A DNA stretch of 64,000 bases. Origin: Thermoplasmata archaeon. Lineage in GTDB: Archaea; Thermoplasmatota; Thermoplasmata; Lutacidiplasmatales; UBA184. The notes under the pieces are model-generated. The model made no database searches, was not told the DNA's origin, and saw only the letters and a list, made by a program, of their open reading frames with translations. This document shows, one piece after another, positions 1 through 64,000 of the stretch. A program made the translations under genes and the position numbers. Position 1 is the first letter of the stretch. Every line of letters starts with the position of its first letter. The stretch lies in NCBI GenBank assembly GCA_028864975.1, contig JAGWLG010000006.1:1-64000 (forward strand), in the 5' to 3' direction.

Positions 1-1
1 G

Positions 2-79
2 TACCGGGTCGCGGACCTCCATACCGAACGCGAGGACCTCGAAGCGTACTTCTTCCGGCTTATCGAGGAGGCACGATGA
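2..79 (+). CDS. 3' end of probable ABC transporter ATP-binding protein (partial)
   Basis: Frame reads YRVADLHTEREDLEAYFFRLIEEAR*, resembling the 'LEdyF' tail of ABC-2 ATPases; its stop overlaps the permease ATG (ATGA at 76-79). Confidence 0.6.
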   Translation, partial: YRVADLHTEREDLEAYFFRLIEEAR

Positions 80-921
80 ACCCCTTCTTCTACGACGTGC
101 TCCGCGTGCTCCGCAACCGCGGGGTTCTGGTCCTTGTCGTGCTGACGAGTCTCCTAGCGCTTGTGGCGCTGACCATCTACGACGTGCTGAGCGCCCCTGG
201 CTCCCCTGCCCAGGCGAGCGAAGACACGGTCGTGGTGGTCCTGATCATGGGAATGATCTACGCGTTCTTCGTCCCCATCCTGGGCATTCAAACCGGATAT
301 GCCACCTATGCCCGGGACCACGCGACCGGCGTGCTGGAGTCCATCCTCGTCCGTCCGATCTCTCGGTCGAGGCTCATCCTCTCCCGGTATCTTGCGGTGG
401 TCGTTGCTTCAGCGGCCGCCATCGCGTGCGCCCTCCTCTTCCTGGACGCCTTGAACCTGCTCGAGACCGGCTACGCCCTCCCCGCCGACCAGCTCGTCGG
501 GCTCTACGGGGCCCTTCTCGCGGAGGCCGTGTCGTTCGCGGGTGTCCTCTTTCTCATCGCCCACCTGTTGCGCTCCCCAGGGGCCATCCTGGGTTCGGCC
601 GTCGTGGTCTTCGTCCTGATCGATGTCGTGTGGTTCTTTCTGCTCTTCTTCTTGGGGATCATTCCGCTCTTCACCGCGGGTTCTTCGGGGGTAAAGACCG
701 AAGCGATGACCCGCATCGTCGAACTGGAGTACTCGGACCCCGCCGGGTTGCCGTTCCTCGCGCTGGTGGAGGTGCAGGGAGGGTTCTTTGGCGGTTTCAT
801 CCGTCCCCCGGGTGGGCTGGCCAGCGTGGGCTTGACCCCGGCGGGCTTGATCCTCGCGGGGTTGTTCTGGTCGCTGCTCCCGTTCCTTCTGGCCTTCGTC
901 CTCGCCCGCAAGCGGGATTGA
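76..921 (+). CDS. ABC-2 type transporter permease
   Basis: About 6 hydrophobic segments; 'ARDHATGVLESILVRPISRSRLILSRY' matches the ABC-2 permease E-x3-G-T/V-L-x4-P-x-SR motif. Confidence 0.85.
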   Translation: MNPFFYDVLRVLRNRGVLVLVVLTSLLALVALTIYDVLSAPGSPAQASEDTVVVVLIMGMIYAFFVPILGIQTGYATYARDHATGVLESILVRPISRSRLILSRYLAVVVASAAAIACALLFLDALNLLETGYALPADQLVGLYGALLAEAVSFAGVLFLIAHLLRSPGAILGSAVVVFVLIDVVWFFLLFFLGIIPLFTAGSSGVKTEAMTRIVELEYSDPAGLPFLALVEVQGGFFGGFIRPPGGLASVGLTPAGLILAGLFWSLLPFLLAFVLARKRD

Positions 922-932
922 TCCCGCTGCCT

Positions 933-1514
933 CTACGCGTCGACCACGTTCTCGGAGTGGGGCTCTGACTCCTTCTCTTCCGCTAGAGGGGAGGTTTCGG
1001 GCTCGCTCTCCGAGCTCTGCCCGGGCTTCCTGGACTTCGCGCGTTCTTCGCGGAGCTCCTCCTTCTCATCCCGCAGGGCCTTGGTCCGGACCATCGTGAG
1101 CTTCAGGGCCACGAGGAAGACCGCCAGCCCGCTCAGGTGGGCGCCGGTGCAGATGATGCACACGGCATGGAGGCTCGCCTCGACCGAGACGAAGTAGGCC
1201 GCGAAGATGAGCCCGACCCCAGACAAGAGCAGGATCATTTGGAGAAAGCGCGGGTCGGAGGAGCGCATCAAGAGGACCGTGAGCGCCAGGAGGACCACGA
1301 ATCCCGCAAGCCCGATGGACCAGTCCTGTACCCCGAAGACCGTGGTATGCCCGCTGGTCAGGACCTGCGTGCACGAAAGCCATGGGAGGACGGGCGGAGA
1401 GCAGTACTGGGCGAGGGTCGCGTCCAGGACCTCCCCCATCGCATAGAGGCTGAAGATCACGCCAAGGGTGGCGAAGGCCAGCATGGCACGTTCGAGGACG
1501 TCCGCGTCGGCCAC
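933..1514 (-). CDS. Vitamin K epoxide reductase (VKOR) family membrane protein
   Basis: Loop Cys pair (YCSPPVLPWLSC), 'VLTSGH', 4 TM segments, active-site CxxC (CIIC), charged C-terminal tail. Confidence 0.85.
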   Translation of the reverse strand: MADADVLERAMLAFATLGVIFSLYAMGEVLDATLAQYCSPPVLPWLSCTQVLTSGHTTVFGVQDWSIGLAGFVVLLALTVLLMRSSDPRFLQMILLLSGVGLIFAAYFVSVEASLHAVCIICTGAHLSGLAVFLVALKLTMVRTKALRDEKEELREERAKSRKPGQSSESEPETSPLAEEKESEPHSENVVDA

Positions 1515-1582
1515 TTGCTCCTTCCCTCCGAACAGTGTCCCTAGCTTCGGTCCGTCGAGGAGAAGATCGCGGAAGGTCTGCG

Positions 1583-2803
1583 TTACGTGATCTGGATGTA
1601 GTCGTTACCCACGACGGTTCCCGGCGTCGTGTACTGCGAGGGTGGGGTCTGACCATTGTCCACGAGGACCTTCGCGATGTACGCTTCGAGCCAGAACTGC
1701 GCCGGAAGGATCGCCTGGCAGTCGGACCCCCCGCTGCTGGGATTGTTGCCGCACGTCACCAGGTCCTGGGCCACCGTCTGTGGGGAGAGGGGTGTGCTCG
1801 AAGACTGGGTAGGATCGCTCCGAAGCTGACCCGGGGACACGAGCGAGCCCGTGTGGACGTAGATGCCACCGACCACGATGAACGGGATGCCGGCCTGGGG
1901 CCCGGTGTTGTAGGCGCTCACGTAGGCTGACTCCGGACAGCTCACCGCGGGAAGGGTGATCTGGGAATCGTCGGAGGTTTCGTGGGGGTCCCAGCTTAGG
2001 TACTGGCTGTTGGTGCTCGAACTCACAAAGTTCACTTCTGGGGTGTTGGGATAAACATCCCCGGGATCGGACGTTCCGAAGCTGACCCCCAAGAGGGCAC
2101 TGGAGTAGTTGACGAGGGCTCCTTTGAAGGCCCAGCTCGAAGCGGAGCAGTACGGGCACGCGATCGAACCGTAGTAGAAGAAGACCGGAAGGCCTCCTCG
2201 GGTCCACATCGGATTGTTGACCTTGAACCAGCCGCTGTCCCCCGTGGGTCCGAGTTCCCCGGTGTGAGCGCTGGTCAAACTGGGGCATCCCGCGGCTCCT
2301 GCCAGAAGGACGAGCACTCCCGTAAGAACGAGTCCAATGATGACCCCGGAGATCAGGCCCTTCTTCCAGACCCGCAGGACCTTCTGGCCGCCGGAGATGA
2401 AGGCGAAGGCCAGGAGCGCGATGCCGACGATGGCGATCGCGAGCAAGACCGTGGGGATGAGCTGGGAGGCCGCGCTGACCACCGGGAACTCGAAGTTGAC
2501 CAGGTACGGGAGCGCGCCCACGAGGGCGATGAGGATTCCGAGTACCGCCAGCAGCCGGTAGAGCTTCTTCCGGGTGAACCCCCCGGTCCCTCCCGCCGCT
2601 TGGCCTCCGCCCTCCGCAGAGGGGACACCGGACTTGGCCTGGCGCTTGGTCCGCGATCTTCGCTGGAAGTAGAGCGCCTTGAGGGCGAGCCCGGGCTTCT
2701 CCGTGCCCTCCGGTGCGGCGAACTCCACCTTGTCGTCGGTGGCGATCTCCTCCCAGCTCAGCCCCTTGGCGCGGAGCTTCTCCACCCGCTCCCAGTCGGT
2801 CAT
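1583..2803 (-). CDS. DUF929-like membrane-anchored thioredoxin-fold protein
   Basis: Start reassigned to ATG 2803 (MTDWERVEKL); 3 TM segments followed by 'FFYYGSIACPYCSASSWA', 'YPNTP' and 'GIPFIVVGG'. Confidence 0.7.
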   Translation of the reverse strand: MTDWERVEKLRAKGLSWEEIATDDKVEFAAPEGTEKPGLALKALYFQRRSRTKRQAKSGVPSAEGGGQAAGGTGGFTRKKLYRLLAVLGILIALVGALPYLVNFEFPVVSAASQLIPTVLLAIAIVGIALLAFAFISGGQKVLRVWKKGLISGVIIGLVLTGVLVLLAGAAGCPSLTSAHTGELGPTGDSGWFKVNNPMWTRGGLPVFFYYGSIACPYCSASSWAFKGALVNYSSALLGVSFGTSDPGDVYPNTPEVNFVSSSTNSQYLSWDPHETSDDSQITLPAVSCPESAYVSAYNTGPQAGIPFIVVGGIYVHTGSLVSPGQLRSDPTQSSSTPLSPQTVAQDLVTCGNNPSSGGSDCQAILPAQFWLEAYIAKVLVDNGQTPPSQYTTPGTVVGNDYIQIT

Positions 2804-2996
2804 CGAGGATCCTAGCTCTCCCGTGCCCTGAGGAGGACGGCCGCGGCCGGTCGACCGAAGGGCGAAGTGGCGAACCGGGGGGTGTTCATCTCCTTTTCCG
2901 GCTCGCAGAAGGGGGCACTCTTCTTCCTCCCTTGCTGCCGGGTCGGCCTGGTCGTTGAGCAAGAGAAGATAAGCTCACGGGGCTCTCTCCCCTGCG

Positions 2997-4151
2997 ATGG
3001 CGAAGGACCTCATCGAGGAGACCATCGGCTCGCTGGGGCTTCCGGACGAGGAGGCGCGTGCGGCCGCGCATGCTCGCTGGGCGATCCTGGCCACGGCGGA
3101 GGGGTCCCTGGGGAGGCTCCAGACCCTCGCCGAGCACCTGGCCGCTATCCGTGGTAACGAGCAACCGACCTTCCACCACAAAGCGGTCGTGGTGTTCGTC
3201 GCCGACCACGGGGTGACGGAGGAGGGCGTCTCCTCCCATCCTCGTGAGCTCACGGCGGGCATGCTGCACAACCTCTTGGACGGCGGGGCCGCGATCACGG
3301 TCTTCTCCCGCTTCCTGCGGGCAGAGCTCCACGTGGTGGACGTGGGGGTCGACGCTCCGCCCATACCTCCTCGCCCGGGGTTCTTCTCCCGGAAGATCGC
3401 GCGCGGGACGAGGAACTTCGCCCGTGAGCCCGCCATGACCCCATCCCAGGCGCGGGAGTCGGTCCGCATCGGGATCGAGGTCGCCCTGAACCTCATCGCT
3501 GCAGGGGCGGACCTCATGGCGATCGGGGACCTCGGGATCGGGAACACCACCTCCGCTTCGGCCATGCTGGCCGGCCTGACCGGGATGTCGGTCGAGAAGC
3601 TCGTCGGGCCGGGGACCGGGACGCGAGAGGAGCAGGTCCGCCGCAAGGTCATGGTCATTTCGAGCGCCCTGGAGCGGCACGTGCCACGCCGCGAGGACCC
3701 CTGGGAGGTGCTGGAGCGGGTCGGAGGCTTCGAGATCGGGGCGATGGCCGGGGCCTTCCTCGGCGCAGCGTCGCAGAGGGTCCCCGCGATCGTCGACGGG
3801 CTCACCTCCTCCGCGGCGGCGCTCTTCGCCCTCACCCTGGCACCTCGCCTCGGCCCCTTCCTCGTACCCTCCCACGCGTCGGAGGAGCCCGGTCACCGGG
3901 TCGCGCTCGACGCTCTGGGCCTCCAGCCCTACTTTGATTTCGCAACGCGGATGGGCGAAGGCACCAGCGCCGCCCTCCAGATGGGCCTTTGCGACCTCGC
4001 CAGCAGGCTCCTGCGGGAGATGGCCACGGTCGAGGAGGTCGCAGCCGCCAAGGAGGAGGCGTTCAACAGCTCTCCCCGCAATGGAACTTCTCCATCCCCG
4101 GTATCCCCGCGTCCTCCTGGAGCCCGGGACTCCGCCCCCCCAGCCCGCTAG
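2997..4151 (+). CDS. cobT: Nicotinate-nucleotide-dimethylbenzimidazole phosphoribosyltransferase (bacterial type)
   Basis: Motifs GSLGRL, ADHGV, GIGNTT, GPGTG, GGFEIG, VDG, MGEGT. Confidence 0.9.
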   Translation: MAKDLIEETIGSLGLPDEEARAAAHARWAILATAEGSLGRLQTLAEHLAAIRGNEQPTFHHKAVVVFVADHGVTEEGVSSHPRELTAGMLHNLLDGGAAITVFSRFLRAELHVVDVGVDAPPIPPRPGFFSRKIARGTRNFAREPAMTPSQARESVRIGIEVALNLIAAGADLMAIGDLGIGNTTSASAMLAGLTGMSVEKLVGPGTGTREEQVRRKVMVISSALERHVPRREDPWEVLERVGGFEIGAMAGAFLGAASQRVPAIVDGLTSSAAALFALTLAPRLGPFLVPSHASEEPGHRVALDALGLQPYFDFATRMGEGTSAALQMGLCDLASRLLREMATVEEVAAAKEEAFNSSPRNGTSPSPVSPRPPGARDSAPPAR

Positions 4152-4160
4152 GGCTCTGCG

Positions 4161-4820
4161 ATGGCCCCCCGTCCCCCCGCCCCGACGCGGACGGAACGGA
4201 ACCCCACGAAGGGCGAGGCGCGGTCCTCGCGCGAGCTCTATCATCGACTGGCTTCTGCGCCCCAGGGATTCGAGAAGGGAACCTCCTCGCATCGGCCTCT
4301 CGGCCCCCCGAAGGGGGAGGCGGCCGTGCTCGTGCTCTTCCGGTTGCAGCACGCCCGCTCCGAGCTCCTGCTGATCCGAAGGTCCGACCGGGAGGGTGAC
4401 CCCTGGTCCGGCCACGTGGCGTTCCCGGGGGGTCGACGCGAGGACAGCGACGGCGCTCTCGCCGCGACCGCGGTGCGCGAAACGAAGGAGGAGGTGGGGA
4501 TCTCGTTGGAACAGCTGGAAGGGCCTCCCATTCCGGTGGGGAAGCGTGTGCCGGCGAACCGGCCGTGGCTCCACGTCGGGGTCTTCCTGAGCGTCCTGAA
4601 GGATGGTGAGGCCGCCCCCCTATCCTTGAGCCCAGAGGTCGCCGAGGCCTTCTGGACACCGCTCCATGAACTTCGGCCCTCGCAAGGCCCCGTCGAGGTC
4701 CTCGGCTCGGAGGGCCATCTCCGAGCGGAAGCCCTCCGGTTCGGCGACCAGGTCATATGGGGGTTCACCCGGCGGGTTCTGCTGGACGTGCTGGGGGCCT
4801 ACGGCCCCCTCTTACCCTGA
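4161..4820 (+). CDS. Nudix hydrolase, CoA pyrophosphatase-like
   Basis: 'WSGHVAFPGGR' plus Nudix box 'AVRETKEEVGI'; C-terminal 'IWGFT'. Confidence 0.85.
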   Translation: MAPRPPAPTRTERNPTKGEARSSRELYHRLASAPQGFEKGTSSHRPLGPPKGEAAVLVLFRLQHARSELLLIRRSDREGDPWSGHVAFPGGRREDSDGALAATAVRETKEEVGISLEQLEGPPIPVGKRVPANRPWLHVGVFLSVLKDGEAAPLSLSPEVAEAFWTPLHELRPSQGPVEVLGSEGHLRAEALRFGDQVIWGFTRRVLLDVLGAYGPLLP

Positions 4821-5447
4821 GACCCCGCTGGGAAGTGGACGGTCGAACGGGGTACGGGTGGAAGCGCCGCTGACCAGGGCGTTCGCGCGCTTGACCCCGT
4901 GACGGTAGGCGGCGTAGGTGATGAAGAACGCCACCGCGATCGCCATGAGTGCCACGGCGACCAGGTTCGCTTCGTCCCTGCTTCCTCCTCCCTTCAGGGT
5001 GCCGTAGGCGCTGCGGAAGCCTTCCGCGTAGACCGCGATGTCCATCACCTCGGCGAAGACGTTCCATATCGAGATCGCGACGGTGCCGAAGGAGCGCTGT
5101 CGGTACGCCACCGCGACGGACTGGGCGGTCACCACCAGACCGAAGCCGATGATCATGGCCCCGAAGACCAGGAAGTCGAAGGCGAGGATCAGGGAGAACG
5201 AGGCCCCGTCCAAGAACCCGAGCTGGAGCGCCGCGAATCCGAGGACGATCATCATCACGTACGACATGCCCGCGAAGGCGAGCCCCAGACCGGCGTAGGC
5301 CGCGGCCCGGGCCAGGAGGGGGGGCTTCTCCCCAGGCGTCTTGGCGATGAGCGTCAGGGAGAAGCCCGACATGTAAGCATTCCAGATCGAGATCGCAAAA
5401 TCGATCACGAGGAAGACCACGAGGAGGGCGAGGCCCAGGTCGACCAC
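4812..5447 (-). CDS. Hypothetical multi-pass membrane protein
   Basis: About 5 hydrophobic helices; GTG 5447 chosen because the upstream part of the listed ORF is antisense to the next gene. Confidence 0.65.
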   Translation of the reverse strand: MVDLGLALLVVFLVIDFAISIWNAYMSGFSLTLIAKTPGEKPPLLARAAAYAGLGLAFAGMSYVMMIVLGFAALQLGFLDGASFSLILAFDFLVFGAMIIGFGLVVTAQSVAVAYRQRSFGTVAISIWNVFAEVMDIAVYAEGFRSAYGTLKGGGSRDEANLVAVALMAIAVAFFITYAAYRHGVKRANALVSGASTRTPFDRPLPSGVSG

Positions 5448-5619
5448 GGTCGTACCACCCCTCTCGATACATGAAGAATGACTTCCTCGACGGTCCGTCA
5501 CAGAAAGACTCCTCTCTTTGGCTCGGTCCCCCACCTTGGACCATTCTGTTGCCCCAAGGCGGTCCTCGGTTCCAAAGCGGAACCTCACATTCATCCCCTC
5601 CCCCTCCGAGACGCTCCCC

Positions 5620-7182
5620 ATGAGCGGTGTCCTGAGCCCGACGGCGCCCACCCATGCCGAGCCCCTGACCGTAAGCGAGAGCTCCGATGGGGTTCCCCCG
5701 GAGCTACTGGCCTTCCTGACCGAGGGGGGAGGCCGGTCGCTCTCCATTCGCGGAAGGCCAGGGACGGGCAAGACCTCTCTTGCCCTAGAGATGCTGGCCA
5801 GGGTGCCCGGTCGTCGCTTCTTCCTGTCCACGCGTGTGGACCAGATGCGGCTGTTCAAGCAGTTCCCGTTCCTGACCTCCAGGTACGAGCGGATCGAGGT
5901 CGTCGACCTGGCCTCGATGCGGGCGGAACGCCTTCTGATGAAGTCGGACGTCTCGCGGGTGACCTCGTTGGTGGTGGGGAACCCAGGTCCGTCGTCCAAG
6001 GTCGATCTCGGACGCTTCCTGACCCTGCCTCCCCCCGTCCAAGAGCTCTACAGTCGCACGCCGGAAGGGCCGGGCCGCGCGACCGTGGTGATCGACAGTT
6101 GGGAGGCCCTCTTGGCGGACTACGCGTCCCGCCTGACGTCGCGGTCCGAGGAGGCGCTCTCCGAGCCCGAGCTCGCCGAAGCCCTGATCTCGATGTTCGT
6201 GGGGCAAGGGACCAACGTGATCCTGGTCCGCGAGACCGCGGATCCGAACGCGGCCGACTACCTCGTCGACGGCGTGCTGGAGGCCCGCCGCGAGGTCTTC
6301 CAGGACCACGTCTTCCGGGCGCTCTCCCCTCTCAAACTTCGCGGGGTCGGGGTGGGTGTCGCGGACTTTCCCTTCACCCTCCACGGGGGTCGGTTCCAGT
6401 TCCTCGGGCCCACTCCCTCCTGGCGGGCCGTGCCTCACTCGGTCCACCGGTCCCCGGAACCCGTGACCGGGGGTCCCGTCGAGTTCACCTGGGGTCACCG
6501 GCAGATGGACGAACGCCTCGCCCCCCTCTACCCTGGCGCCCTGGTCTTCCTGGAGACCGTAGCCAACGCCTCGGGAGACACGATGGGCCGCATCGACACG
6601 CACATCGGCTCGACGAACGGGCACCGCGGGCTCATGGTGACCGTGGTCCTGCCGCAGGGGCTCACGCCGAGCGTGATCCGCCCCGAGGTCGAGCCGGACG
6701 GGAAGTTCCCTCAGAAGTTCAGGATCATCTGGTCGGTCCCTTCCCGCGGGCCCTCGCCTCGGACACAATTCCAGGTCCCCGCGGAGAGCCTCGTCCCCTA
6801 TGCGCTCGACGGCATGCCCCCCAAGGAGCCGGAGGAGCTCGCTACGATCGTTGCGGGCGAGGGGGCCGGGCCGGCCGTCGTCATCGCATCCACCTCGATG
6901 CTGGCGGCTATGGCCGGGAGGGACGAGAAGAAGTTCGAGCCCTTCCTGTCGGCGCTCATCCAGACGGTGCGGGCCCGCGGCGGGCTCCTCGTGCTCTACG
7001 GCTACGACTACAACGCGGGGTCGCGCTTCCTCACGGGCGAAGCAAGCCATCACCTGAGGATCTTCGAACGGGATGGGCTTCCGTTGCTCGAGGAGGTCCA
7101 CCACGGGAAGCCGCTCTACGCGATCCGAGCGCCGCGCGACCCCCGGAGCTTCCCCATCTTCGAACTGGTGCCGGTGCTCTGA
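5620..7182 (+). CDS. GvpD-like / KaiC-superfamily P-loop ATPase with degenerate second RecA domain
   Basis: Walker A GRPGTGKT, 'FLSTRVDQ' (as in GvpD), Walker B VVIDSWE, 'DYLVDGV', 'KLRG'; C-terminal half lacks Walker A. Start may be 5518 or 5620. Confidence 0.75.
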   Translation: MSGVLSPTAPTHAEPLTVSESSDGVPPELLAFLTEGGGRSLSIRGRPGTGKTSLALEMLARVPGRRFFLSTRVDQMRLFKQFPFLTSRYERIEVVDLASMRAERLLMKSDVSRVTSLVVGNPGPSSKVDLGRFLTLPPPVQELYSRTPEGPGRATVVIDSWEALLADYASRLTSRSEEALSEPELAEALISMFVGQGTNVILVRETADPNAADYLVDGVLEARREVFQDHVFRALSPLKLRGVGVGVADFPFTLHGGRFQFLGPTPSWRAVPHSVHRSPEPVTGGPVEFTWGHRQMDERLAPLYPGALVFLETVANASGDTMGRIDTHIGSTNGHRGLMVTVVLPQGLTPSVIRPEVEPDGKFPQKFRIIWSVPSRGPSPRTQFQVPAESLVPYALDGMPPKEPEELATIVAGEGAGPAVVIASTSMLAAMAGRDEKKFEPFLSALIQTVRARGGLLVLYGYDYNAGSRFLTGEASHHLRIFERDGLPLLEEVHHGKPLYAIRAPRDPRSFPIFELVPVL

Positions 7183-7200
7183 AGCTGGGAGGGGACATCC

Positions 7201-8082
7201 ATGTCGAGTAGGGTCCTTGCCTCCGCCCCTTCACCCGAGATCAACGTCATCGCGAACGACGAGGCGGTTCGCCGAGCTCTGCTGGGCATCGTCCGTTCAA
7301 CGAAGTTCCGCGCCCGTATCGCAGAACCGCGTCCCATCGGCGGCGACGTCCCCGAGGATCACCGGCCGAGCGTGTTCCTGGGCTACGCGCGGGATGTGCA
7401 AGAGGCCCGCTTGTTCTTCACCCAGCTGACCCGAGACGACCAGGGTCAGAAGCCCTGGGTGCTGCTTCTCGCCCCCTCCGCACCCCCAGCCGCCATGCAG
7501 GAGGCCCGCCGGATGGGTGGTCCTGTTCACCGACTCCCGCTCCCGCCTTTGCTTCTCCGTGAGGCGCTGGAGGAGGCCGTTCGAGACTGCCCCGAGGCGG
7601 CCACGACGGCACGGGCGGAGCCGGGGAGGGAGGGCGCAGGGGGTCCTCCTGAGGAGACGTTCTTGCCTCGCGCACCGGTTGGGGGCTCCCTGACCGCACC
7701 CAGCGACCCCAAGAGCACTTTCCGCCTGAGCGGACGAGCGGGGCATTCCCGTGGGAGAGAGCTTTCCGTCCTGCTCCTGTGTTCGCAGGATCCCGCGGCA
7801 GCCGGAGTGCGCAGGACGTTCATGGCGTACGCGAAGGCGAGATCTGCACCGGTCGACGGCTCACGCGCGACCGCTCCTCCCGCGCAAGAACTCACGATGG
7901 TCCCGAGTCAGGTATCGTTGGACGCTCCTTCGCGGGTTGCGCTACCCGGGAGTGGCAGGTTGCGGGAGATGGTCCGCTCAGGAGTTCGGGAGCTCGTCTC
8001 GGGGAGAGATAGGGTCCTCCCGGCAAGCGCGCTGTCGCGTTCTCGGATCATCGGGACCCATAAGTTTAAAAACCACACTTAA
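7201..8082 (+). CDS. Hypothetical protein, possibly pseudo-receiver (REC-like) domains
   Basis: GGAGG SD before ATG, 18 nt after the ATPase stop; two segments with a beta-alpha pattern like REC starts (INVIANDEAVRRAL; VLLLCSQDPAAAGVRR). Confidence 0.5.
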   Translation: MSSRVLASAPSPEINVIANDEAVRRALLGIVRSTKFRARIAEPRPIGGDVPEDHRPSVFLGYARDVQEARLFFTQLTRDDQGQKPWVLLLAPSAPPAAMQEARRMGGPVHRLPLPPLLLREALEEAVRDCPEAATTARAEPGREGAGGPPEETFLPRAPVGGSLTAPSDPKSTFRLSGRAGHSRGRELSVLLLCSQDPAAAGVRRTFMAYAKARSAPVDGSRATAPPAQELTMVPSQVSLDAPSRVALPGSGRLREMVRSGVRELVSGRDRVLPASALSRSRIIGTHKFKNHT

Positions 8083-8086
8083 ATAC
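8062..8086 (+). promoter_or_regulatory. TATA-like elements upstream of tbp
   Basis: TTTAAAAA (8065-8072) and CTTAAATA (8078-8085) in a GC-rich background; the second lies about 21-28 nt before the ATG. Confidence 0.6.
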
Positions 8087-8105
8087 TCGGGCGGGGCCGT
8101 TCCAG

Positions 8106-8654
8106 ATGGCAAAGATCCGGATCGAGAACGTCGTCGCGTCAACTTCGCTCGGAGACGAACTCGACCTACAGGCCATCGCGCTCGCCTTGGACGGCGCGGA
8201 GTACGAGCCGGAACAGTTCCCAGGGCTCATCTACCGCCTGAAAGAGCCGAAGACGGCGATCCTGCTCTTCCGCAGTGGGAAGGTCGTGTGCACCGGGGCC
8301 AAGAGCATGGCCGAGGTGGAGGAGTCCATCCACAAGGTCGCTCAGCAGATCCGCAAGGCGGGCCAGAAGGTCAACACGCGGCCCAAGATCGAGGTCCAGA
8401 ACATCGTCGCTTCCTCCGACCTCGAGTCCGAGATCAACCTGAACGCCATCGCCGTGACCCTGGGGCTCGAGCGTGTCGAGTACGAGCCCGAGCAGTTCCC
8501 AGGGCTCGTCTGCCGCATCGACGAGCCGCGGGTCGTGGTCCTGCTCTTCGGCAGCGGCAAGCTCGTCTGTACAGGGGCCCGCAAGCCCTCGGACGTCGAA
8601 GTGGCGGTCCAGAAGATCACGAAGGAGCTCCAGGGCGCGGGTCTGCTCCGCTGA
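8106..8654 (+). CDS. tbp: TATA-box binding protein
   Basis: Two direct repeats 'IENVVAS...EYEPEQFPGLIYR' / 'VQNIVAS...EYEPEQFPGLVCR' and 'LLFxSGKxVCTGA'. Confidence 0.98.
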   Translation: MAKIRIENVVASTSLGDELDLQAIALALDGAEYEPEQFPGLIYRLKEPKTAILLFRSGKVVCTGAKSMAEVEESIHKVAQQIRKAGQKVNTRPKIEVQNIVASSDLESEINLNAIAVTLGLERVEYEPEQFPGLVCRIDEPRVVVLLFGSGKLVCTGARKPSDVEVAVQKITKELQGAGLLR

Positions 8655-8711
8655 ACCGGGGCCGGTCCTGAGCGACCGGGCTCGAGCACGGCAGACGGGG
8701 GCGTGAGAGCG

Positions 8712-9602
8712 ATGGCCGTCACGTTCGACCTTCCCATCGTGGACCACCATGCCCACCTTCGCCCCGGGGAGAGCGCGCTCCTCGCCGCTCGGAACTTCGC
8801 GAAGGCGGGCGGGTCCCACCTCTTCCTCGCCACCCAGAACTACCTCGCCCATGCCCCAAGGAGCCTTGAGGAGTACCGGAGGCAGTTCGAAACGACCGAG
8901 TCCATCGCCGCCCGGGTGCGCAAGGAGACGGGCATCGAGGTTCTCTCGGTCCTGGCCCCTTACCCGATCGACCTCGTCCACGTGGCCTCCGAGACCGGGC
9001 TCGTCGCTGCAGAACACCTGCAGCTCGATGCCCTCGAGCTTGCCGCGAAGGAAGTACGCGAAGGCCGGGCGGTGGCCCTGGGTGAGGTCGGACGTGCCCA
9101 CTTCCCTGTGGACCCCGAGGTCAAGCAAGCGCTCGACCGGGTCATGGGGACCGCGCTACGGATCGCCCACGAAACCGGATGTCCGGCCGTGCTCCACACC
9201 GAGGACCTCGATGAGCGGGGATACGCGGAGGTCTCGGAGATGACCCGGAAGAGCGGACTTCCCCCGGAACGCGCGATCAAGCACTACGCACGCACGGTGG
9301 TCCCCTCGGCCCAGCGGCACGGGGTCACCCCCTCCTTCCTGGCCAAGCGGGAGCTCGTCCGGGAGGTGGTGCGCGAGCCCGGACCGTGGTTCTTCGAGAC
9401 CGACTTCCTGGACGACCCGGCTCGACCTGGGGTCGCCCTCCCGCTCGAGACCGTGCCCCGGAGAGTGCGGCAGCTTCTCGGCTCGCCCGCTCTACCGCGG
9501 GGCGACGTCGTCGAAAAGCTCTCGATCCCGTTCGTCGAAGCCCCACGCCGGCTCTATGGGCTGGAACTGATGCGGAGGTCGCCGCTGACGATCGAAGTCT
9601 GA
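8712..9602 (+). CDS. TatD-like metal-dependent hydrolase (TIM barrel)
   Basis: DHHAH, GEVGRAHF, VLHTE, IKHY, FETDFLDDP. Confidence 0.85.
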   Translation: MAVTFDLPIVDHHAHLRPGESALLAARNFAKAGGSHLFLATQNYLAHAPRSLEEYRRQFETTESIAARVRKETGIEVLSVLAPYPIDLVHVASETGLVAAEHLQLDALELAAKEVREGRAVALGEVGRAHFPVDPEVKQALDRVMGTALRIAHETGCPAVLHTEDLDERGYAEVSEMTRKSGLPPERAIKHYARTVVPSAQRHGVTPSFLAKRELVREVVREPGPWFFETDFLDDPARPGVALPLETVPRRVRQLLGSPALPRGDVVEKLSIPFVEAPRRLYGLELMRRSPLTIEV

Positions 9603-9616
9603 GGGAGGGCGCTGAC

Positions 9617-10270
9617 GTGAAGGGTGAGCGGCAACGCGGGGTCCTCGTGGCCATCGAGGGCATCGATGGGACCGGGAAGAGCACGCTGTTGAACGGACTG
9701 GCGAGGGTCCTGCGCTCTCGAGGGTGGAGCGTCGGGCGGTGGAAGGAGCCCTCCAATTCGGTGCTCGGGAAGGCCGCGAGAGGCTACGGAGGAAAGGACC
9801 CCGGCCAGGCCGCCCTGCTCTTCACGCTCGACCGAGGTGGGGAATGGGCGAACCTGGAGGCCCTCCGCCGCGGCCATGATGTGGTGCTTTCGGACCGTTC
9901 CTACTTTTCCACCCTGGCCTACCAGGGGAGTGCGCTCAAGCCTCGGGAGCGGCGAACTTTGGAGCTCCTCCAACGTTCCGTGGCCCATGTCCCCGACCTG
10001 GTGCTCTGGCTCCAACTGGACGCCCGGGTGGCCCTGGAACGCGTGGGACAGCGAGGAGCTGCTCGCTCGCGGTGGGAGCGCTTGGAGGTCCTGGCGCGGA
10101 CGGCTCGAGCCTACGGAGGGTATGCCCGGCGCGAGCCGCGTCGGTTCGTGCGGCTGGACGCCCGGTTGCCCCCTGCCGAGGTTCGGGCCGCCGCCTTGGC
10201 CGCCGTAGAGCGGCGGCTGGGACCGCGCTCGAAAGCGGGCGCAGCCCGATCGCGGCGAGCGACCTTTTAG
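9617..10270 (+). CDS. tmk: Thymidylate kinase
   Basis: IEGIDGTGKST P-loop, KEPS, LFTLDR, SDRSYFSTLAYQ, PDLVLWL; GTG start after GGAGG. Confidence 0.92.
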   Translation: MKGERQRGVLVAIEGIDGTGKSTLLNGLARVLRSRGWSVGRWKEPSNSVLGKAARGYGGKDPGQAALLFTLDRGGEWANLEALRRGHDVVLSDRSYFSTLAYQGSALKPRERRTLELLQRSVAHVPDLVLWLQLDARVALERVGQRGAARSRWERLEVLARTARAYGGYARREPRRFVRLDARLPPAEVRAAALAAVERRLGPRSKAGAARSRRATF

Positions 10271-10303
10271 GGCGAGACGCTGCTCCCCCTCCTTCTCCAC
10301 GAC

Positions 10304-11467
10304 ATGACGGACGGGATCATTCTCCGCGAGGAGACTCTGGACGCCTCCTACCTCCCCCCTTCGCTGCCCCACCGTGAGAAGGAGCTCGCCCTGTTGCGTG
10401 AGCGGTTCTCCCGGTCGATGGATGCGGGCCAAGGGTGGAGCCAGCTCTTGACCGGGGGAATCGGCAGCGGGAAGACCGCCCTCTCCCGGGCGCTCGCCCA
10501 CGAGCTTGCCGCGCGCCGTCGCCCCAAGGACAAGGCCTCCGGTCCCGGGCTCAAGGAGATCTACGTCAACTGCTGGCGACGCAACAGCGACCGGGCGGTC
10601 GTCCTCGAGCTGCTGAACGCCGTGGACCGTCCGGTCCCGGACCGCGGGTTCTCGGTCTCGGAGATGATGGACACCTTCGAGAGGGGCTTGAGGGAGGTCC
10701 GGGGACCGACCCTCATTATCCTGGACGAGGTGAGCGTCCTGCTCAAGGGCGGAAGCAAGCTCATCTACATGCTGACCCGGGGCCGCGAGGTCGGTCTCGG
10801 ACCGCTCTCCCTGCTGCTCATCGCACCCCAGGACGTGCTCCCGTACCTCGACGCCGCCTCCCGCAGCGGGTTCGGGGTCACGCACCGGCTGCACCTCTCC
10901 AGGTACTCCCGGGAGGCGCTCGCGGACATCGTCCAGGCGAGGGCGGGATTGGCGCTCCGTCCGGGGACGCTGGGTCGGGAGGTCGCCGAACAGATCGCCC
11001 GGGTCGCGGAGGCGCAGGGCGATGCGCGGCTCGCCCTCGAGCTCCTTGCGGGCTCGGCTCGTCGGGCCGAGGAACAGGGCGCTCGCGAGGTCGGTGCCGA
11101 GGACGTCCGATGGGCCAAGGCCTCGCTCTACCCCACGATCACGGAGGAGAAGTTGGACGGGCTCCCCCCCTCCTCGCTCCTCGTGCTGCTCGCCCTCGCC
11201 CGGACCCTTCGGGCCCCCGGGTCGTGGGTCAAGATGGAGCGCGTGCGGAGGGCCTACGCCCTGGCCTCCGAGGAGTTCGGCATCAAGGCGGGCGGCAAGG
11301 TCACCTTCTGGCGGACGGTCAAGGCCCTCGAGATGGAAGGGCTCCTGGAGATGGAGGCCCCTCGTCCCGGAGCTCCCGGGCGCCTGACGCAGGACGAGAT
11401 CCCCGCCAGCATGCTGGAGCTGGTCCTGAACGAGCGCCTGGGACGTCCGTCCTCGGCCCAAAGTTAA
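10304..11467 (+). CDS. cdc6: Orc1/Cdc6 family replication initiation protein
   Basis: 'LDASYLPPSLPHREKE', Walker A GGIGSGKT, YVNC, Walker B IILDEV, 'GDARLALELL', C-terminal winged-helix-like region. Confidence 0.9.
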   Translation: MTDGIILREETLDASYLPPSLPHREKELALLRERFSRSMDAGQGWSQLLTGGIGSGKTALSRALAHELAARRRPKDKASGPGLKEIYVNCWRRNSDRAVVLELLNAVDRPVPDRGFSVSEMMDTFERGLREVRGPTLIILDEVSVLLKGGSKLIYMLTRGREVGLGPLSLLLIAPQDVLPYLDAASRSGFGVTHRLHLSRYSREALADIVQARAGLALRPGTLGREVAEQIARVAEAQGDARLALELLAGSARRAEEQGAREVGAEDVRWAKASLYPTITEEKLDGLPPSSLLVLLALARTLRAPGSWVKMERVRRAYALASEEFGIKAGGKVTFWRTVKALEMEGLLEMEAPRPGAPGRLTQDEIPASMLELVLNERLGRPSSAQS

Positions 11468-11493
11468 ATGCCGATGAACTCTGGCCACGCGGG

Positions 11494-13941
11494 ATGACCA
11501 CAGGGAGCCGACGCGGGTTCGCGACCCACTCGGGGTCGCACAGCAGCCACGCGCGCCGCACCGCCACTCCCGCCGCCGTCGCTCCGCCCGCACCTCCGCC
11601 TGCCCCCCCTCCTCCGGCCGAGACTTCCCCCCAGGAGCCCCTTCAGACCGCCCGGGAGCTCCGGGCAGAAGGGAAGTTCGAGGAGGCGCTCGCCCAGGTC
11701 GACCTGGCGCTCCGTTCCTCCCCCCACGACGCCGAGGCGCGAGAACAGCGTGGCCTCACCCTGCTGGACCTCCACCGGGCGAGCGAGGCCCTGAGCGAGC
11801 TCGACCAGGCCCTCGCGCTCCGATCCGACCTTCCGTCCGCCCACGCGGGACGCGGTGAAGCGCTGAGGGTGCTGGGGGACAAGGAGCGCTCGCTCTGGGC
11901 CTACACGAAGGCGCTCCAGCTCTCCCCCTCCTCCGACCCCTGGAGGAAGGCGCGACGAGAGACCGCGGCGGAGTTCCTGGGGGTCGAGCCGGGGACGGAC
12001 GCGCACGCGCTCGCGATGGAGGCGATGCGGCAAGGTCACCGGGCCCTGGCGGTCGACCTGTCGGATGAGGCACTGTCGACCGCCGACACGGACCCTGAGA
12101 GCTGGCGGGAGGACGCCCGCCATCTCCGGGAGGAGAAGGAATACGACGAGCTCCTGATGCGCGCTCGGGCCCGCCTCTCCCGCTTTTCGGGCGACCCGGT
12201 CGCCCAGGCCTACCTGGGCTACGCCCTCTACGGCAAGGAGGACTGGAAGGGCTGCCTGGAACCTCTCGCGGGCGCGGAGAGAGAGCCGAAGGAAGGTCGT
12301 GAAGCGACCCTACTGCGGGCACGAGCGCTCTATCGTCTGAAACGCGAAGAGGAGGCCACGCCCTTGCTGGACCGACTGCTCGCAGCCGCTCCGGACGATG
12401 CGGAGCTCCTGAAGATCGCGCTCGCTTCCCCTTGGGCACGACAGCGTCCGTTCCCGGCCCTTCGCGGGGCGCACCGTCTCGTCCAGAAGGCCCCGAAAGA
12501 CCCCGAGGCCTGGAGGACGCTCGTGGTCGCCTCCTTCCGTCTGGGCCATTACGCCGAGACCGCCGAGGCCGCCGGGAAGGTGAGGGCCCTCGACCCGAAG
12601 CAGATCGGGGTCGCGCTCCCCCAGGCCATCGCGTTGGGAAGGCTGGGCCACCCCGCCGAGGCCGCTCAGCTCCTGGAGGAGTACCTCAAGGAGGACCCGG
12701 GGAACCCCGAGGCTTGGAGGGAGCTCGGACTGCTCCGCCACCGCGAAGGGAAGCTCGGTGATGCCGAGGCCGCCCTGCGGAAGGCGGTCGAGCTCGACCC
12801 GGACCACGTCGCCGCCAGGATGGCGCTCGCGACGTTGCTCTCCAAGGGCTCGAAGGACGCCGAGGCCGAGACGAACTTCCTCGCCGCCACGAGGATCGAC
12901 CCGAAGAACGTCGAATCCTTCTACAACCTGGGCGTCGTCCGGCAGAAGCTCGGGAAGGACGCCCCCGCGGCGGATGCGTTCCGCGCGGCGCTCGCGATCG
13001 ACCGTACCCACGTGGATTCGGCGGCGAACCTCGCCGTTGTCCTCGCCAAAGGCAAGCGGTACGACGAGGCGGCGAAGGAACTGGAGGCGACGCTCGCCTT
13101 CCGTCCCGACGCGAAGGACCTCAACTTCAACCTGGGGCAGATCTACCTGCTCCAAGGTCGTGCGGACGGGGCCTATCTCCAGTTCAAGCGGGCCCACCGT
13201 CTGGACCCCTTCGACTACGAGAGCTGGAACCACCGGGGCGCCGCCCTTTCGAAGACCCACCGCATCGACGAGCGGAGCGCCGAGGGATGGATGGCGCTCG
13301 GCCGGGGGTTCCTCCGGCGGCAGGGCTACTCCGAAGCGCACGAGTGCTTCCGCCGGGCCCTCGAGCTCGACCCCAAGAACGAGGAGGCCAAGCGCCTGCG
13401 GGCCGAGAGCCTCTCCTCGGTCTACGGCGTTCCCCCGAACGCGGCGGCAGAGTGGCTCTCGACCTCCCGGATGCTGCTCGAGATGCACCAGTTCGCGGAT
13501 GCCATGGACGCCCTCTCGGTGGTGCTCATGCTCGATCCCGAGAACGCTTCCGCTCGGGTGCTCACGGGGAGAGCGCTGCTATCCCTGGGTAAGGCGCAGG
13601 TCGCGCTCCATCAGGCGGACCTCGCCCTGCGCGTGGAGAAGGAGAGCGCGGCCGCCTGGGCGCTGAAGGGCGAGGCGCTCCTCCAGCTCGAACGATACTC
13701 GGAGGCCCTCGATTGCTTCGACTGGCTGGTCGAGCATGCGCCGAAGGACGCTGCCGCCTTCACCTTCCGAGGCGTCGCGCTCGCGGCCCTGGGACGCGGC
13801 CGCGAGGCGGTCAAGGCGTTCGACGAAGCCCTGGAGGTGGACCCCAACTTCCGCGAAGCGTGGCATCACAAGGGCGTGGAGCTCGAGAAAGAGGGCCACT
13901 ACGAGAAGGCCGCGGAGGCCTTCGCCAACGGGTTCCGGTAG
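11494..13941 (+). CDS. Large tetratricopeptide repeat protein
   Basis: More than 12 TPR-like units (e.g. EAWRELGLLRHREGKLGDAEAALRKAVELDP) after a Pro/Ala-rich N-terminus; start set at ATG 11494, just after the cdc6 stop. Confidence 0.85.
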   Translation: MTTGSRRGFATHSGSHSSHARRTATPAAVAPPAPPPAPPPPAETSPQEPLQTARELRAEGKFEEALAQVDLALRSSPHDAEAREQRGLTLLDLHRASEALSELDQALALRSDLPSAHAGRGEALRVLGDKERSLWAYTKALQLSPSSDPWRKARRETAAEFLGVEPGTDAHALAMEAMRQGHRALAVDLSDEALSTADTDPESWREDARHLREEKEYDELLMRARARLSRFSGDPVAQAYLGYALYGKEDWKGCLEPLAGAEREPKEGREATLLRARALYRLKREEEATPLLDRLLAAAPDDAELLKIALASPWARQRPFPALRGAHRLVQKAPKDPEAWRTLVVASFRLGHYAETAEAAGKVRALDPKQIGVALPQAIALGRLGHPAEAAQLLEEYLKEDPGNPEAWRELGLLRHREGKLGDAEAALRKAVELDPDHVAARMALATLLSKGSKDAEAETNFLAATRIDPKNVESFYNLGVVRQKLGKDAPAADAFRAALAIDRTHVDSAANLAVVLAKGKRYDEAAKELEATLAFRPDAKDLNFNLGQIYLLQGRADGAYLQFKRAHRLDPFDYESWNHRGAALSKTHRIDERSAEGWMALGRGFLRRQGYSEAHECFRRALELDPKNEEAKRLRAESLSSVYGVPPNAAAEWLSTSRMLLEMHQFADAMDALSVVLMLDPENASARVLTGRALLSLGKAQVALHQADLALRVEKESAAAWALKGEALLQLERYSEALDCFDWLVEHAPKDAAAFTFRGVALAALGRGREAVKAFDEALEVDPNFREAWHHKGVELEKEGHYEKAAEAFANGFR

Positions 13942-14004
13942 GGCCGTCTCCTCCCCCGCGGACGGCCCACGAGTTCAAGCCTCCGCCGTCCCATACGTCA
14001 GGAC

Positions 14005-16575
14005 ATGGTCACGGCGCCGCGGGTCGGAGCGTGGCGACAAGGCTCCCCGCGGCGCTCGAGCTTGGCGGTCCAGCTCCTGGTGATCGGTGTGCTTTGGGTG
14101 GTCCTGCTCCCCCCAGTACCGGCGAATGCCCCTCCCCTTCCCGCGCAGCTCGAGCCGAGGAGCAGCCATTCTGGTCTCTCGAGTTCGACCCCTTCATCTT
14201 CGGACTGTGGGAGGGCAGGCTCCCCAACCGGGTGCCCATCTCACACCCTGACGTCCGTCAGCGGGTCCGCCTGGTACCTGAGCCAGGCCCCCTACCCGTG
14301 GCCATCCTCCAACTGGGGCATGTCCGCCGACTTCGACGAGCGCTTCCACGCCTTCGTGGAGTTCGGGGGATTCGGCACGGGGTTCCTGGGGCTGAACCAG
14401 ACGTGGGTCTATGCCAATGAGACCTGGAGCAAATTCACCAACGGGGCCGAGCCCCCTGGAGCGGTCTTCCCGTCGATGGCGTACGACCCCACGTGCAACG
14501 CGCCGTGGGGAGGGAAGGGCTGCACGATCCTCTTCGGGGGTTGCACGGAGCTCAGCTGCTCCTATCCTCAAGCGACGACCTGGTTGCTCTCTCCTTTGGG
14601 ATGGACCAATGTCACTTCGAGCTCGGTCCTGACCCCTCCGGCCCGAGGGATGACCTCGATGATCTACGACGCTGAGGCCGGGGGCGACCTGCTCTTCGGG
14701 GGAAGAGGGGCGGGGGGCCGCGCGCTCAACGACTCCTGGCTCTGGAAGAATGGCCAGTGGCAGAACCTGACGGCAGGGCTGTCGACCGCTCCTTCACCGC
14801 GCTCCTCCGCCTCCATGGCCTATGACCCGACCGCGAGGGCCGCCATCCTCTTTGGCGGGGAGTCGAGCACGTTCGGAGCTTGCGGCTTCGCCTGCGCTGA
14901 CACCTGGAGCTTCTCCTCGGGGAAGTGGCACAACCTGACGCAGCCCTCGGGTCCCGAAGGCCGGTTCAACGCCGCGATGGCCACGGACCCCATGGACCAG
15001 GGCGTCGTGCTCTTCGGGGGTGACGAGGCCGTCCCCGGGACCGCGGGGGCGCTGCTCTCGAACAACTCGTGGGTGTACGATGGGACTTGGCGGAACGTCT
15101 CGGGGACCCTGGGCGCGTCGCCGCCGATGCAGGAGTACCCCGTCGCGGCCCTGGACAACAGCACCTCCTACGTCATCCTGTTCGACGGATGCGCCAGCTT
15201 AGGGGGAGGACGGAACGGCTGCGGACATTCGAACCAGGTATGGACCTACCCCCTTCCCGAAGTGGTCCTCACGGGTCCGTGGCTTTCCACCAGCGCCATA
15301 GGGCTCGGCCAATCGGTCCAGGTCGGCGCGAGCGCACTGCAGGGGACCGCCGGCTTGCCCATCTCCTGGAGCGGACTTCCCCCCGGTTGTAGCGAGGTCA
15401 GTTTCGGGATCGAGAACTTCAGCTGCACGCCCTCGTCGCCCGGAACCTATCCCCTCTCCTTCCAGGTCTCCGTGAACCTTGGGGCCGCAGGTTGGATGAA
15501 CCTGAGCTCACGGACGTCGATCCTGACGGTCCAAGACCTCCTCGCGGTGTCAGCCCCCACCGCGTATCCGAACCCTGTCACGGTGGGGTACCTGCTCCGG
15601 CTCTCGGCCCTGGCCTCCGGGGGTCTTTTCCCGGTCTCCCTCCATTGGTACGGCCTCCCTGCGGGATGCGTCTCGCCCGTGGGGGGGTTGGGGTTCGAGG
15701 AGTTCCTCAACTGCACCCCCGTCGTCCTAGGGGACTACATCGTTTGGGCGAACGCGACCGACGCCTACGGTGTCTCGGCGGTCGGAGCGTCCCTCGCGAT
15801 CATCGTGCAGAACGTTCCCCTGGTCGTTGGGGCCCCCTGGGCGGTGCCCAACCCGGTGAACGTGGGGTCCTTCCTCGAGCTCTCGGTGGCGGTCTCCGGC
15901 GGGGTGCGTCCCTACTATGTCCTGTGGCACGGGTTGCCCTCGGGGTGCGCCAGCTCCCCGAACGGGACGGCGCAGGGGGCGTCCCTCAACTGCACACCGG
16001 TGGGCACCGGGGACTACGCGGTCGACGTGACGGCGAGGGACCCTGCGGGTCAGGTCTCGACGAGCTCAACCCTATTCGTGAACGTCATCTCCACGCCCTT
16101 GTCGGTCAATGCTCCCCAGGCGTATCCTGACCCGGCGACGGTAGGGTCCCCGCTCGCCCTCTCGGCCTCGAGCACGGGAGGGACCTACCCGATCTACTAC
16201 CGGTGGTACGGAGTGCCGAGCGGCTGCTCGCAGCTGACGAACACCTCGTGGAACGGACAGTTCATGAACTGCACTCCGAACGCCGCGGGTACCTTCTCGG
16301 TCTCCTTCGAAGCTCAGGACAATCTCGGAAGGTCCGCCTACAGCGTGACCCTGCGGTTGCAGGTCCAGGCGAGACCCCCCCCGCCGCCGGGACCGGTGCA
16401 GCCGGGCGGCGGTCTTGACCTCGCGGTCGCGTTGAGCTTGGGCATCGGAGGCTCCCTCGCCCCGCTGCTCGGCTGGGCGGTGCTGTTGCGACGTAACAGA
16501 GACCCACGGGAAAGGCCGCCACCGTTCCCGCCGCCCGCCCCAGGGCCCTCGGTGGCGTGGCGCCCCGAGCCTTGA
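14005..16575 (+). CDS. Secreted, membrane-anchored surface protein: Kelch-like propeller plus four PKD/Ig-like repeats
   Basis: Signal-like N-terminus, repeated 'MAYD...LFGG...W' blades, four 'WxGLPxGC...CTP' units, C-terminal TM followed by RRNR. Confidence 0.8.
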   Translation: MVTAPRVGAWRQGSPRRSSLAVQLLVIGVLWVVLLPPVPANAPPLPAQLEPRSSHSGLSSSTPSSSDCGRAGSPTGCPSHTLTSVSGSAWYLSQAPYPWPSSNWGMSADFDERFHAFVEFGGFGTGFLGLNQTWVYANETWSKFTNGAEPPGAVFPSMAYDPTCNAPWGGKGCTILFGGCTELSCSYPQATTWLLSPLGWTNVTSSSVLTPPARGMTSMIYDAEAGGDLLFGGRGAGGRALNDSWLWKNGQWQNLTAGLSTAPSPRSSASMAYDPTARAAILFGGESSTFGACGFACADTWSFSSGKWHNLTQPSGPEGRFNAAMATDPMDQGVVLFGGDEAVPGTAGALLSNNSWVYDGTWRNVSGTLGASPPMQEYPVAALDNSTSYVILFDGCASLGGGRNGCGHSNQVWTYPLPEVVLTGPWLSTSAIGLGQSVQVGASALQGTAGLPISWSGLPPGCSEVSFGIENFSCTPSSPGTYPLSFQVSVNLGAAGWMNLSSRTSILTVQDLLAVSAPTAYPNPVTVGYLLRLSALASGGLFPVSLHWYGLPAGCVSPVGGLGFEEFLNCTPVVLGDYIVWANATDAYGVSAVGASLAIIVQNVPLVVGAPWAVPNPVNVGSFLELSVAVSGGVRPYYVLWHGLPSGCASSPNGTAQGASLNCTPVGTGDYAVDVTARDPAGQVSTSSTLFVNVISTPLSVNAPQAYPDPATVGSPLALSASSTGGTYPIYYRWYGVPSGCSQLTNTSWNGQFMNCTPNAAGTFSVSFEAQDNLGRSAYSVTLRLQVQARPPPPPGPVQPGGGLDLAVALSLGIGGSLAPLLGWAVLLRRNRDPRERPPPFPPPAPGPSVAWRPEP
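15541..16372 (+). repeat. Tandem 93-codon repeats within the surface protein
   Basis: Units start at 15541, 15820 and 16099 (exact 279-nt spacing); a more diverged unit starts near 15270. Confidence 0.75.
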
Positions 16576-16609
16576 AGACGGTCGGCGGGTGGCTCCTGGC
16601 GGAGTCCCC

Positions 16610-17518
16610 GTGACCGAGTCGTTGGTGCAGATCGAGGGCACCTCCCGCCTTCCCCCCTGGATCCGCATGGGCCTTCCGAACGAACTGTATCCTCAGGTGC
16701 GGGACCTCCTTCAGGGCCACCACCTCGCGACAGTGTGTCGGGAGGCCCGCTGCCCGAACTTGACGGAGTGCTGGTCCGCGGGGACGGCCACCCTGATGCT
16801 CCTCGGGGACACCTGCACTCGACGCTGTTCCTTCTGCGCGGTCACCACACGGTCGCCGCACGGGGTCGTGGACGAGACGGAGCCCGAGCGGGTCGCGGAT
16901 GCCGTCTCCCAGTGGGGACTCCGGTACGTGGTGCTCACCCAGGTCTGTCGCGATGACCTCGCCGACCACGGGGCTCGGGTCCTCGCCGCTACGGTCCGCG
17001 CGATCCATGCGCGGAGCCGCGGGACGAGGGTCGAGGTCCTCGCGGGGGACCTGGGGGGCGACCCGACCGCGATCGGCGAACTGCTCCGCTCGGGGCCCGA
17101 GGTCTTCGCTCATAATCTCGAGACAGTGCGGAGGCTCTCCCCTTCCGTGCGCGACCGTCGGGCGGACTACGAGCTCTCCCTCCGAACGCTCAAGGAGGCC
17201 AAGCGCCTCGAGCCTCGGGCCCGGGTCACCAAGTCTTCGCTCATGCTCGGCCTTGGCGAGACCCGAGAGGAGGTCGTAGAGACGATGCGCGACCTTCGGG
17301 AGGCGGGGGTCGACCTCCTGACCTTAGGGCAGTATCTTCGTCCGGGAGGCAGGGGGTTCCACGCCGTCGAGCGCTATGTGCCCCCGGAGGAGTTCACGGA
17401 GCTGGGCCGAGAGGCCGAAGAGCTCGGGTTCGCCGGGGTCGCGTCGGGGCCGATGGTGCGCTCCTCCTACCACGCCGACGAGCTTTTTGTACGCGCCCTA
17501 GCGAGGGGGTCCGTCTGA
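16610..17518 (+). CDS. lipA: Lipoyl synthase
   Basis: CREARCPNLTEC (Cx4Cx5C), CTRRCSFC, HNLETV, TKSSLMLGLGE, GQYLRP, RSSY. Confidence 0.95.
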   Translation: MTESLVQIEGTSRLPPWIRMGLPNELYPQVRDLLQGHHLATVCREARCPNLTECWSAGTATLMLLGDTCTRRCSFCAVTTRSPHGVVDETEPERVADAVSQWGLRYVVLTQVCRDDLADHGARVLAATVRAIHARSRGTRVEVLAGDLGGDPTAIGELLRSGPEVFAHNLETVRRLSPSVRDRRADYELSLRTLKEAKRLEPRARVTKSSLMLGLGETREEVVETMRDLREAGVDLLTLGQYLRPGGRGFHAVERYVPPEEFTELGREAEELGFAGVASGPMVRSSYHADELFVRALARGSV

Positions 17519-17520
17519 CC

Positions 17521-17907
17521 ATGGCGAAGAAGGTCAAGAAGCGGGTCGAAGAGGACCAGCACGTCAAGGAGTTCAAGTTCCCGCACTTCGACGCTCGGGC
17601 CTTCATCCTTCACGAGCTCGAGCAGTCCTATGCGACGGCGATTGCCCTCAGCCTGGCGCTCCTCCTGGCGGTCGTGTCCTGGCAGGTCACGGTCGCCGGA
17701 CTGGGGAGTGGTTCGACCGGGGTGCTCCCCTTCGCGCTAGGCGCCCTCGCGATGGGGGTCGCCGGGGCCGTCGCGATGGTCTTCCTCATCCAGAAGGTCC
17801 GTCCGAAGGCCGAGGAATACAAGCGCGGGGACTGGGCGAGCCTCGTCATGACCTACCTCTTCCTGTGGGCCGGGATCTGGGCCCTCCTGGTCGACGTCTG
17901 GGCCTGA
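17521..17907 (+). CDS. Small conserved archaeal membrane protein
   Basis: Charged N-terminus (EFKFPHFD) followed by 3 TM helices; starts 2 nt after lipA. Confidence 0.7.
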   Translation: MAKKVKKRVEEDQHVKEFKFPHFDARAFILHELEQSYATAIALSLALLLAVVSWQVTVAGLGSGSTGVLPFALGALAMGVAGAVAMVFLIQKVRPKAEEYKRGDWASLVMTYLFLWAGIWALLVDVWA

Positions 17908-18026
17908 GCCCGGCCTGCGAGTGCAGGCATGGGACGATGCGGGGACGTGGCCTCCGGGCTCGTGGGGAGGGAAGGACATGGCTCCTCCCGAGCTCTACGG
18001 TCGGTCACTCTGCTTGAGTGGTGCGG

Positions 18027-19514
18027 CTACGGTACGGCGGGGGGCCAACCGTCCCACGGGAATCCCTTGGTCCAGAGCGCTCGCAACGCCTCCAAGAGCG
18101 CGGGCGACGAGGGCGCCTCTGGCCAGTAAGCGAGGTCGGCCCCCTGCACGACCGCCTTCTGCAAGCTCTTGCCGAACCCAAGATTGGGGAGCTCTCGCTG
18201 CAACAGCTTGACGGCGTCTCGCGTCGCCCGCCGGACATCGACCTGGAGTCGGCCCTCCGGGGTCACGTAGGGGCCGGCGACCCGCGCCTCGGAGGGGCGG
18301 CCCCATTTGGCGTAGAAGTTCGCAGCTTCGTGTGCACCGACGGGAGGTCCGGGGTGCGGCGTCGTGGGCCCGAGCTCCCGCCGATCGATCTCGACCACGA
18401 TGGCCGCCTCGTGGTCCACGCGGGCGGAAGCTGTGCCGAGCACCTGATATCCCCAGCGCTCGAGCGGTGCGGCGAGAGCCCTCTCACATTTGCGAAGCTG
18501 GGGGTAGATGATGTCGTCCACCAGGTCCGGGGAGGAGAACCGAAGCGCCACCACCTCGGTTCCCCGGGCCTTGAGCTGGGACCTGAGCTCCTCCTCGGAA
18601 GGGACCGGGACCTTCGGGGGGAGGAAGAACTCCCGTCGAGGCTTCTCTCCGTACACCTGGGCGGCCGTGATCAAGAGCCCAAGGTTGCGACGCGAGAGGG
18701 CCGAGGCGACGTTCCGGTGGGCATCCACAGGGTCGGGGAGCACCAACGCGACCTCTTCCGAGACTGAGGGCTCCGGACCGGGCGGGCAGAGGCGTTGAGG
18801 GATCCTCCACCCTCGCGCGTCCCGGAGGCATGCCCCCAGGGAGCCGTACCGCACGATCAGGAGCTCGACCAGGTAGCCTGAGCATCCCTCGGTCCTCGCG
18901 TCGGCCCCGTAGATCCCGAGCGTCTTGAGGAACCTCTTCAACAGACGGATGTGGTCCCGAAGTTCTGGTGTAAGTCGGGGAGAAAGGAAGGCGTGGTGGA
19001 AGGGGGTGCGGTCCACCGCGGTCTGGGGCCGATCGGAGCGCTCGACCTGGTAGCCTGGGACCGCATCCACGGCGAAGCCTGCGTACGTGCCCCGAAGGTA
19101 CGGATGCTCGGCGTACCTCTTTTCGGGCGACTGCAGAAGCGCCCCCGCAAGTTCGAGCCCCTGCCGGGCTAGCTGTTCCCGCGGGATGGAGGGGTCGAAG
19201 AGCATGAAGAGGTCCATGTCGAGCCGTCCCCCCGCCTCGATGGGCAGGTAGGTCTCTCGGGCGGCGCTCCCGGCGACCAGCGCCCGCTTGAGCGGCAGAC
19301 CCCGACGAGCGGCCTCCGCCTGGGCTGCCGCCACCAGGCCCTCGCGAGCCTTGGCGAGCGCCGCTAGCTCCTCGCCCCGCGGTCGGAGGGTCCGTGCGAC
19401 CGCCTCCTCCAGGGGGGTCAGGGGGACGGGGGTCGGGGACAGGGTTGGGGAGGCGTTCCTTCCCGGGGGCCTGCCGTCGCCCTTCTCCACTGCTGACACG
19501 GTCCGAGCGACCAT
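18027..19514 (-). CDS. cca: Archaeal class I CCA-adding enzyme
   Basis: AGSAARETYL, DMDLF, YAEHPY, VDAVP, AVDRTPFH, GCSGYLVELL, DPVDAHRNV; ATG 19514 follows GGAGG. Confidence 0.92.
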   Translation of the reverse strand: MVARTVSAVEKGDGRPPGRNASPTLSPTPVPLTPLEEAVARTLRPRGEELAALAKAREGLVAAAQAEAARRGLPLKRALVAGSAARETYLPIEAGGRLDMDLFMLFDPSIPREQLARQGLELAGALLQSPEKRYAEHPYLRGTYAGFAVDAVPGYQVERSDRPQTAVDRTPFHHAFLSPRLTPELRDHIRLLKRFLKTLGIYGADARTEGCSGYLVELLIVRYGSLGACLRDARGWRIPQRLCPPGPEPSVSEEVALVLPDPVDAHRNVASALSRRNLGLLITAAQVYGEKPRREFFLPPKVPVPSEEELRSQLKARGTEVVALRFSSPDLVDDIIYPQLRKCERALAAPLERWGYQVLGTASARVDHEAAIVVEIDRRELGPTTPHPGPPVGAHEAANFYAKWGRPSEARVAGPYVTPEGRLQVDVRRATRDAVKLLQRELPNLGFGKSLQKAVVQGADLAYWPEAPSSPALLEALRALWTKGFPWDGWPPAVP

Positions 19515-19596
19515 CGTCCTCCCTCTTGAGCCCTCGTGTCGACCGGGACGGTCCGCGTTCAATCATTATGCGCGGCGCTACCGTGGTACTCATGGC

Positions 19597-20685
19597 ATGG
19601 TCGCCGCTCGGACCGCCCCGGCCCTCCCCCCGGGACACCCCACGCTGCTCTACGAGGCGTTGCCCCAGCGGAAGGTCCGCTGTACCGCCTGTGCGCGCTA
19701 CTGCACGATCCCTGAGGGTTCGCACGGGTTCTGTTTCGTTCGTGCCAATCATGCCGGGAAGCTCGAGCTTCTGACCTACGGGATCGTGGCCGCCGTCCAG
19801 GTCGACCCGGTCGAGAAGAAGCCGCTCTCCCACTATCGCCCGGGGACCCGAGTCTTCGGCATCGGAACGCACGGCTGCAACTGGCGCTGCCAGTACTGTC
19901 AGAACTTCGAGATCAGCCAGGACCACGGGATCGAGGGCCGCAAGCTCTCCCCCCAGGAAGCCGTGGAGTGGGCCCTGCGACGCGAGTGCCAGGGGATCAC
20001 GTTCACCTACAACGAGCCGACGATCTTCATCGAGTACGCGGTTGACGTCATCGACGAGGCGCACCGTCACGGCCTCTTCGCGAACTTTGTCACGAACGGT
20101 TACATGACCCCAGAGGCCACGGACCTTCTGCGGGGCAAGCTCGACGCGGTCTCGGTGGACTTCAAGGGGAGCGGCGAGCCGGGCTTCATGCGCAAGTACA
20201 TCCAGGCGAAAGGGCCCGAGCCCATCCTCTCCTCCCTCGAGGCCCTAGCGAAGAACGGAACGCACGTCGAGGTCACGAACCTGATCGTCCCGAAAGTGGG
20301 GGACGACCCTGCAGCGCTGAGGAAGCTCGCGGCCTGGGTGCGCGACCACCTTGGCAGGGAGGTGCCGTTCCATCTCCTTCGCTGGCACCCTGACTACAAG
20401 ATGATGGACCTCCCGGAGACCCCGATCCCGACGCTGGAGAAGCTCCACGCGATCGCGAAGGAGGAGGGACTCGATTACGTCTATCTCGGGAACGTTTGGG
20501 GGCACCCGCTCGAGCACACCTACTGCCCCAAGTGTGGTTCCATCGCCGTGGATCGCTACGGGTTCTACATCCGCTCCTGGAACCTGGACGAACAAAACCG
20601 GTGCAAGGAGTGCCTGCACCCAATCCCCATCGTGGGGCATCTCCCCGGGGAGTACGAGCCCACCTACGTGACCCCGCTCATGTGA
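19597..20685 (+). CDS. AmmeMemoRadiSam system radical SAM enzyme
   Basis: CTACARYC...GFC N-terminus, DPVEKKPL, CNWRCQYCQN, FTYNEP, C-terminal CPKC...CKEC. Confidence 0.9.
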   Translation: MVAARTAPALPPGHPTLLYEALPQRKVRCTACARYCTIPEGSHGFCFVRANHAGKLELLTYGIVAAVQVDPVEKKPLSHYRPGTRVFGIGTHGCNWRCQYCQNFEISQDHGIEGRKLSPQEAVEWALRRECQGITFTYNEPTIFIEYAVDVIDEAHRHGLFANFVTNGYMTPEATDLLRGKLDAVSVDFKGSGEPGFMRKYIQAKGPEPILSSLEALAKNGTHVEVTNLIVPKVGDDPAALRKLAAWVRDHLGREVPFHLLRWHPDYKMMDLPETPIPTLEKLHAIAKEEGLDYVYLGNVWGHPLEHTYCPKCGSIAVDRYGFYIRSWNLDEQNRCKECLHPIPIVGHLPGEYEPTYVTPLM

Positions 20686-20737
20686 AGGCGAAGATCTGGT
20701 ACGAGGTCAGCCGCGGGCGAGGCGTTCCGACCTCCTG

Positions 20738-21841
20738 CTACTTCGTCCCCCAGACCAGGACGTGGATAGGGGCCAGCTCGGCGGAGGTCACTTCGCGCAA
20801 TCCGGCCTTCCGAAGGAAGCTCTCGAACTGGATCGAGGGTAGGAGCTGGTCCCCCAGCACCCCCTCCAGGTACTGGACTCCCGCCATGACGCGACCGGCC
20901 GGGGTACGAAGTTTCTCGATCTCGCCCCAGTCGGGGAACGGGAACTCGCTCACCAAGAGGGTGCCCTTGGGACGCAGGGCCTTCGCCGCGTTGCGGACGA
21001 CCGCCTCCTTGTCCTGGGCCTCATGAAGGGCGATGTTCAGCAGGACGATGTCCGCGGCGGGGACCGGACCTCTCTCGAGCACCGCTTGACCCAGCGTGAC
21101 GCGCGAGGAGAGTCCCGCTCGCTCGACCGCCTCCTTCGCGGCCTTGAGGCTCTTCTCGTCCCCCTCGATCCCCTGGAACTTGACGTTCGGGAAGGCTTGG
21201 GCCATTCGGACAAGCCCGCTCCCTCGGCCACAGGCCAGCTCGACGAACGTGACGGGGGTCGTTCCCGAGAGACGCTCGAGCAGACCTGGGACCCGAGCGA
21301 ACCCTTTGCGGAGGAGGCGGGTGTAGAAGGTCCGAGAGCTGTCCGCTTGGGCCGCGGGGAGCTCCGGAGGGAATTGGTCCCACCAAGAGTTCTCGCCGTC
21401 GGACAGGTGCTCGTGGAGGAAGCTCCAGGTCGAGCGCAGGGCCCCGAGGAAGACCGCGGTGCCCCCGAAGTAGACCGGGCTGTCCGGTTCGAGGAGCGGG
21501 GCTTTGAGGCCCTCGGCAAGGTAGAACTTCCCTTCCTTGTATTCCACGTACTCCGCGCTGTAGGCCGCGTTGCACCAGACCGTCACGTAGAGGCGGTCAA
21601 GGTCGAGCTCTCGCGCCAGGAACTCGGCCGAGAGCCCTTCAGGATGCTTCGACAACACCTCGAAGAGCCGGTGGCGGAGACCGAGGTCGAGCGTCCAGAC
21701 CGCGAAGAACCCTGCCGCGTGGTCCTGGAGTCGCAGCAGCTGTCGGCTGGTGGCTTCCTTCTCTTGAGGGGTCGGGCCGGCACCGGAGGTTTCGTTGGTG
21801 GAGACTGGGGTCACGGAGGACGGGGGAGCGGCCATCGACAT
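20738..21841 (-). CDS. Class I SAM-dependent methyltransferase with N-terminal winged-helix domain
   Basis: VELACGRG motif I, 'GIE', 'LHEA', N-terminal 'GLRHRLFEVL...ELARELDL..YVTVW'. Confidence 0.8.
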   Translation of the reverse strand: MSMAAPPSSVTPVSTNETSGAGPTPQEKEATSRQLLRLQDHAAGFFAVWTLDLGLRHRLFEVLSKHPEGLSAEFLARELDLDRLYVTVWCNAAYSAEYVEYKEGKFYLAEGLKAPLLEPDSPVYFGGTAVFLGALRSTWSFLHEHLSDGENSWWDQFPPELPAAQADSSRTFYTRLLRKGFARVPGLLERLSGTTPVTFVELACGRGSGLVRMAQAFPNVKFQGIEGDEKSLKAAKEAVERAGLSSRVTLGQAVLERGPVPAADIVLLNIALHEAQDKEAVVRNAAKALRPKGTLLVSEFPFPDWGEIEKLRTPAGRVMAGVQYLEGVLGDQLLPSIQFESFLRKAGLREVTSAELAPIHVLVWGTK

Positions 21842-22071
21842 CGGGAGCTGATGCCCTCTATAAGGTGGGGAGGAGAAATGAGGCTCCACGAGCGAGGATG
21901 CGACGAGCGATCCACGAGGCCAACATCTCGACGGTGCGGCATGGCCATGCTTACGGAAAGGTGACGACCTGCCGAAGGGAACCCTCCCAGGTCACGAGCT
22001 ATCCAATAGCACGGTCTCTCCGTCGCCCGGGACCACGTTTATATTCCGACGCCGGCCATGATATCTTAGAG

Positions 22072-22743
22072 ATGGGGCAGAAGGTCCCCGTGAGCATCTC
22101 GGGTGCTCGTCGGGTATCCCTCAAAGGCCCACTGGCGCTGGAAAACGTGGGGCTCAAGACGACTCCCAAGGCCAAGGTCCCCGAGACCCGGGCCGAGCTT
22201 CCCCCGATGAGCGCCAGTGCAGCGGCCGTCGACCTGCCGTCGCTCTCTCGGGCCATCCGACGGGCGGTCGGCCACGACGGGATGCGAAGGGAGGACGCGG
22301 ACGCGATCGCCGGGCACATCCTCAACTTCTTCGGGTTCAACGAGCGGATCATCGACAACGTTCTGGAACCCGATGACCGGGACACGTTCTACATGCTCGA
22401 GGACTCGGGCATCCTGGAGACCGAGAGGGACGAGACGACCCTGTACGACGGCCGCGAGTGGCGGATCCACTACTGGATGTTCCGGAAGGAACGGATCCTC
22501 CAGCTGGCCAAGGAGGAGGCCGAGGCGAGTCCCGCCGAGGCCGAGGAGGAGAAGCTCGTGAGGGCCCCCCGTATGCCTCAGCTGCCTCCGGTCATCGTTC
22601 CCACGGCCGATTCGTCGGTCTACCACCACCTCTCGGACGAGGCGTGGGGGAAGCACCCGAACGAGGGCGAGGAAGAGGCCGAGGCGCCTCCGCTCGCCCT
22701 ACCGAACTCGCGGTTCCAGCGCGGTCCCAGCAGTCCGACCTGA
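22072..22743 (+). CDS. DUF6015-like conserved Thermoplasmata protein
   Basis: 'HILNFFGFNERIIDNVLEPDDRDTFYMLED...ETTLYDGREWRIHYW' recognised from memory; TATA-like TTTATATT near 22038; start uncertain. Confidence 0.65.
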   Translation: MGQKVPVSISGARRVSLKGPLALENVGLKTTPKAKVPETRAELPPMSASAAAVDLPSLSRAIRRAVGHDGMRREDADAIAGHILNFFGFNERIIDNVLEPDDRDTFYMLEDSGILETERDETTLYDGREWRIHYWMFRKERILQLAKEEAEASPAEAEEEKLVRAPRMPQLPPVIVPTADSSVYHHLSDEAWGKHPNEGEEEAEAPPLALPNSRFQRGPSSPT

Positions 22744-22796
22744 GAACTCCCCCTGCGGGGGCATGGTCGGGGCCACGATCTGCTCCTCGCGGGCAC

Positions 22797-23513
22797 ATGT
22801 CCCGACGGCCCCGCCCGACCCCCCCCGGAGCTCAAGTAGCGGCCCGTACTCGTCAGACCGTGCGCAGGGTCCTTCTCCTGGTCCACCGGGTCCCGGTCGA
22901 CGGGGCGTTCACGTTGAACGACCTCGCGGGCACGGGAGGGCGGCTGGACGAGGTCGCCTCGGTCGTGGCCGCGACCTTCCTCGTCTCGAACGGGCTTCGA
23001 CGCGACTGCGAGCTCACGCTCCTTCTCTCGCAGGACCCCGCCCGGGCGCGGAAGGTGCGGATGGAGGGTCGACGGCTCAAGTTCCTGAACCCCGACGAGC
23101 GTTCGACCGCTGCGCTCCTCAAGAACGCGCTGGTCCGCAGCTGGACCCGTCCCACCGACGAGATGGAGACCACCCCAGGGATCTTCGTGGGGCCCTGCCG
23201 GCCGGAGGAGGACCTGAAGGCATTCCTGGGCCGACCGGGTACCTTCTGGGCGACGGAGTCGGGCGAGCCCTTGCGGGCCGCCTCCCTCGAGCCGGGGGAG
23301 ACGGGTTTCGTCCTCAGCGACCCTTGGGACCCGACCGACCAGGAACGGGGGCTTCTCGAGGCGTCCGGGGTCCCCCGTATCGCGGTCGGACCGCGCTCTC
23401 TCCGCTCCTCCCAGTGTGTGGTGCTCTTCCAGAACGAGCTCGATCTTCGAGAGGCTGCTCAGAAGGCGAGCGGACCGTCCGCCGCCGGGGCTTCCACGCC
23501 CTTAGGCGGATAG
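22797..23513 (+). CDS. trmY: tRNA (pseudouridine54-N1)-methyltransferase (SPOUT)
   Basis: FTLNDLAGTGGRLD, FLVSNGLRRD, LNPDERSTAALL, FVLSD, VGPRSL..SQCVV. Confidence 0.88.
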   Translation: MSRRPRPTPPGAQVAARTRQTVRRVLLLVHRVPVDGAFTLNDLAGTGGRLDEVASVVAATFLVSNGLRRDCELTLLLSQDPARARKVRMEGRRLKFLNPDERSTAALLKNALVRSWTRPTDEMETTPGIFVGPCRPEEDLKAFLGRPGTFWATESGEPLRAASLEPGETGFVLSDPWDPTDQERGLLEASGVPRIAVGPRSLRSSQCVVLFQNELDLREAAQKASGPSAAGASTPLGG

Positions 23514-24530
23514 CGCCTTTTCCAGCGTCCTTCGCTCGAGCCCGCCGACAACGGCGGTCAGGCGGACACGGTCCCAACGCTCCGGGTGGGTCCGGAACCC
23601 CGGGGTGAGCTCGAGAGGCTCATGGAGCTCGCTCCGGAACCTTTCGACGATGCGGTGATACGCTCCAAAGGTGAGGTCGCTGCCCCCTTCGACAAAGAGG
23701 ATTGTCGGCCCGGCCCGCCCGGAGAGCTCGAAGTCGAGCAGCCCCTCGGTCAGGGCCTGTTGGACCAGGGCATCAGGGTCGGCGGGATGCCCTTCGGCAA
23801 AGAGCAGGGTGGAGAGGCCCCCCCCTTCGAAGAGCCTGCGGACGTGGGCCAGGTCCACGTTCATCTCCGAGGGGTGCCGGACCATGTCGACCAGTCCGGA
23901 GACGAGGGCACGAAGGTAGGAGTTCCGGTAGTGGAAGACCTGCTTGATTGGCAGACGATCGAACCGGCGGAGCCGCTCGTTCGCGAAGACGAGAAGGGCG
24001 CCCCCGTTCGCCTGCAGCTCCTCGAGCGCCTTGGCCGTGTTCTCGCGGATCCGAGCGCTGGTCGCGAGCTCGGCGTGGAACGGGAGGAAGACCCCCGTTA
24101 CCGGCAACGCCCCCACCTGTCGGGTGAGGGACAGGCACAACGGAGCGAGAGCGCTTCCCGTTCCTCCCCCAAGCCCCGCCAGCAGGAAGATGAGGTCGTA
24201 CTGTCGGAACCGAGCCAGGAGGTCCTCTCGGAACTCCCCGATGCCCGCGAGCACCGCCTCGCGGTTCCCCCCACTGCCCCTCCCTGCCAGGGAGGGTTGG
24301 GCCACGAGCACCCGGCGATGGGCCCGGGCGCTCATGAGATGATGCCCATCCGTGTTCACGGCGAGGGTCTCGACCCCCGGGATCTGTTGGTCGAAGAGGT
24401 CCGTGACCGCTTCCGAGCCGGCCCCCCCGAGGCCGGCAACGAGGGCACGCGGGGCCCTGGCCAGTTCGTTCCACGGGAACTTGAGGTCCAGCGCAGAGCT
24501 GGGAAGCGGGCGGCTCGTCTCCTCCCCCAT
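23502..24530 (-). CDS. ftsZ: Divergent FtsZ (FtsZ2-like)
   Basis: GLGGAGSEAV, AVNTD, GRGSGGN, AGLGGGTGS, PFHAE, NERL; T7 loop reads NVDLAH. Confidence 0.85.
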   Translation of the reverse strand: MGEETSRPLPSSALDLKFPWNELARAPRALVAGLGGAGSEAVTDLFDQQIPGVETLAVNTDGHHLMSARAHRRVLVAQPSLAGRGSGGNREAVLAGIGEFREDLLARFRQYDLIFLLAGLGGGTGSALAPLCLSLTRQVGALPVTGVFLPFHAELATSARIRENTAKALEELQANGGALLVFANERLRRFDRLPIKQVFHYRNSYLRALVSGLVDMVRHPSEMNVDLAHVRRLFEGGGLSTLLFAEGHPADPDALVQQALTEGLLDFELSGRAGPTILFVEGGSDLTFGAYHRIVERFRSELHEPLELTPGFRTHPERWDRVRLTAVVGGLERRTLEKALSA

Positions 24531-24576
24531 GGTCTTCCCTCCGTGGAACCCCCGGTCCGGCGGGTCCCGATCCGAC

Positions 24577-24957
24577 CTACCCGCCCTCGGTCACGAGCCC
24601 GTCCCCTTCAGGAGAGGCTCCTCGGTGCGAGCTGCCTCCACCTGGGCCGGAGTGGCGGCCGAGCTGTTCCAGCTTGCTTCGAACGTACTCCCGGACGGCG
24701 GTCCGGATGGCATCTTCCATGTCGACGTTCACGCCCTCGTCGGCGAGCTCCTTCAACTGGAGGTAGTCATGATGCGGGATGGAAACGACGGTCTTTCGCG
24801 CGCGAGTCGTGGGAAGTTGCACTTGGATGTACTCCTCGAGCGCCGCCCTGATCGTGTCCGAAATGGTCTGGTGACCCAGGTTCTCTTGGATCCGCTTGAG
24901 GCCGTCCACAAGCTCCTGGGGGATGCGGACCGTTACCCGCTCCGACGTATCGGGCAT
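24577..24957 (-). CDS. Tandem ribbon-helix-helix regulator, CdrS-like
   Basis: 'ERVTVRIPQELV...SDTIRAALEEY' and a second unit 'KTVVSIP...EDAIRTAVREY'; directly upstream of ftsZ. Confidence 0.8.
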   Translation of the reverse strand: MPDTSERVTVRIPQELVDGLKRIQENLGHQTISDTIRAALEEYIQVQLPTTRARKTVVSIPHHDYLQLKELADEGVNVDMEDAIRTAVREYVRSKLEQLGRHSGPGGGSSHRGASPEGDGLVTEGG

Positions 24958-25054
24958 GGTCGTCTGACACTCGTCGGACAGATACATGTGGGTTCGAGGT
25001 GATAAGGATTTTCTTTGCGCGGTCGCGCACCACGCACGCTCGAAAGCGCAGCCG

Positions 25055-25097
25055 CCCCCGGGGGTTGCCCCCCGAGGGGGGAAAAAAGAGCGAAAAA
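25055..25097 (-). terminator. Oligo-T tracts with adjacent GC hairpins downstream of the membrane gene
   Basis: Minus strand reads TTTTT and TTTTTT (plus A-runs at 25093-97 and 25082-87), then C6-TC-G6 and the palindrome CCCCCGGGGG. Confidence 0.5.
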
Positions 25098-25129
25098 GGG
25101 GTTGCGACGGCCCGTCCCAGGGGCTCCGC

Positions 25130-25714
25130 TTACGCGGAGTCCTGGGTCGAGTGGACCATCTGCGGCAGCGCGGCGAAGCCGGTCACCACCAACGCCGACA
25201 TGGCGTGGGTGGTTGCTCCGGCGGTCCAGAACAGCGCTGCGAGGATGATGCCAACGAAGGCGGTCATCCAAGCCGCGCGCGTCGCCGGGAACTCGCCGGT
25301 CTTGGTCTCATGAGCCACGGTCATGAGGTAACCGAAGACCAGCACGATCCAGGTGACGACCGCCGAGGCCCCGATCAGCGACGCGTTGGCCGTGGACAGG
25401 GTCATCAGCGACCCGAGGAAGTAGTACACGGCCGAGGCGCCCGTCAGGGCGGCGACGGTCGTATACCGGGGAAGCCCCTTCAAGCGGTGCGGGGCCTCCT
25501 GGTCGTGGACGATGTACCCAAGGATCGCGGTCAACCCGGTGGCCAGCGCGATGATCCCGAACGCCGGCGGCAGCAGGTTCGGAAGGGACGCCAAGAGCCC
25601 GATCCCCGCGAGGAGGGTCAGGAGGGTGGCATACTTCGTGAGACCTGCGAGCCGCAGCGTGGCGACCTCGGCATGCGCCGGTGGGAAGGCCGATGATACA
25701 ACTGGAGTCTGCAT
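25130..25714 (-). CDS. Hypothetical 6-TM membrane protein
   Basis: Six hydrophobic helices; SD GGGGTGA about 10 nt before ATG 25714. Confidence 0.7.
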   Translation of the reverse strand: MQTPVVSSAFPPAHAEVATLRLAGLTKYATLLTLLAGIGLLASLPNLLPPAFGIIALATGLTAILGYIVHDQEAPHRLKGLPRYTTVAALTGASAVYYFLGSLMTLSTANASLIGASAVVTWIVLVFGYLMTVAHETKTGEFPATRAAWMTAFVGIILAALFWTAGATTHAMSALVVTGFAALPQMVHSTQDSA

Positions 25715-25904
25715 AACTTGCAATCACCCCCTCTCCCCGAGGGGAGTCTTCACGGGCCTCCCAGAGGAAGGACCTCCAGGAGGGCCCGGAAAGCGGTAAC
25801 TTCCCACTTCACCTCGCGGGGGGGTTAACGTCTCCCGTATCGACGGGGGTAGGTGCTACCCCGCCGTCCGAACGCCGCTCGAGGGACCCCGCCCCGGGCC
25901 CATC

Positions 25905-26765
25905 TTAGGCCGATAGGGGGGGCGGTGCTTGCGCGTGGAGTTGTTCGCTTCCCCGCTCCAGAAGGGTGAGGTCCGCCGCAGAGAGGGAGCCCGGGTCGAC
26001 CGAGAATAGGACCGCCCCGCGCGACTCCAGTGCCAGGTCCCGGACCAGGTCGAGGAGACGACGTACGTTCCGGGCGTTCGTCGATTCGACCACGGTCTCC
26101 AGCCCGGGCAGCACGACCGCCCTTCCCTTGCCCTTCGAGAAGTGGATCGAGATCATGTCGCCTAGCTTGTCGACGTCCGCGGGGGAGACGATGTGTTCTC
26201 CCTCCATGCGCGAGACCTTGTAGATGGTCGCGCCCGCGAGCCGCGGGTCGCGAAGGAGGGCGTCGCGGCTCCCCTGGGTGAAGAGGAGCAAGCGCGTCGG
26301 GTCGATCGAGGTCTTCCGGACCAGCCCCCAGACGTCCTCTTCCTGGTAGGTCTCCAGGGAGGAAAGGGGCACAGAGAGCGACCATGTCCACGGCGTCTTC
26401 GATCGCATGCGACTCGCGGCTTCAGGGGAGGGCGAGACGGTCCCGCTTCGCGGCGCCGGAGCTTCGGACTTTGTGGCCGACGCCGGGCGGGAAGTTCCGA
26501 CCTTGGGTGGAGCGGCTCGAGGTGACGGGATCGCCCCGGGGCCCGAGTGAACGGGAGCGTTTTCGTCGGACCGCCTGGTCAGGGCGATCACGGAGGCGAT
26601 CCCCGCGACCGCCCCAACCCCGATGGCCAGCAGCCCTCCCTCGAGGTCGAGCGATCCCAAGCCCCAGAGCACGACCATGAAGCCCCCCGCGACCACTGCG
26701 AATGAGGAGGCTCCGAGCACCGCTCGTCGAGGAGAGGAGGGTGCATCGTCCCCGCGGGGGGTCAT
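25905..26765 (-). CDS. Membrane-anchored DUF835 domain protein
   Basis: Two TM helices, a Pro/Ser linker, then 'VVLPGLETVV...RRLLDLVRDLA...LFSVDPGSL...LLER' typical of DUF835. Confidence 0.7.
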   Translation of the reverse strand: MTPRGDDAPSSPRRAVLGASSFAVVAGGFMVVLWGLGSLDLEGGLLAIGVGAVAGIASVIALTRRSDENAPVHSGPGAIPSPRAAPPKVGTSRPASATKSEAPAPRSGTVSPSPEAASRMRSKTPWTWSLSVPLSSLETYQEEDVWGLVRKTSIDPTRLLLFTQGSRDALLRDPRLAGATIYKVSRMEGEHIVSPADVDKLGDMISIHFSKGKGRAVVLPGLETVVESTNARNVRRLLDLVRDLALESRGAVLFSVDPGSLSAADLTLLERGSEQLHAQAPPPLSA

Positions 26766-26967
26766 CGAGGCTTCCACGAACTTCACGGAGATAAGCACGC
26801 CGGCCCGCCGGCGGGAAAGGGAAGGGGGTCGTCGGAGGAAGGTGAGTGGGCCTGCTGAGTGCGACCGGGCTGGCGCGGCACGTCCTCCCCCTACCTGCGT
26901 GGAGGGGGGGACCATCCCCGAGGTAAGGTGCAGGTCCCCGGCCTCACCCACGTCGTTGGGTGAGAGC

Positions 26968-28329
26968 TCACGCCAGGTACCGGAGCGCGTGGAGCCCTGC
27001 CGCCATCTGAGCGCGCACCAGGTCGACGAGCGGGGCGCGTCGTCCCTTCAGATTCCCCTCTAGGCCCTGGGCGACGTGCTCGATCTGGTCCTCGGTGGAG
27101 CGAAGCAGTCCCTCGCGGGCGAAGGTCCCCGGCGCGGCCTGTTCTCCGATGAAACGGTACAAGGTCCCCAGGAGCCTCAGGTCGGTGAACCGTGCCGTGA
27201 TCTGGTTCCGGAACACCTCGGAGACGGTCACCGGACCCTCCGGGGAGGGGATCGGGGCGAGCCCCTCGCGGCGGCTCTGGAACTCGAGGGAGCTCTCGAG
27301 GCAGTCCCGGAAGGTACCGGGCCGAAGGACCCCCTCGCGCTGCAACGTGTGGTGGGCCGAGCGTAGGAGGTTGACCACACGCTCCCGACGCTGGTGCCGC
27401 TCGGCCTCCAGCGACGTGCGGTCCACGGGAGCCTCGGTGCTGTCCCCCGAACGAGGGTCGGGGAAGAGCGGGACCTCGGCCATCATCCCCAGCACATTCG
27501 GGTTGACGCTCTCCCCGTACTCGATGCTGCCGGCCCCGTGCGTCAGGACCCGCCTCGGGTCCAGATTGTGCTCCAGGAGGTACTGGACCGCTTCGTGCGT
27601 CGAGAGGCTCTTGAGGATGAACGGGGAGAGGATCGACCCCCAGGGCTCCTCCGGCACGGCGGGCTCGAGGGGGAGCCCGAGCTGGCGTGGGTGATCGACG
27701 AGGAGCTCCTGCAACCTCTCGATCGGTCGGTTGAGGTAGTAGAACACCCCTCCCGTGGTCGAGTTGTGCAGCGAGAAGATCAGCGAAGGTCGCAGCGTGT
27801 CGATCAGGTGGGCGAGCGCTTCGGTCTCCGGCGGCACGCTCGAGAAGTCGTAGGCGTCCGCGTAGTACGGGAAGCCCCACTCCACCTGCTGTCGGGCCGG
27901 AGGGCGGTAGTAGTGGTGCGCGAAGCGGGAGAGCGAGAACCCGGGATGGGTCATCCACCCTTCGTTCAGACGCAGGCCGTCACGGTCGATCGCGGGGATC
28001 AGGAAGAATCGTGCCCCGAGACGCCGGGTGAGAGACTCCTTCCGGGCCAAAGCGCGCGCGAGGTGGAGCGCGGTGAGCGTGCCCAACGGCTCGTTCGGGT
28101 GGGGGGCCCCGACCAGGAGGGCGACCTTCTCGCCGTCCCCCACCTCCAGCCCGATCAATGCGTCGCCGTGCGCGGTATGGCCGAAACGACGGACCCGGAC
28201 GTCCCCCGGATGTTCCCGGGCCAGCGCGAGCGACGCCTCGTCCAGCTCTGCGGCGGAGAGGAACCTCGGAAGGGTCGGGACCTCGGCGAGGAGCTCTTCG
28301 ACAGCTCCCTCCTCGACCGCGAGCGCCAT
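26968..28329 (-). CDS. M14 family zinc carboxypeptidase
   Basis: GAPHPNEP (HxxE), IDRDG, QVEW, SLHN. Confidence 0.8.
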   Translation of the reverse strand: MALAVEEGAVEELLAEVPTLPRFLSAAELDEASLALAREHPGDVRVRRFGHTAHGDALIGLEVGDGEKVALLVGAPHPNEPLGTLTALHLARALARKESLTRRLGARFFLIPAIDRDGLRLNEGWMTHPGFSLSRFAHHYYRPPARQQVEWGFPYYADAYDFSSVPPETEALAHLIDTLRPSLIFSLHNSTTGGVFYYLNRPIERLQELLVDHPRQLGLPLEPAVPEEPWGSILSPFILKSLSTHEAVQYLLEHNLDPRRVLTHGAGSIEYGESVNPNVLGMMAEVPLFPDPRSGDSTEAPVDRTSLEAERHQRRERVVNLLRSAHHTLQREGVLRPGTFRDCLESSLEFQSRREGLAPIPSPEGPVTVSEVFRNQITARFTDLRLLGTLYRFIGEQAAPGTFAREGLLRSTEDQIEHVAQGLEGNLKGRRAPLVDLVRAQMAAGLHALRYLA

Positions 28330-28360
28330 GGCTCAAGAGAAGCACGGGAGAGCCAAGTAC

Positions 28361-29095
28361 CTACCGTCGAGCTCGCTTGGGGGGGTCGACCAGGGGGTCG
28401 GCGACGCCCGCTTCCCGGAACCCCTTCTCCCGCAGACGGCAGGAGTCGCAATGGCCGCACGGTCGTCGTCCTCCCTCGTAGCAGCTCCAGGTGAGCTTCC
28501 AAGGGACGCGAAGCCTCTCGCCCCAACGCACGATCTCGGTCTTCGTCCGGTGCAGGAGCGGTGCCTCGATCGTGGGGCTTCCACGGCCCTCGACCCCTCG
28601 TGCCGTCGCGAGCCTTGCCAACCGCCCGAAGGCCGAGAGGAACGCCGGTCGGCAGTCGGGGTATCCGGAGTAGTCCACCGCGTTGACCCCCAAGTAGATC
28701 GCCTCCGCGCGCCGGGTCTCGGCCACGGCCAGGGCGAGCCCCAGGAGGATCGTGTTCCGGGCGGGCACATAGGTGGAGGGGATGGTGGACGCTGCCCTGG
28801 AGAGGCTCCGTCGGTCCTTGGGGACGCGAGCACCGGGCGTGGTGAGGGCCGACGGGGAGATCTTCCCGAGGGGAACGACGACCTCCAGGGCCTCGCGGGC
28901 CCCGAAATGCCGTGAGAGGGCGCGGGCAGAGCGGAGCTCGCGTTGGTGCCGCTGGCCGTACTGGACGCTCAGCGTCACGACCGGATGCCCCCTCGAACGC
29001 GCGATGGCCAGCGTCGTGGCGGAGTCCATGCCACCTGAGAGGAGGACCACGGCGGGGCCTCGCTCCCGCGCCGTGCGACCTGCTTGTCCCTTCAC
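28361..29095 (-). CDS. queC: 7-cyano-7-deazaguanine synthase
   Basis: LSGGMDS, YGQRH, STYVPARN, DYSGYPDCRP, TWSCY...CGHCDSC. Confidence 0.95.
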   Translation of the reverse strand: MKGQAGRTARERGPAVVLLSGGMDSATTLAIARSRGHPVVTLSVQYGQRHQRELRSARALSRHFGAREALEVVVPLGKISPSALTTPGARVPKDRRSLSRAASTIPSTYVPARNTILLGLALAVAETRRAEAIYLGVNAVDYSGYPDCRPAFLSAFGRLARLATARGVEGRGSPTIEAPLLHRTKTEIVRWGERLRVPWKLTWSCYEGGRRPCGHCDSCRLREKGFREAGVADPLVDPPKRARR

Positions 29096-29107
29096 CTCGC
29101 CGTCCTC

Positions 29108-29893
29108 TCACGCGTAGTAGATGCCGGCCGCCAGCAGACCTGTCGCGAGCATGGCGAGGAAGTTCACGGCCCCCTTCCCGATGAGGCCACGGTTCTCGAG
29201 CGTCGCGCCCAGGACGCTGTCGATCTGGCAGCCGAGGAAACCGAGGAACGTCCCGCCCGCGAACCACAGCGGCACGGAGGTCGTGAGGGCGCCGAGCCCC
29301 CCGAAGGCGAAGAAGATCCCCGCTCCCGCGGCGATGGTGACCAGGCTTCCCACCAGGGCCCATAGCTCCCCGGGGACGCTCACGCCCCCGTTGGTCCCGG
29401 CCTTGACGGGCCCGCCCCCGAGGATGTTCACCGCCTTCCCGGAGAGGACGCCGAACTCGCTCGCGAAGGTATCCGCGGTCCCGCAGGCGAGCGCGGCGAC
29501 GTAGACGAAGGAGATGAGGCCCTGGGAGCCGCCGGCCAGTCTCAAGGGAAGCAGGAGCACCAGGGCCATGGGCACGACGATGTGCGAGAGGACGTTCCGC
29601 ACGCCCCGCTCCCCGGCCTTCCCCTCGGCGACCTTTCGAGCCTTCTTCTCCTCCCACCCGTAGCGCGTGGCCAAGGTTCCCCCGAGGACGAAGAGGATGA
29701 GCATCGCGAGGTAGGGAGGGCCCCCCACGAGCACGATCACGATGCCGAAGACCCCCGCCACCGCCGCCGCCGCAGGAGTGAGGACCTTCGCCCGGATCGC
29801 GGAGACCGAGAGCGCCAGGGTGACGACGACCCCGACCAAGGCCCCTAGGAGACCCCCGGGAGAAAGGACGGCCAGGGGCACGGCTAAGCTCAC
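29108..29893 (-). CDS. DUF92 family membrane protein (VTE6-like)
   Basis: RGVRNVLSH, ADTFASEFG, GTNGGVS..G, DSVLGATLE, VNFLA. Confidence 0.85.
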   Translation of the reverse strand: MSLAVPLAVLSPGGLLGALVGVVVTLALSVSAIRAKVLTPAAAAVAGVFGIVIVLVGGPPYLAMLILFVLGGTLATRYGWEEKKARKVAEGKAGERGVRNVLSHIVVPMALVLLLPLRLAGGSQGLISFVYVAALACGTADTFASEFGVLSGKAVNILGGGPVKAGTNGGVSVPGELWALVGSLVTIAAGAGIFFAFGGLGALTTSVPLWFAGGTFLGFLGCQIDSVLGATLENRGLIGKGAVNFLAMLATGLLAAGIYYA

Positions 29894-30030
29894 AGCATCC
29901 CCCGAAGGGGGCCGCTCGTGGCCGTGGTATAAAAGGGCCTCGGCGCGGCTCCCGGAACGCTCAAGCTTGAGGTAGAAGGAGCGTGCTCGTCCTCCCCGCG
30001 ATGCGACGGGGTGCGGGTCCTAGGCGCGGA

Positions 30031-30960
30031 ATGGGACCCGAGGCGGCGGAGGCGCTCCTCCAGCAGCTTCGACCGAAGGGGATCTTCGGCACTTCCCGTG
30101 GGGTGTCCCTCGTGGGCGACGCGCTCGAAACCCTCCGCACCCTTCCGCCGAACACCTTCGACCTGGTCGTGACCTCCCCTCCGTACGACGGCCAGCCGCG
30201 GTACGGGGATGGGGAGCGGTACGACCGCGACTGGTACGAAGGGTACTTCCTCGACGTGACCCGAGAGGTCCATCGACTGCTCCGACCTCGGGGGAGCTTC
30301 GTCCTCAACTACCGCTCGAAGCGGGGGGGCTCCGAGCGCGGGACCCTGCAGTACGAGCTGGTGTTCGCCTTGCGCCGCCAGGGCTTTCTCTTCTGCGAGG
30401 ACTTCGTCTGGGGGAAGCCCTCCCCTCCCCCGGGTCGGTTCCGTCGGTTCTTGAAGGACGCCGTCGAGTACTGCTACCAGTTCGCGAAGACCGAGGACTG
30501 GCAGTTCTTTCCCGAGCAGTGCCTCCTCCCCGCGAGGTGGGATGCAAAGGACCGCGCCCGAAGGAGGGCCCTGCCTCAGAACTACGTGCGCGTGTCCGAG
30601 CCGTCGGGGCAGGGAAGGCGAAGGGCGCTCGCCGGCCCGGACCTGGTCCGGCCGTCGACGCTGCTGCTGTTCGAGCCCGAGTTCGCGAAGAACCCTACGG
30701 AGCATCCGGCACGGTTCCCGGTGGAGCTTCCGGAGTTCTTCGTGCGCCTCCTCACCCGCCCGGGGGACCTCGTGCTCGACCCGTTCGCGGGAACCGGGAC
30801 GACGGCGGTGGCCGCGGAGCGATGGGGCCGCCGATGGGTGCTTTGCGAGGCGGATGCGCGCTACGCGAGGGGGCTACCTGCCCGCCTGGAGACGCCTCGG
30901 CTCCGACCTCCCCTGGCGACCGCGGGGAGAAGAGCTGGCCCCAGGACCCGCCACCCCTAG
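30031..30960 (+). CDS. Beta-class DNA methyltransferase, probably N4-cytosine
   Basis: Motif IV TSPPY near the N-terminus, 'HPARFP', motif I 'VLDPFAGTGTT' near the C-terminus. Confidence 0.85.
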   Translation: MGPEAAEALLQQLRPKGIFGTSRGVSLVGDALETLRTLPPNTFDLVVTSPPYDGQPRYGDGERYDRDWYEGYFLDVTREVHRLLRPRGSFVLNYRSKRGGSERGTLQYELVFALRRQGFLFCEDFVWGKPSPPPGRFRRFLKDAVEYCYQFAKTEDWQFFPEQCLLPARWDAKDRARRRALPQNYVRVSEPSGQGRRRALAGPDLVRPSTLLLFEPEFAKNPTEHPARFPVELPEFFVRLLTRPGDLVLDPFAGTGTTAVAAERWGRRWVLCEADARYARGLPARLETPRLRPPLATAGRRAGPRTRHP

Positions 30961-31568
30961 CCCCGGGCCAGGAGCAAGTGGACGGCGGAGAGGAAGTTGG
31001 GAGCCAGCAGGTCGGCGGCTTCGTTCGCCTTCTCCCTCTCCTGAGGGTAGTTCGACTCGGCCCCGGGCTCGGGGACATAGACGGTGGTCATTCCGAGCCG
31101 AGCGCCGGCTTCCACGTCGAGGATCCGGTCACCGATGATGGCGCACCCCCCCAGGTCCAGGTGGTGGTCGCGGGCGGCCTGTTCGAAGAGGGCGGTCCCA
31201 GGCTTGCGGCAGGCGCATCCCTCGGAAGGGGCGTGGGGGCAGTAGTAGAAGGCGTCGACCCGCGTGCCGACCGCTCCGAGCAGCTCCTGGATCCGAGCGT
31301 GGATGGCCTCGACAGCCTCCCTGGTGTAGAGCCCCCGAGAGATCCCGGACTGGTTCGTGACCACGAGGACCAGGAACCCGTGGGAACGGAGGAGCACGAC
31401 CCCCTCGCGCACCCCGCGGTGCAGTTCCACCTTCTCGGGCCCCGTCAGGTAGTGGGTGTCGACGTTGAGGGTCCCGTCCCGGTCGACGAAGACGGCCCGT
31501 CGGAGCCGCGACGGGGCCGAGGGGGCCCGGAACTCCGAGCCCACCTCCCGCTCAGGTGCTGATGACAC
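30957..31568 (-). CDS. HAD-IIIA phosphatase (GmhB / histidinol-phosphate phosphatase family)
   Basis: DRDGTL, VTNQSG, YCPH...CACRKP, IGDRILD. Confidence 0.9.
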   Translation of the reverse strand: MSSAPEREVGSEFRAPSAPSRLRRAVFVDRDGTLNVDTHYLTGPEKVELHRGVREGVVLLRSHGFLVLVVTNQSGISRGLYTREAVEAIHARIQELLGAVGTRVDAFYYCPHAPSEGCACRKPGTALFEQAARDHHLDLGGCAIIGDRILDVEAGARLGMTTVYVPEPGAESNYPQEREKANEAADLLAPNFLSAVHLLLARG

Positions 31569-32283
31569 GGGCGATGCGGAAGTTGCCCTTCTCCAAGAGG
31601 AGCGAGTAGAGGTTCGACGAGTGGTTGGTCGAACGCATCTTCACCACCCGGATGCGCCGTTGGATCGTCTCCTCGTTGACCTTCGCCATCATCAGGTGGA
31701 CGATGCCGTCCGAAAGGTAGTCCTCGCCGTTCGGGCCGTAGCTCTCCACGTCGCGGCGTACCTCCGAGATGAGCAGGCTGGTCACGCCCAGGTCGCGGAT
31801 CCACTCGAAGAAATGGAAGAGGTCGTTGCGCGGGTTCTGGAAGTCCGAAAGGGTCTCCAGCACCGGGAGCGAGTCCAGGATCAGGAGCTCGTACCCCTGG
31901 CTGTCCTTCATGTTCCGGGAGTACATCTTGAGGACCTCGATCCAGGACTTGTTCCCGAGGACGTTCAGGTTCTTCCGGATGAGACCGATGTCGACGATCG
32001 AGAGCTTGTCGCCGACCGCGTCGAGCTTCATCCCGACGCTCTCCATGTTCTGGATCAAGCTCTCGCGCGACTGCTCCATCGTGATGTAGAGCCCCTTCTT
32101 GCCCTCCTTCAGGGCGTTCTCGTAGGCCATGTGGTAGGCCACGGTGGACTTCATCGTACCGGGTTCACCGGCGAGGAGCACGACGTGCCCCGAGGGGATC
32201 CCTCCCTCCATCTTCTCGTCAAGTCCTTCGACGTAGGTCCGGATGCGCGGGATCTTCGGTCCAGCAGCGGGTCCTGGGCTCAT
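31552..32283 (-). CDS. RAD55/KaiC-family single-domain ATPase
   Basis: GLDEKMEGGIP, GEPGTMKST, YITMEQ, LILDSL, DGIVHL, VVKMR. Confidence 0.9.
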   Translation of the reverse strand: MSPGPAAGPKIPRIRTYVEGLDEKMEGGIPSGHVVLLAGEPGTMKSTVAYHMAYENALKEGKKGLYITMEQSRESLIQNMESVGMKLDAVGDKLSIVDIGLIRKNLNVLGNKSWIEVLKMYSRNMKDSQGYELLILDSLPVLETLSDFQNPRNDLFHFFEWIRDLGVTSLLISEVRRDVESYGPNGEDYLSDGIVHLMMAKVNEETIQRRIRVVKMRSTNHSSNLYSLLLEKGNFRIARVIST

Positions 32284-32386
32284 GATCGGTGCTTCCCCTC
32301 TCGTAGCTGAGGTGAGAAATCCTCACGCTCCCCATCGACTTCTCAGTTTAAAGGTGTCGCTCGCGATCCGGACCCGGTGAAGGGCG

Positions 32387-32929
32387 TCAGACCCGTCGCC
32401 CCCTCGGTGCGCGCGGGGTCAAAGTTCGGCGGCGCACTGCGGTCCTCGTGCCCTGCCGCAGTGCGTCGCGGATGATCCGTGCATGGTCCGCGGCCAGGGG
32501 GGGAAGGTGGGCCAGGGAGAACCACCTGGCCTCCGCGGCGTCGTCCCCCCCCAGCGGGGTTCCACCGACCCGCGCGACCCTGAAGGCCACGGTCACAATG
32601 TGCCCGCGGGGGTCACGACGGGGGTCAGAGTAGACCCCCACCAGACCCGCCGGACGCACGTGAACCGAGGTCTCCTCCCGGAACTCGCGAGCCACCGCTC
32701 GCTCGCAGGTCTCGCCGATCTCGACGAACCCCCCTGGGAGGGCCCACCTCCCCTTCCACGGGGGCCTTCCGCGCTGCACCAGCAGGATGCGCCCTCGAGC
32801 GAACAAGAGGCCGTCCACCGTCAGCGCGGGGGTCTCGAGCGGGGGTCGATCGGCGTACGGCGAGAGAGGATAGGGCTTCAAGAGGCCGCGCGGGGTCCGC
32901 GAGCCTCGGGGGCTACGGGTTGAGGGCAA
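32387..32929 (-). CDS. Nudix hydrolase (ADP-ribose pyrophosphatase-like)
   Basis: WALPGGFVEIGET...REFREET, YSDPRRDPRGH, GDDA; start uncertain. Confidence 0.85.
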   Translation of the reverse strand: MPSTRSPRGSRTPRGLLKPYPLSPYADRPPLETPALTVDGLLFARGRILLVQRGRPPWKGRWALPGGFVEIGETCERAVAREFREETSVHVRPAGLVGVYSDPRRDPRGHIVTVAFRVARVGGTPLGGDDAAEARWFSLAHLPPLAADHARIIRDALRQGTRTAVRRRTLTPRAPRGRRV

Positions 32930-33906
32930 GGAACCCCCATGCGACCGACAGCAGAAGTAGCCCTCCGACCAGCCACGGGACCCATCGGACCCACCGCGGT
33001 GGGCCGCGCGGAGGACCGCGACCCGCCGTCGTCCCTGGAGATGGCCCCAGGACCTCCTCGTCCGATACTAAGGGTATCCTTCCCCCGGCCATCGCGAAGG
33101 ATCAGGACACGACCCCACCTCAAGGTTCGGGAGTCCCCCCGCGATCCCTCGAGCCTCTTCGGTCCGGGCTCGGATCCTCCGTCGATCGAGCGATCGAAGG
33201 GTCCTCGGAGGTGGCCTTGCTCTTCTCCGGCGGCCTCGACTCTGCGCTGCTAGCGCTCCTGCTTCGCGAACGCGCTCGTTCTCGGGGGCTCGCGGTCCAT
33301 CTCACCACGATCGGGCTCGAGGGCTCGGCCGACCTCCAGCAGTCCGAGGACGCTGCTCGGAGCTTGGAGATGGCTTGGAGCGGTTCCCAGGTCTCCCGGG
33401 AGGAGGTCGTCGAGGCCGCACGCAAGGTCCGCGCTACGGAGCGTGGCGTGGCACCGAACGCTGGAACCGGAGGGCCGGAGGGGGTCGCGCTCGAGGTGCA
33501 GACCGGGATCTACCTCGCCTTGGCCCACGCGCCTTGCTCGAGGGTCCTTTGCGGTCAAGGGGCCGATGAGCTCTTCCTCGGGTATGCTCACTTTCGGCCG
33601 CTTTCCGGGGAGCGTCTGAGGGTCCGGTACCAGGAGGACGTGCGGCGGCTCCGCGAGGTCGACTGGCCGATGAGCCAGCGGCTAGCGGCGTCCCTCGCGC
33701 GCGATCTTCGCGCGCCGTACTTGGACCCATCCTGGTGCGCGCAAGTCGAGTCATACGCACTCGAAGCTCGACGTCCCTCGGGAGTGCCTAAGGGCCTGCT
33801 CCGACAGCTCGCGGCCTTGATGGGATTGCCCGAGACCCTCGTGCAGAGGCCCAAGAAGGCGCTCCAATACGGGAGTGGGATCCACTCGGTGCTCTCCCGA
33901 GCGTGA
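32920..33906 (+). CDS. Asparagine synthase C-terminal-domain-only protein
   Basis: FSGGLDS, GQGADELFLGY, PYLD, KGLLR, RPKKALQYGSG; no N-terminal Cys/glutaminase domain; true start probably downstream of 32920. Confidence 0.75.
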   Translation: MRARNPHATDSRSSPPTSHGTHRTHRGGPRGGPRPAVVPGDGPRTSSSDTKGILPPAIAKDQDTTPPQGSGVPPRSLEPLRSGLGSSVDRAIEGSSEVALLFSGGLDSALLALLLRERARSRGLAVHLTTIGLEGSADLQQSEDAARSLEMAWSGSQVSREEVVEAARKVRATERGVAPNAGTGGPEGVALEVQTGIYLALAHAPCSRVLCGQGADELFLGYAHFRPLSGERLRVRYQEDVRRLREVDWPMSQRLAASLARDLRAPYLDPSWCAQVESYALEARRPSGVPKGLLRQLAALMGLPETLVQRPKKALQYGSGIHSVLSRA

Positions 33907-34211
33907 GTTCGGGGAGGACCCGAGGGAGGCGGATCCCTCCTCATCTCTCTGGGCTTCCCGGCGAGGGCTCGGCCCAAGTTGGAGGGGCCCCCGACCCGCC
34001 CGCGCCAAGCTCCCTTCGCGTGGGTGCTCGTCTCCGCGACCTCGAGAATTCTGGGTCCACACGGGCCGCCATGCACCGTGGCGGACGAGCTTCGGCATCC
34101 TGAAATAGAGGACCGCGTAACAATAGGTAGTGGCCCCTGCCTCGAGGGGAGGACGGCTCCGCCCCGGTAAGCGATCGTTGCAGTTCCTGACGCACCGGGT
34201 GGGCTAGCTCG

Positions 34212-35801
34212 ATGGCCGGACCTCCACCACCTCCCCCTCCAGCCTCCCCTGCTTCGGGCCCGGGAGCTCCTGCGGCCATGCAGGGTTCCTGGGGGGCCTC
34301 CCCTACCACCCCCCAGCGACCGCGCCACGTCCTCGTGCTGGACATCTCGAAGAGCATGCTGGCCCCCCTCCCCGACCCGAGCGACCCCACCAAGATCCGC
34401 AGGAAGATCGAGGTGGCGAGGGCTGCGACGTACCGCATCTTCGAGGCGGTCCAGTCGCAAGGCGCGGTCTTCGGGCTGGTCATCTTCAACAATGTCGCCC
34501 ACGTGGCCATCCCGCTAACCGAGATCCGCCCCGAGATCCGGCCCGCGCTCGACAACCTGGTCGCGCTCCTTCCCCCCAAGGGCCGTTCCGCCATCTGGGA
34601 CGCGCTCGCCCTGGGGGCCGACCTGCTACGCGTCGAAGGGGGTTCCACGGTCGGCAACCTCGTGCTCGTCACGGACGGGTGGGACAACATGTCCCAGCGC
34701 TTCGGGGCCCCCGGTGTCGACCTCCCTCCCCCTCCTCCGCCTGGGGCTCCTCCGGGAACCTATCCCCCTCCTCGGTCCGACATCCTGGCCTACCTGCTCA
34801 CCCAGGGCAGCCGGCTCGGGCTACGGATCATCGGCATCGGCAGCGGGGTCGAACGCGACAAGGGGGTCGACTCGCAGCGGATGCAGGCTTTCGCCTCCAT
34901 CTACCAACAGCGTTCGCAGCAGTGGCGCCTCCCCTGCACTGTGAGCTACGAGGAAGTGACGACGAGCGAGGAGCTCTTCTCCCGCATGGTCCAGGCCTTT
35001 GTCGACGTCCCGTTCGAGGACGCCCTGGCGGTGGAGAACCTCCATCCGGACGAGCTTGCCGAGGCGGCCGCCTCCGCGGCGCGGGCCCTCCGCGACACCG
35101 AGGGCAAGCGGAGCGTCGTGGGACACCTCGCCTCGGGTCCTGCGGGGGCCGCTCGGGGCGGGACGCGAACTGCCGAGGGCACGTCGAGCCCCGGCATGGA
35201 GGTCGACATCCTGAGCCCCCAGGTCGGTCCGTCGGCCGTGAACCTGCGGGACCGCTACGGCCCGCTGGGGGAGGTCGCAGAGGCCTACATGGCCCGAGAC
35301 TGGGCCCGGGCGCAGGCGATCCTCTACCAGAAGGGGGGACTCATCGCCCCCGTCACGAGATTCTACTGGCAGGCCCGCGTCTACTACGCGCAGGGGGAAA
35401 AGACCGAGGCAGGACGCTACCTTGCTCAAGCCTGGTCCGAGGCCGAGACGCTCGCCCCCCAGGAGCGAGGGCGGGTCGTGCGCCGCCTCGCGCTCCTGCA
35501 GGCGAAGGTCGCAGGGGACAAGGAGACCGAGAGCCTGGTGACCTTCTACGACGCCGCCGAGACGAAGGCGAGGTCCCTCGGCGGGGGGCTGGACAAGAAG
35601 CTCGAGCAGATGTTCGACAAGATCCTCTCGCTACGGGGGACCTATGCGGGCGTCAAGGGGGGAGGGGCCGCAGCGCACGAGGCTCTGGTCGAGGAGATCT
35701 TTGGGCTCCTGCAGGATGCCCGGCTCGCGAACACCGGACGCGAGCCCTCGGTCGATGCTTTCCTCGACTTTGTGGAGATCGCCTTGGCGGAGATGAGGTA
35801 G
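34212..35801 (+). CDS. vWA (MIDAS) domain protein with helical TPR-like C-terminus
   Basis: VLVLDISKS (DxSxS), SAIWDAL, LVLVTDG, IIGIG; Pro-rich N-terminus and insert; C-terminal paired helices. Confidence 0.8.
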   Translation: MAGPPPPPPPASPASGPGAPAAMQGSWGASPTTPQRPRHVLVLDISKSMLAPLPDPSDPTKIRRKIEVARAATYRIFEAVQSQGAVFGLVIFNNVAHVAIPLTEIRPEIRPALDNLVALLPPKGRSAIWDALALGADLLRVEGGSTVGNLVLVTDGWDNMSQRFGAPGVDLPPPPPPGAPPGTYPPPRSDILAYLLTQGSRLGLRIIGIGSGVERDKGVDSQRMQAFASIYQQRSQQWRLPCTVSYEEVTTSEELFSRMVQAFVDVPFEDALAVENLHPDELAEAAASAARALRDTEGKRSVVGHLASGPAGAARGGTRTAEGTSSPGMEVDILSPQVGPSAVNLRDRYGPLGEVAEAYMARDWARAQAILYQKGGLIAPVTRFYWQARVYYAQGEKTEAGRYLAQAWSEAETLAPQERGRVVRRLALLQAKVAGDKETESLVTFYDAAETKARSLGGGLDKKLEQMFDKILSLRGTYAGVKGGGAAAHEALVEEIFGLLQDARLANTGREPSVDAFLDFVEIALAEMR

Positions 35802-35856
35802 CCTTGGGAGTCCGAAAGCATAAGACGGAGGGTCGTCATACGAAGGAGAGTTCGGA

Positions 35857-37206
35857 ATGAGCCCGCCCACACCCGCGAAGACCGCATCGAAGAAGAGGGC
35901 CCCGGCCGAACCTTCCGCCACCGCACCCGCCGTTCCGCAGGCTCCTGTCGTGCCTTCCACCCCGGTCGCGCCGTCGGCGGAGGTGATCGCGCCCGTGGTG
36001 AAGCGGGTCGCTCCTGGCTCGATCCCCGCTCCCGCGCGCAAGGTGGCCCTGGCGCCTCCTACCCCGCGCCCGCTCCCACCCCCTCCCGAGCCCGAGCCGC
36101 CCGCCGCGCCGGCGCTCGCCGCGAAGATCGCGGTGGTGGGGATTCCGGCCTCCGGTAAGACCACCTACTTCCGCTACCTCTCCGGCCACTTCGGCCTGAA
36201 CCTGCCGCTGGTCTACGTGCCGAGCCGCTCCGGCACCGTCGTCCCGCTCTTCGGGGACATCGGGAACGAAGTGGTCATGGAAGAGACGACGTACGAGTCG
36301 GACCCGAACCACCCCGACGCCGCGATGGACACGACGACCCGTCTCTACGTGAACCGCCCGATGGAGGACCCGACGCGGCTTTTCGTCGAGCTGGCCCAAG
36401 GACAGGAAGAGCAGGGGATCCTTACGAAGTACCCCCTGCCGACGAAGTACAACCAGTTCGTCGAGATGAAGCTCAACTTCCGCTTCGGGGTCACGGGGAA
36501 CATCGGGGGAGCGAAGCCGATGGTGCTCCGCACCGTCGACGAGGCGGGAGGGATCATCTCGGACTACTTCACCTACGACCGGCTCTGGATCGGCCACCCT
36601 CAGGAGGAGGTCCCTATGGAGAAGTGCCGGGTCATCCCGCGCTTCGACACGTGGAAGCCGGACCGGCAGGAGCTCTGGCGACGGGGGCTGACCTTGATGG
36701 GAAGGTTCACCGTGGACGCCGACGGGATCATCCTGCTCCTGACGCCCCAGCTCGGTTCGCTGCGCGACAGCGCGCAGCAGGTGAACCTGGCCCGCGGGGT
36801 CTTCCGCTACGCCCGTCAGCGAGGGATCCCGGTGGTCATCGCGATCTCGAAGGCGGACCTTCTGAAGGAGTTCTACCTCGAGGTCGAGCAGGTCCTCACC
36901 AACCGGGGGTACCTCTCCCCCTTCGACGCAAACCGTTTCCTGACCGAGCGGGACGGGAGCGGGCTCGGCAGCATCCTGGCAGCCCAGGAGGGCCGAGGGT
37001 TCTCGACGAAGCAGGACGCCTTCCTGGTCGCCTCGGCGATCTCCACGGGGGAAGGCCGACCCCTGCTCTACGGCGACACGGCGGACGTGGACCTCAACAA
37101 CGGGGCCACCGCCGGGGTCCCGGTCATGGTCAACACCACCCTGCCGCTGGCCAGGATCTGCGAACGCGTCCTGACCCAACGAGGAGAGGCCCCCGCGGGC
37201 GCCTGA
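35857..37206 (+). CDS. Stand-alone TRAFAC-like GTPase domain protein
   Basis: G1 GIPASGKT (36139-36162), G2-like PLPT, G3 DEAG (36538-36549), G4 SKAD (36847-36858), G5 SA; SD GGAG upstream. Confidence 0.75.
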   Translation: MSPPTPAKTASKKRAPAEPSATAPAVPQAPVVPSTPVAPSAEVIAPVVKRVAPGSIPAPARKVALAPPTPRPLPPPPEPEPPAAPALAAKIAVVGIPASGKTTYFRYLSGHFGLNLPLVYVPSRSGTVVPLFGDIGNEVVMEETTYESDPNHPDAAMDTTTRLYVNRPMEDPTRLFVELAQGQEEQGILTKYPLPTKYNQFVEMKLNFRFGVTGNIGGAKPMVLRTVDEAGGIISDYFTYDRLWIGHPQEEVPMEKCRVIPRFDTWKPDRQELWRRGLTLMGRFTVDADGIILLLTPQLGSLRDSAQQVNLARGVFRYARQRGIPVVIAISKADLLKEFYLEVEQVLTNRGYLSPFDANRFLTERDGSGLGSILAAQEGRGFSTKQDAFLVASAISTGEGRPLLYGDTADVDLNNGATAGVPVMVNTTLPLARICERVLTQRGEAPAGA

Positions 37207-37213
37207 ACGGGTC

Positions 37214-39775
37214 ATGTCCACGGCGGCGCCGAACCCTGTGGGAGAGGCGCGCCCTGGTGCCCCCCCCGCCTCCCGTACCCTCCCGCCCGGCGTCCCTCCG
37301 TCCGGCAAGGACCGCAGCCTGGTGTCCGTGGTCTGGTGCCGTCAGGTGGACAACGAGGCGGAGAGCCCAGGGTACACGACGGTCCCGACGGAGTTCCCCG
37401 GGCGAAAAGAGACCCTGGACCTGGTGCGGGTCGTGGGCAATCTCGCGATCAACGCAGCTGACACGCACGACTACTGGGACCCGGACCCGTCGACCAAGCT
37501 CGCCTACTACAACAACCTCTTCCTCTATCCCGCCCACGGCGGACGCTACCTCTGCCTGGGTCGGATGTTCCTCTCGACCGAGGACCGCCCGCGATTGGGC
37601 ATGAAGACCCTGGTGCTGGACACGTCGAGCCTTCTCGCCTCGGAGAACCTGGGGCAGGCCCTTCGCCGTTGGTACGCCTCGATGGGGAATCCCGGCCGCG
37701 TCGCCCCGCCGTCCGGGAAGGTCGACCCGCAGCTCGTGGAAGTGCTCTCGGAGGGCTTCACCTACCTGCGAGGGGACCCGACCACTCCGCTCCTGGGGTT
37801 CGTCTCGGACATCTTCGAGAGCGCCGTCGAGGCCGTGTTCTCGCTCCTCGAGCGGGTGCCGATGTCCGTGGCCGGCCGCTCCGGGATCCTGATCTTCCCG
37901 TACTTCCTCCCCGTGGGCCGCGTCAACTTCCCCGAGTTCGCGGAGAAGTTCCCGCTGACCCTGGGTCTCGCGCGGATCCCCCGCAACGAGGCGGGAGGCG
38001 ACCGGCATCAGAAGCGGCTCGCGGGATGGGCCGGCCAACCTGTTCGCATGATCGATCTGACACAGGGGGTCCCCTCGGACCCTGCAGGAGCCTTGACCCC
38101 TCCCGCGCCCGTCGCCTGGTGGTGCAGCGGAGAGAAGAGCGAGCTCGCTTCCGACCTTCGAAAGGGGGTGGACGCGGTCGAGCTCCCTCGACTCCGAGAG
38201 CCGGCGAAGAGCGACGAGGAGACCTCCGGAAGTGCGCACAGGAGAGAGCTCGCACGCCTCGGAGAGGTGATGGTCACTCTCGCGGGGGCGCTGGAGCGTC
38301 CTGCGGAGGAGCGAAGGGAGCTGGATGCCGAGACCTCCTCCAAGGTCGGAGCGTATCTCACGGCCATCGGCCCGGTCGCTCCCGTACCCGAGACCGGTGT
38401 GCTCTCGTCGAGCTTCGCCCCTGCGGCCAAGGCCTCGGGGGCCCTCGCCTCGGGTCCCGTCGCGGGATCCACCGAGACCGCCGAACCTCCCTGGCGACGG
38501 ACCCCGCGGCTCCGATCGGAGCGTTCCGAGGTGGTGCCCGGCCCTCGGGTCGGCCCGGGGGGCGCCGTACCTCCCGGGGTCGAAAGCCCGCCCGCCGCGG
38601 CCCCCGTCGCTCCGGTCGGGACCAGCCCCGCCGCCGGAAGCGCCCTGGTGTCGCAGGCGTCCGCCGCACCCCCGCAGTTCGCCGACGTGCTCCGGCTCTC
38701 CCCCACCCTGCTCGAAGAGCTTCGCGCGTACATCGACGGTCGCATCGGAGAGGTCAAGACCCGCACCGGAGATCTCGATCCCGACGTCGTCGGTAGGCTC
38801 GAGCGGGACCTGGAGCGTCGGCTCGAGGCGAAGGCCAACCTCCTGGTCTCGCCCGAGGCCCTGGAGGCTCGTGTCGTCGAGGTCCTCTCCCGTCGACCCC
38901 CGCCCCCTCCACCGGACCCTCGCTCCCTCCTGACCGACGAAGTGAAGGCCTCGCTGGCTGACGTGGTGAACTCGCTCGTCGCGCAGCGGCTCACCGAATC
39001 GTCGGCCCAGAAGGTCCCGAAAGCGCCTCCCGAAGTGACCTTGGCCAAGGTGGACGACCGCGTGCTGGAGCTCCTTTCAGGCCAGACGGGGGAGAGGCGG
39101 GCGGCCGTGCTGATGGAACAGAAGATCCAGCGCTACGTCTCGGCCTCCGTCGAGGCCGACCGGAGGTCCACCGACGATCGTCTCGACAAGCTACTCAAGG
39201 AGCTGCAGAGCCGGGCCAAGGCGCAGACCGAGCTGGAGGCCACCATCCGCGCGGAAGTGCGTTTCCTCGATGAAAAGCTCCAGACGCTGATGGGTCGGAT
39301 GATCCCGCTGCTCAAACGGACCTGGCTCAAGATCGACGAGCTCGACAAGCGACCCGCGGGGAGCGGCGGAGCGTCGGAGGCGAAGATGAAGCGCCTGCGG
39401 GACGAGCTTTGGTCCGAAATGAAGCGCCTGGAGCTCGACCTGTCGGAAAGGACGCGCCTTATCCTCGACCGGGTGGAGGGGAACATCCAGAACCAGGGCC
39501 GGCTCTGGCTGACCCTCGTGACCCAGCTCTCGAGCCTCACGGAGCAGCGCCGGGAGCTGGAACGGATCGTTCAGGAGTCCAAGGAGGACATCGAGAGCTC
39601 CTCTTCGCCGGAGGCTTCCCCCGAGGTCGAGGTCGAGGGGGGAGAGACCTCTACGAAGGGGGCCCGGGAGGAGGAACCCCCCCGCAAGGGCCCCCGCGGG
39701 CTCCCAGCGTCCGAATCACGGCACTCGACACGAGCGACACGAACCGACGGCCCGTCCGCCGGTACAGAGGGTTAA
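37214..39775 (+). CDS. Large hypothetical protein: globular N-domain, Pro/Ala linker, long coiled coil
   Basis: Starts 7 nt after the GTPase stop; aromatic-rich N-domain, heptad-rich region about 38700-39600, acidic tail. Confidence 0.75.
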   Translation: MSTAAPNPVGEARPGAPPASRTLPPGVPPSGKDRSLVSVVWCRQVDNEAESPGYTTVPTEFPGRKETLDLVRVVGNLAINAADTHDYWDPDPSTKLAYYNNLFLYPAHGGRYLCLGRMFLSTEDRPRLGMKTLVLDTSSLLASENLGQALRRWYASMGNPGRVAPPSGKVDPQLVEVLSEGFTYLRGDPTTPLLGFVSDIFESAVEAVFSLLERVPMSVAGRSGILIFPYFLPVGRVNFPEFAEKFPLTLGLARIPRNEAGGDRHQKRLAGWAGQPVRMIDLTQGVPSDPAGALTPPAPVAWWCSGEKSELASDLRKGVDAVELPRLREPAKSDEETSGSAHRRELARLGEVMVTLAGALERPAEERRELDAETSSKVGAYLTAIGPVAPVPETGVLSSSFAPAAKASGALASGPVAGSTETAEPPWRRTPRLRSERSEVVPGPRVGPGGAVPPGVESPPAAAPVAPVGTSPAAGSALVSQASAAPPQFADVLRLSPTLLEELRAYIDGRIGEVKTRTGDLDPDVVGRLERDLERRLEAKANLLVSPEALEARVVEVLSRRPPPPPPDPRSLLTDEVKASLADVVNSLVAQRLTESSAQKVPKAPPEVTLAKVDDRVLELLSGQTGERRAAVLMEQKIQRYVSASVEADRRSTDDRLDKLLKELQSRAKAQTELEATIRAEVRFLDEKLQTLMGRMIPLLKRTWLKIDELDKRPAGSGGASEAKMKRLRDELWSEMKRLELDLSERTRLILDRVEGNIQNQGRLWLTLVTQLSSLTEQRRELERIVQESKEDIESSSSPEASPEVEVEGGETSTKGAREEEPPRKGPRGLPASESRHSTRATRTDGPSAGTEG

Positions 39776-39799
39776 TACCCAGGGGAAGGTCGGAAGGAC

Positions 39800-42700
39800 G
39801 TGTCCACGTCAGGGGGCACGCCCCCCGGCAGGTCCGCCCCCAGCGTTAGGGTCGGCCTAGTCCTTCTCGGGATGCTCGCGCTCGTCCTGGGTGGCTCGAT
39901 GGTCCTCCCGGTTCAGGGCACCCACGCTCTCGCCGCGGTCCCCTCCAACACGTCAGGCATGGGCGCGGCGAGCACGAACCCGATGCCTTTGCAGCATGGC
40001 GCCGCCGCCTCCGCCTCCCCGTTGCCTCTTCTTACACGTTCGACGATCGACCCGGTCCTTCCGTACCTCAGCCCCCGACCGCACGTTCCAGCTCCCGGGG
40101 GACCAGGACTTCCGAACCTCACGGGGAACATCACGGGATTCACCCTGGCGCCCCTCTCTTTCTCGCTCACGGGGAATACGGGCCAGCGGTTCAACGCGAC
40201 GATCGGAGCGATGCCGACGGGGGGCAATTCCTCGACCTACGTCTTCGTCCTGCTGGGCGAGACGGTCTCCACGAACTCCACCGCCCTGGTGGGGTACATC
40301 GAAGGTACGTTCGGCCCATTCACCGCCGCGCTTCCCCTCTACCTTGTGCTGAACGGGACCACGCTCTCGACCTGTGGGTTCGGCGGACAGATCATGATGC
40401 CGGGGCCGACGGTCCACACCTTCGCGATGGAGCAGGCCCACCAGGACTGGTGGAACTTCCTCTTGGACGGGAGCCTCATCACGGGAGGGAGCGGGCTCGG
40501 CGGGGGCGGCTTCTGCTCGGGGACCGGGAACGGGACCGCCGACCTCTACGCGGCGAGCACCAGCCCGTTCGTCCTCCCGCTGTTCGCATGGCTCGTCTCC
40601 GCGAACGTCTCGGGCCTGCCCACGTTCCAGATCCCCATCGTCAGCGAGTACCGCACGGGGTCCACGTGGTCCCAGTCGACGGCCGGGACCGTGATCCTGG
40701 ATTCCGTCCTGGGGGTCGAGGGGTACCTGCAGGACTCCACGATCCCCCCGGACTCGGTCGTGGGCGGACCTGCCGTTCCGGTGCAGACCCCGGCCACGTT
40801 CCTGTGGAACACGGGCCCCTTGCCCGCGTTGACGCTCGACCAGAAGGGACTCCCCGGGGAGCTCACTTCAGGAGAGAGCGCCTCGTTCACGGTTTGGATC
40901 AACTCGAGCTCGACCCATAGGGGAGTGAGCAGCGCGAACCTCGCGACGAACTCCTCGCTCGGCGGAGCCTTCGTGCCGAACGGGGGGGGAACCGTTGCGG
41001 GCGAGGACCAACTCGTGTTCACCGCCCCGAATACGATCCAACACGGGAACGACACCATCACCCTCCTCGCCACCGGCACCGGATATGTCGGAGTGAGGTC
41101 GACCTATGCCCTCGGGATCAACGCCGCGCTCCTGGTCCTCCACGCCCGTCCACCTTCTTCCCCCGTCCCGTCCGGGTCGACCACGTCCATCCCGTTCTGG
41201 GTCAACACGTCGCTGGGCGTGCCTGCCGTCCCGACGCAGTTGGTCCCTTCGGTCAAGGGTGGCGGAACCGTGGTGCTTGCTCCGGAGGGAGGGACGACCC
41301 CGGGACTCTACTTCGTGGACTTCACCGCCCCGCTCTTCTCGCGTCCCACCAATTCGACAGTGTTCCTCACCGCCTCTGGCCCCGGGCTCATCACGCAGTC
41401 CGGGTCGGCGACCGTTCCGGTGGGGCTTCGGCCCCTGCTCGTGCTGGGCCCTCCCCCGGGTAACGTGTGGGTCGGAAGCACCGTCTCCTTCGGCCTGTCG
41501 CTCTCGACCCCGGCCGGGAACCTCCCTGTCGCAGGGGGGAGCCTGTGGAACGCAACGGTGCTCGGGGATGACGGGGGAGCCCCGATCCCCTTCGCAGACA
41601 CGGTAGCGGCCGCAGGGGCGACCGCCGTCCTGCGGGTGTCGATGGACCCGACCTACCTCGGTCCGGTTTGGTTCTGGATGAACGTTTCAGCCCCGGGTTT
41701 CGTCCTGTCCGGGGCGACCTGGTGGGAGAACTCGACGGGCAACGCCACGCTCCAGCTCTCCGGACTGCCGGCCGACGTTACCGAAGGACAATCGGTGACG
41801 CTGACGCTGGAGGTGCTCGGCCTCCAGGGTTACCCTCTGGACGGGGCGACCGTCGAGTGGAGCTCTTCCTCGGGAGGGTTCGGTCCGAACGGTGACGCGA
41901 GCGCGCTCGGGTACACCGATTCCACCGGGAGGACGACGGTTCAGTTCGACCCCGCTAGTGTCAGCAACGACACCCCCCTGCTGGTGAGCGCCTCGGTGAC
42001 GTATCCCTACTATGCCCCCGCCTCCGTTACAGGGACCTCCACCGACACGGTCGCGACCGGCCTTCTTGGGACGGCGGACCACGGTATCGCGCTGATCGAC
42101 CTCATCCTCGCTCTTCTGCTCCTCTCGCTCCTTCTCGCCCTCTACGCGGAGTCTAGGTCGCGACAGTCTCGGCGCTCCCCCGGGGCCGGCGGCGTGCGGG
42201 GCGCGGGGTCGGGGTCCTGGGCCCCTCGCGACGCAGGGGAGGGCGAAGGCCGGGCACCTTGGCCGGGGGCCATCACAGCCCGCTACGAAGAGGAAGAACT
42301 AGGCGCTTCCGACCATCCTCCAGAGAGAGAAGCGCGCCCGCCCCAAGTGCCCCCGGTGCGAGGGCAACTTCCACCTCCCGCTTCGGACGCCTCGGGTCCC
42401 GCGGGGAAAGAGGGGATGGATGACGCCGACGACGAACCTCTGCCCCCTGAAACCTCTGCAGCCCCCAGCCCACTCGCGTCGACGGCCCCCGTACCTCCCG
42501 CTGACGAAGGCTCGAGGACCGCTCGGGACGAGCCTTCGGCCGCCTCAGCGCCGAGTGGGTCGATGTCGGGCGCGGCGGAGGTCAAGCCTCAGCCTGTCTC
42601 GGAGCCTGCCGGGGCGCCAGCGCCCGCGCTCCGTCCAAACCTCGCTGACCCACCGTCCGGGGGTGAGGTCGAACCATCGTCCCCAAGCACCCCGCCGGGG

Positions 42701-42805
42701 GGGACCCCAGGGAAGGATGCGCGAGCTGGGAGACAGCGCGATGAACGGAACCCCCCGCCGCGCCGCCAGACGCGCAAGCGAACGGGTACCGACCTTGTGG
42801 AGTAG
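39800..42805 (+). CDS. Large membrane-anchored surface protein with Pro-rich cytoplasmic tail
   Basis: Signal peptide, Thr/Ser/Gly beta-rich Ig-like region with many NxS/T sequons, TM helix (IALIDLILALLLLSLLLALYA), disordered tail. Confidence 0.75.
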   Translation: MSTSGGTPPGRSAPSVRVGLVLLGMLALVLGGSMVLPVQGTHALAAVPSNTSGMGAASTNPMPLQHGAAASASPLPLLTRSTIDPVLPYLSPRPHVPAPGGPGLPNLTGNITGFTLAPLSFSLTGNTGQRFNATIGAMPTGGNSSTYVFVLLGETVSTNSTALVGYIEGTFGPFTAALPLYLVLNGTTLSTCGFGGQIMMPGPTVHTFAMEQAHQDWWNFLLDGSLITGGSGLGGGGFCSGTGNGTADLYAASTSPFVLPLFAWLVSANVSGLPTFQIPIVSEYRTGSTWSQSTAGTVILDSVLGVEGYLQDSTIPPDSVVGGPAVPVQTPATFLWNTGPLPALTLDQKGLPGELTSGESASFTVWINSSSTHRGVSSANLATNSSLGGAFVPNGGGTVAGEDQLVFTAPNTIQHGNDTITLLATGTGYVGVRSTYALGINAALLVLHARPPSSPVPSGSTTSIPFWVNTSLGVPAVPTQLVPSVKGGGTVVLAPEGGTTPGLYFVDFTAPLFSRPTNSTVFLTASGPGLITQSGSATVPVGLRPLLVLGPPPGNVWVGSTVSFGLSLSTPAGNLPVAGGSLWNATVLGDDGGAPIPFADTVAAAGATAVLRVSMDPTYLGPVWFWMNVSAPGFVLSGATWWENSTGNATLQLSGLPADVTEGQSVTLTLEVLGLQGYPLDGATVEWSSSSGGFGPNGDASALGYTDSTGRTTVQFDPASVSNDTPLLVSASVTYPYYAPASVTGTSTDTVATGLLGTADHGIALIDLILALLLLSLLLALYAESRSRQSRRSPGAGGVRGAGSGSWAPRDAGEGEGRAPWPGAITARYEEEELGASDHPPEREARPPQVPPVRGQLPPPASDASGPAGKEGMDDADDEPLPPETSAAPSPLASTAPVPPADEGSRTARDEPSAASAPSGSMSGAAEVKPQPVSEPAGAPAPALRPNLADPPSGGEVEPSSPSTPPGGTPGKDARAGRQRDERNPPPRRQTRKRTGTDLVE

Positions 42806-43438
42806 GGTGCCGTCCGAGTAGATGGTGTCCGCCCCGACCAGCACGCAGGCGGATGGACCCCGGAGATGGGTGGGGATCTCTTCGTCGTCGATCAGTCGCA
42901 CCCGGGCGCCGTAGGTCCGTCGAAGCTCCGTGTAGAGGCTCCTTCCCTCACCTCCAGGTGTGCTCCGGGGTACAACGAGCTTCTGGGGCCGTCGCGCGGG
43001 TGGGAGATCCCGAAGGAGATCTAGGACCGCTTGCGACCTGCTGAACGTCATGACGAGGGCCTTTGGTGGGAAACGTCCGACGGCCGTGCGTCGAAGGAGC
43101 GCGACCTCGTGGGCGAGAGCTCGCTCGTGACGCTGGACCAGCCTTCGAAGCGGCCCGCGAGGACAGGGGCTCGGCGCGTTCTCGGTCCATTCTGAGAAGG
43201 ACCTCGCGAGCTGGACCAGTCCGCCCATCGCAGGCTGGACCCGGCCCATCTCCCTGCACCACCGGCGAAGCCATCGCAACTCGGCCTCCGAGAGGTACTT
43301 GGTCCCCGGTGTTCCGAGGCGATGCAGGGAACGCAGCGCTCGGCGTTGGACCTCGGTCGCGCCGTGCCGCCGGTCGCGGGTGAGCTTCCTCCAGGGTTCC
43401 GAAAGGGAGGAGCGAACGGGTTCGACGCGTCGGCTCAT
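42545..43438 (-). CDS. eIF-2B alpha/beta/delta family protein
   Basis: RHGAT, MTFSRS, STPGGEG, VGADTIYSDG...HKVGT, FDLTP...VWTERG. Confidence 0.8.
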   Translation of the reverse strand: MSRRVEPVRSSLSEPWRKLTRDRRHGATEVQRRALRSLHRLGTPGTKYLSEAELRWLRRWCREMGRVQPAMGGLVQLARSFSEWTENAPSPCPRGPLRRLVQRHERALAHEVALLRRTAVGRFPPKALVMTFSRSQAVLDLLRDLPPARRPQKLVVPRSTPGGEGRSLYTELRRTYGARVRLIDDEEIPTHLRGPSACVLVGADTIYSDGTLLHKVGTRSLARLAARRGVPFIALSPSSRILPWGPPRRGAWGRWFDLTPGRWVSEVWTERGRWRPGRLRDRLRLDLRRARHRPTRR

Positions 43439-43504
43439 GCCTTCCCTCGCGTGCACGCCCCGAGAACCTTCAATTGCGCTTCCGCCTCCCTGGAACCGCG
43501 TGAC

Positions 43505-43771
43505 ATGACGACCACGCAGGCTCCTCGGCGGACCGCATGGATCGTCGAGCCTCCGAAGCTCTGTGCGCTCTGCAAGAACCCGTTGGGTACGGATGCGGGG
43601 ACCAGCGCTTGGAACGGGCAACCGGCCCACCGCGACTGCGTCAGGGTCCACCTCCTGCAGCGAGATCCTGCCTTCCGCGATTGGGGAGGCGAGCCCGCTT
43701 CGGAGGACCTGCCGGAGGACCCTGCCTCGGAACTCGGGACCCGCGAGGACGAAGAGGAGGGGGGCGAGTAG
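43505..43771 (+). CDS. Small putative zinc-finger protein with acidic tail
   Basis: CALC-x18-HRDC and an Asp/Glu-rich C-terminus; fills the intergenic gap cleanly. Confidence 0.6.
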   Translation: MTTTQAPRRTAWIVEPPKLCALCKNPLGTDAGTSAWNGQPAHRDCVRVHLLQRDPAFRDWGGEPASEDLPEDPASELGTREDEEEGGE

Positions 43772-43857
43772 CCGAGGACAGGGCTGGGCCGCACCCCGAA
43801 CACAACGAAGTTTCTTAATCCTTCAACCGTCTCGTACTCTCCCACAGGGGCCGAGCC

Positions 43858-45453
43858 ATGCCGGAAGTGGTCATCACGTGCGATTGGACGATGATGAGCA
43901 ACCACCACGGGAAGGAATTCCTGGGGTTCGGGACGACCAGCCCTCCGTTCCTGCTCCCCGAACGGGTCTACCAGGGGATGTTCTTCCCTCGGATGAAGTG
44001 CGATGAGGAGGGCCACCCTCAACAGGCCCCCTACGGGATGAGGAAGGTCGAGGCCGCGCTCCTCGACGGAGGGTTCGACGCGCGGATCATCCACCCTAGC
44101 TACCTCGACCGCTACATGCCGGGGAAGGCCAAGGTGATGATGATCTCGGGCCACGACTACTTCGGCCTGAACCCGCCGTCCACCACGTTCAGCGGCATCA
44201 TGGGCGGCCGGGCACCGATGAACCGCCTCAATTTCATGCGGATGCTCCGGATGCCCCACGTCCTGGAAGCCCGCCGTCAAGGCATGAAGCTCATCGCCGG
44301 GGGCCCTTGCGCCTGGCAGCTTTCGCCCGCCACCCAAGCGAAGCTCCCGTGGGTCGGGGACTTCGTGAAGGAGATCGGCGGGATCGACGCCATCGTGGAA
44401 GGCGAGGCGGACATCTTCGTCACGGACCTCGTGAAGAAGGCGCTGAAAGGCGAGCCGTTGCCGCCCCACACCTTCCTGCCCCCGAAGGTGGCTCCGAAGG
44501 TGGAAGAGATCCACTCGATCCGCTATCCTTCGGTCAATGGCCTGATCGAGATCGGACGAGGGTGCTGCCGAGGCTGCTCGTTCTGTTCGGTCACCACACG
44601 GCCGACGCGCTGGTACCCCTACGAGAAGATCGAGGAGGAGCTCAAGATCAACGCCGCGATCGGGATCAAGAAGGGGTTGCTTCATTCCGACGACGTCCTC
44701 TTCTACGGCTCGCCGAACATCATGCCCAAGGAAGAGAAGCTGGTCAAGCTCATGCAGCTGGCCAAGCGCTACTACACCCATGTGGGGTGGAGCCACTGCG
44801 CGATCGCCTCCATCATGACCAAACCGCGCCTGCTCCCGAAGCTACGGGATGTCCTTCTCACGAACGGACAGACCTGGTGGGGCGTCGAGGTCGGGGTCGA
44901 GACCGGGAGCCCCCGGATCATCACCACCGCCATGCCCGGCAAGGTCGCCCCGTTCAAGGCGAGCCAATGGCCCGAGCTCGTCGTTCAAGCCGCGGGGCTC
45001 ATGAACGACAACTCCGTGATGCCGGCCTGCACCTTCATCGTCGGGCTCCCGCAGGAGACGGAGGACGATGTCCTCAAGACCATCGACCTGATCGACGACC
45101 TTTGGGACTTCAAGGCCATCCTTGTCCCGATGTTCTTCGTTCCGTTGGGCCACCTCAACAAGCAGAACTGGTTCACGAAGGACCGTATCACTCGGGCCCA
45201 GAGGGAGCTCCTCTCTCGCGCCATGACGCACGGCCTTCGCCAATCGACCCAGATGTTGCGTGATTTCTTCGAGGAGAAGGACGCGTATCGCAGCGCCTAC
45301 ATCGGAGCGTACCGGGGGTTCATCGCGTTCTTGCTCGCGATCGCGAAGATGAAAGGGATCTACAGCCCACCGAAGGCGGACACGCCCCGCTTGGAGAGCC
45401 CGCTCGCCCACCCCGAGCGGCTCCCCCTACCCACCATCCCGGTTCGCGACTGA
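43858..45453 (+). CDS. B12-binding-fold radical SAM protein, probable GDGT ring synthase (Grs-like)
   Basis: NHHGKEFLGF, APYGMRKVEAAL, GGPCAWQ, RGCCRGCSFC (Cx3Cx2C), GVETGS, GLPQETEDD; family recognised from memory. Confidence 0.65.
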   Translation: MPEVVITCDWTMMSNHHGKEFLGFGTTSPPFLLPERVYQGMFFPRMKCDEEGHPQQAPYGMRKVEAALLDGGFDARIIHPSYLDRYMPGKAKVMMISGHDYFGLNPPSTTFSGIMGGRAPMNRLNFMRMLRMPHVLEARRQGMKLIAGGPCAWQLSPATQAKLPWVGDFVKEIGGIDAIVEGEADIFVTDLVKKALKGEPLPPHTFLPPKVAPKVEEIHSIRYPSVNGLIEIGRGCCRGCSFCSVTTRPTRWYPYEKIEEELKINAAIGIKKGLLHSDDVLFYGSPNIMPKEEKLVKLMQLAKRYYTHVGWSHCAIASIMTKPRLLPKLRDVLLTNGQTWWGVEVGVETGSPRIITTAMPGKVAPFKASQWPELVVQAAGLMNDNSVMPACTFIVGLPQETEDDVLKTIDLIDDLWDFKAILVPMFFVPLGHLNKQNWFTKDRITRAQRELLSRAMTHGLRQSTQMLRDFFEEKDAYRSAYIGAYRGFIAFLLAIAKMKGIYSPPKADTPRLESPLAHPERLPLPTIPVRD

Positions 45454-45471
45454 GCTCGACGAGAGAAGGCC

Positions 45472-46830
45472 TTGGACTCCCCAGCCCCCTCGGCGCTTCC
45501 TTCTCCCGTCCGGTCGCTTCCCCCCGAGGGCCTCCGAGCGCTGCGGTCCATCCCGCTCAAGGACTTCCTGCGGGCGGACCGCGAGGTCCGAGTCTTTGAG
45601 GGTCCCATCGAGCTCAAGCTGGGGGTCACCCGCGAGCTCCTGCGAGGCTCTCAGGGTCCGGTGTGGTTCCAAGGGACGGGCAAGGGTTCGCTCGTCGGGA
45701 ACCTCTGGGCCACGCGGGAGAGGGTCGCTCACTACTTCGGGATCGCCCCCTCCGGTCTCCCAGACCTGCTCCTGGAAGCGTTGGAGCATCCGATCGCCCC
45801 TGAACTGGTGCCTCGATCCCAGGCGACCTGGGCCGCCCACGAGGCCCCAGCCGACCTCACGAAGTTCCCGGTCCCGTGGTTCTACCCCGAGGATGCGGGG
45901 TCCTACTTGAGCGCGGCGGTGTTCTCGGCCCGCTGGCAGGGGAAACGGAACCTCTCCTACCACCGGGTCTGGGTACAGGGCCCCAGCGGCGGCCCAGTGC
46001 GCCTCGTTCCCCGACATCTCGACCGCATGGTCCGGGAGGCGCGGAAGGAGGGGATCGAGCTCCCGGTGGCGACCGTCCTCGGAGCCCCGCTGGAGTTCCT
46101 CCTGGCGGGCGCGGTCTCGACGGACTACGCGGTCGACGAGATGGAGATCGCCTCCGCACTTTGCCGCAAACGGACGGGGCGACCCTTGAGGGTCGTCGAG
46201 CTCGAGAGCGGAGCGCGGGTCCCCGCGGAGGCGGAGATCGTGCTCGAGGGGAAGTTCCTGAAGAAGGATGTCCCGGAGGGTCCCTTCCTCGACATCCTCG
46301 GGACCTACGACGCCGTCCGCGACCAGCCGGTGGTCGAGTTCCACCGGATGTACCACGTCGAAGACCCGGTCCTCCCGGTCATCGTCGCCGGCTCACGCGA
46401 GCACTTCATCCTCATGGGTCTCCCGCGGGAGCCCATGATCCTTCGCGCGGTGCGGGCTGTGGTGCCCGGGACCAAGGCGGTGCGGCTGACCGAAGGCGGC
46501 GCGGCGTGGTTGCACGGCGTGGTCTCGATCGACAAGCGCCGGGACGGCGACGGCCGCAACGCGATCCTGGCGGCGCTATCGGGCCACGCGTCGATGAAGC
46601 GGGTCGTGGTGGTGGACCAGGACATCAACATCTTCGATGACCAGGAGGTCGAGTGGGCCATCGCGACCCGGTTCCAGGCGGACCGCGGTTTGCTCACCAT
46701 TCCGCATGCCGTGGGGTCATCGCTCGACCCGAGCGCCAGCACGGACGGACTCACGTGCAAGTGGGGGCTGGACGCCACGCTGCCCGTCAAGCTCGACCGG
46801 CGGCCCTTCACGAAGGGCCGTCTGCCCTAG
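45472..46830 (+). CDS. UbiD-family decarboxylase, probable anhydromevalonate phosphate decarboxylase
   Basis: GNLWATRE, NLSYHR, PAEAEIVLEG, EGPFLDILGTYD, VVVDQDINIFD, WAIATRFQAD. Confidence 0.75.
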   Translation: MDSPAPSALPSPVRSLPPEGLRALRSIPLKDFLRADREVRVFEGPIELKLGVTRELLRGSQGPVWFQGTGKGSLVGNLWATRERVAHYFGIAPSGLPDLLLEALEHPIAPELVPRSQATWAAHEAPADLTKFPVPWFYPEDAGSYLSAAVFSARWQGKRNLSYHRVWVQGPSGGPVRLVPRHLDRMVREARKEGIELPVATVLGAPLEFLLAGAVSTDYAVDEMEIASALCRKRTGRPLRVVELESGARVPAEAEIVLEGKFLKKDVPEGPFLDILGTYDAVRDQPVVEFHRMYHVEDPVLPVIVAGSREHFILMGLPREPMILRAVRAVVPGTKAVRLTEGGAAWLHGVVSIDKRRDGDGRNAILAALSGHASMKRVVVVDQDINIFDDQEVEWAIATRFQADRGLLTIPHAVGSSLDPSASTDGLTCKWGLDATLPVKLDRRPFTKGRLP

Positions 46831-46845
46831 GTCCCCTCGAAGTGC

Positions 46846-47361
46846 TCAGGTCTTCTCGGTGAGCTTGGGGGGCACCGCGGTGTCCATGTCGGACGCGCAG
46901 TACTTGCACCGGGTGGCCTTGAGAGGGATCTCGGAGATGCAGTACGGGCACTCCTTGGTGGTGACCTCGGGCTTGGGCTTCTTGGCCTCTTGTCGCGCTT
47001 TCATCGTCGCCATAGGCTTGACGATGAGGAGAAAGACCACGAGGGCGATGAGGACGAACGAAATGACCACGTTGACGAGCGCTCCGAGGGCGAAGTGGAT
47101 CTGCTCCGGCACCCCCGTCGCGTTGTGGGCGTAGGTGACGTTGACATACCACGAACCGAAGTTGGCCGCTCCGGTGGCGGGAGCGATCATCGGGGTGACG
47201 ACATCGCCGACCATGCCGTTGACCACGGCCCCGAAGGCTAGGCCGATGACAATCCCCACGGCCATGTCGATGACGTTGCCCTTCGTGATGAACGAACGGA
47301 ACTCGTCCAGAAGTTTGACCTTCGGAATGGGGACCTTGGGGACCTTCGGCATTCGCGTCAT
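46846..47361 (-). CDS. mscL: Large-conductance mechanosensitive channel with C-terminal zinc ribbon
   Basis: EFRSFITKGNVIDMAVGIVIGLAFG, second TM, CPYC...CKYC. Confidence 0.92.
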   Translation of the reverse strand: MTRMPKVPKVPIPKVKLLDEFRSFITKGNVIDMAVGIVIGLAFGAVVNGMVGDVVTPMIAPATGAANFGSWYVNVTYAHNATGVPEQIHFALGALVNVVISFVLIALVVFLLIVKPMATMKARQEAKKPKPEVTTKECPYCISEIPLKATRCKYCASDMDTAVPPKLTEKT

Positions 47362-47433
47362 GGTTCGTGCCCGCGGGGCGGACCGTCCTCAGCTAAAATG
47401 CTTGTGGACCCCCCGCTGAGAAGGGCGCACCGG

Positions 47434-47988
47434 TCAGGCCTCGTCGAGGTCCGGCGGCGGGGCCCCGCCGCCCCTTGCTCGTCCCTGAGGTCCGTGAACG
47501 GTTCGAGGTCGCGTGAAGGTCGGGGGCTCGGAGTCGTCCTCCGGTCCGCCATCCTCGAGGACATCGAGGTGGACCTCTTCTCCACGGCCATCGTACGCTC
47601 GCCAGCAACCCCGGGTGAAGGGGTTCCCGAGGATCAAGTGGCGAAGCCCCCAGTGATGGAAGAGCTGCAAGTCCGCGTCCGAGGGATGGAGGGCGCCGGA
47701 AGGGTGCGAGTGAACGGTACCGATGACCGTGAAATCCGCGGGCAGCATCCAGAGCTGCAGGTTCGCGTGCTTGTGTCCCGCTGTGGTCCCCGGGAGGAAG
47801 AGGAGCTCGGTGATCACCCCTGGTTCGTCCGAGCGCAGCATGCCGCCGAACTCGTTCGGCAGGGACGATCGGCCGCAGGCGAGCGCGCTCTGAAGCACGC
47901 TGCGCCGGATCGAGTTCAGGGGGACCTTCGCGAGGCTCCCCGCCGAGGCGCGCTGGGCCTCCTTACGTCGGGGGCGGAAGATCGGCAC
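47434..47988 (-). CDS. JAB1/MPN (JAMM) metalloprotease
   Basis: PNEFGG and HSHPSGALHPSDAD (JAMM motif). Confidence 0.85.
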   Translation of the reverse strand: MPIFRPRRKEAQRASAGSLAKVPLNSIRRSVLQSALACGRSSLPNEFGGMLRSDEPGVITELLFLPGTTAGHKHANLQLWMLPADFTVIGTVHSHPSGALHPSDADLQLFHHWGLRHLILGNPFTRGCWRAYDGRGEEVHLDVLEDGGPEDDSEPPTFTRPRTVHGPQGRARGGGAPPPDLDEA

Positions 47989-48826
47989 GGTTCCCCGTCA
48001 GCGCCCAGGGGATGAGCGCCTTGGCCTGCAGTCGCTGGAAGAAGTGGGAGCTGAAGCGGATCAGGCGCGCCCGCCGGGCCGACCGATAGCACTTCACGTC
48101 CATCCCTCGAGGCAGTCGTTCCTCGCGGTGTCCGTCGACCACGACGACAGTTTCCCGGTCCTCTTCGACCGGTCGGACCGAGATCTCCCGCAGCGGAGCG
48201 ACGACCAAGGGCCGGGCAAAGGCGGAGTAGGGCGCGATCGCGGTGAGGACCGTAGCGTCGATCGCGGGGTCGACGACCGGACCCCCCGTGCTCAGCGAGT
48301 AGGAAGTGGACCCCGTGGGCGTGGCCAGGATAACCCCGTCCGCTCGAAGCCGCCCTAGGGGTTTCCCGTCGATGGCGACCTCAAAGGTCCGCATCCTCGC
48401 CACCTGGGCGGTGTGGATGACCACCTCGTTGACCGCGTCCGGGAGATTGCGGTCCCCGACCCGGGTGGCGAGCTTCATCCGGTCCTCACAGATGTAGGCC
48501 CCACGCACCACCCGCTCCAGGGCGCCGTCCAAGGTGTCGTAGTCCGGGTCCACCTCGGTGAGGAAACCTACGGTGCCGGTGTTGATGCCGAGCACGGGGC
48601 ACTCGGTCCGGTGCAGGACGTAGAGCAGGCTCCCGTCCCCTCCGAGGGCGAGCAGGACGTCGACGCGCATGTCCTCGATCGGCTCCCCGGGGAGCCCCAA
48701 AGCGCTCGCGGTGTCGCGCGCGACCGAGAGCTCGACCCGGTCCTTCAGGCGGTCGTGGATGATCCGGGCGAGGTTGAGCGCTTTCTCGTTGAACGGATTG
48801 GCGGTGACGCCCACCGAGATCATCAC
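47963..48826 (-). CDS. ppnK: NAD kinase
   Basis: GGDGS, GINTGTVGFL, NEVV, DG..LATPTGSTSYSLSTGGP. Confidence 0.92.
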   Translation of the reverse strand: MMISVGVTANPFNEKALNLARIIHDRLKDRVELSVARDTASALGLPGEPIEDMRVDVLLALGGDGSLLYVLHRTECPVLGINTGTVGFLTEVDPDYDTLDGALERVVRGAYICEDRMKLATRVGDRNLPDAVNEVVIHTAQVARMRTFEVAIDGKPLGRLRADGVILATPTGSTSYSLSTGGPVVDPAIDATVLTAIAPYSAFARPLVVAPLREISVRPVEEDRETVVVVDGHREERLPRGMDVKCYRSARRARLIRFSSHFFQRLQAKALIPWALTGNRADLPPPT

Positions 48827-49665
48827 CAGTACCCCTCACGGTGGCCTTCTTGGAGGAGGCGCTTGTCGCCCCAGGCGAGCAGGGAGGTACGGTTCTCCAG
48901 GTTGAGCAGGACGTCCAACGGCCTTCCGTGGGAATCGGCGATGCCACCTCCCGCCTCCTTGAGGATGAGCACGGCCGCCGCGATGTCCGTGACTCGGAGG
49001 TTCAGCGACTGCGGCGAGTTGTCGGAGTAGTATCCGTCCGCGCCCCCTTGGGCCACCATCGCGATCTCGAAGGAAGCACACCCTAGCGAGCGGATCCGGC
49101 GGCTCCTTTGGGCGAGCGCATGGGCGCGCGTCGAGGCGTTGGTCCCGAGGTTGACGAAGAAGAGCTCCTCATGGGACACCCAAGGACGCGTTGCGAGCCG
49201 TCGCCCGTCCATCCAAGCTCCTCCCCCATCGGTCGCCCAGAACGTGATACCGGTATCGATGTCGTGCACCACGCCCACCCGCAGGTCGGAGAGCTTCTCC
49301 TTGCCGAGCGCCAGGGAGACCGTTGCAAAGGGCAGCCCACGCAACGCGTTGTGGCTCCCGTCCACGGGGTCCAGGACGAGCAGGTCATGGCCCCCGCGGT
49401 CGATGAAACCCAGTTCCTCCGAGAGCACGTTCCAAGGGATCCGTTCCTGCTCGAGGAAGGAGAGGACCTGGGCCTCCGCGACCCGGTCGAGTTGGGCGGT
49501 GGGGGAGCCGCTCGCCCCCATGGCGACCTCCCGCTCTTTGTGGGGGGAGGAGAGGACCTGGCGTACCGCGTTGTGCACCGCGTAGGAGAGGCGGACGAGG
49601 ATCTCCAGGTCCGACGCATTATCGACAGCGGTGGGCACGCCCTCGCGAGCCCTCCCCTCCACCAT
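48823..49665 (-). CDS. Inositol monophosphatase family (IMPase/FBPase/NADP phosphatase)
   Basis: LDRVAE, SEELG, LDPVDGSHNA, RSLGCAS, DIAAA. Confidence 0.88.
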   Translation of the reverse strand: MVEGRAREGVPTAVDNASDLEILVRLSYAVHNAVRQVLSSPHKEREVAMGASGSPTAQLDRVAEAQVLSFLEQERIPWNVLSEELGFIDRGGHDLLVLDPVDGSHNALRGLPFATVSLALGKEKLSDLRVGVVHDIDTGITFWATDGGGAWMDGRRLATRPWVSHEELFFVNLGTNASTRAHALAQRSRRIRSLGCASFEIAMVAQGGADGYYSDNSPQSLNLRVTDIAAAVLILKEAGGGIADSHGRPLDVLLNLENRTSLLAWGDKRLLQEGHREGYW

Positions 49666-49776
49666 AACCCTTGCCGTGTTCAAGCGCGATGCCGTCGCGC
49701 CGACGGCCTCCCCGCCTCACCTCACGAGGCTCGGCGCCGGGCCCAAGCTTAAGACGGACCCTGTCTGGGCCCCGAC

Positions 49777-51009
49777 GTGGAGATCCAGTTCCTAGGTGGA
49801 GCCGAACAGGTAGGGTCGCTGGGAATGGTCCTGCGCGACGGGACCCAGAAGGTGCTCTTTGACTACGGCATGACCCCGTCCGATCCCCCCGAGTACCCCT
49901 TGCCCGTGCCCTCGGGGGTCTCCCATTGCTTCCTCTCGCACTGCCACCTCGACCACTCCGGGATGGCCCCCGCCGCGACCCGAGGGCCCCACACCCAGAT
50001 GGTCACGACGGACCTCACTCGAACCGTGGCGGAGCTCCTGCTCATGGACTCGCTCAAGATCGCTCGAGCGGAGCGATACCCCGAGCCGTTCTCGTACAAG
50101 GAGCTCAAGAGCTGGACGTCCAAGACCGTCGGCATGCGCCGGAAGGAGTCCTTTAAGGTCAACGACGTGGAGGTCGACCTCACCTCGGCAGGTCATGTCC
50201 CCGGCGCCGCCATGTTCCGATGGCGTGGCTCGAAGGACCTCATCTTCACCGGGGACGTCCACACGCGCCCGACCCACTTGGTGCAAGGGGCGGAGCCGCT
50301 CGAGGCGGACATCCTCGTGATGGAAAGCACCTACGCCGGGCGGGAGCACCCCGACCGAGCGGAGGAGGACGACCGCTTCCGCAAGGAGGTGGAGACCATC
50401 GTCGGCGGAGGAGGGCAGGTGATCGTCCCCGCCTTCGCGGTCGGGCGCACCCAGGAGATCCTCATGACGCTCGCCGAGTGCAACTACGACATCTGGGTCG
50501 ACGGGATGGGACGCGCGGTCAACGAGATCTATCTTGACAACCCGAGCTACTTGCGGGACCCCAGGGCCCTACGGCGGGCGATCGAGTCGGCCTACATCGT
50601 CGAGGCGCCCTACGAGCGGGAGACCGCACTCTCCGAGGCGGAGGTCATCGTCACCACCGGAGGGATGCTGGACGGTGGGCCGGTCCTCCACTATCTGAAA
50701 GCGCTCCATCGGAATCCCAAGAACGCCCTTTTCCTCGTGGGTTTCCAGGTGGACGGCTCGAACGGTCGTCAGCTCCTGGATTCGGGAGCCATCACGTTCG
50801 ACGAGCGGACCCTCCGCCCGAAGCTTCAGATCAAGACGTTCGACTTCTCCTCCCACGCCGGGCACTCGGACCTCGTCGGTCTCGCGAAGGCCGTCCGACC
50901 GAAGACGATCGTGCTCATGCACGGCGACCATCGGGAGGCCCTTGCCGAGGAGCTTCGGAAGGAGTTCCAGGTCCTCATGCCCATGAACGGGGAGACGCTG
51001 ACGGTCTGA
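49777..51009 (+). CDS. Beta-CASP metallo-beta-lactamase ribonuclease (aCPSF2-like)
   Basis: SHCHLDHSG, AGHVPG, TGD, MESTY, FAVGRTQE, GGMLDGG, FSSHAG, HGD; no KH domains. Confidence 0.88.
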   Translation: MEIQFLGGAEQVGSLGMVLRDGTQKVLFDYGMTPSDPPEYPLPVPSGVSHCFLSHCHLDHSGMAPAATRGPHTQMVTTDLTRTVAELLLMDSLKIARAERYPEPFSYKELKSWTSKTVGMRRKESFKVNDVEVDLTSAGHVPGAAMFRWRGSKDLIFTGDVHTRPTHLVQGAEPLEADILVMESTYAGREHPDRAEEDDRFRKEVETIVGGGGQVIVPAFAVGRTQEILMTLAECNYDIWVDGMGRAVNEIYLDNPSYLRDPRALRRAIESAYIVEAPYERETALSEAEVIVTTGGMLDGGPVLHYLKALHRNPKNALFLVGFQVDGSNGRQLLDSGAITFDERTLRPKLQIKTFDFSSHAGHSDLVGLAKAVRPKTIVLMHGDHREALAEELRKEFQVLMPMNGETLTV

Positions 51010-51045
51010 CCTCGGAACTCGGTGGGCCGACGGCCCTCCCCTGGT

Positions 51046-52116
51046 TCACTCGCGGATGGGTGGCAAGGGCGGAAGCTCGGTCCCTTCGCCCTTGAGCAGC
51101 CCCCCGACCCGACCCAGGAGCTCCTCGATGCCTTCCCCTGTGGTGCAGGAGATCTTGAGGCGTGTGGAAGGGGTGCGCTCGAGGTCGGCCTTGTTCTCCA
51201 CCTCGACAAAGGTCCGGTCGGGGAAGGCGTCTCGTAGGCGGAGAAGGAGTGCTTCCTGCTCCGAGAGCGGCCATCCGCAGGACCCCGAGGGGTCCAACAG
51301 GAAGACGACCACCTGTCCACTCTCCCGGATCGCAAGAAAGGCCTCGCGCTCGATTGGGTTACGCTCCTCCTCCGAGCGTTCCAGCATGCCCGGAGTGTCG
51401 ACGAACTGGGTCCGTCCGACCCGGCCGAGCTTGGCATGGCCCACCGCGACCGCGACGGTCGTGAAGGGATACGACGCGATCTTCGGGCGCGCGCGGGTCA
51501 GGCGCGCCAGCAGCGACGACTTCCCCACGTTCGGGTACCCCACCACGGCCACGGTCGACGCCTGGTCCTCAAGAGACGGGCGGTCGCGGAGCAAGCGCTC
51601 GCCTTCCTTCAGTCGAAGAAGGTCGGGGGCGACCTCGCGAATGAGGCTCGCCGATCGGCCGTAGTACCTCCGCACCGCTTGCGCGATCTCCTCCCGCTCG
51701 GCAAGCCGGGGCACTCGGCGTTCCTCTTCCGTGCGCAGACGAATGAGGCGCTCCTGAGCACGTCGGACCCGAAGCAGGGAGCGGTCGAGCGCGCCCGGCC
51801 CCCAACGGGCATCGAGGAGCGCCCTTCGGAACGCGCCCACCGACTCGGCGTCGCTCAGCGTCCGTGAACGGATGCGCAGCTGCCGGAGAAGGTTTCCCGA
51901 GGTACGTCCGATCTTCCGCAAGGCGAGCCGCCGCTGCCGTTCCAGAGCCGAGTCCCCTGAGGTGGCGACCTTCGCGGCCCGATGGAAGGCGAGCTCCAGC
52001 ATCTCCTGGACCAGCCGCTCCTCGGCCGTGGTCTCTCGAACTCCTCCCGAAGGATTCCCCCGAGTCGGGGTGGGGCGGGCTACCCTTCGCGGGCGGCCCC
52101 GAACGGTCGTACCCAT
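51046..52116 (-). CDS. NOG1 family GTP-binding protein
   Basis: GYPNVGKSS, YPFTT, DTPG, NKAD, helical N-domain. Confidence 0.88.
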   Translation of the reverse strand: MGTTVRGRPRRVARPTPTRGNPSGGVRETTAEERLVQEMLELAFHRAAKVATSGDSALERQRRLALRKIGRTSGNLLRQLRIRSRTLSDAESVGAFRRALLDARWGPGALDRSLLRVRRAQERLIRLRTEEERRVPRLAEREEIAQAVRRYYGRSASLIREVAPDLLRLKEGERLLRDRPSLEDQASTVAVVGYPNVGKSSLLARLTRARPKIASYPFTTVAVAVGHAKLGRVGRTQFVDTPGMLERSEEERNPIEREAFLAIRESGQVVVFLLDPSGSCGWPLSEQEALLLRLRDAFPDRTFVEVENKADLERTPSTRLKISCTTGEGIEELLGRVGGLLKGEGTELPPLPPIRE

Positions 52117-52172
52117 GGCCCCTCGGGCAGGGTCCGCCGCTCGATAAAGCGGCTCCGGCTCGGGCGAGCGCC

Positions 52173-52979
52173 CTAGGGCAGGCGTTGCTGGAAGGTCCCG
52201 GGGCCGTAGTTCAGGGGTTCCAGCCCCATCTCCCTGCGGAACAGGTTCACGGACTCGGGTGCGAAGCCCGCGAAGTGATTGTTGAAGAAGACGAAGGCCC
52301 GTTCGACCCGCTGAGCTTCGGCGCGGAGCCTGTCCGACCAGAGACGGACCACGGGGGTACGGTCGACCCGCACCTCGCCATGGACCTCTTCAGGAACGGT
52401 GGTGTGGTCCCCGATGAACCGGAGATAAAGAAAGTCGGTCGTCACCTTGGGAGGGACTTCGACGTACGTCAGGTAGGACCAGACGAGCGCGATCTGGCGC
52501 CGGGAGAGCTCGCCAAGGAGCCAGGCCAGTTGGTCCCCTTCGAACCAGGCCCGGTCACGCAGCTCCAGAGCGTAACGGAGGTCGCCATCCAGGGCATCCA
52601 TGAGGGCGACCACGTGGTCTCGCGCCTTTCCAGGCCTGACCCATGGAGTGAACTGGAGCAAGATGGGTCCAAGTTTCTCTCCCAGGACCCGCGCCGTCCC
52701 GAGGAAGGCGCCCAATCGGTCGCGGTCGAGCGGGACCTTGGGGTCGAGGAAATCCCTCGTCAGTTTCAGGGTGAAGCGGAACGCTGGAGGGGTTCGAGAC
52801 CTCCAGCCCTCGATCATGCCCCTCGGCGGGGGTCGATAGTAGCTCGAGTCGACCTCGACGCTGTCGAACGACCGCGCGTACCACGCGAGGCGTTCGCTGT
52901 CCTTGAGGGTCTTCGGATAGACCCGACCCCACCATGCTTCGGAGGTCCAGGATGAGCAACCGATCCTGAGGTCGGCCAC
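52173..52979 (-). CDS. DUF72 family protein
   Basis: GCSSW...W.G.VYP, VEVDSSYY, LGPILLQF, ALELR, YLRFIG, VFFNNH. Confidence 0.9.
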   Translation of the reverse strand: MADLRIGCSSWTSEAWWGRVYPKTLKDSERLAWYARSFDSVEVDSSYYRPPPRGMIEGWRSRTPPAFRFTLKLTRDFLDPKVPLDRDRLGAFLGTARVLGEKLGPILLQFTPWVRPGKARDHVVALMDALDGDLRYALELRDRAWFEGDQLAWLLGELSRRQIALVWSYLTYVEVPPKVTTDFLYLRFIGDHTTVPEEVHGEVRVDRTPVVRLWSDRLRAEAQRVERAFVFFNNHFAGFAPESVNLFRREMGLEPLNYGPGTFQQRLP

Positions 52980-53165
52980 GAGATGGGAGGGCGCCTCGAC
53001 TACGTGCCGTTTGCGCTGTCAGGTCGCTGACGGACGAACCGCTCGTGGGGAACCTGGAAGTTACCCCACGTTAGTGGCGTGAAGGGAAGGCCAGCGGCGC
53101 CCTCGGAGCTCCGGACGAAGGCGAGGGGCCGAGGTCCCGGGCGCACACCGAGAGGGACCGCCCAC

Positions 53166-53879
53166 CTACGCCAGCGGAGAAGATCCACCGCGCAGAAGCG
53201 TGGGGACCTCGCTGGCCTCGAGGGGGCGACGGTCCTCGATCCTCTCACAAAGGCGGAACACATCCCTTTGGAGGCTTCGGGTCTGTTCCCGCAGAGGATC
53301 GAGCCGGGTCTCGACGAGGTTGGTCAAGTGCCAGTCCGCCGCGGCCCACTCCGCTCCGCTCTTCGCTCCCTCCTCGGCCAGGGGGTCCGCCCGAAGGAGA
53401 CGGTCGGCGAGGTCGGTCGGGAAGTTCCCAGAGAACACTCCCCGGAGCTCAAAGGCCAGTCGAATGACCGAAGCTCGAGGGCTCGAGCGCGGGGCGGAGA
53501 GAAGCTCGCGCGCGAAGGCCAAGCTTTCCTGCGAGGTCGTCTGAAGCGCGGTGGCGATCGCCCCCAGCTCCTCCGAGACCGGTACGAGCGGGGCCAAGCA
53601 CCTCCCGGCTTGTAGGTCCCTCGAGAAGTCCTTCATGAGGTTCGCGACGCCCTCGAGCTTCGTTCCCAAGTCGACCTTCTCCCAGACGCGTAGGTCGCGG
53701 ACTCCGTCGTTCCCCATGAGCTCGAGGTCGGAGGCCAAGAGGTGGAGCGAGGTCGAGAGGGGCGGATTCTTGTCTCCCAGGTCCTGGAGCTCCGGCGACG
53801 GGCCGCTCACCGGCAGCGCCCGGACGCCCGAGACCAACCCCCGAAGGAGTCTCAGGGCCGGGTCCGCGCCCAAGGACAT
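53166..53879 (-). CDS. Hypothetical alpha-helical protein
   Basis: Only long ORF filling the gap; Leu/Arg/Glu-rich helical pattern; no motif recognised. Confidence 0.55.
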   Translation of the reverse strand: MSLGADPALRLLRGLVSGVRALPVSGPSPELQDLGDKNPPLSTSLHLLASDLELMGNDGVRDLRVWEKVDLGTKLEGVANLMKDFSRDLQAGRCLAPLVPVSEELGAIATALQTTSQESLAFARELLSAPRSSPRASVIRLAFELRGVFSGNFPTDLADRLLRADPLAEEGAKSGAEWAAADWHLTNLVETRLDPLREQTRSLQRDVFRLCERIEDRRPLEASEVPTLLRGGSSPLA

Positions 53880-54055
53880 GACAGAAGGGCATTCGGCCTT
53901 CGAGTAGTTAATCGGTGGCTATCCGAGCGGAAATGCGACGAATCGTTGGCCCGTCCGTCCGAGGATTCGGGACGTGCGCGGGGACCTCCGGGGCTCGGTC
54001 GAGCCGACCGCGAGGACGAGGCGTACTTTCATAAGAGGACCCGCATGGCGGAAGC

Positions 54056-54346
54056 ATGGCCGGCATCGGTACCCTGCGCGCCAACTCGAACGCGAACATT
54101 GAGGCCACGATCACGGCCGTCTCCGCCCCCCGCCACGTGGTGACGTCCCGAGGACCCTCGGACGTCGCGGACGCCACGCTCCAAGACGAGACGGGAACGA
54201 TCACTTTCACGCTCTGGGGAGCCGACGTCAACAAGTACAAGGTGGGTCAGAAGGTCAAGATCAGCGACGGCTGGGTAAAGGAGTACCGAGGGAAGCTCCA
54301 GCTTTCGCTCGGGCGCAGCGGCTCGGTCACTATCCTCGGACCTTAG
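54056..54346 (+). CDS. Single OB-fold ssDNA-binding protein
   Basis: LQDETGTITFTLWG, KISDGWVKEYRGKLQLSLGRSG. Confidence 0.88.
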   Translation: MAGIGTLRANSNANIEATITAVSAPRHVVTSRGPSDVADATLQDETGTITFTLWGADVNKYKVGQKVKISDGWVKEYRGKLQLSLGRSGSVTILGP

Positions 54347-54473
54347 GACGCCGACGTGGCCCGCCGCCGGGCGGGCGGTACGCATCTAGGGCCCTCCGGC
54401 GGACGCTCAGCGCAACGCCCCATCCCAAGACGATATACCCCCCTTCGGCTGCGAGGCCAACCGGGGCTCGAAC

Positions 54474-55862
54474 GTGGTCCGCTGGATTCCCGGTGACGGC
54501 GAAGAGGAGAAGGCGCTGCTCGCCGAGCTCGGGCTCTCCTCGATCGAGGAGCTGTTCCGGGACGTTCCGGCTGCGGCCCGAATGAGCAGGATGGGGCTCG
54601 GGGCCCCCCTCGAGGAGCCCGCGCTGGTCGCCGCGGTCGACCGTATTCTATCGAAGAACCAGACCCTGGGGTCCTTCGACGCGTTCCTGGGCTGCGGCCT
54701 CTACGACCGCTACGTTCCCGCGGTCGTGGACGGTATCCTCCAGCGCTCGGAGTTCTACACGGCCTACACGCCCTACCAGCCGGAGGCGAGCCAGGGCGTG
54801 CTCCAGACCCTCTTCGAGTTCCAATCCCTCTGGGTCGAGCTCACGGACATGGAAGTGGCGAACGCCTCGCTCTACGACGGCGCGACGGCCTTGGGCGAAG
54901 CGATGCTCATGGCCCGCCGCCTCGCTCCCGGCCACCGGTTCCTCGTTCCCTCGAACCTCTTCTGGGAGCGACGGAGCGTCCTGGAGAACTACACTCCACC
55001 GGGAGACTGCCAGCTCGTCGAGGTCCCGGTCGACTCCGGGACCGGTCGGCTGGACCTTGAGTTCATCGCGCGTGAGGCCCGCAACGACTGCTTCGGAGTG
55101 CTGGTCGAATACCCGGACTCCTACGGGATCGTTGAGGAAGGGCTCCTCGACCTGCGGCGCGCAATCGGCGATACCCCTCTCGTGGTTTCCACCGACCCGC
55201 TCGCGCTCACTCTGCTCGAGCCCCCCGGGGCGTGGGGAGCCGACATCGTGGTCGGCGAGGGACAGGGATTCGGGATCTCCCCCTCGTTCGGGGGCCCCCT
55301 TCTCGGCCTGATCGCGTCCCGCCACCGGTCGCTCCGCATGCTCCCCGGGCGCATCGTGGGGGCGACGACCGACGTGGAAGGTCGACGGGCGTTCACCCTC
55401 ACGCTTCAGGCCCGCGAACAGCACATCCGCCGCTCTCGTGCCACCTCGAACATCTGCACGAACCAGACGCTGATGTCGCTCGCCTTCCTGGCCTATGCGA
55501 CCGCCCTTGGTCCGAAGGGACTTGCCCGACTGGCAGGCGATCTGACCGAGAAGGCTCACCGACTCGCCTCTGCCCTCGCGCGTGTGCCCGGACTGGCTGC
55601 CCCGCTGTACGACGCTCCCTTCCTATGGGAGTTCGTGCTCGGCACGGGACGCTGGGACCCACGCGAGTTCCTCGAGGCCATGGAGCGGAGGGGGGTCCTC
55701 GCCGGGGTCTGGCCGGAAGACCCTCGCGCGGGCCGGCCCTCGCTCGCCTACAACGGGGTCCTGGTCGCCGCTGGGGAGCGAACGGACGATGAGGCCATCG
55801 AACGCTATCGGAAGGCCGCGGAGGCCGTGGTCAATCCCGCGCCGCCACCGGAGGAGCCATGA
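54474..55862 (+). CDS. gcvPA: Glycine cleavage system P protein subunit 1
   Basis: RSEFYTAYTPYQPEASQG, NASLYDGATA, GGPLLG, LQAREQHIRR, SNICTNQ. Confidence 0.95.
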   Translation: MVRWIPGDGEEEKALLAELGLSSIEELFRDVPAAARMSRMGLGAPLEEPALVAAVDRILSKNQTLGSFDAFLGCGLYDRYVPAVVDGILQRSEFYTAYTPYQPEASQGVLQTLFEFQSLWVELTDMEVANASLYDGATALGEAMLMARRLAPGHRFLVPSNLFWERRSVLENYTPPGDCQLVEVPVDSGTGRLDLEFIAREARNDCFGVLVEYPDSYGIVEEGLLDLRRAIGDTPLVVSTDPLALTLLEPPGAWGADIVVGEGQGFGISPSFGGPLLGLIASRHRSLRMLPGRIVGATTDVEGRRAFTLTLQAREQHIRRSRATSNICTNQTLMSLAFLAYATALGPKGLARLAGDLTEKAHRLASALARVPGLAAPLYDAPFLWEFVLGTGRWDPREFLEAMERRGVLAGVWPEDPRAGRPSLAYNGVLVAAGERTDDEAIERYRKAAEAVVNPAPPPEEP

Positions 55863-57379
55863 GCTTCCGCCAGGCTCGCTGGGAGGAGCCTCTCCTCTGG
55901 GAGGTCCGAGAGCCCAAAGCCGGGACCCCTTCCTCGGAAGCGACCGCACGGCTTCCGGAGGCGGTCCGGCGCAGGAAGGGCTTCCGGTGGCCGGAGCTGA
56001 GCGAGCTTGAGGTAGCGCGCCACTTCACACGGCTCTCCCAGATGAACTTCGGGATCGAGACCTCCTTCTATCCTCTGGGCTCGTGCACGATGAAGTACAA
56101 TCCCCGCGTGAGCGAGGTCCTGGCCCGCCGTCCCGAGATCGCGGACGTCCACCCCTACCAGCCGGAAGGGACCGCTCAAGGTCTCCTGGCGATGCTTTGG
56201 GAGCTCGAACAAGGGCTTGGCCGGATCACCGGTCTGCCGAACGTTTCCCTGCAGATCGCGGCGGGCGCCCACGGCGAGTATGTCGCCTTGCGCATGACGG
56301 CGGCCTACCACCGGGACCACGGAGGCGGGGCCCGCGACCAGGTCCTTCTTCCGGACACCGCCCACGGGACGAACCCCGCCTCCGCTGCGATGGCGGGGTT
56401 CACGACGCGCGAGATACCATCCAAGAACGGCTGCGTGGACCTGGCCGCCCTGGAAGCAGCCTTGAGCGAGCGCACCGCGGCCTTCATGCTGACGAACCCG
56501 AACACGGCCGGGCTCTTCGAGGAACAGATCCTCGAGATCGCGGACCGGGTCCACAAGGCCGGCGCCATCCTGTACTACGACGGCGCGAACCTGAACGCTG
56601 TCCTGGGGAAGACCGGCCCTGGCAAGATGGGCTTCGATGTGGCCCACCTCAACCTGCACAAGACCTTCGCCACGCCCCACGGAGGTGGGGGCCCCGGCGA
56701 CGGAGCGCTCTGCGTGGGGGAGCGACTGAAGGACTACCTCCCCGTTCCTCGGATCGTCAAGAACGGGCGCAAGTTCCACCTTTCCTACGACTTCCCCAGG
56801 TCGATTGGGAAGGTCAAGACGGCATACGGGAACGTCGGGCTCGACCTTCGTGCGTTCGTTTTCATGAAGGCCCACGGTGAGGAGGGCCTGCGCAGGGTCT
56901 CCGAGCGAGCGGTGCTGAACTCGAACTACCTTGCGCACCGATTGGGGAAGCACCTCCCTCGGCCGTTCAAGCCCCTCGTGAAGCACGAGTTCCTTCTCTC
57001 GGGGGCCCCGCTCAGGGAACGGGGGGTGCGCACGCTGGACCTGGCCAAGCGGCTCTTGGACGAGGGGGTCCACGCGCCGACGATCTACTTCCCGTCGCTC
57101 GTCGAGGAGTCGCTCATGATCGAACCCCCCGAGACCGAGTCGAAGCGGGACCTCGACCAGTTCTTCGAGGCGTTCCTTCGCGCCCTCCAGGACTCTCCGG
57201 AACGGCTCCATGCAGCACCCATGAACCTGGCCGTCCGCCGCGTCGATGAGGTCAAGGCCGCTCGCGACCTCTTGCTCTCATGGAGGGACCTCGAGCGAGT
57301 CGGCAAGTTGGCAGGATCCCCCGACCCGTCGCCCTCGGTCAGCGGGACCGCAAAGCCCTCGCCTCTGCCGGCGAAGTAG
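55859..57379 (+). CDS. gcvPB: Glycine cleavage system P protein subunit 2
   Basis: YPLGSCTMKYNP, AAGAHGE, AHGTNPAS, TNPNTAG, HLNLHKTF, MIEPPETE. Confidence 0.95.
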   Translation: MSFRQARWEEPLLWEVREPKAGTPSSEATARLPEAVRRRKGFRWPELSELEVARHFTRLSQMNFGIETSFYPLGSCTMKYNPRVSEVLARRPEIADVHPYQPEGTAQGLLAMLWELEQGLGRITGLPNVSLQIAAGAHGEYVALRMTAAYHRDHGGGARDQVLLPDTAHGTNPASAAMAGFTTREIPSKNGCVDLAALEAALSERTAAFMLTNPNTAGLFEEQILEIADRVHKAGAILYYDGANLNAVLGKTGPGKMGFDVAHLNLHKTFATPHGGGGPGDGALCVGERLKDYLPVPRIVKNGRKFHLSYDFPRSIGKVKTAYGNVGLDLRAFVFMKAHGEEGLRRVSERAVLNSNYLAHRLGKHLPRPFKPLVKHEFLLSGAPLRERGVRTLDLAKRLLDEGVHAPTIYFPSLVEESLMIEPPETESKRDLDQFFEAFLRALQDSPERLHAAPMNLAVRRVDEVKAARDLLLSWRDLERVGKLAGSPDPSPSVSGTAKPSPLPAK

Positions 57380-57467
57380 ATGAGAACCGGCCGGTTCGGG
57401 CCCAGCGAGCCGAGGGCGGGGGCGCCCACACCAAACCTTTAACGAAGCCTCCCACCTCGGGGCGCCT

Positions 57468-58565
57468 ATGCGCGACCGCGTGAAGCGGATGTTCGGCAAG
57501 GCCGGCAAGCCCCTCGATGCGATGGTCTTCGTGAACTCCGTCGAGCCCCACCTTGACCAGACGTTCTTCTACGTCACGGACGTACCGAGCGGGCTCTTCG
57601 AGGGGTGCACCGCCGTGGCGTTCCCCGACGGCCGTGTCGAGATGTTCACCAGCGAGCTCGAGGCGGAGAGCGCACGGGCGGCCCCCGACGTCAACGTGAA
57701 CGTCTTCACGACCCGGGACGATCAGGCGAAGCAGCTCCAGAAACTGCTCGGCTCTTCCGGCAAGATCGGGCTCAACTTCCACGAGATCACCTACGAGAGC
57801 TTCCTCGGGCTCAAGAAGGAGGTTCCTCAGGGCGAGTGGTCGGATGTCTCGGAAGCGATCCGGAGGACCCGGGTGGTCAAGGACGCGAAGGAGATCGAGC
57901 GGCTTCGCGCGGCAGGACGCATCGGAACGAAGGTCGCCGAGGAGATCCCGAAGATGCTCAAGGTCGGGATGACCGAACTGGAGCTCGCGGCCGAGATGGA
58001 GCATCGCATGAACCTCCATGGCGCCGCCGGACGTTCCTTTGGCACCATCGTGGCCTTCGGAGCCCATGGCGCCGAGCCCCACTTCTCGCCCACGGACACG
58101 AAGCTCGCGAAGGGGACGACCATGGTGTGCGACTTCGGAGCGCTCTACCAGCGCTACTGCTCCGATATCACGCGCTCCTACGCTTTCGGTCGCCCCCCCG
58201 CCGACCGCAAAGCGATCCACGACAAGGTGGAGGAGGCCCAACGGGCCGCCTTTGACGCGATCCGCGCGGGAGTGCCAGCGAAGGAGCCGCACCTCGCCGC
58301 CGCGAAGGTCATCGACTCCTCCCCCTGGAAGGGTCGCTTCATCCACGGTCTGGGCCACTCCATCGGGCTTGCGGTCCACGATGGCTTTGGCATGAACGGC
58401 CGCAACGAGGAGCTGCTCGAGGAGGGGATGTGCCTCACGGTCGAGCCGGGGATCTATGTTCCCGGGGTCGGCGGCGTCCGCATCGAGGACGACATCCTCG
58501 TGACCAAGAAGGGCTACGAGCCCCTGACCACCGCCCCCCGAGGGTATCTCGAGGTGGGGCGGTGA
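57468..58565 (+). CDS. Xaa-Pro aminopeptidase / prolidase (M24)
   Basis: CDFGA...YCSDITR, HGLGHSIGL.VHD, TVEPGIY, GVRIEDD. Confidence 0.92.
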   Translation: MRDRVKRMFGKAGKPLDAMVFVNSVEPHLDQTFFYVTDVPSGLFEGCTAVAFPDGRVEMFTSELEAESARAAPDVNVNVFTTRDDQAKQLQKLLGSSGKIGLNFHEITYESFLGLKKEVPQGEWSDVSEAIRRTRVVKDAKEIERLRAAGRIGTKVAEEIPKMLKVGMTELELAAEMEHRMNLHGAAGRSFGTIVAFGAHGAEPHFSPTDTKLAKGTTMVCDFGALYQRYCSDITRSYAFGRPPADRKAIHDKVEEAQRAAFDAIRAGVPAKEPHLAAAKVIDSSPWKGRFIHGLGHSIGLAVHDGFGMNGRNEELLEEGMCLTVEPGIYVPGVGGVRIEDDILVTKKGYEPLTTAPRGYLEVGR

Positions 58566-59587
58566 AGATCGGGGTCCTGACGGGGGGCGGGGACTGCCCC
58601 GGGCTGAATCCCGCCGTGCGGGGAGTGGTCTTCCGGGCCACTGCCCGAGGGCACACGGTCGAAGGGTTCTTGGACGGCTGGAAAGGCCTGATGGAAGGGA
58701 AGAGCGTGCCGTTGGACCGCGCTCGCGTTCGAAACTCCATCGGGAAGGGCGGGACCCTTCTTGGCACCTCGAGGACGAACCCCTTCAAGACCGAGGACGG
58801 TGCGAAGAAGGTCCTGGCTACGCTCGCCTCGAAGGGGATCGATGCCCTGGTGGCGATCGGAGGGGACGATACCTTGACCGCGGGGCGAGAGCTCCTGCGT
58901 CGTGGAGGAAAGGTCGTCGGGGTCCCCAAGACCATGGACAACGACGTGAACGGGACCGACTGGACGTTCGGTTTCGATTCCGCGAGTTCGGTCGCGGTGG
59001 ACGCCCTTGAACGCTTGCGAGACACCGCCGAGAGCCACCACCGGGTGATCGTGCTCGAGGTGATGGGCCGCCACGCGGGATGGGTCGCGCTCGCCACGGG
59101 GCTCGCGGGCGGAGCGGACTACACGCTGCTCCCTGAGGAGCCTTTCAACGAGACCGCATTGGTCCAAGCCGTCCAACGTGCGGTGCGAGAGCGCGGGTAC
59201 GCCCTGGTCGTGGCCTCGGAGGGGACCTCCGTCTCACCCAAGCTCAAGTCGGGGGAGGCCGAGAAGGACGATTTCGGCCACGAGATCCTTCGAGAGAAAG
59301 GGGTGGGACCCTACCTTGCCGGGCTGCTCGAGAAGCGGGCCGGTGTCGAGTGCCGTAGCGCGGTCATAGGGCACATCCAACGGGGAGGGCCGCCCACCCT
59401 GTTCGACCGGTTGCTGGCGACCCGGCTCGGGGTAAAGGCGGTGGACCTGATCGACGCCCAGCAGTTCGGGAAGGTCGCCGTCCTACGCGGAGAAGAGGTG
59501 GTGGGGGTGTCGTTCGACGAGGCGGTGGGGACCTCCAAGCGCGTCGGTGCGTCGTGGCTCGACCTGCTGCATACCTTTGACGGTTGA
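58562..59587 (+). CDS. PfkA-family 6-phosphofructokinase, PPi-type signature
   Basis: TGGGDCPGLN, GTSRTNP, GGDDT, PKTMDND, EVMGRHAGW, QRGG; GTG start overlaps the previous stop. Confidence 0.9.
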   Translation: MKIGVLTGGGDCPGLNPAVRGVVFRATARGHTVEGFLDGWKGLMEGKSVPLDRARVRNSIGKGGTLLGTSRTNPFKTEDGAKKVLATLASKGIDALVAIGGDDTLTAGRELLRRGGKVVGVPKTMDNDVNGTDWTFGFDSASSVAVDALERLRDTAESHHRVIVLEVMGRHAGWVALATGLAGGADYTLLPEEPFNETALVQAVQRAVRERGYALVVASEGTSVSPKLKSGEAEKDDFGHEILREKGVGPYLAGLLEKRAGVECRSAVIGHIQRGGPPTLFDRLLATRLGVKAVDLIDAQQFGKVAVLRGEEVVGVSFDEAVGTSKRVGASWLDLLHTFDG

Positions 59588-59623
59588 CGGCACATCCGAA
59601 GGTGGCCAGGGGACGGGGTCGCG

Positions 59624-60781
59624 ATGAGCCCAAGCACCAAGGAGATCCGCGGCCCTCGGCCCGGTGCCCGTCAAGAGATGGGGAAGAAGTCTGCCGGCGA
59701 GCGGGTTCGCGCCCTGTGGTGGGAGCGGGGCGCGCTACGTGCGATCGACCAACGACGACTTCCGCGCGAGCTCAAGGTCCTGCGGCTCACCAAGGTCGGT
59801 GAGGTCGCCGACGCGATCCGAACGCTCGCCGTCCGGGGAGCACCGACCATCGGGGTCGCCGCTGCGTACGGTATGGTCCTCGCCTCGCACGACCCGCGAT
59901 GGTCCGCCACGACCGCCGCGCGCCTGTTGGGGTCGACCCGGCCGACCGCGCACGACCTGTTCGTCGGCATTGGGGTGGTGCGTCGGGCCTGGGACGAGGG
60001 AGAGGACCTTCTCGGAGCCGCCGAGGGCTATCGCGACGCGGTGGTAGAGGAGTGCAGGGCGATCGGGAGTGCCGGCGCTCCCCTGGTCGCCCCCCATGCT
60101 CGCGTGCTCACGCACTGCAACGCGGGCGCGCTCGCGACGGTCGAATGGGGGACCGCGCTGGCCCCCGTGCGACTGGCGTACCGCGAGGGGCGCGACCCCT
60201 TTGTCTGGGTGGACGAGACGCGCCCTCTGCTGCAGGGGGCGAGGTTGACCGCATGGGAGCTTGAACAGGAGGGCATTCGACATGCCGTGATCGCGGACAA
60301 CGCCGCCGGCCACTTTCTTCATCGACGCGAGGTGGACCTGGTCATCGTGGGTGCCGACCGGATCACCCGTTCCGGCGACTTCGCGAACAAGGTCGGAACG
60401 TACGAGAAGGCCGTGCTCGCCCATGAGAACGGGGTTCCCTTCTACGTGGCGGCCCCTTGGAGCACCTTCGACCCTCGGTTGGAGAAGGGGGAGGACATCC
60501 CCGTGGAGGAGCGCGCCCGCGAGGAGGTCACCACGTGGGGGCAGGTCGTGACCGCCCCCGAAGGCTCTCCGGCCCGGAACCCCGCCTTCGACGTGACCCC
60601 CTCGAGGTACGTGACCGCCTTCGTCACTCCTGCGGGGCTTGTGTCACCGGGGAGGATCTCGTCCCTGCTTCGGGCGCACCGTCCTGAACGCCCGGTCCAT
60701 GAGCACGGGACCCACTTGGACAGCGTGCGGCTGGACCCGAAGGGCGCCGTGCGACCCCGCCGTGCACGCCTTCGGAGCTGA
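59624..60781 (+). CDS. mtnA: S-methyl-5-thioribose-1-phosphate isomerase
   Basis: DQRRLP, VRGAPTIG, RPTA, THCNAGALAT, ETRPLLQGARLT, GADRI, NKVGTY, NPAFDVTP. Confidence 0.9.
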   Translation: MSPSTKEIRGPRPGARQEMGKKSAGERVRALWWERGALRAIDQRRLPRELKVLRLTKVGEVADAIRTLAVRGAPTIGVAAAYGMVLASHDPRWSATTAARLLGSTRPTAHDLFVGIGVVRRAWDEGEDLLGAAEGYRDAVVEECRAIGSAGAPLVAPHARVLTHCNAGALATVEWGTALAPVRLAYREGRDPFVWVDETRPLLQGARLTAWELEQEGIRHAVIADNAAGHFLHRREVDLVIVGADRITRSGDFANKVGTYEKAVLAHENGVPFYVAAPWSTFDPRLEKGEDIPVEERAREEVTTWGQVVTAPEGSPARNPAFDVTPSRYVTAFVTPAGLVSPGRISSLLRAHRPERPVHEHGTHLDSVRLDPKGAVRPRRARLRS

Positions 60782-60786
60782 GCGCG

Positions 60787-61518
60787 ATGCCGACCGACGA
60801 GGACTTAGGGGCCCCGCCGAACGCGACGGAGACCTCTGCGGACGGGCTCGACGCGGCGCCCGGACGCCGGCGCTCCGTCCTGGACCCCGTCGTGGAATAC
60901 TACTCCGCCCGGACCGAGGGGGACCTCCCATGGGAGAGCGGTGACGCGTACCTCCTGGGACAGCTGGGTCGTGCCGCGATCGTCGTCCTTGCCTCGTTCG
61001 GGCTCCTCTACCTTCTGTCCCCTGTCGCGATCCTCGGCACAGGGGCGGCGCTCCGGGTCGGCGTCTCGCTCTGGGGCACCGCCGTCTTCGTCGTGCTTTC
61101 TGTGGTGGCCGCCGTGCTCCTGATCGCGACCGCCCTGTTCGTGGCAAGGTGCCGAAGTCTCCTCTCCCACGCCATGATCCTTCAGACGGACGTCCCGTGG
61201 AGGGAGATGGTGCTGGAAACGGGGAAACGGCTCAAGGCCCTTGGGGTGAAGGCCAAGCGGACACGTCTGCGGGAGCGGGGCCTCGTCGTGGGCTACCGGT
61301 TTCCGGTCCGTTCCGACCTCGCCCCGCTCAAGGTTCTGGGCTCGCCCCTCGGATACATCACGTGGGGTGGCGCGAAGAGCCTCCTCGTCGTTCCCCTCCC
61401 CCTCTTTCGGAACGCTCGCTGGGGCCAGGACATCGACCGCATGGTGCGGGATGTTCTGGCGTGGGAGAGGCCGGACCGGGTCCGGACGCCAGCCACCGCC
61501 TCCTTGGATGAGGAATAG
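60787..61518 (+). CDS. Hypothetical membrane protein
   Basis: Two to three TM helices followed by a basic soluble domain; starts 5 nt after mtnA. Confidence 0.65.
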   Translation: MPTDEDLGAPPNATETSADGLDAAPGRRRSVLDPVVEYYSARTEGDLPWESGDAYLLGQLGRAAIVVLASFGLLYLLSPVAILGTGAALRVGVSLWGTAVFVVLSVVAAVLLIATALFVARCRSLLSHAMILQTDVPWREMVLETGKRLKALGVKAKRTRLRERGLVVGYRFPVRSDLAPLKVLGSPLGYITWGGAKSLLVVPLPLFRNARWGQDIDRMVRDVLAWERPDRVRTPATASLDEE

Positions 61519-61569
61519 CCAAGGTCTCGGTGCCCCTGTGGCTCCTGGCGGCCCTCAAGAAGAGGGGAG

Positions 61570-61674
61570 CGCCCCGATCGGGAGTCTCCGAAGGCGGTTA
61601 GGACCGCCGCCCTCCTTTGAACCCGAGCCCACGGCTCGACAGACCGTGATCCTAGACCACTAGACTATCGGGGC
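61570..61674 (-). tRNA. tRNA-Asp(GUC) with 32-nt intron at 59/60 (intron 61584-61615)
   Basis: Mature fold GCCCCGA TA GTCT AGTGGTCT AGGAT C ACGGT CTGTCGA GCCGT GGGC TCGGG TTCAAA^T CCCGA TCGGGGC G; all four stems pair, discriminator G73, CCA not encoded. Confidence 0.93.
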
Positions 61675-61700
61675 GCGAGGCCGCGCAGCCTCACGGACCA

Positions 61701-61708
61701 TAATAAGG
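61701..61708 (-). promoter_or_regulatory. TATA box of tRNA-Asp
   Basis: Minus strand CCTTATTA about 27 nt upstream of tRNA G1. Confidence 0.6.
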
Positions 61709-61896
61709 CCTACGAAGGACATCGATGCGCTCCGCCGACGGTAGGACCCCGAGACGTCGCACGGACCCGTCTCGGACCGCGGCGACGGAGCCGGGGGTTG
61801 AACGGTGGGACGGCCGCGGAGGAGTCCTGCGAGGTCTCGGTTGCCGGTCGAGAAGCCCAGAACCCGGGCCGGAGGAGGATGCAGAGGGGCGGCGTC

Positions 61897-62313
61897 CTAC
61901 GGGAACGAGGGGCTTGCATCCACCTTGAGCGCGTCCTCAGGGTTCTCCAAGGTCTTCTGCGGAGCGACCTTGCGGGGAGCGAGCAGGGAAGGGCTCGCGT
62001 ACCCCGCAGAACGAGCAAGGTCGGGGTGCTTGAGCATGAGTTCGGCCCAGCTCCCGTAGGTTTGCAGGCGGGCGAGCAGCGGGGCGTGGCCGCGGCGTTG
62101 CTCGATCACCGAGTGCACGACCAAGGGGCTAGCCCCCTCCGTCCGGTAGAGCGTGCGGTGGACCGTCAGGGATGCCCCCGTGGGTGGTGGAGAAAGCTCC
62201 GGTCCCGGGTCCACCGGGTCGCTCGCCAGCTGCTCGCCGTCAAGCTCGACGCTGCGGAACGCTTGGCCGTCCGACGTGAAGAACCCGACGGGAAGTCGGT
62301 GGTGTTCGCTCAT
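61897..62313 (-). CDS. Hypothetical protein
   Basis: ATGA overlap with the upstream gene; globular-looking sequence; no family recognised. Confidence 0.55.
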   Translation of the reverse strand: MSEHHRLPVGFFTSDGQAFRSVELDGEQLASDPVDPGPELSPPPTGASLTVHRTLYRTEGASPLVVHSVIEQRRGHAPLLARLQTYGSWAELMLKHPDLARSAGYASPSLLAPRKVAPQKTLENPEDALKVDASPSFP

Positions 62314-62858
62314 GGTTGTTCCTCTTCCTCGCCCTGGACCTCCTCGATCACGCAGGAAGCGCCGCGTGGACGCCAGGAGGCAGGGCCTCCTGGACTGTCG
62401 GGGACGGCCACCACCTTGATCGGCGGGGTCCGAGGGAGATGCTCAGGGATGGGTGGAGGTCGAAGGAGCTCTCGATGCGAGCTCGCTCGTCGTGAGGCTC
62501 GGGAGGGGAGGGCGCGGCCACCCGCGGCGAAGAGGTCCTGCATCCGCTCGATCGGCAGAGGAGAAGGCGCGGTACGCTCGGTCCGACGGGCCGAAGAACG
62601 GGTGTATGGCTCGATGCCAGACGGCCACGATGGGACGAGGGACCAACCTCCCATGACCGGCATCAGAGCGGGCAGGCGGACCGAGGGCGTGGAAGCTCGC
62701 AGCATGCAGAGCGATCCGTGCGCGAGCGGCTCTTCCGGAAGAGGAGCGGCCACCACGCTTTCGCAGTAGAAGCAGTAGAGGTTCTCGAAGCTCTCGCGCC
62801 GAGTCTGCTCCCCACCGCACTGTGGACACACCCTGGATCCTGGTTCGGTTCTCGACAT
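62310..62858 (-). CDS. Hypothetical protein with N-terminal zinc ribbon
   Basis: CPQCGG-x12-CFYC followed by a Pro/Arg-rich region. Confidence 0.55.
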   Translation of the reverse strand: MSRTEPGSRVCPQCGGEQTRRESFENLYCFYCESVVAAPLPEEPLAHGSLCMLRASTPSVRLPALMPVMGGWSLVPSWPSGIEPYTRSSARRTERTAPSPLPIERMQDLFAAGGRALPSRASRRASSHRELLRPPPIPEHLPRTPPIKVVAVPDSPGGPASWRPRGASCVIEEVQGEEEEQP

Positions 62859-63284
62859 TCCTACGCTCCCTGGGCCAGGGGACGTGCAAACCTCCGCGAG
62901 GAGGCGGAGGGGAGCACGTGTTCCCGCGTGTGCTCATGGAAATAGGGGAGACCCTTCGATTAAAGGTTGCTAGTTTGTAACAAAGTGAAGTGGATTGCCG
63001 TCAAAATGTGGCATTGCGAACGAATTACATCGTATCCATCGTGATAGCGCTGCCTTGGTGAGCCTGCGCCCCGGAGGAGCGCACGGCCATCTCTCCGAAT
63101 GGGTACGGGAGACCTTTCCCGACGCTCTGCCATCGCCGGTGACGGCTATCCGATTGGTAAGCGGCCCGTTTTCAACCTGCGAATACGTAGAAGTTGCGGA
63201 GCGAGGATCCGACCTCGAAGGCTGCACGGGCGGTCCGCCGCACGCAGGGCTGACGAGGCCTCGCTCCTATTGGAGGAATCTTTG

Positions 63285-64000
63285 GTGTTCCTAGAGCATC
63301 TGCCCCTCGAGCTCCGAGAATTCCTCTCCATGCCCTCGACTCGGACCTTGCTTGTCCACGGAGGTCCTGGCAGTGGCCGGACCAGCCTCGGTCTGGCCCT
63401 GGCGGTGGCCTCTCCAGGTCGGAAGGTATTCTTCTCCGGACGCAACCCCGCCCAGGAGGTCCGTCGACAGTTCGGATGGCTGGCGGGGCCGGCGGGCCGG
63501 GACGTGGAGTTCCTGGACGAGAGCGAAGCCTTGCTGTCGCGGCCCCAGCATCTGCGCCTGGGTCCCACCCTTCCACGACCCGCCGGTCCGGGACGCCGCC
63601 CTTCCACGCCTCCCCCCCTACCCACGAAGGTCCAGGAGGCGCTGCCCCAGGGGCTTCGTGAGCTCCTCCTTCGCACGAACGAGGCCACGCCCACCATCGT
63701 GGTGCTGGACAGTCTGGAGGCTCTGCTCGAACACGTGCAGCGAGGCTTGAGCCGGGGCCTAAGCCGACCGTTGGGACGGGAGGACATCGCGGCGATGCTC
63801 CTGCAGGGGCTCTCGCGAACCCCGGCGCACTTCGTGCTGCTCTCCGAATCCACGGCGCCCGACCAGACCGACTACCTCGTGGACGGGCTGGTCACGCTGG
63901 ACGAGCGATCGGTCGAGGGCCTGCCGTTGCGACTGCTCACCGTCCAGAAGATGCGGGGCGCCCAGCGCAGCCACTTCCGGTACCCTTTCACGCTCGACGG
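63285..64000 (+). CDS. Second GvpD/KaiC-like P-loop protein (partial, absent from the ORF track)
   Basis: Manual translation: MFLEHLPLELREFLSMPSTRTLLVHGGPGSGRTSLG...IVVLDSLEALL...DYLVDGLVTL...VQKMRG...YPFTLDG; SD GGAGG at 63272-63276. Confidence 0.8.
   Translation, partial: MFLEHLPLELREFLSMPSTRTLLVHGGPGSGRTSLGLALAVASPGRKVFFSGRNPAQEVRRQFGWLAGPAGRDVEFLDESEALLSRPQHLRLGPTLPRPAGPGRRPSTPPPLPTKVQEALPQGLRELLLRTNEATPTIVVLDSLEALLEHVQRGLSRGLSRPLGREDIAAMLLQGLSRTPAHFVLLSESTAPDQTDYLVDGLVTLDERSVEGLPLRLLTVQKMRGAQRSHFRYPFTLD

Follow-up and report, generated by a model that had tools for sequence, protein, structure and literature searches.

Here, we describe a three-gene module in a 64,000-nucleotide stretch of the genome of a Thermoplasmata archaeon (GCA_028864975.1 JAGWLG010000006.1:1-64000, hereafter the window), which encodes a vWA protein, an orphan small-GTPase-fold protein and a GAP1-like head-and-tail protein. 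With some reservation, we favor a reading of this trio as a GTP-gated switch or scaffold that would be a diverged offshoot of DO-GTPase/GAP1 systems and that now serves as constrained cellular machinery, not mobile defense. The three genes are real and, as a first-pass annotation made from the sequence had proposed, all lie on the + strand, separated by gaps of 55 nt (gene 1 to gene 2) and 7 nt (gene 2 to gene 3); a GC3 of 0.85-0.90 marks the coding frame. Their adjacency and order are conserved as well: of 24 genomes sampled from one Thermoplasmata family, 23 carry the whole trio in this arrangement, whereas none of 16 genomes outside the family does, a co-occurrence that leaves intact the earlier view of the genes as one system. 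Across genera, the GTPase gene and gene 3 meet with anything from a 43-nt overlap to a 7-nt gap.

Gene 1 (34212..35801, + strand, 529 aa), delimited by its ORF, Pfam matches and an orthologue alignment, is a vWA-domain protein. Membership was defined by an HMM match over cut-off (PF13519/PF00092) together with DxSxS, a downstream Thr/Ser and a downstream Asp, and both the profile match and the MIDAS residues are present. VWA_2 matched at E 6.3e-8 (33.6 bits, cut-off 27) in a domain spanning approximately aa 38-270 with a Pro-rich insert, and the MIDAS elements DISKS (34341-34355, aa 44-48), SAIWD (34587-34601) and TDGWDN (34671-34688), all on the + strand, were invariant in 10/10 aligned orthologues spanning genera. 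The intact MIDAS vWA of the first-pass annotation is thus confirmed, but its "TPR-like tail" is not: TPR_6 reached only E 0.99, and the C terminus (approximately aa 340-529) is instead a conserved domain of unassigned fold whose last residues are an invariant LAEMR. The Pro-rich N termini ascribed to all three proteins hold within the genus of the window; elsewhere, other genera possess short or basic N termini.

Gene 2 (35857..37206, + strand, 449 aa; ORF, alignment, model and feature search) comprises a low-complexity Pro/Ala/Lys N terminus (residues 1-84) followed by a conserved G domain with inserts (85-449). Its nucleotide-binding motifs (36139..37044, + strand) were identified as invariant alignment columns, with strand order taken from the model: G1 GIPASGKT (36139-36162), G3 DEAGG (36538-36552), G4 SKAD (36847-36858) and G5 SAIS (37033-37044), each on the + strand and invariant in 24/24 orthologues, in an alignment of 24 GTPase sequences that holds approximately 120 invariant columns. 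Of the complete G1-G5 set claimed previously, G2 alone is putative, probably represented by the Thr of a candidate switch I EETTYE (36280-36297, + strand). The 365-aa core could be aligned to small GTPases over only ~150-185 residues, and therefore the long inserts noted earlier are real; the claimed lack of translation-factor domains was also borne out by our search of gene 2. Model confidence was moderate (pLDDT 68). No relatives of the gene 2 profile were found among 1.84 billion representative proteins, and a PDB profile search returned P-loop matches only (E>=0.02). The GPN, SRP/SR and FeoB families were considered and rejected, as no family HMM scored over its cut-off: the only matches were of P-loop length (ATP_bind_1 over 23 residues at E 0.0024, under cut-off), and the GPN tripeptide is absent from the sequence. 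Gene 2 therefore falls outside the housekeeping families that could have overturned the first-pass reading.

Gene 3 (37214..39775, + strand) encodes 853 aa from the first ATG or 817 aa from the GTG at 37322, the latter (Val37) being the start in a public gene call. Its head (aa 37-345; 37322..38248, + strand), delimited by model, fold searches and alignment, is predicted to combine a longin/roadblock-like lobe with an alpha/beta lobe and helices (pLDDT 83, pTM 0.87), and contains the invariant motifs VVWCRQVDNEAESPGY and STEDRPRLGMKT. A Pro/Ala/Ser-rich linker of variable length and little conservation (aa 346-500; 38249..38713, + strand) leads to a helical, coiled-coil-like tail (aa 501-800; 38714..39613, + strand), recognized by its composition (34% E/R/K/Q, few Pro and Gly) and by a hydrophobic periodicity of 3.5 residues at approximately aa 645-700 and 729-800, a crude measure used in place of a coiled-coil predictor. 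Identity between genera is 28-47% over aa 640-800.

GTPase-centric systems of the GAP1-N2 type, in which a DO-GTPase is followed directly downstream by its GAP1 gene (Kaur, Burroughs, Iyer and Aravind 2020, eLife 9:e52696, PMC7159879), are among the closest known counterparts of the trio, and overlap with the vWA/FtsZl1 "membrane remodelling" operons that carry a "diverged GTPase" (Makarova and Koonin 2010, Biol Direct 5:33, PMC2875224). Like the former, the trio combines a TRAFAC GTPase bearing [ST]KxD with a following gene whose ~300 N-terminal residues are predicted to fold as GAP1-N(+M); its operon also includes a MIDAS vWA protein and a coiled-coil element, and the function of both is so far a prediction. 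The position of gene 3, 7 nt downstream of gene 2, matches the GAP1 gene order. An ESM-Atlas shape search with the gene 3 head returned GAP1-N1/N2(+M) clusters in 7 of the 10 matches listed, with TM scores against the Atlas matches of 0.54-0.60 over 222-249 residues between models that are predicted on both sides; the other three carried no common Pfam family, one being a Thermoplasmatota cluster. The same families came out ahead in the language-model feature comparison, and again when the Atlas model of the head was used, for which TagF_N was also among the matches (TM 0.47). For gene 2, the nearest feature neighbors after its own cluster (0.96) were DO-GTPase2/1 clusters (0.94, 190-197 of 256 features in common), and hhalign against 11 archaeal DO-GTPase2 sequences gave a probability of 58% (E 9.8e-5). 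Such results are leads, not proof, as the tools themselves say of the structure and feature comparisons. Gene 2 also has the TRAFAC core expected of a DO-GTPase (Walker A, Walker B and an [NT]KxD-type motif). Its Walker B reads D-E-A-G-G, with Glu at +1, whereas archaeal DO-GTPases that we examined read DxxGE, or DTxGxD with a variable +4; a conserved Walker B glutamate is a described DO-GTPase trait whose position is not given in the text (PMC7159879).

By sequence tests, in contrast, the trio does not belong to the DO-GTPase/GAP1 class, and no link at that level was significant, as was seen when the Pfam profiles named in the first-pass annotation were searched. Gene 2 of the window matched neither DO-GTPase model (PF19975, PF19993) at E<=1, with faint DO-GTPase2 matches in 6/24 orthologues (best E 0.088). 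A six-frame PF19993 search found 25/301 Thermoplasmatota genomes over cut-off, all elsewhere, and did not pick up gene 2. No GAP1 model (PF20012 N1, PF20013 N2, PF20014 M, PF20052 C) matched gene 3 or 26 orthologues at E<=10; PF20014 found nothing in the window's own genome, PF20013 was over cut-off in 0/301 genomes, and hhalign of gene 3 against an archaeal GAP1-N2-like protein returned nothing. Unlike GAP1-N2-type systems, the trio has no Pfam DO-GTPase/GAP1 match, N-terminal zinc ribbons, second GTPase or recognizable GAP1-C, nor an FNIII/GASH protein, a tubulin, Hsp70 or kinase theme, or effectors: the low-complexity N terminus of gene 2 lacks Cys motifs where archaeal DO-GTPase2 proteins examined carry two CxxC pairs each, and the GTPase occurs once in the window's genome. 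In the trio it is the GAP1-like head, and not a tubulin as in these counterparts, that carries the coiled coil, and no tubulin/FtsZ Pfam match was found in the trio proteins or the next gene, so that the FtsZ-like-1 defining vWA/FtsZl1 operons is missing. The relationship suggested at first pass therefore stands on fold, feature neighbors and gene order, which support the kinship as judged from models, and not on any significant Pfam match; on these grounds, the trio has the appearance of a strongly diverged and since domesticated DO-GTPase/GAP1/vWA module, related to a bacterial GTPase system that is itself a computational prediction.

Distribution and conservation bear on what such a module might do. 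The GTPase was present in 124/144 family genomes, covering all seven genera, and in 0/6 genomes of two sister families. It is a single-copy trio, inherited vertically through the seven genera and flanked by housekeeping genes; in the genus of the window it has been relocated from its S19e-eIF6-M50 flanks as a unit. Between two family genomes (G000 and G006), the GTPase core is 65% identical, compared to 54% for eIF6, 60% for S19e and 53% for the M50 peptidase, and by this measure of sequence identity eIF6 and ribosomal protein S19e have diverged further than the GTPase. Approximately 14% of family genomes are without the trio, near-complete assemblies among them, and therefore it is dispensable in some lineages. 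In five well-assembled genomes lacking the GTPase, eIF6 was found and genes 1 and 3 were not, and three of these five have intact flanks, in the order S19e, PDCD5-like and eIF6, followed by an aldolase and, beyond it, cytidylyltransferase, DUF5611 and M50. The three genes are thus present or absent together, and the housekeeping locus, with eIF6 on one side and the cytidylyltransferase on the other, is otherwise intact.

Such block-wise presence and absence, together with a TnpB gene occupying the empty site in one trio-less genome, could be read as the mark of a genuine GTPase-centric conflict or defense system, in which the GTPase and GAP1-like pair would form a threshold switch with the vWA protein as sensor or adaptor, and the effector would be unrecognized, encoded elsewhere or represented by the helical tail of gene 3. 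The resemblance of the components to DO-GTPase and GAP1, the recurrence of vWA proteins as partners in GTPase-centric systems (PMC7159879) and the occurrence of canonical DO-GTPase2 operons in other Thermoplasmatota families (the 25/301 genomes above) point the same way, and strong conservation alone is compatible with an immune or surveillance role. We nevertheless consider defense improbable. A single copy whose place among translation genes is fixed, inherited vertically over seven genera and conserved beyond eIF6 and S19e, fits poorly with the defense function suggested in the first-pass annotation; GAP1-N2-type systems are mobile and patchy, defined by a "mobile gene neighbourhood", whereas the trio keeps a fixed S19e/eIF6/M50 locus in a single family. 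Pfam searches found no effector gene, FNIII, GASH or EAD domain in the trio and PADLOC returned 0 matches, in agreement with the earlier remark that no effector was visible, and the conflict role of the GTPase-centric class as a whole is itself a prediction. The GTP-gated scaffold that the same annotation had offered as an alternative appears to fit these observations better.

The predicted shape of the gene 3 head suggests how such a scaffold may be built. Its best Foldseek matches were DENND1B-Rab35 (probability 1.00, E 1e-4), DENND1A, C9orf72-SMCR8, DENND10 and FLCN-FNIP, with TagF low in the list (rank 36, E 0.2). Like eukaryotic longin-DENN regulators (DENND1B-Rab35, PDB 3tw8; FLCN-FNIP; C9orf72-SMCR8) and the bacterial T6SS protein TagF, the head is predicted to be two-lobed, with the longin first, followed by an alpha/beta lobe and helices, and it is encoded adjoining a small-GTPase-fold protein. 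The DENN module proper has three parts (longin, DENN and d-DENN). Longin-DENN-type folds serve as GAPs, GEFs or platforms for small GTPases, as in MglB, DENN, folliculin and C9orf72-SMCR8. Alternatively, the trio might be an independent MglA/MglB-type module, a Ras-like GTPase with a longin/roadblock regulator, for polarity or positioning, its likeness to GAP1 and DO-GTPase reflecting shared ancient folds only, but we regard this as a doubtful prospect. The head is two-lobed and ~300 residues long, against ~120 aa for a roadblock protein; the 10 shape-search matches listed included no roadblock family, against the seven GAP1-N1/N2 clusters; the feature neighbors of the GTPase are DO-GTPases, not MglA; and Pfam searches gave no match to Ras, MglA or Roadblock. 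Compared to the MglA-MglB operons of bacteria and archaea, the trio also has a GTPase twice as large, with ~180 residues of inserts and DEAGG in place of DxxGQ, a regulator with a second lobe and a ~500-residue extension, and a vWA partner.

The vWA protein raises a further alternative, that the trio serves as a chaperone in the assembly of a metallo-enzyme or another complex, analogous to MoxR-vWA pairs such as CoxD-CoxE and RavA-ViaA, in which an NTPase acts with a MIDAS vWA adaptor. Gene 1 does have an intact MIDAS site, and genes for a molybdenum hydroxylase large subunit, XdhC and MobA are located ~2-6 kb upstream of the trio in other genera. However, three translation-related genes separate the two, most of the molybdenum-enzyme genes are on the opposite strand, and they are absent from the window's neighborhood and remain where the trio is missing; gene 2, moreover, is a GTPase-fold protein and not a MoxR AAA+. 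Such a role seems to us highly unlikely.

Returning to the GTP-gated scaffold, we propose that gene 2 would act as a guanine-nucleotide switch, with a small-GTPase fold, long inserts particular to its lineage, and SKxD as the motif for guanine specificity. As gene 2 lacks a Gln after DxxG, its catalytic residue is probably supplied by a partner, and invariant arginines in the longin lobe of gene 3 are candidate arginine fingers. Gene 3 would bind the switch through its longin plus DENN/TagF-like head, with possible GAP or GEF activity, while its long helical tail may oligomerize or tether, and the MIDAS site of gene 1 may capture an acidic ligand and so join a further partner to the complex. 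Complex prediction for the GTPase core and gene 3 head lent weak support, with a score of 0.47 against 0.00 for the best control, a value reached by 58/80 solved complexes and 2/110 mismatched pairs, in a range (passing scores at <=0.60) that holds only 7/80 solved complexes but both passing mismatches; contacts agreed by at least 60% between runs, with partner pLDDT of at least 72. The pair of GTPase and head protein may have originated as a very diverged offshoot of a DO-GTPase/GAP1 pair, the module then having turned, in this family, into a single-copy, vertically inherited and strongly constrained cellular device. Most likely, it acts in membrane or cell-surface organization rather than mobile defense, though the process is a guess. 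A bolder and unlikely extension is that GAP1 proteins, gene 3 included, are prokaryotic homologues of eukaryotic longin-DENN regulators and that the trio is a GTPase-driven machine organizing the membrane or cell surface. If so, a switch, a tethered DENN-like regulator and a vWA adaptor would be part of the core cell biology of an uncultured soil Thermoplasmata family, and would give archaea outside the Asgard group a counterpart of small-GTPase membrane-identity systems.

A comparable locus (L048) occurs in a different family of this archaeal class, an operon of Hsp70-vWA, Zn-ribbon scaffold, DO-GTPase2, GrpE-like and Hsp70 genes, which shares with the trio a vWA domain, a diverged GTPase and a conserved operon (11/12 loci examined). 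Unlike in the trio, its GTPase matches Pfam DO-GTPase2 (E 1.5e-9) and there are two zinc ribbons; its vWA domain is fused to Hsp70 and lacks specific similarity to that of gene 1, and no GAP1-like head was recognized. In the window, the gene following the trio (39800..42805, + strand; synteny and Pfam) lies outside the conserved module and encodes a Ser/Thr/Gly-rich surface protein of 1001 aa that has a membrane anchor or signal at its N terminus, a C-terminal hydrophobic segment, a Pro-rich tail and a weak Ig-like Pfam match (Big_1, E 0.0024, under cut-off); the gene is syntenic in the window's genus only, at 41-48% identity.

The three genes lie in tandem on the forward strand of the window, whose G+C content is 65-71%. 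Gene 1 (34212-35801, 529 aa), gene 2 (35857-37206, 449 aa), and gene 3 (37214-39775, 853 aa; begun at Val37 in one public gene call) are separated by gaps of 55 and 7 nt, as the first-pass annotation had described, and their GC3 of 0.85-0.90 identifies these ORFs as the coding frames among numerous shadow ORFs. The trio is a real, conserved three-gene module. As for neighborhood conservation, which the earlier suggestion listed as a check, 23 of the 24 genomes sampled from the window's GTDB family carry the three genes in one copy each, adjacent and in unchanged order, and none of 16 genomes representing other families in the order and class has them. Broader sampling placed the GTPase in 124 of 144 family genomes, with all seven genera represented (122 of 142 without the unpublished genomes G338 and G368, on which no other claim depends), and in 0 of 6 from the two sister families; ortholog-bearing records are labeled Thermoplasmata archaeon or Candidatus Lutacidiplasmatales archaeon. 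Depending on the genus, the GTPase gene and gene 3 either overlap, by up to 43 nt, or lie apart, by up to 7 nt.

In nine loci from six genera other than the window's, the trio is flanked upstream by ribosomal protein S19e, a PDCD5-like dsDNA-binding protein, and eIF6, and downstream by a cytidylyltransferase-like gene, DUF5611, an M50 peptidase, and a methyltransferase. Within the window's genus, these S19e/eIF6/M50-type flanks occur on contigs other than that of the trio, which is instead surrounded by QueC, DUF92, methylase, HAD, KaiC-like, NUDIX, radical-SAM, and UbiD genes, so the trio moved as a unit. The GTPase is missing from twenty genomes, all of one genus. Searches of five of them with good assemblies also failed to find the vWA and head proteins but did find eIF6; three of these five have intact flanks, with an HpcH-type aldolase at the site of the trio. 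This joint absence at intact flanks indicates that the trio is gained or lost in one piece and that some lineages can do without it. In one genome the aldolase is accompanied by an IS605-type OrfB/TnpB gene with a Cas12f-like TNB domain (G341:C6, locus L073, 6193-7920, + strand), which adjoins it within the eIF6-cytidylyltransferase interval. Between the window's genome and the comparison genome G006, identity was 65% for the GTPase core, compared with 60% for S19e, 54% for eIF6, 53% for the M50 peptidase, about 50% for the head of gene 3, and 47% for the vWA protein. A fourth co-oriented gene (39800-42805, + strand) is not part of the module: it follows the trio in the window's genus only and encodes a fast-evolving 1,001-aa Ser/Thr/Gly-rich surface protein (41-48% identity within the genus, where the vWA protein reaches 85-87%). 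A membrane anchor or signal lies at its N terminus, and it further has a C-terminal hydrophobic segment, a long Pro-rich tail, and a weak Ig-like (Big_1) match. Upstream of the trio, amid metabolic genes, are a stand-alone N6/N4 DNA methylase, for which no restriction partner is visible (29983-30960, + strand, E 1.5e-35) and a single-domain KaiC-like ATPase (31552-32283, - strand, E 5.8e-45).

The reading of gene 1 as a vWA protein with an intact MIDAS is well founded: residues 40-156 match VWA_2 above the Pfam cut-off (E 6.3e-8), and the MIDAS elements DISKS, SAIWD, and TDGWDN do not vary across orthologs from ten loci. The TPR-like tail once assigned to it was not upheld (TPR_6, E 0.99), even though conservation does extend over the last 190 residues, which close with an invariant LAEMR; PDB sequences gave generic vWA matches only. 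Gene 2 carries GIPASGKT, DEAGG, SKAD, and SAIS, invariant among orthologs and in the order of a TRAFAC GTPase, in agreement with the G1, G3, G4, and G5 motifs originally reported, and no Gln follows DxxG. Pfam returned only sub-threshold P-loop matches for the protein, and PDB sequences P-loop matches only. A profile of 24 GTPases, run on 1.84 billion representative proteins, recovered the family's own cluster and fragments of it, and nothing else. Such extreme conservation inside the family, coupled with no detectable relative outside it, is the most striking trait of the locus. Two long proteins with weak multi-stretch profile matches (P0256 and P0258) are beta-sandwich or low-complexity, and these matches were dismissed as spurious. 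Kinship with kinesins was likewise rejected, as motor domains head the Foldseek list yet match weakly (TM 0.22-0.27, rmsd 11-13), with none in the top 50 of an exhaustive VIA search. A highly conserved beta-rich insert (window 36190-36530, about residues 112-225) containing EETTYE and QGILTKYPLPTKYNQFVEMK separates helix 1 from the Walker B strand; it received no fold assignment and was modeled with low confidence in places, and the kinesin matches may be traceable to it. The GTPase gene is broken into two or three frames in four genomes (G018:C5:956729-957861, G348:C10:185969-187068, G424:C5:723556-724646, and G416:C19:7258-8011), either through frameshift errors in few-contig assemblies or as genuine pseudogenes; an apparent TAG inside the match in two same-genus genomes proved to be the ordinary stop codon.

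Gene 3 has no Pfam match. Its head was modeled with pLDDT 83 and pTM 0.87 as a longin/roadblock-like lobe followed by an alpha/beta lobe and helices, and Foldseek placed DENND1B-Rab35 first (probability 1.00, E 1e-4), followed by DENND1A, C9orf72-SMCR8, DENND10, and FLCN-FNIP, with TagF weakly at rank 36 (E 0.2). A resemblance between TagF and DENN is known from the literature; a longin plus DENN/TagF-like fold for a GAP1-type head was not found stated in the literature open to search. The tail (residues 501-800) is charged, contains little Pro or Gly, and has heptad-like periodicity, with no match among PDB sequences. When shorter relatives of the head were sought, only fragments at contig ends turned up, all from the same family and none Pfam-annotated.

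Several lines of evidence connect genes 2 and 3 to the predicted DO-GTPase/GAP1 systems. Among the ten matches listed for the head model in an ESM Atlas shape search (TM by query 0.54-0.60, 222-249 residues aligned), seven were GAP1-N1/N2(+GAP1-M) clusters and three had no common Pfam family; the Atlas's own head model and language-model features gave the same GAP1-N1/N2 families plus TagF_N. The nearest feature neighbors of the GTPase, after its own cluster, were DO-GTPase2/1 clusters (0.94, 190-197 shared features), faint DO-GTPase2 matches occur in 6 of 24 orthologs, and hhalign against eleven archaeal DO-GTPase2 proteins gave a probability of 58%. Genes 2 and 3 thus each point to their own counterpart in the DO-GTPase/GAP1 pair, and they lie in the GTPase-then-GAP1 order given by Kaur et al. 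(PMC7159879). The kinship first proposed with these systems is therefore favored by predicted folds, language-model features, and gene order, but not by Pfam, whose GAP1 and DO-GTPase models were not significant for any trio protein; NCBIfam gave nothing meaningful on the trio, and PF20014 (GAP1-M) had no match in the window's own genome.

The phylum does contain canonical relatives. A 1.94-Mb single-contig Thermoplasmata genome carries a five-gene operon (L015; G224:C1:1116000-1133000, 2960-12088, - strand) encoding a 620-aa protein, a DO-GTPase (559 aa, PF19993 E 8.7e-12), a weak GAP1-N2 protein (556 aa), a 475-aa protein, and a second DO-GTPase (798 aa); hhalign aligned our GTPase with the L015 DO-GTPase over the P-loop only, and our head with its GAP1-N2-like protein not at all. 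Another family of the class has a different five-gene operon (L048; G280:C1:588900-603500, about 4279-13076, - strand), a type present in 11 of the 12 loci L047-L058, which encodes an Hsp70-vWA fusion (683 aa), a zinc-ribbon protein (1,007 aa), a DO-GTPase2 with two zinc ribbons (437 aa), a 284-aa protein, and an Hsp70 without substrate-binding domain (534 aa), with a second DO-GTPase2-like gene nearby (774-2345). This operon accords with the Hsp70/GrpE theme that Kaur et al. 2020 describe. The head alignment did not match its 1,007-aa or 284-aa proteins, nor does the window's vWA specifically resemble the vWA fused to Hsp70. Compared with DO-GTPase/GAP1 systems, the trio lacks zinc ribbons, GAP1-C, FNIII, GASH, and any effector domain, the last as noted at first reading. 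We read the trio as probably a new stripped-down, domesticated variant of the predicted DO-GTPase/GAP1/vWA class.

That class is widespread, is known from computer prediction only, and has been interpreted in print in mutually incompatible ways: Makarova and Koonin (2010; PMC2875224) regarded the vWA/FtsZl1/GTPase operons, which overlap it, as membrane-remodeling systems, whereas the 2020 reading is biological conflict. Defense, one of the roles initially offered for the trio, seems unlikely, as the locus is fixed, single copy, constrained at housekeeping level, and free of effectors, and PADLOC models matched none of four proteins (the trio and the 39800-42805 product); a cellular role is likelier on these grounds. 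That this family keeps a pared-down three-gene form under such constraint speaks for cellular, not immune, work by at least part of the class, and offers a minimal system for biochemistry.

We propose that gene 2 would act as a GTP switch and that gene 3 would read or regulate it through its longin-DENN-like head; the helical tail of gene 3 could serve as scaffold or tether, and the MIDAS site of gene 1 would recruit an acidic ligand. The modeled head fold suggests GAP or GEF action on the neighboring GTPase as a concrete mechanism, and a possible deep link with eukaryotic GTPase regulators. GAP action in trans would fit both the missing Gln after DxxG and the arginines of the longin lobe, which are invariant in the ortholog alignment. 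Complex prediction for the GTPase core and head scored 0.47 against a best control of 0.00, which is weak support: 58 of 80 solved complexes and 2 of 110 mismatched pairs attained that mark, but with scores of 0.60 or under just 7 of the 80 did so, along with both of the mismatches that passed.

The Pro-rich N-termini ascribed to all three proteins are present in the window, but ortholog alignments confine them to its genus (G000 and G001-G003), where the vWA protein and GTPase bear longer low-complexity Pro/Ala extensions than in other genera. Genomes of this genus measure 2.5-3.6 Mb, compared with about 1.3-2.4 Mb elsewhere in the family.

Follow-up and report, generated by a model that had tools for sequence, protein, structure and literature searches.

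The window analysed here, a 64,000-nucleotide stretch (positions 1 to 64,000 of contig JAGWLG010000006.1, assembly GCA_028864975.1), comes from an uncultured soil archaeon of the Thermoplasmata, whose assembly comprises 3.61 Mb in 124 contigs, with 67% G+C and a completeness of about 90%. At 3.6 Mb, this assembly lies far above those of its family relatives (1.3–3.0 Mb, mostly about 2 Mb), and its contamination is estimated at 1.9%. The reverse strand of the window carries a tRNA-Asp(GUC) gene with an insert in its T loop, between positions 59 and 60 (Table 1). When this insert is taken out, a perfect tRNA-Asp(gtc) cloverleaf results, called at 74 nt by ARAGORN. As read from the sequence, exon 1 has the anticodon loop CTGTCGA, a G10·U25 pair and a variable region of 4 nt, and the identity features of tRNA-Asp (GUC anticodon, G73 discriminator and G10·U25) are all present. 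The open reading frames flanking the gene gave no Pfam match, and an AT-rich box occurs at a similar upstream position in all 18 relatives shown.

Table 1 Features of the tRNA-Asp(GUC) locus, and one further gene of the window given for context.
Feature	Position in window	Strand	Remark
pre-tRNA-Asp(GUC), 105 nt; mature form 73 nt	61570..61674	-	CCA not encoded
Exon 1 (positions 1–59), 59 nt: acceptor 5′ strand, D arm, anticodon arm, T-stem 5′ strand, first six T-loop bases	61616..61674	-	3′ end TTCAAA; nearly invariant across the family
Anticodon GTC	61640-61638	-	
Intron between positions 59 and 60, 32 nt	61584..61615	-	
Exon 2, 14 nt: U60, T-stem 3′ strand (61582-61578), acceptor 3′ strand (61577-61571), discriminator G (61570)	61570..61583	-	
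Outer helix h: T-stem 5′ strand (49–53)	61622..61626	-	pairs with 61582-61578; 100% paired in the family
Central helix H, 5′ strand: U54 U55 C56 A57	61618..61621	-	92.1% paired across the family
5′ bulge: A58, A59, intron nucleotide 1 (G)	61615..61617	-	predicted cut between 61616 and 61615; read from the sequence
Intron stem h′, 5′ arm	61607..61614	-	all 8 pairs vary on both sides
Intron hairpin loop, 9 nt	61598..61606	-	
Intron stem h′, 3′ arm	61590..61597	-	
Central helix H, 3′ strand: GGAG	61586..61589	-	pairs with U54–C56; first G opposite A57
3′ bulge: intron A and C, U60	61583..61585	-	predicted cut between 61584 and 61583
AT-rich TATA-like box	61700..61706	-	26–32 nt 5′ of the mature end; genome 67% G+C
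PF04013 (TrmY-family) RNA methyltransferase gene	22863..23453	+	context only

The layout of the insert is that of a standard 37/38 intron transferred to the T arm. Both flanking helices of the hBHBh′ form are present, the outer one being the 5-bp T stem and the inner one an 8-bp stem, GAGGGCGG/CCGCCTTC, which includes one G·U, is the minimum-free-energy helix and closes a 9-nt loop. Between them, U54–A57 face the intron bases GGAG as U·G, U-A, C-G and A·G, giving three pairs and one mismatch; the bulge spacing is exactly 3-4-3, and each predicted cut falls after the second bulge nucleotide. The T arm and the anticodon arm share one design, a 5-bp stem with a 7-nt loop, and 59/60 in the former therefore corresponds geometrically to 37/38 in the latter. 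The A57·G mismatch adjoins the 5′ bulge and keeps the motif from being textbook-strict; with bulges, flanking helices and 3-4-3 spacing all intact, it is nearly strict. This reading agrees with the preliminary description of the locus in the coordinates and sequence of the insert, its 8-bp inner stem, the bulge-helix-bulge (BHB) spacing and the three central pairs out of four.

In minimum-free-energy folds by ViennaRNA, the 4-bp central helix stays unpaired in the Asp gene, where a symmetric 7x7 internal loop takes its place, and in nearly all relatives; such folding was dropped as a criterion for the motif, and conservation and covariation were used instead. A C/D-box or other role for the intron was rejected by eye, as the element has 32 nt and is without box motifs.

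A BLAST tally, which includes the unpublished genomes G028, G046 and G058, places the gene in 60 of 60 genomes of the same family. The insert was read at exactly 59/60 in all seven genera, with a length of 29–34 nt (loci L019 and L030 among these readings are from unpublished genomes). The exons are nearly invariant and the introns almost wholly different, with 37 distinct forms; conserved within the introns are solely the four bases opposite U54–A57 and the two bases before U60. Covariation was tested on 35 distinct family sequences, unpublished genomes being left out, against 500 shuffles. The structure described above is paired in 92.6% of cells as opposed to 83.7% in the shuffles, and its covariation score is 0.266 as opposed to 0.126; for neither value did any of the 500 shuffles reach the observed one. 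Sliding the partners by 1–3 columns brought pairing down to 29–59%. All eight pairs of the intron stem change on both sides in a compensatory manner across the 35 sequences, and position 57 with its intron partner is G-C in 23 of them, A-U in one and A·G in 11. The central helix has four pairs in the 25 G57-type sequences of the family, and three pairs plus the A57·G mismatch in the Asp gene of the window. The D-stem pair in columns 10/26 is G·U in 35/35 sequences. The pairing pattern of the family is far beyond chance and, together with the spliced cloverleaf, bears out the original identification of a tRNA-Asp(GUC) with a BHB intron at 59/60.

We place the junction at 59/60 because the predicted spliced T arm is identical to that of intronless homologues, namely the 73-nt tRNA-Asp genes of other Thermoplasmata families (L116–L118) and of the sister family f23. 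The same conservation bears on the question of whether the insert leaves the transcript at all. A mature tRNA that retains it as an extra T-loop hairpin is highly improbable: the hairpin is stable, but the conserved intron bases are those that the splice motif needs and not those that a retained arm would need, and the same layout recurs in nine different tRNAs. Retention would also abolish the T-loop/D-loop elbow, which every elongator tRNA requires.

Search for a second tRNA with a GUC anticodon, which the preliminary description had named as a sign of a pseudogene or an integration scar, found none in the ~90%-complete assembly, and the second BLAST match in relatives is a tRNA-Glu and not another Asp gene. 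The locus is very probably a functional tRNA-Asp(GUC) gene, and probably the only one of this archaeon; the gene is real and conserved, and very probably essential. That it should instead be a pseudogene, or a T loop scarred by integration of a mobile element, with tRNA-Asp supplied by another gene, is hardly credible, even though the 3′ halves of tRNAs are frequent integration targets and the assembly is about 90% complete. Such a lesion is difficult to reconcile with an insert at the same site in 7/7 genera, flanked by invariant exons and marked by compensatory changes, with the conservation of the promoter-like box, or with the lack of any repeat or second genomic copy of the insert.

The intron sequence does not recur elsewhere in the genome, contrary to what had been considered as a sign of intron transposition. 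The Asp and His introns resemble each other weakly, with a z of about 3 against mononucleotide shuffles among 36 pairs compared. Separately, in another Thermoplasmata family, an intronless tRNA-Asp (L116, G092:C87) is followed, 78 nt downstream of the gene, by a perfect copy, in direct orientation, of its 14 terminal nucleotides, from U60 to the discriminator. This repeat resembles the trace left at an attachment site when an element inserts into the T loop or 3′ end, and it covers the region that is split by the 59/60 intron in the family of the window.

The Rfam tRNA model scores the Asp locus at 20.2 bits, with a cut-off of 29, and ARAGORN, run with default settings on the unspliced DNA, calls an incorrect 90-nt gene at 61584-61673. 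The latter call is an artefact in which the intron hairpin is taken as the T arm and a mismatched acceptor stem is tolerated. The earlier warning that standard pipelines may miss this gene is therefore true of the two tools run. Whole-genome ARAGORN with introns allowed returned about 70 extra calls, mostly false and with kilobase-long 'introns', and was not used.

At the level of the class or order, BLAST is blind to the difference between interrupted and intact genes, and loci were read directly. The Asp genes are intact in families f10, f11, f18 and f21 of the class, and intronless in the sister family f23, where one genome has an insert of ~15 nt after the anticodon. In family f24, represented by two AT-rich genomes, tRNA-Asp has an anticodon-loop intron plus a 10–14 nt insert at 59/60 that is without an inner helix. 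These 59/60 inserts, 14 nt in L153 (G117:C20) and 10 nt in L154 (G119:C18), are A/T-rich, and in them TTCA pairs with TGAA to give a loop-type hBH motif.

Within the genome itself, a survey of the other tRNAs, an idea already raised in the preliminary description, detected the 59/60 intron in at least eight tRNA genes besides Asp: Ser GCU, Ser GGA, Lys UUU, Gly UCC, Arg UCG, His GUG, Ala GGC and Asn GUU. The T-loop scan covered position 59/60 and kept candidates that ARAGORN accepted after splicing; first, looser scans had produced hundreds of chance matches, which were discarded unless the spliced form was so accepted. Three candidates (G000:C90:2245-2408, C104:73814-73966 and C115:35950-36075) passed both steps with extra long inserts or an odd anticodon, and may be multi-intron tRNAs or false positives. 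Two tRNAs with long variable arms, at G000:C10:2785-2897 and G000:C83:15780-15883, have inserts near 32/33, upstream of the anticodon; the first is labelled Trp(cca) by ARAGORN, a label at odds with a class II tRNA.

The A·G apposition of the Asp intron has counterparts in this genome. In the 37/38 intron of tRNA-Leu(UAA) (G000:C104:69856-69972), read by eye, CUUA lies opposite GAAG with the A·G beside the 5′ bulge. An exon A (A35 or A57) in position four of the central helix faces an intron G in six cases, Asp among them; Ala GGC, with a U, is the only exception. Besides Asp, the introns with a G are those of Leu UAA and of a tRNA-Met (G000:C6:72946-73050), both at 37/38, and the T-loop introns of His (C93:18312-18418), Ser GCU (C32:146480-146596) and Ser GGA (C104:121071-121188). 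A purine-purine apposition beside the 5′ bulge seems to be tolerated or even preferred.

Turning to the processing enzymes, matches to PF01974 are confined to one open reading frame of the genome (G000:C53), whose 374-aa product (protein P0001) carries two stretches each of PF02778 and PF01974, that is, two tandem units of the splicing endonuclease EndA. The protein can be aligned along its whole length with the A. fulgidus EndA (1r0v, 305 aa), residues 44–355 falling on residues 17–292 of the latter; candidate catalytic residues Y311, H319 and K350 of the C-terminal unit align with the A. fulgidus motif and have no counterpart in the N-terminal unit. Judged by its sequence, this EndA is of the α'2 type. 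Its best sequence match in the PDB is 5x89, the fused EndA of Methanopyrus kandleri. Among family genomes with a completeness of 93% or more (a set including the unpublished G028 and G046), 29/30 have exactly one two-unit EndA gene, counted as two adjacent domain matches. Searching with the EndA protein led to relatives that are uncultured Thermoplasmata, known from metagenomes of soil, peat and sediment. The genome also encodes RtcB (G000:C104:51240-52547), and the window does encode a TrmY-family methyltransferase, as first described (Table 1).

Hirata et al. sited the broad-specificity loop of archaeal EndA enzymes at E174-G176 of the A. fulgidus protein (PMC3488258). At this site, where the CSL or ASL insertions lie, the EndA studied here has GSKIGERL against GSEKGDLV of A. 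fulgidus, at the same length, and its His loop is shorter by three residues. Neither the CSL/ASL site nor the His loop of this EndA contains an insertion, and the same is true of the EndAs of families f1, f23 and f24, the last of which is also a two-unit protein. A Lys-rich loop in the N-terminal structural unit (residues 128–141 of P0001, PRGGTPSKTPSKWW) falls in a gap relative to the A. fulgidus EndA; it is kept in the EndAs of f1, f23, f24 and a further two families, and the 288–289-aa EndAs of two other Thermoplasmata genomes lack it.

These features are relevant to the suggestion, made in the preliminary description, that the organism has a relaxed-specificity EndA. Enzymes of the α4 and α'2 types need the strict 3-4-3 hBHBh′ motif, and relaxed motifs need (αβ)2 or ε2 enzymes (PMC3239211, PMC5829648); the α'2 enzyme of A. 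fulgidus cuts strict motifs (PMC3239211, PMC3488258). Euryarchaeota with α4 or α'2 enzymes have few intron-containing tRNA genes, with one intron each, at 37/38 (PMC4090602), and introns at other positions go with broad-specificity enzymes (PMC5829648). On that view, the intron could be real and yet require, and have, a relaxed-specificity endonuclease such as those of Crenarchaeota or ARMAN-2. We regard this as rather unlikely. It would account for the A57·G mismatch, kept in 11/12 distinct A57-type Asp sequences of the family and recurring in the His, Ser GCU, Ser GGA, Leu UAA and Met introns of the genome, as well as for the loop-type 10–14-nt inserts of f24 that are without an inner helix; but the genome has a single EndA of α'2 architecture, with no CSL/ASL or catalytic His-loop insertion, and the suggestion is not supported by this repertoire and a nearly strict motif. 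With its two bulges, its two flanking helices and the 3-4-3 spacing retained, the Asp motif does not call for a relaxed enzyme; an ordinary enzyme that reads shape would be enough.

It is highly likely, in our assessment, that this is a functional tRNA-Asp(GUC) gene with a protein-spliced intron at 59/60, cut by an ordinary two-unit EndA that reads shape and not position. We infer the cleavage, the exact junction, the enzyme responsible and the order of the maturation steps as follows. In the precursor, the T arm would take the part of the anticodon arm, with the 5-bp T stem as the outer helix, U54–A57 pairing with the four intron bases that precede the last two, and the 8-bp hairpin as the inner helix. 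The single α'2 EndA would recognise this bulge-helix-bulge irrespective of its position and cut both 3-nt bulges after their second base, and RtcB would then ligate the exons, restoring the TTCAAAT loop. The T loop could pack against the D loop, and undergo modification, only once splicing is complete. Modification after splicing, which had been proposed for TrmY, is a reasonable order because the central helix of the precursor ties up U54–A57.

Published α'2 enzymes barely cut loop-type hBH substrates. Nonetheless, it is conceivable, if doubtful, that the α'2 EndA of this Thermoplasmata order processes imperfect and even loop-type motifs without the known specificity loops; the A·G-mismatched helices and the 10–14-nt hBH-like inserts at 59/60 in f24 may be the signs of such a capacity. 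A candidate for a third route to broad specificity is the conserved PRGGxPxKTPSKxW loop of the EndA N-terminal unit. If true, an α'2 enzyme that cuts relaxed motifs would break the rule that only (αβ)2 and ε2 enzymes cut relaxed non-canonical introns, and would point to such a third route.

The kind of intron is already known from ARMAN-2 and Thermoproteales, and in ARMAN-2 also at 59/60. In ARMAN-2 (Candidatus Micrarchaeum acidiphilum), 59/60 introns are spliced, with a strict hBHBh′ motif in pre-tRNA-Pro(GGG) and a 13-nt hBH intron in pre-tRNA-Cys(GCA) (PMC3239211, PMC3488258). As in ARMAN-2, the intron studied here enters the T loop at 59/60, uses the T stem as its outer helix and would be spliced by protein, and the Pro(GGG) precursor likewise has both bulges. 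ARMAN-2, however, belongs to the DPANN and has a three-unit ε2 EndA with a specificity loop (ASL), whereas here a member of the Thermoplasmata has a two-unit α'2 EndA without ASL, a longer intron (32 nt) and an A·G mismatch. Lineages with (αβ)2 EndA likewise have many tRNA genes per genome with BHB-type introns outside the anticodon loop; they differ in having the Crenarchaea-specific loop and many relaxed motifs, whereas the T-loop introns found here are all at 59/60, the only site scanned. Methanopyrus kandleri, also a euryarchaeon, is similar in that some of its introns are non-canonical and its EndA has no specificity loop, but its enzyme is a heterotetramer and the non-canonical intron is found in the D loop (PMC5829648). 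The closest likeness in architecture is to the 37/38 introns of Euryarchaeota, such as the genome's own tRNA-Leu(UAA), which has the identical stem, 4-base pairing, bulges and hairpin, and A·G beside the 5′ bulge; in contrast to these, the host arm is the T arm, and U54, U55, C56 and A57/58 would be masked until splicing. Searches of the literature turned up no report of T-loop introns from Thermoplasmata.

Since standard finders miss the gene or set its bounds wrongly, assessments of genome quality and codon usage would wrongly report missing tRNAs, among them Asp, Asn, His and others, in widespread soil and peat archaea. The wider interest lies in the mismatch between the position of the intron and the type of enzyme expected for such positions. 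In this family, an ordinary-looking α'2 enzyme coexists with many T-loop introns, likely because position 59/60 reproduces the standard geometry, and this makes it possible to test whether the position of introns goes with the type of enzyme, as has been proposed.
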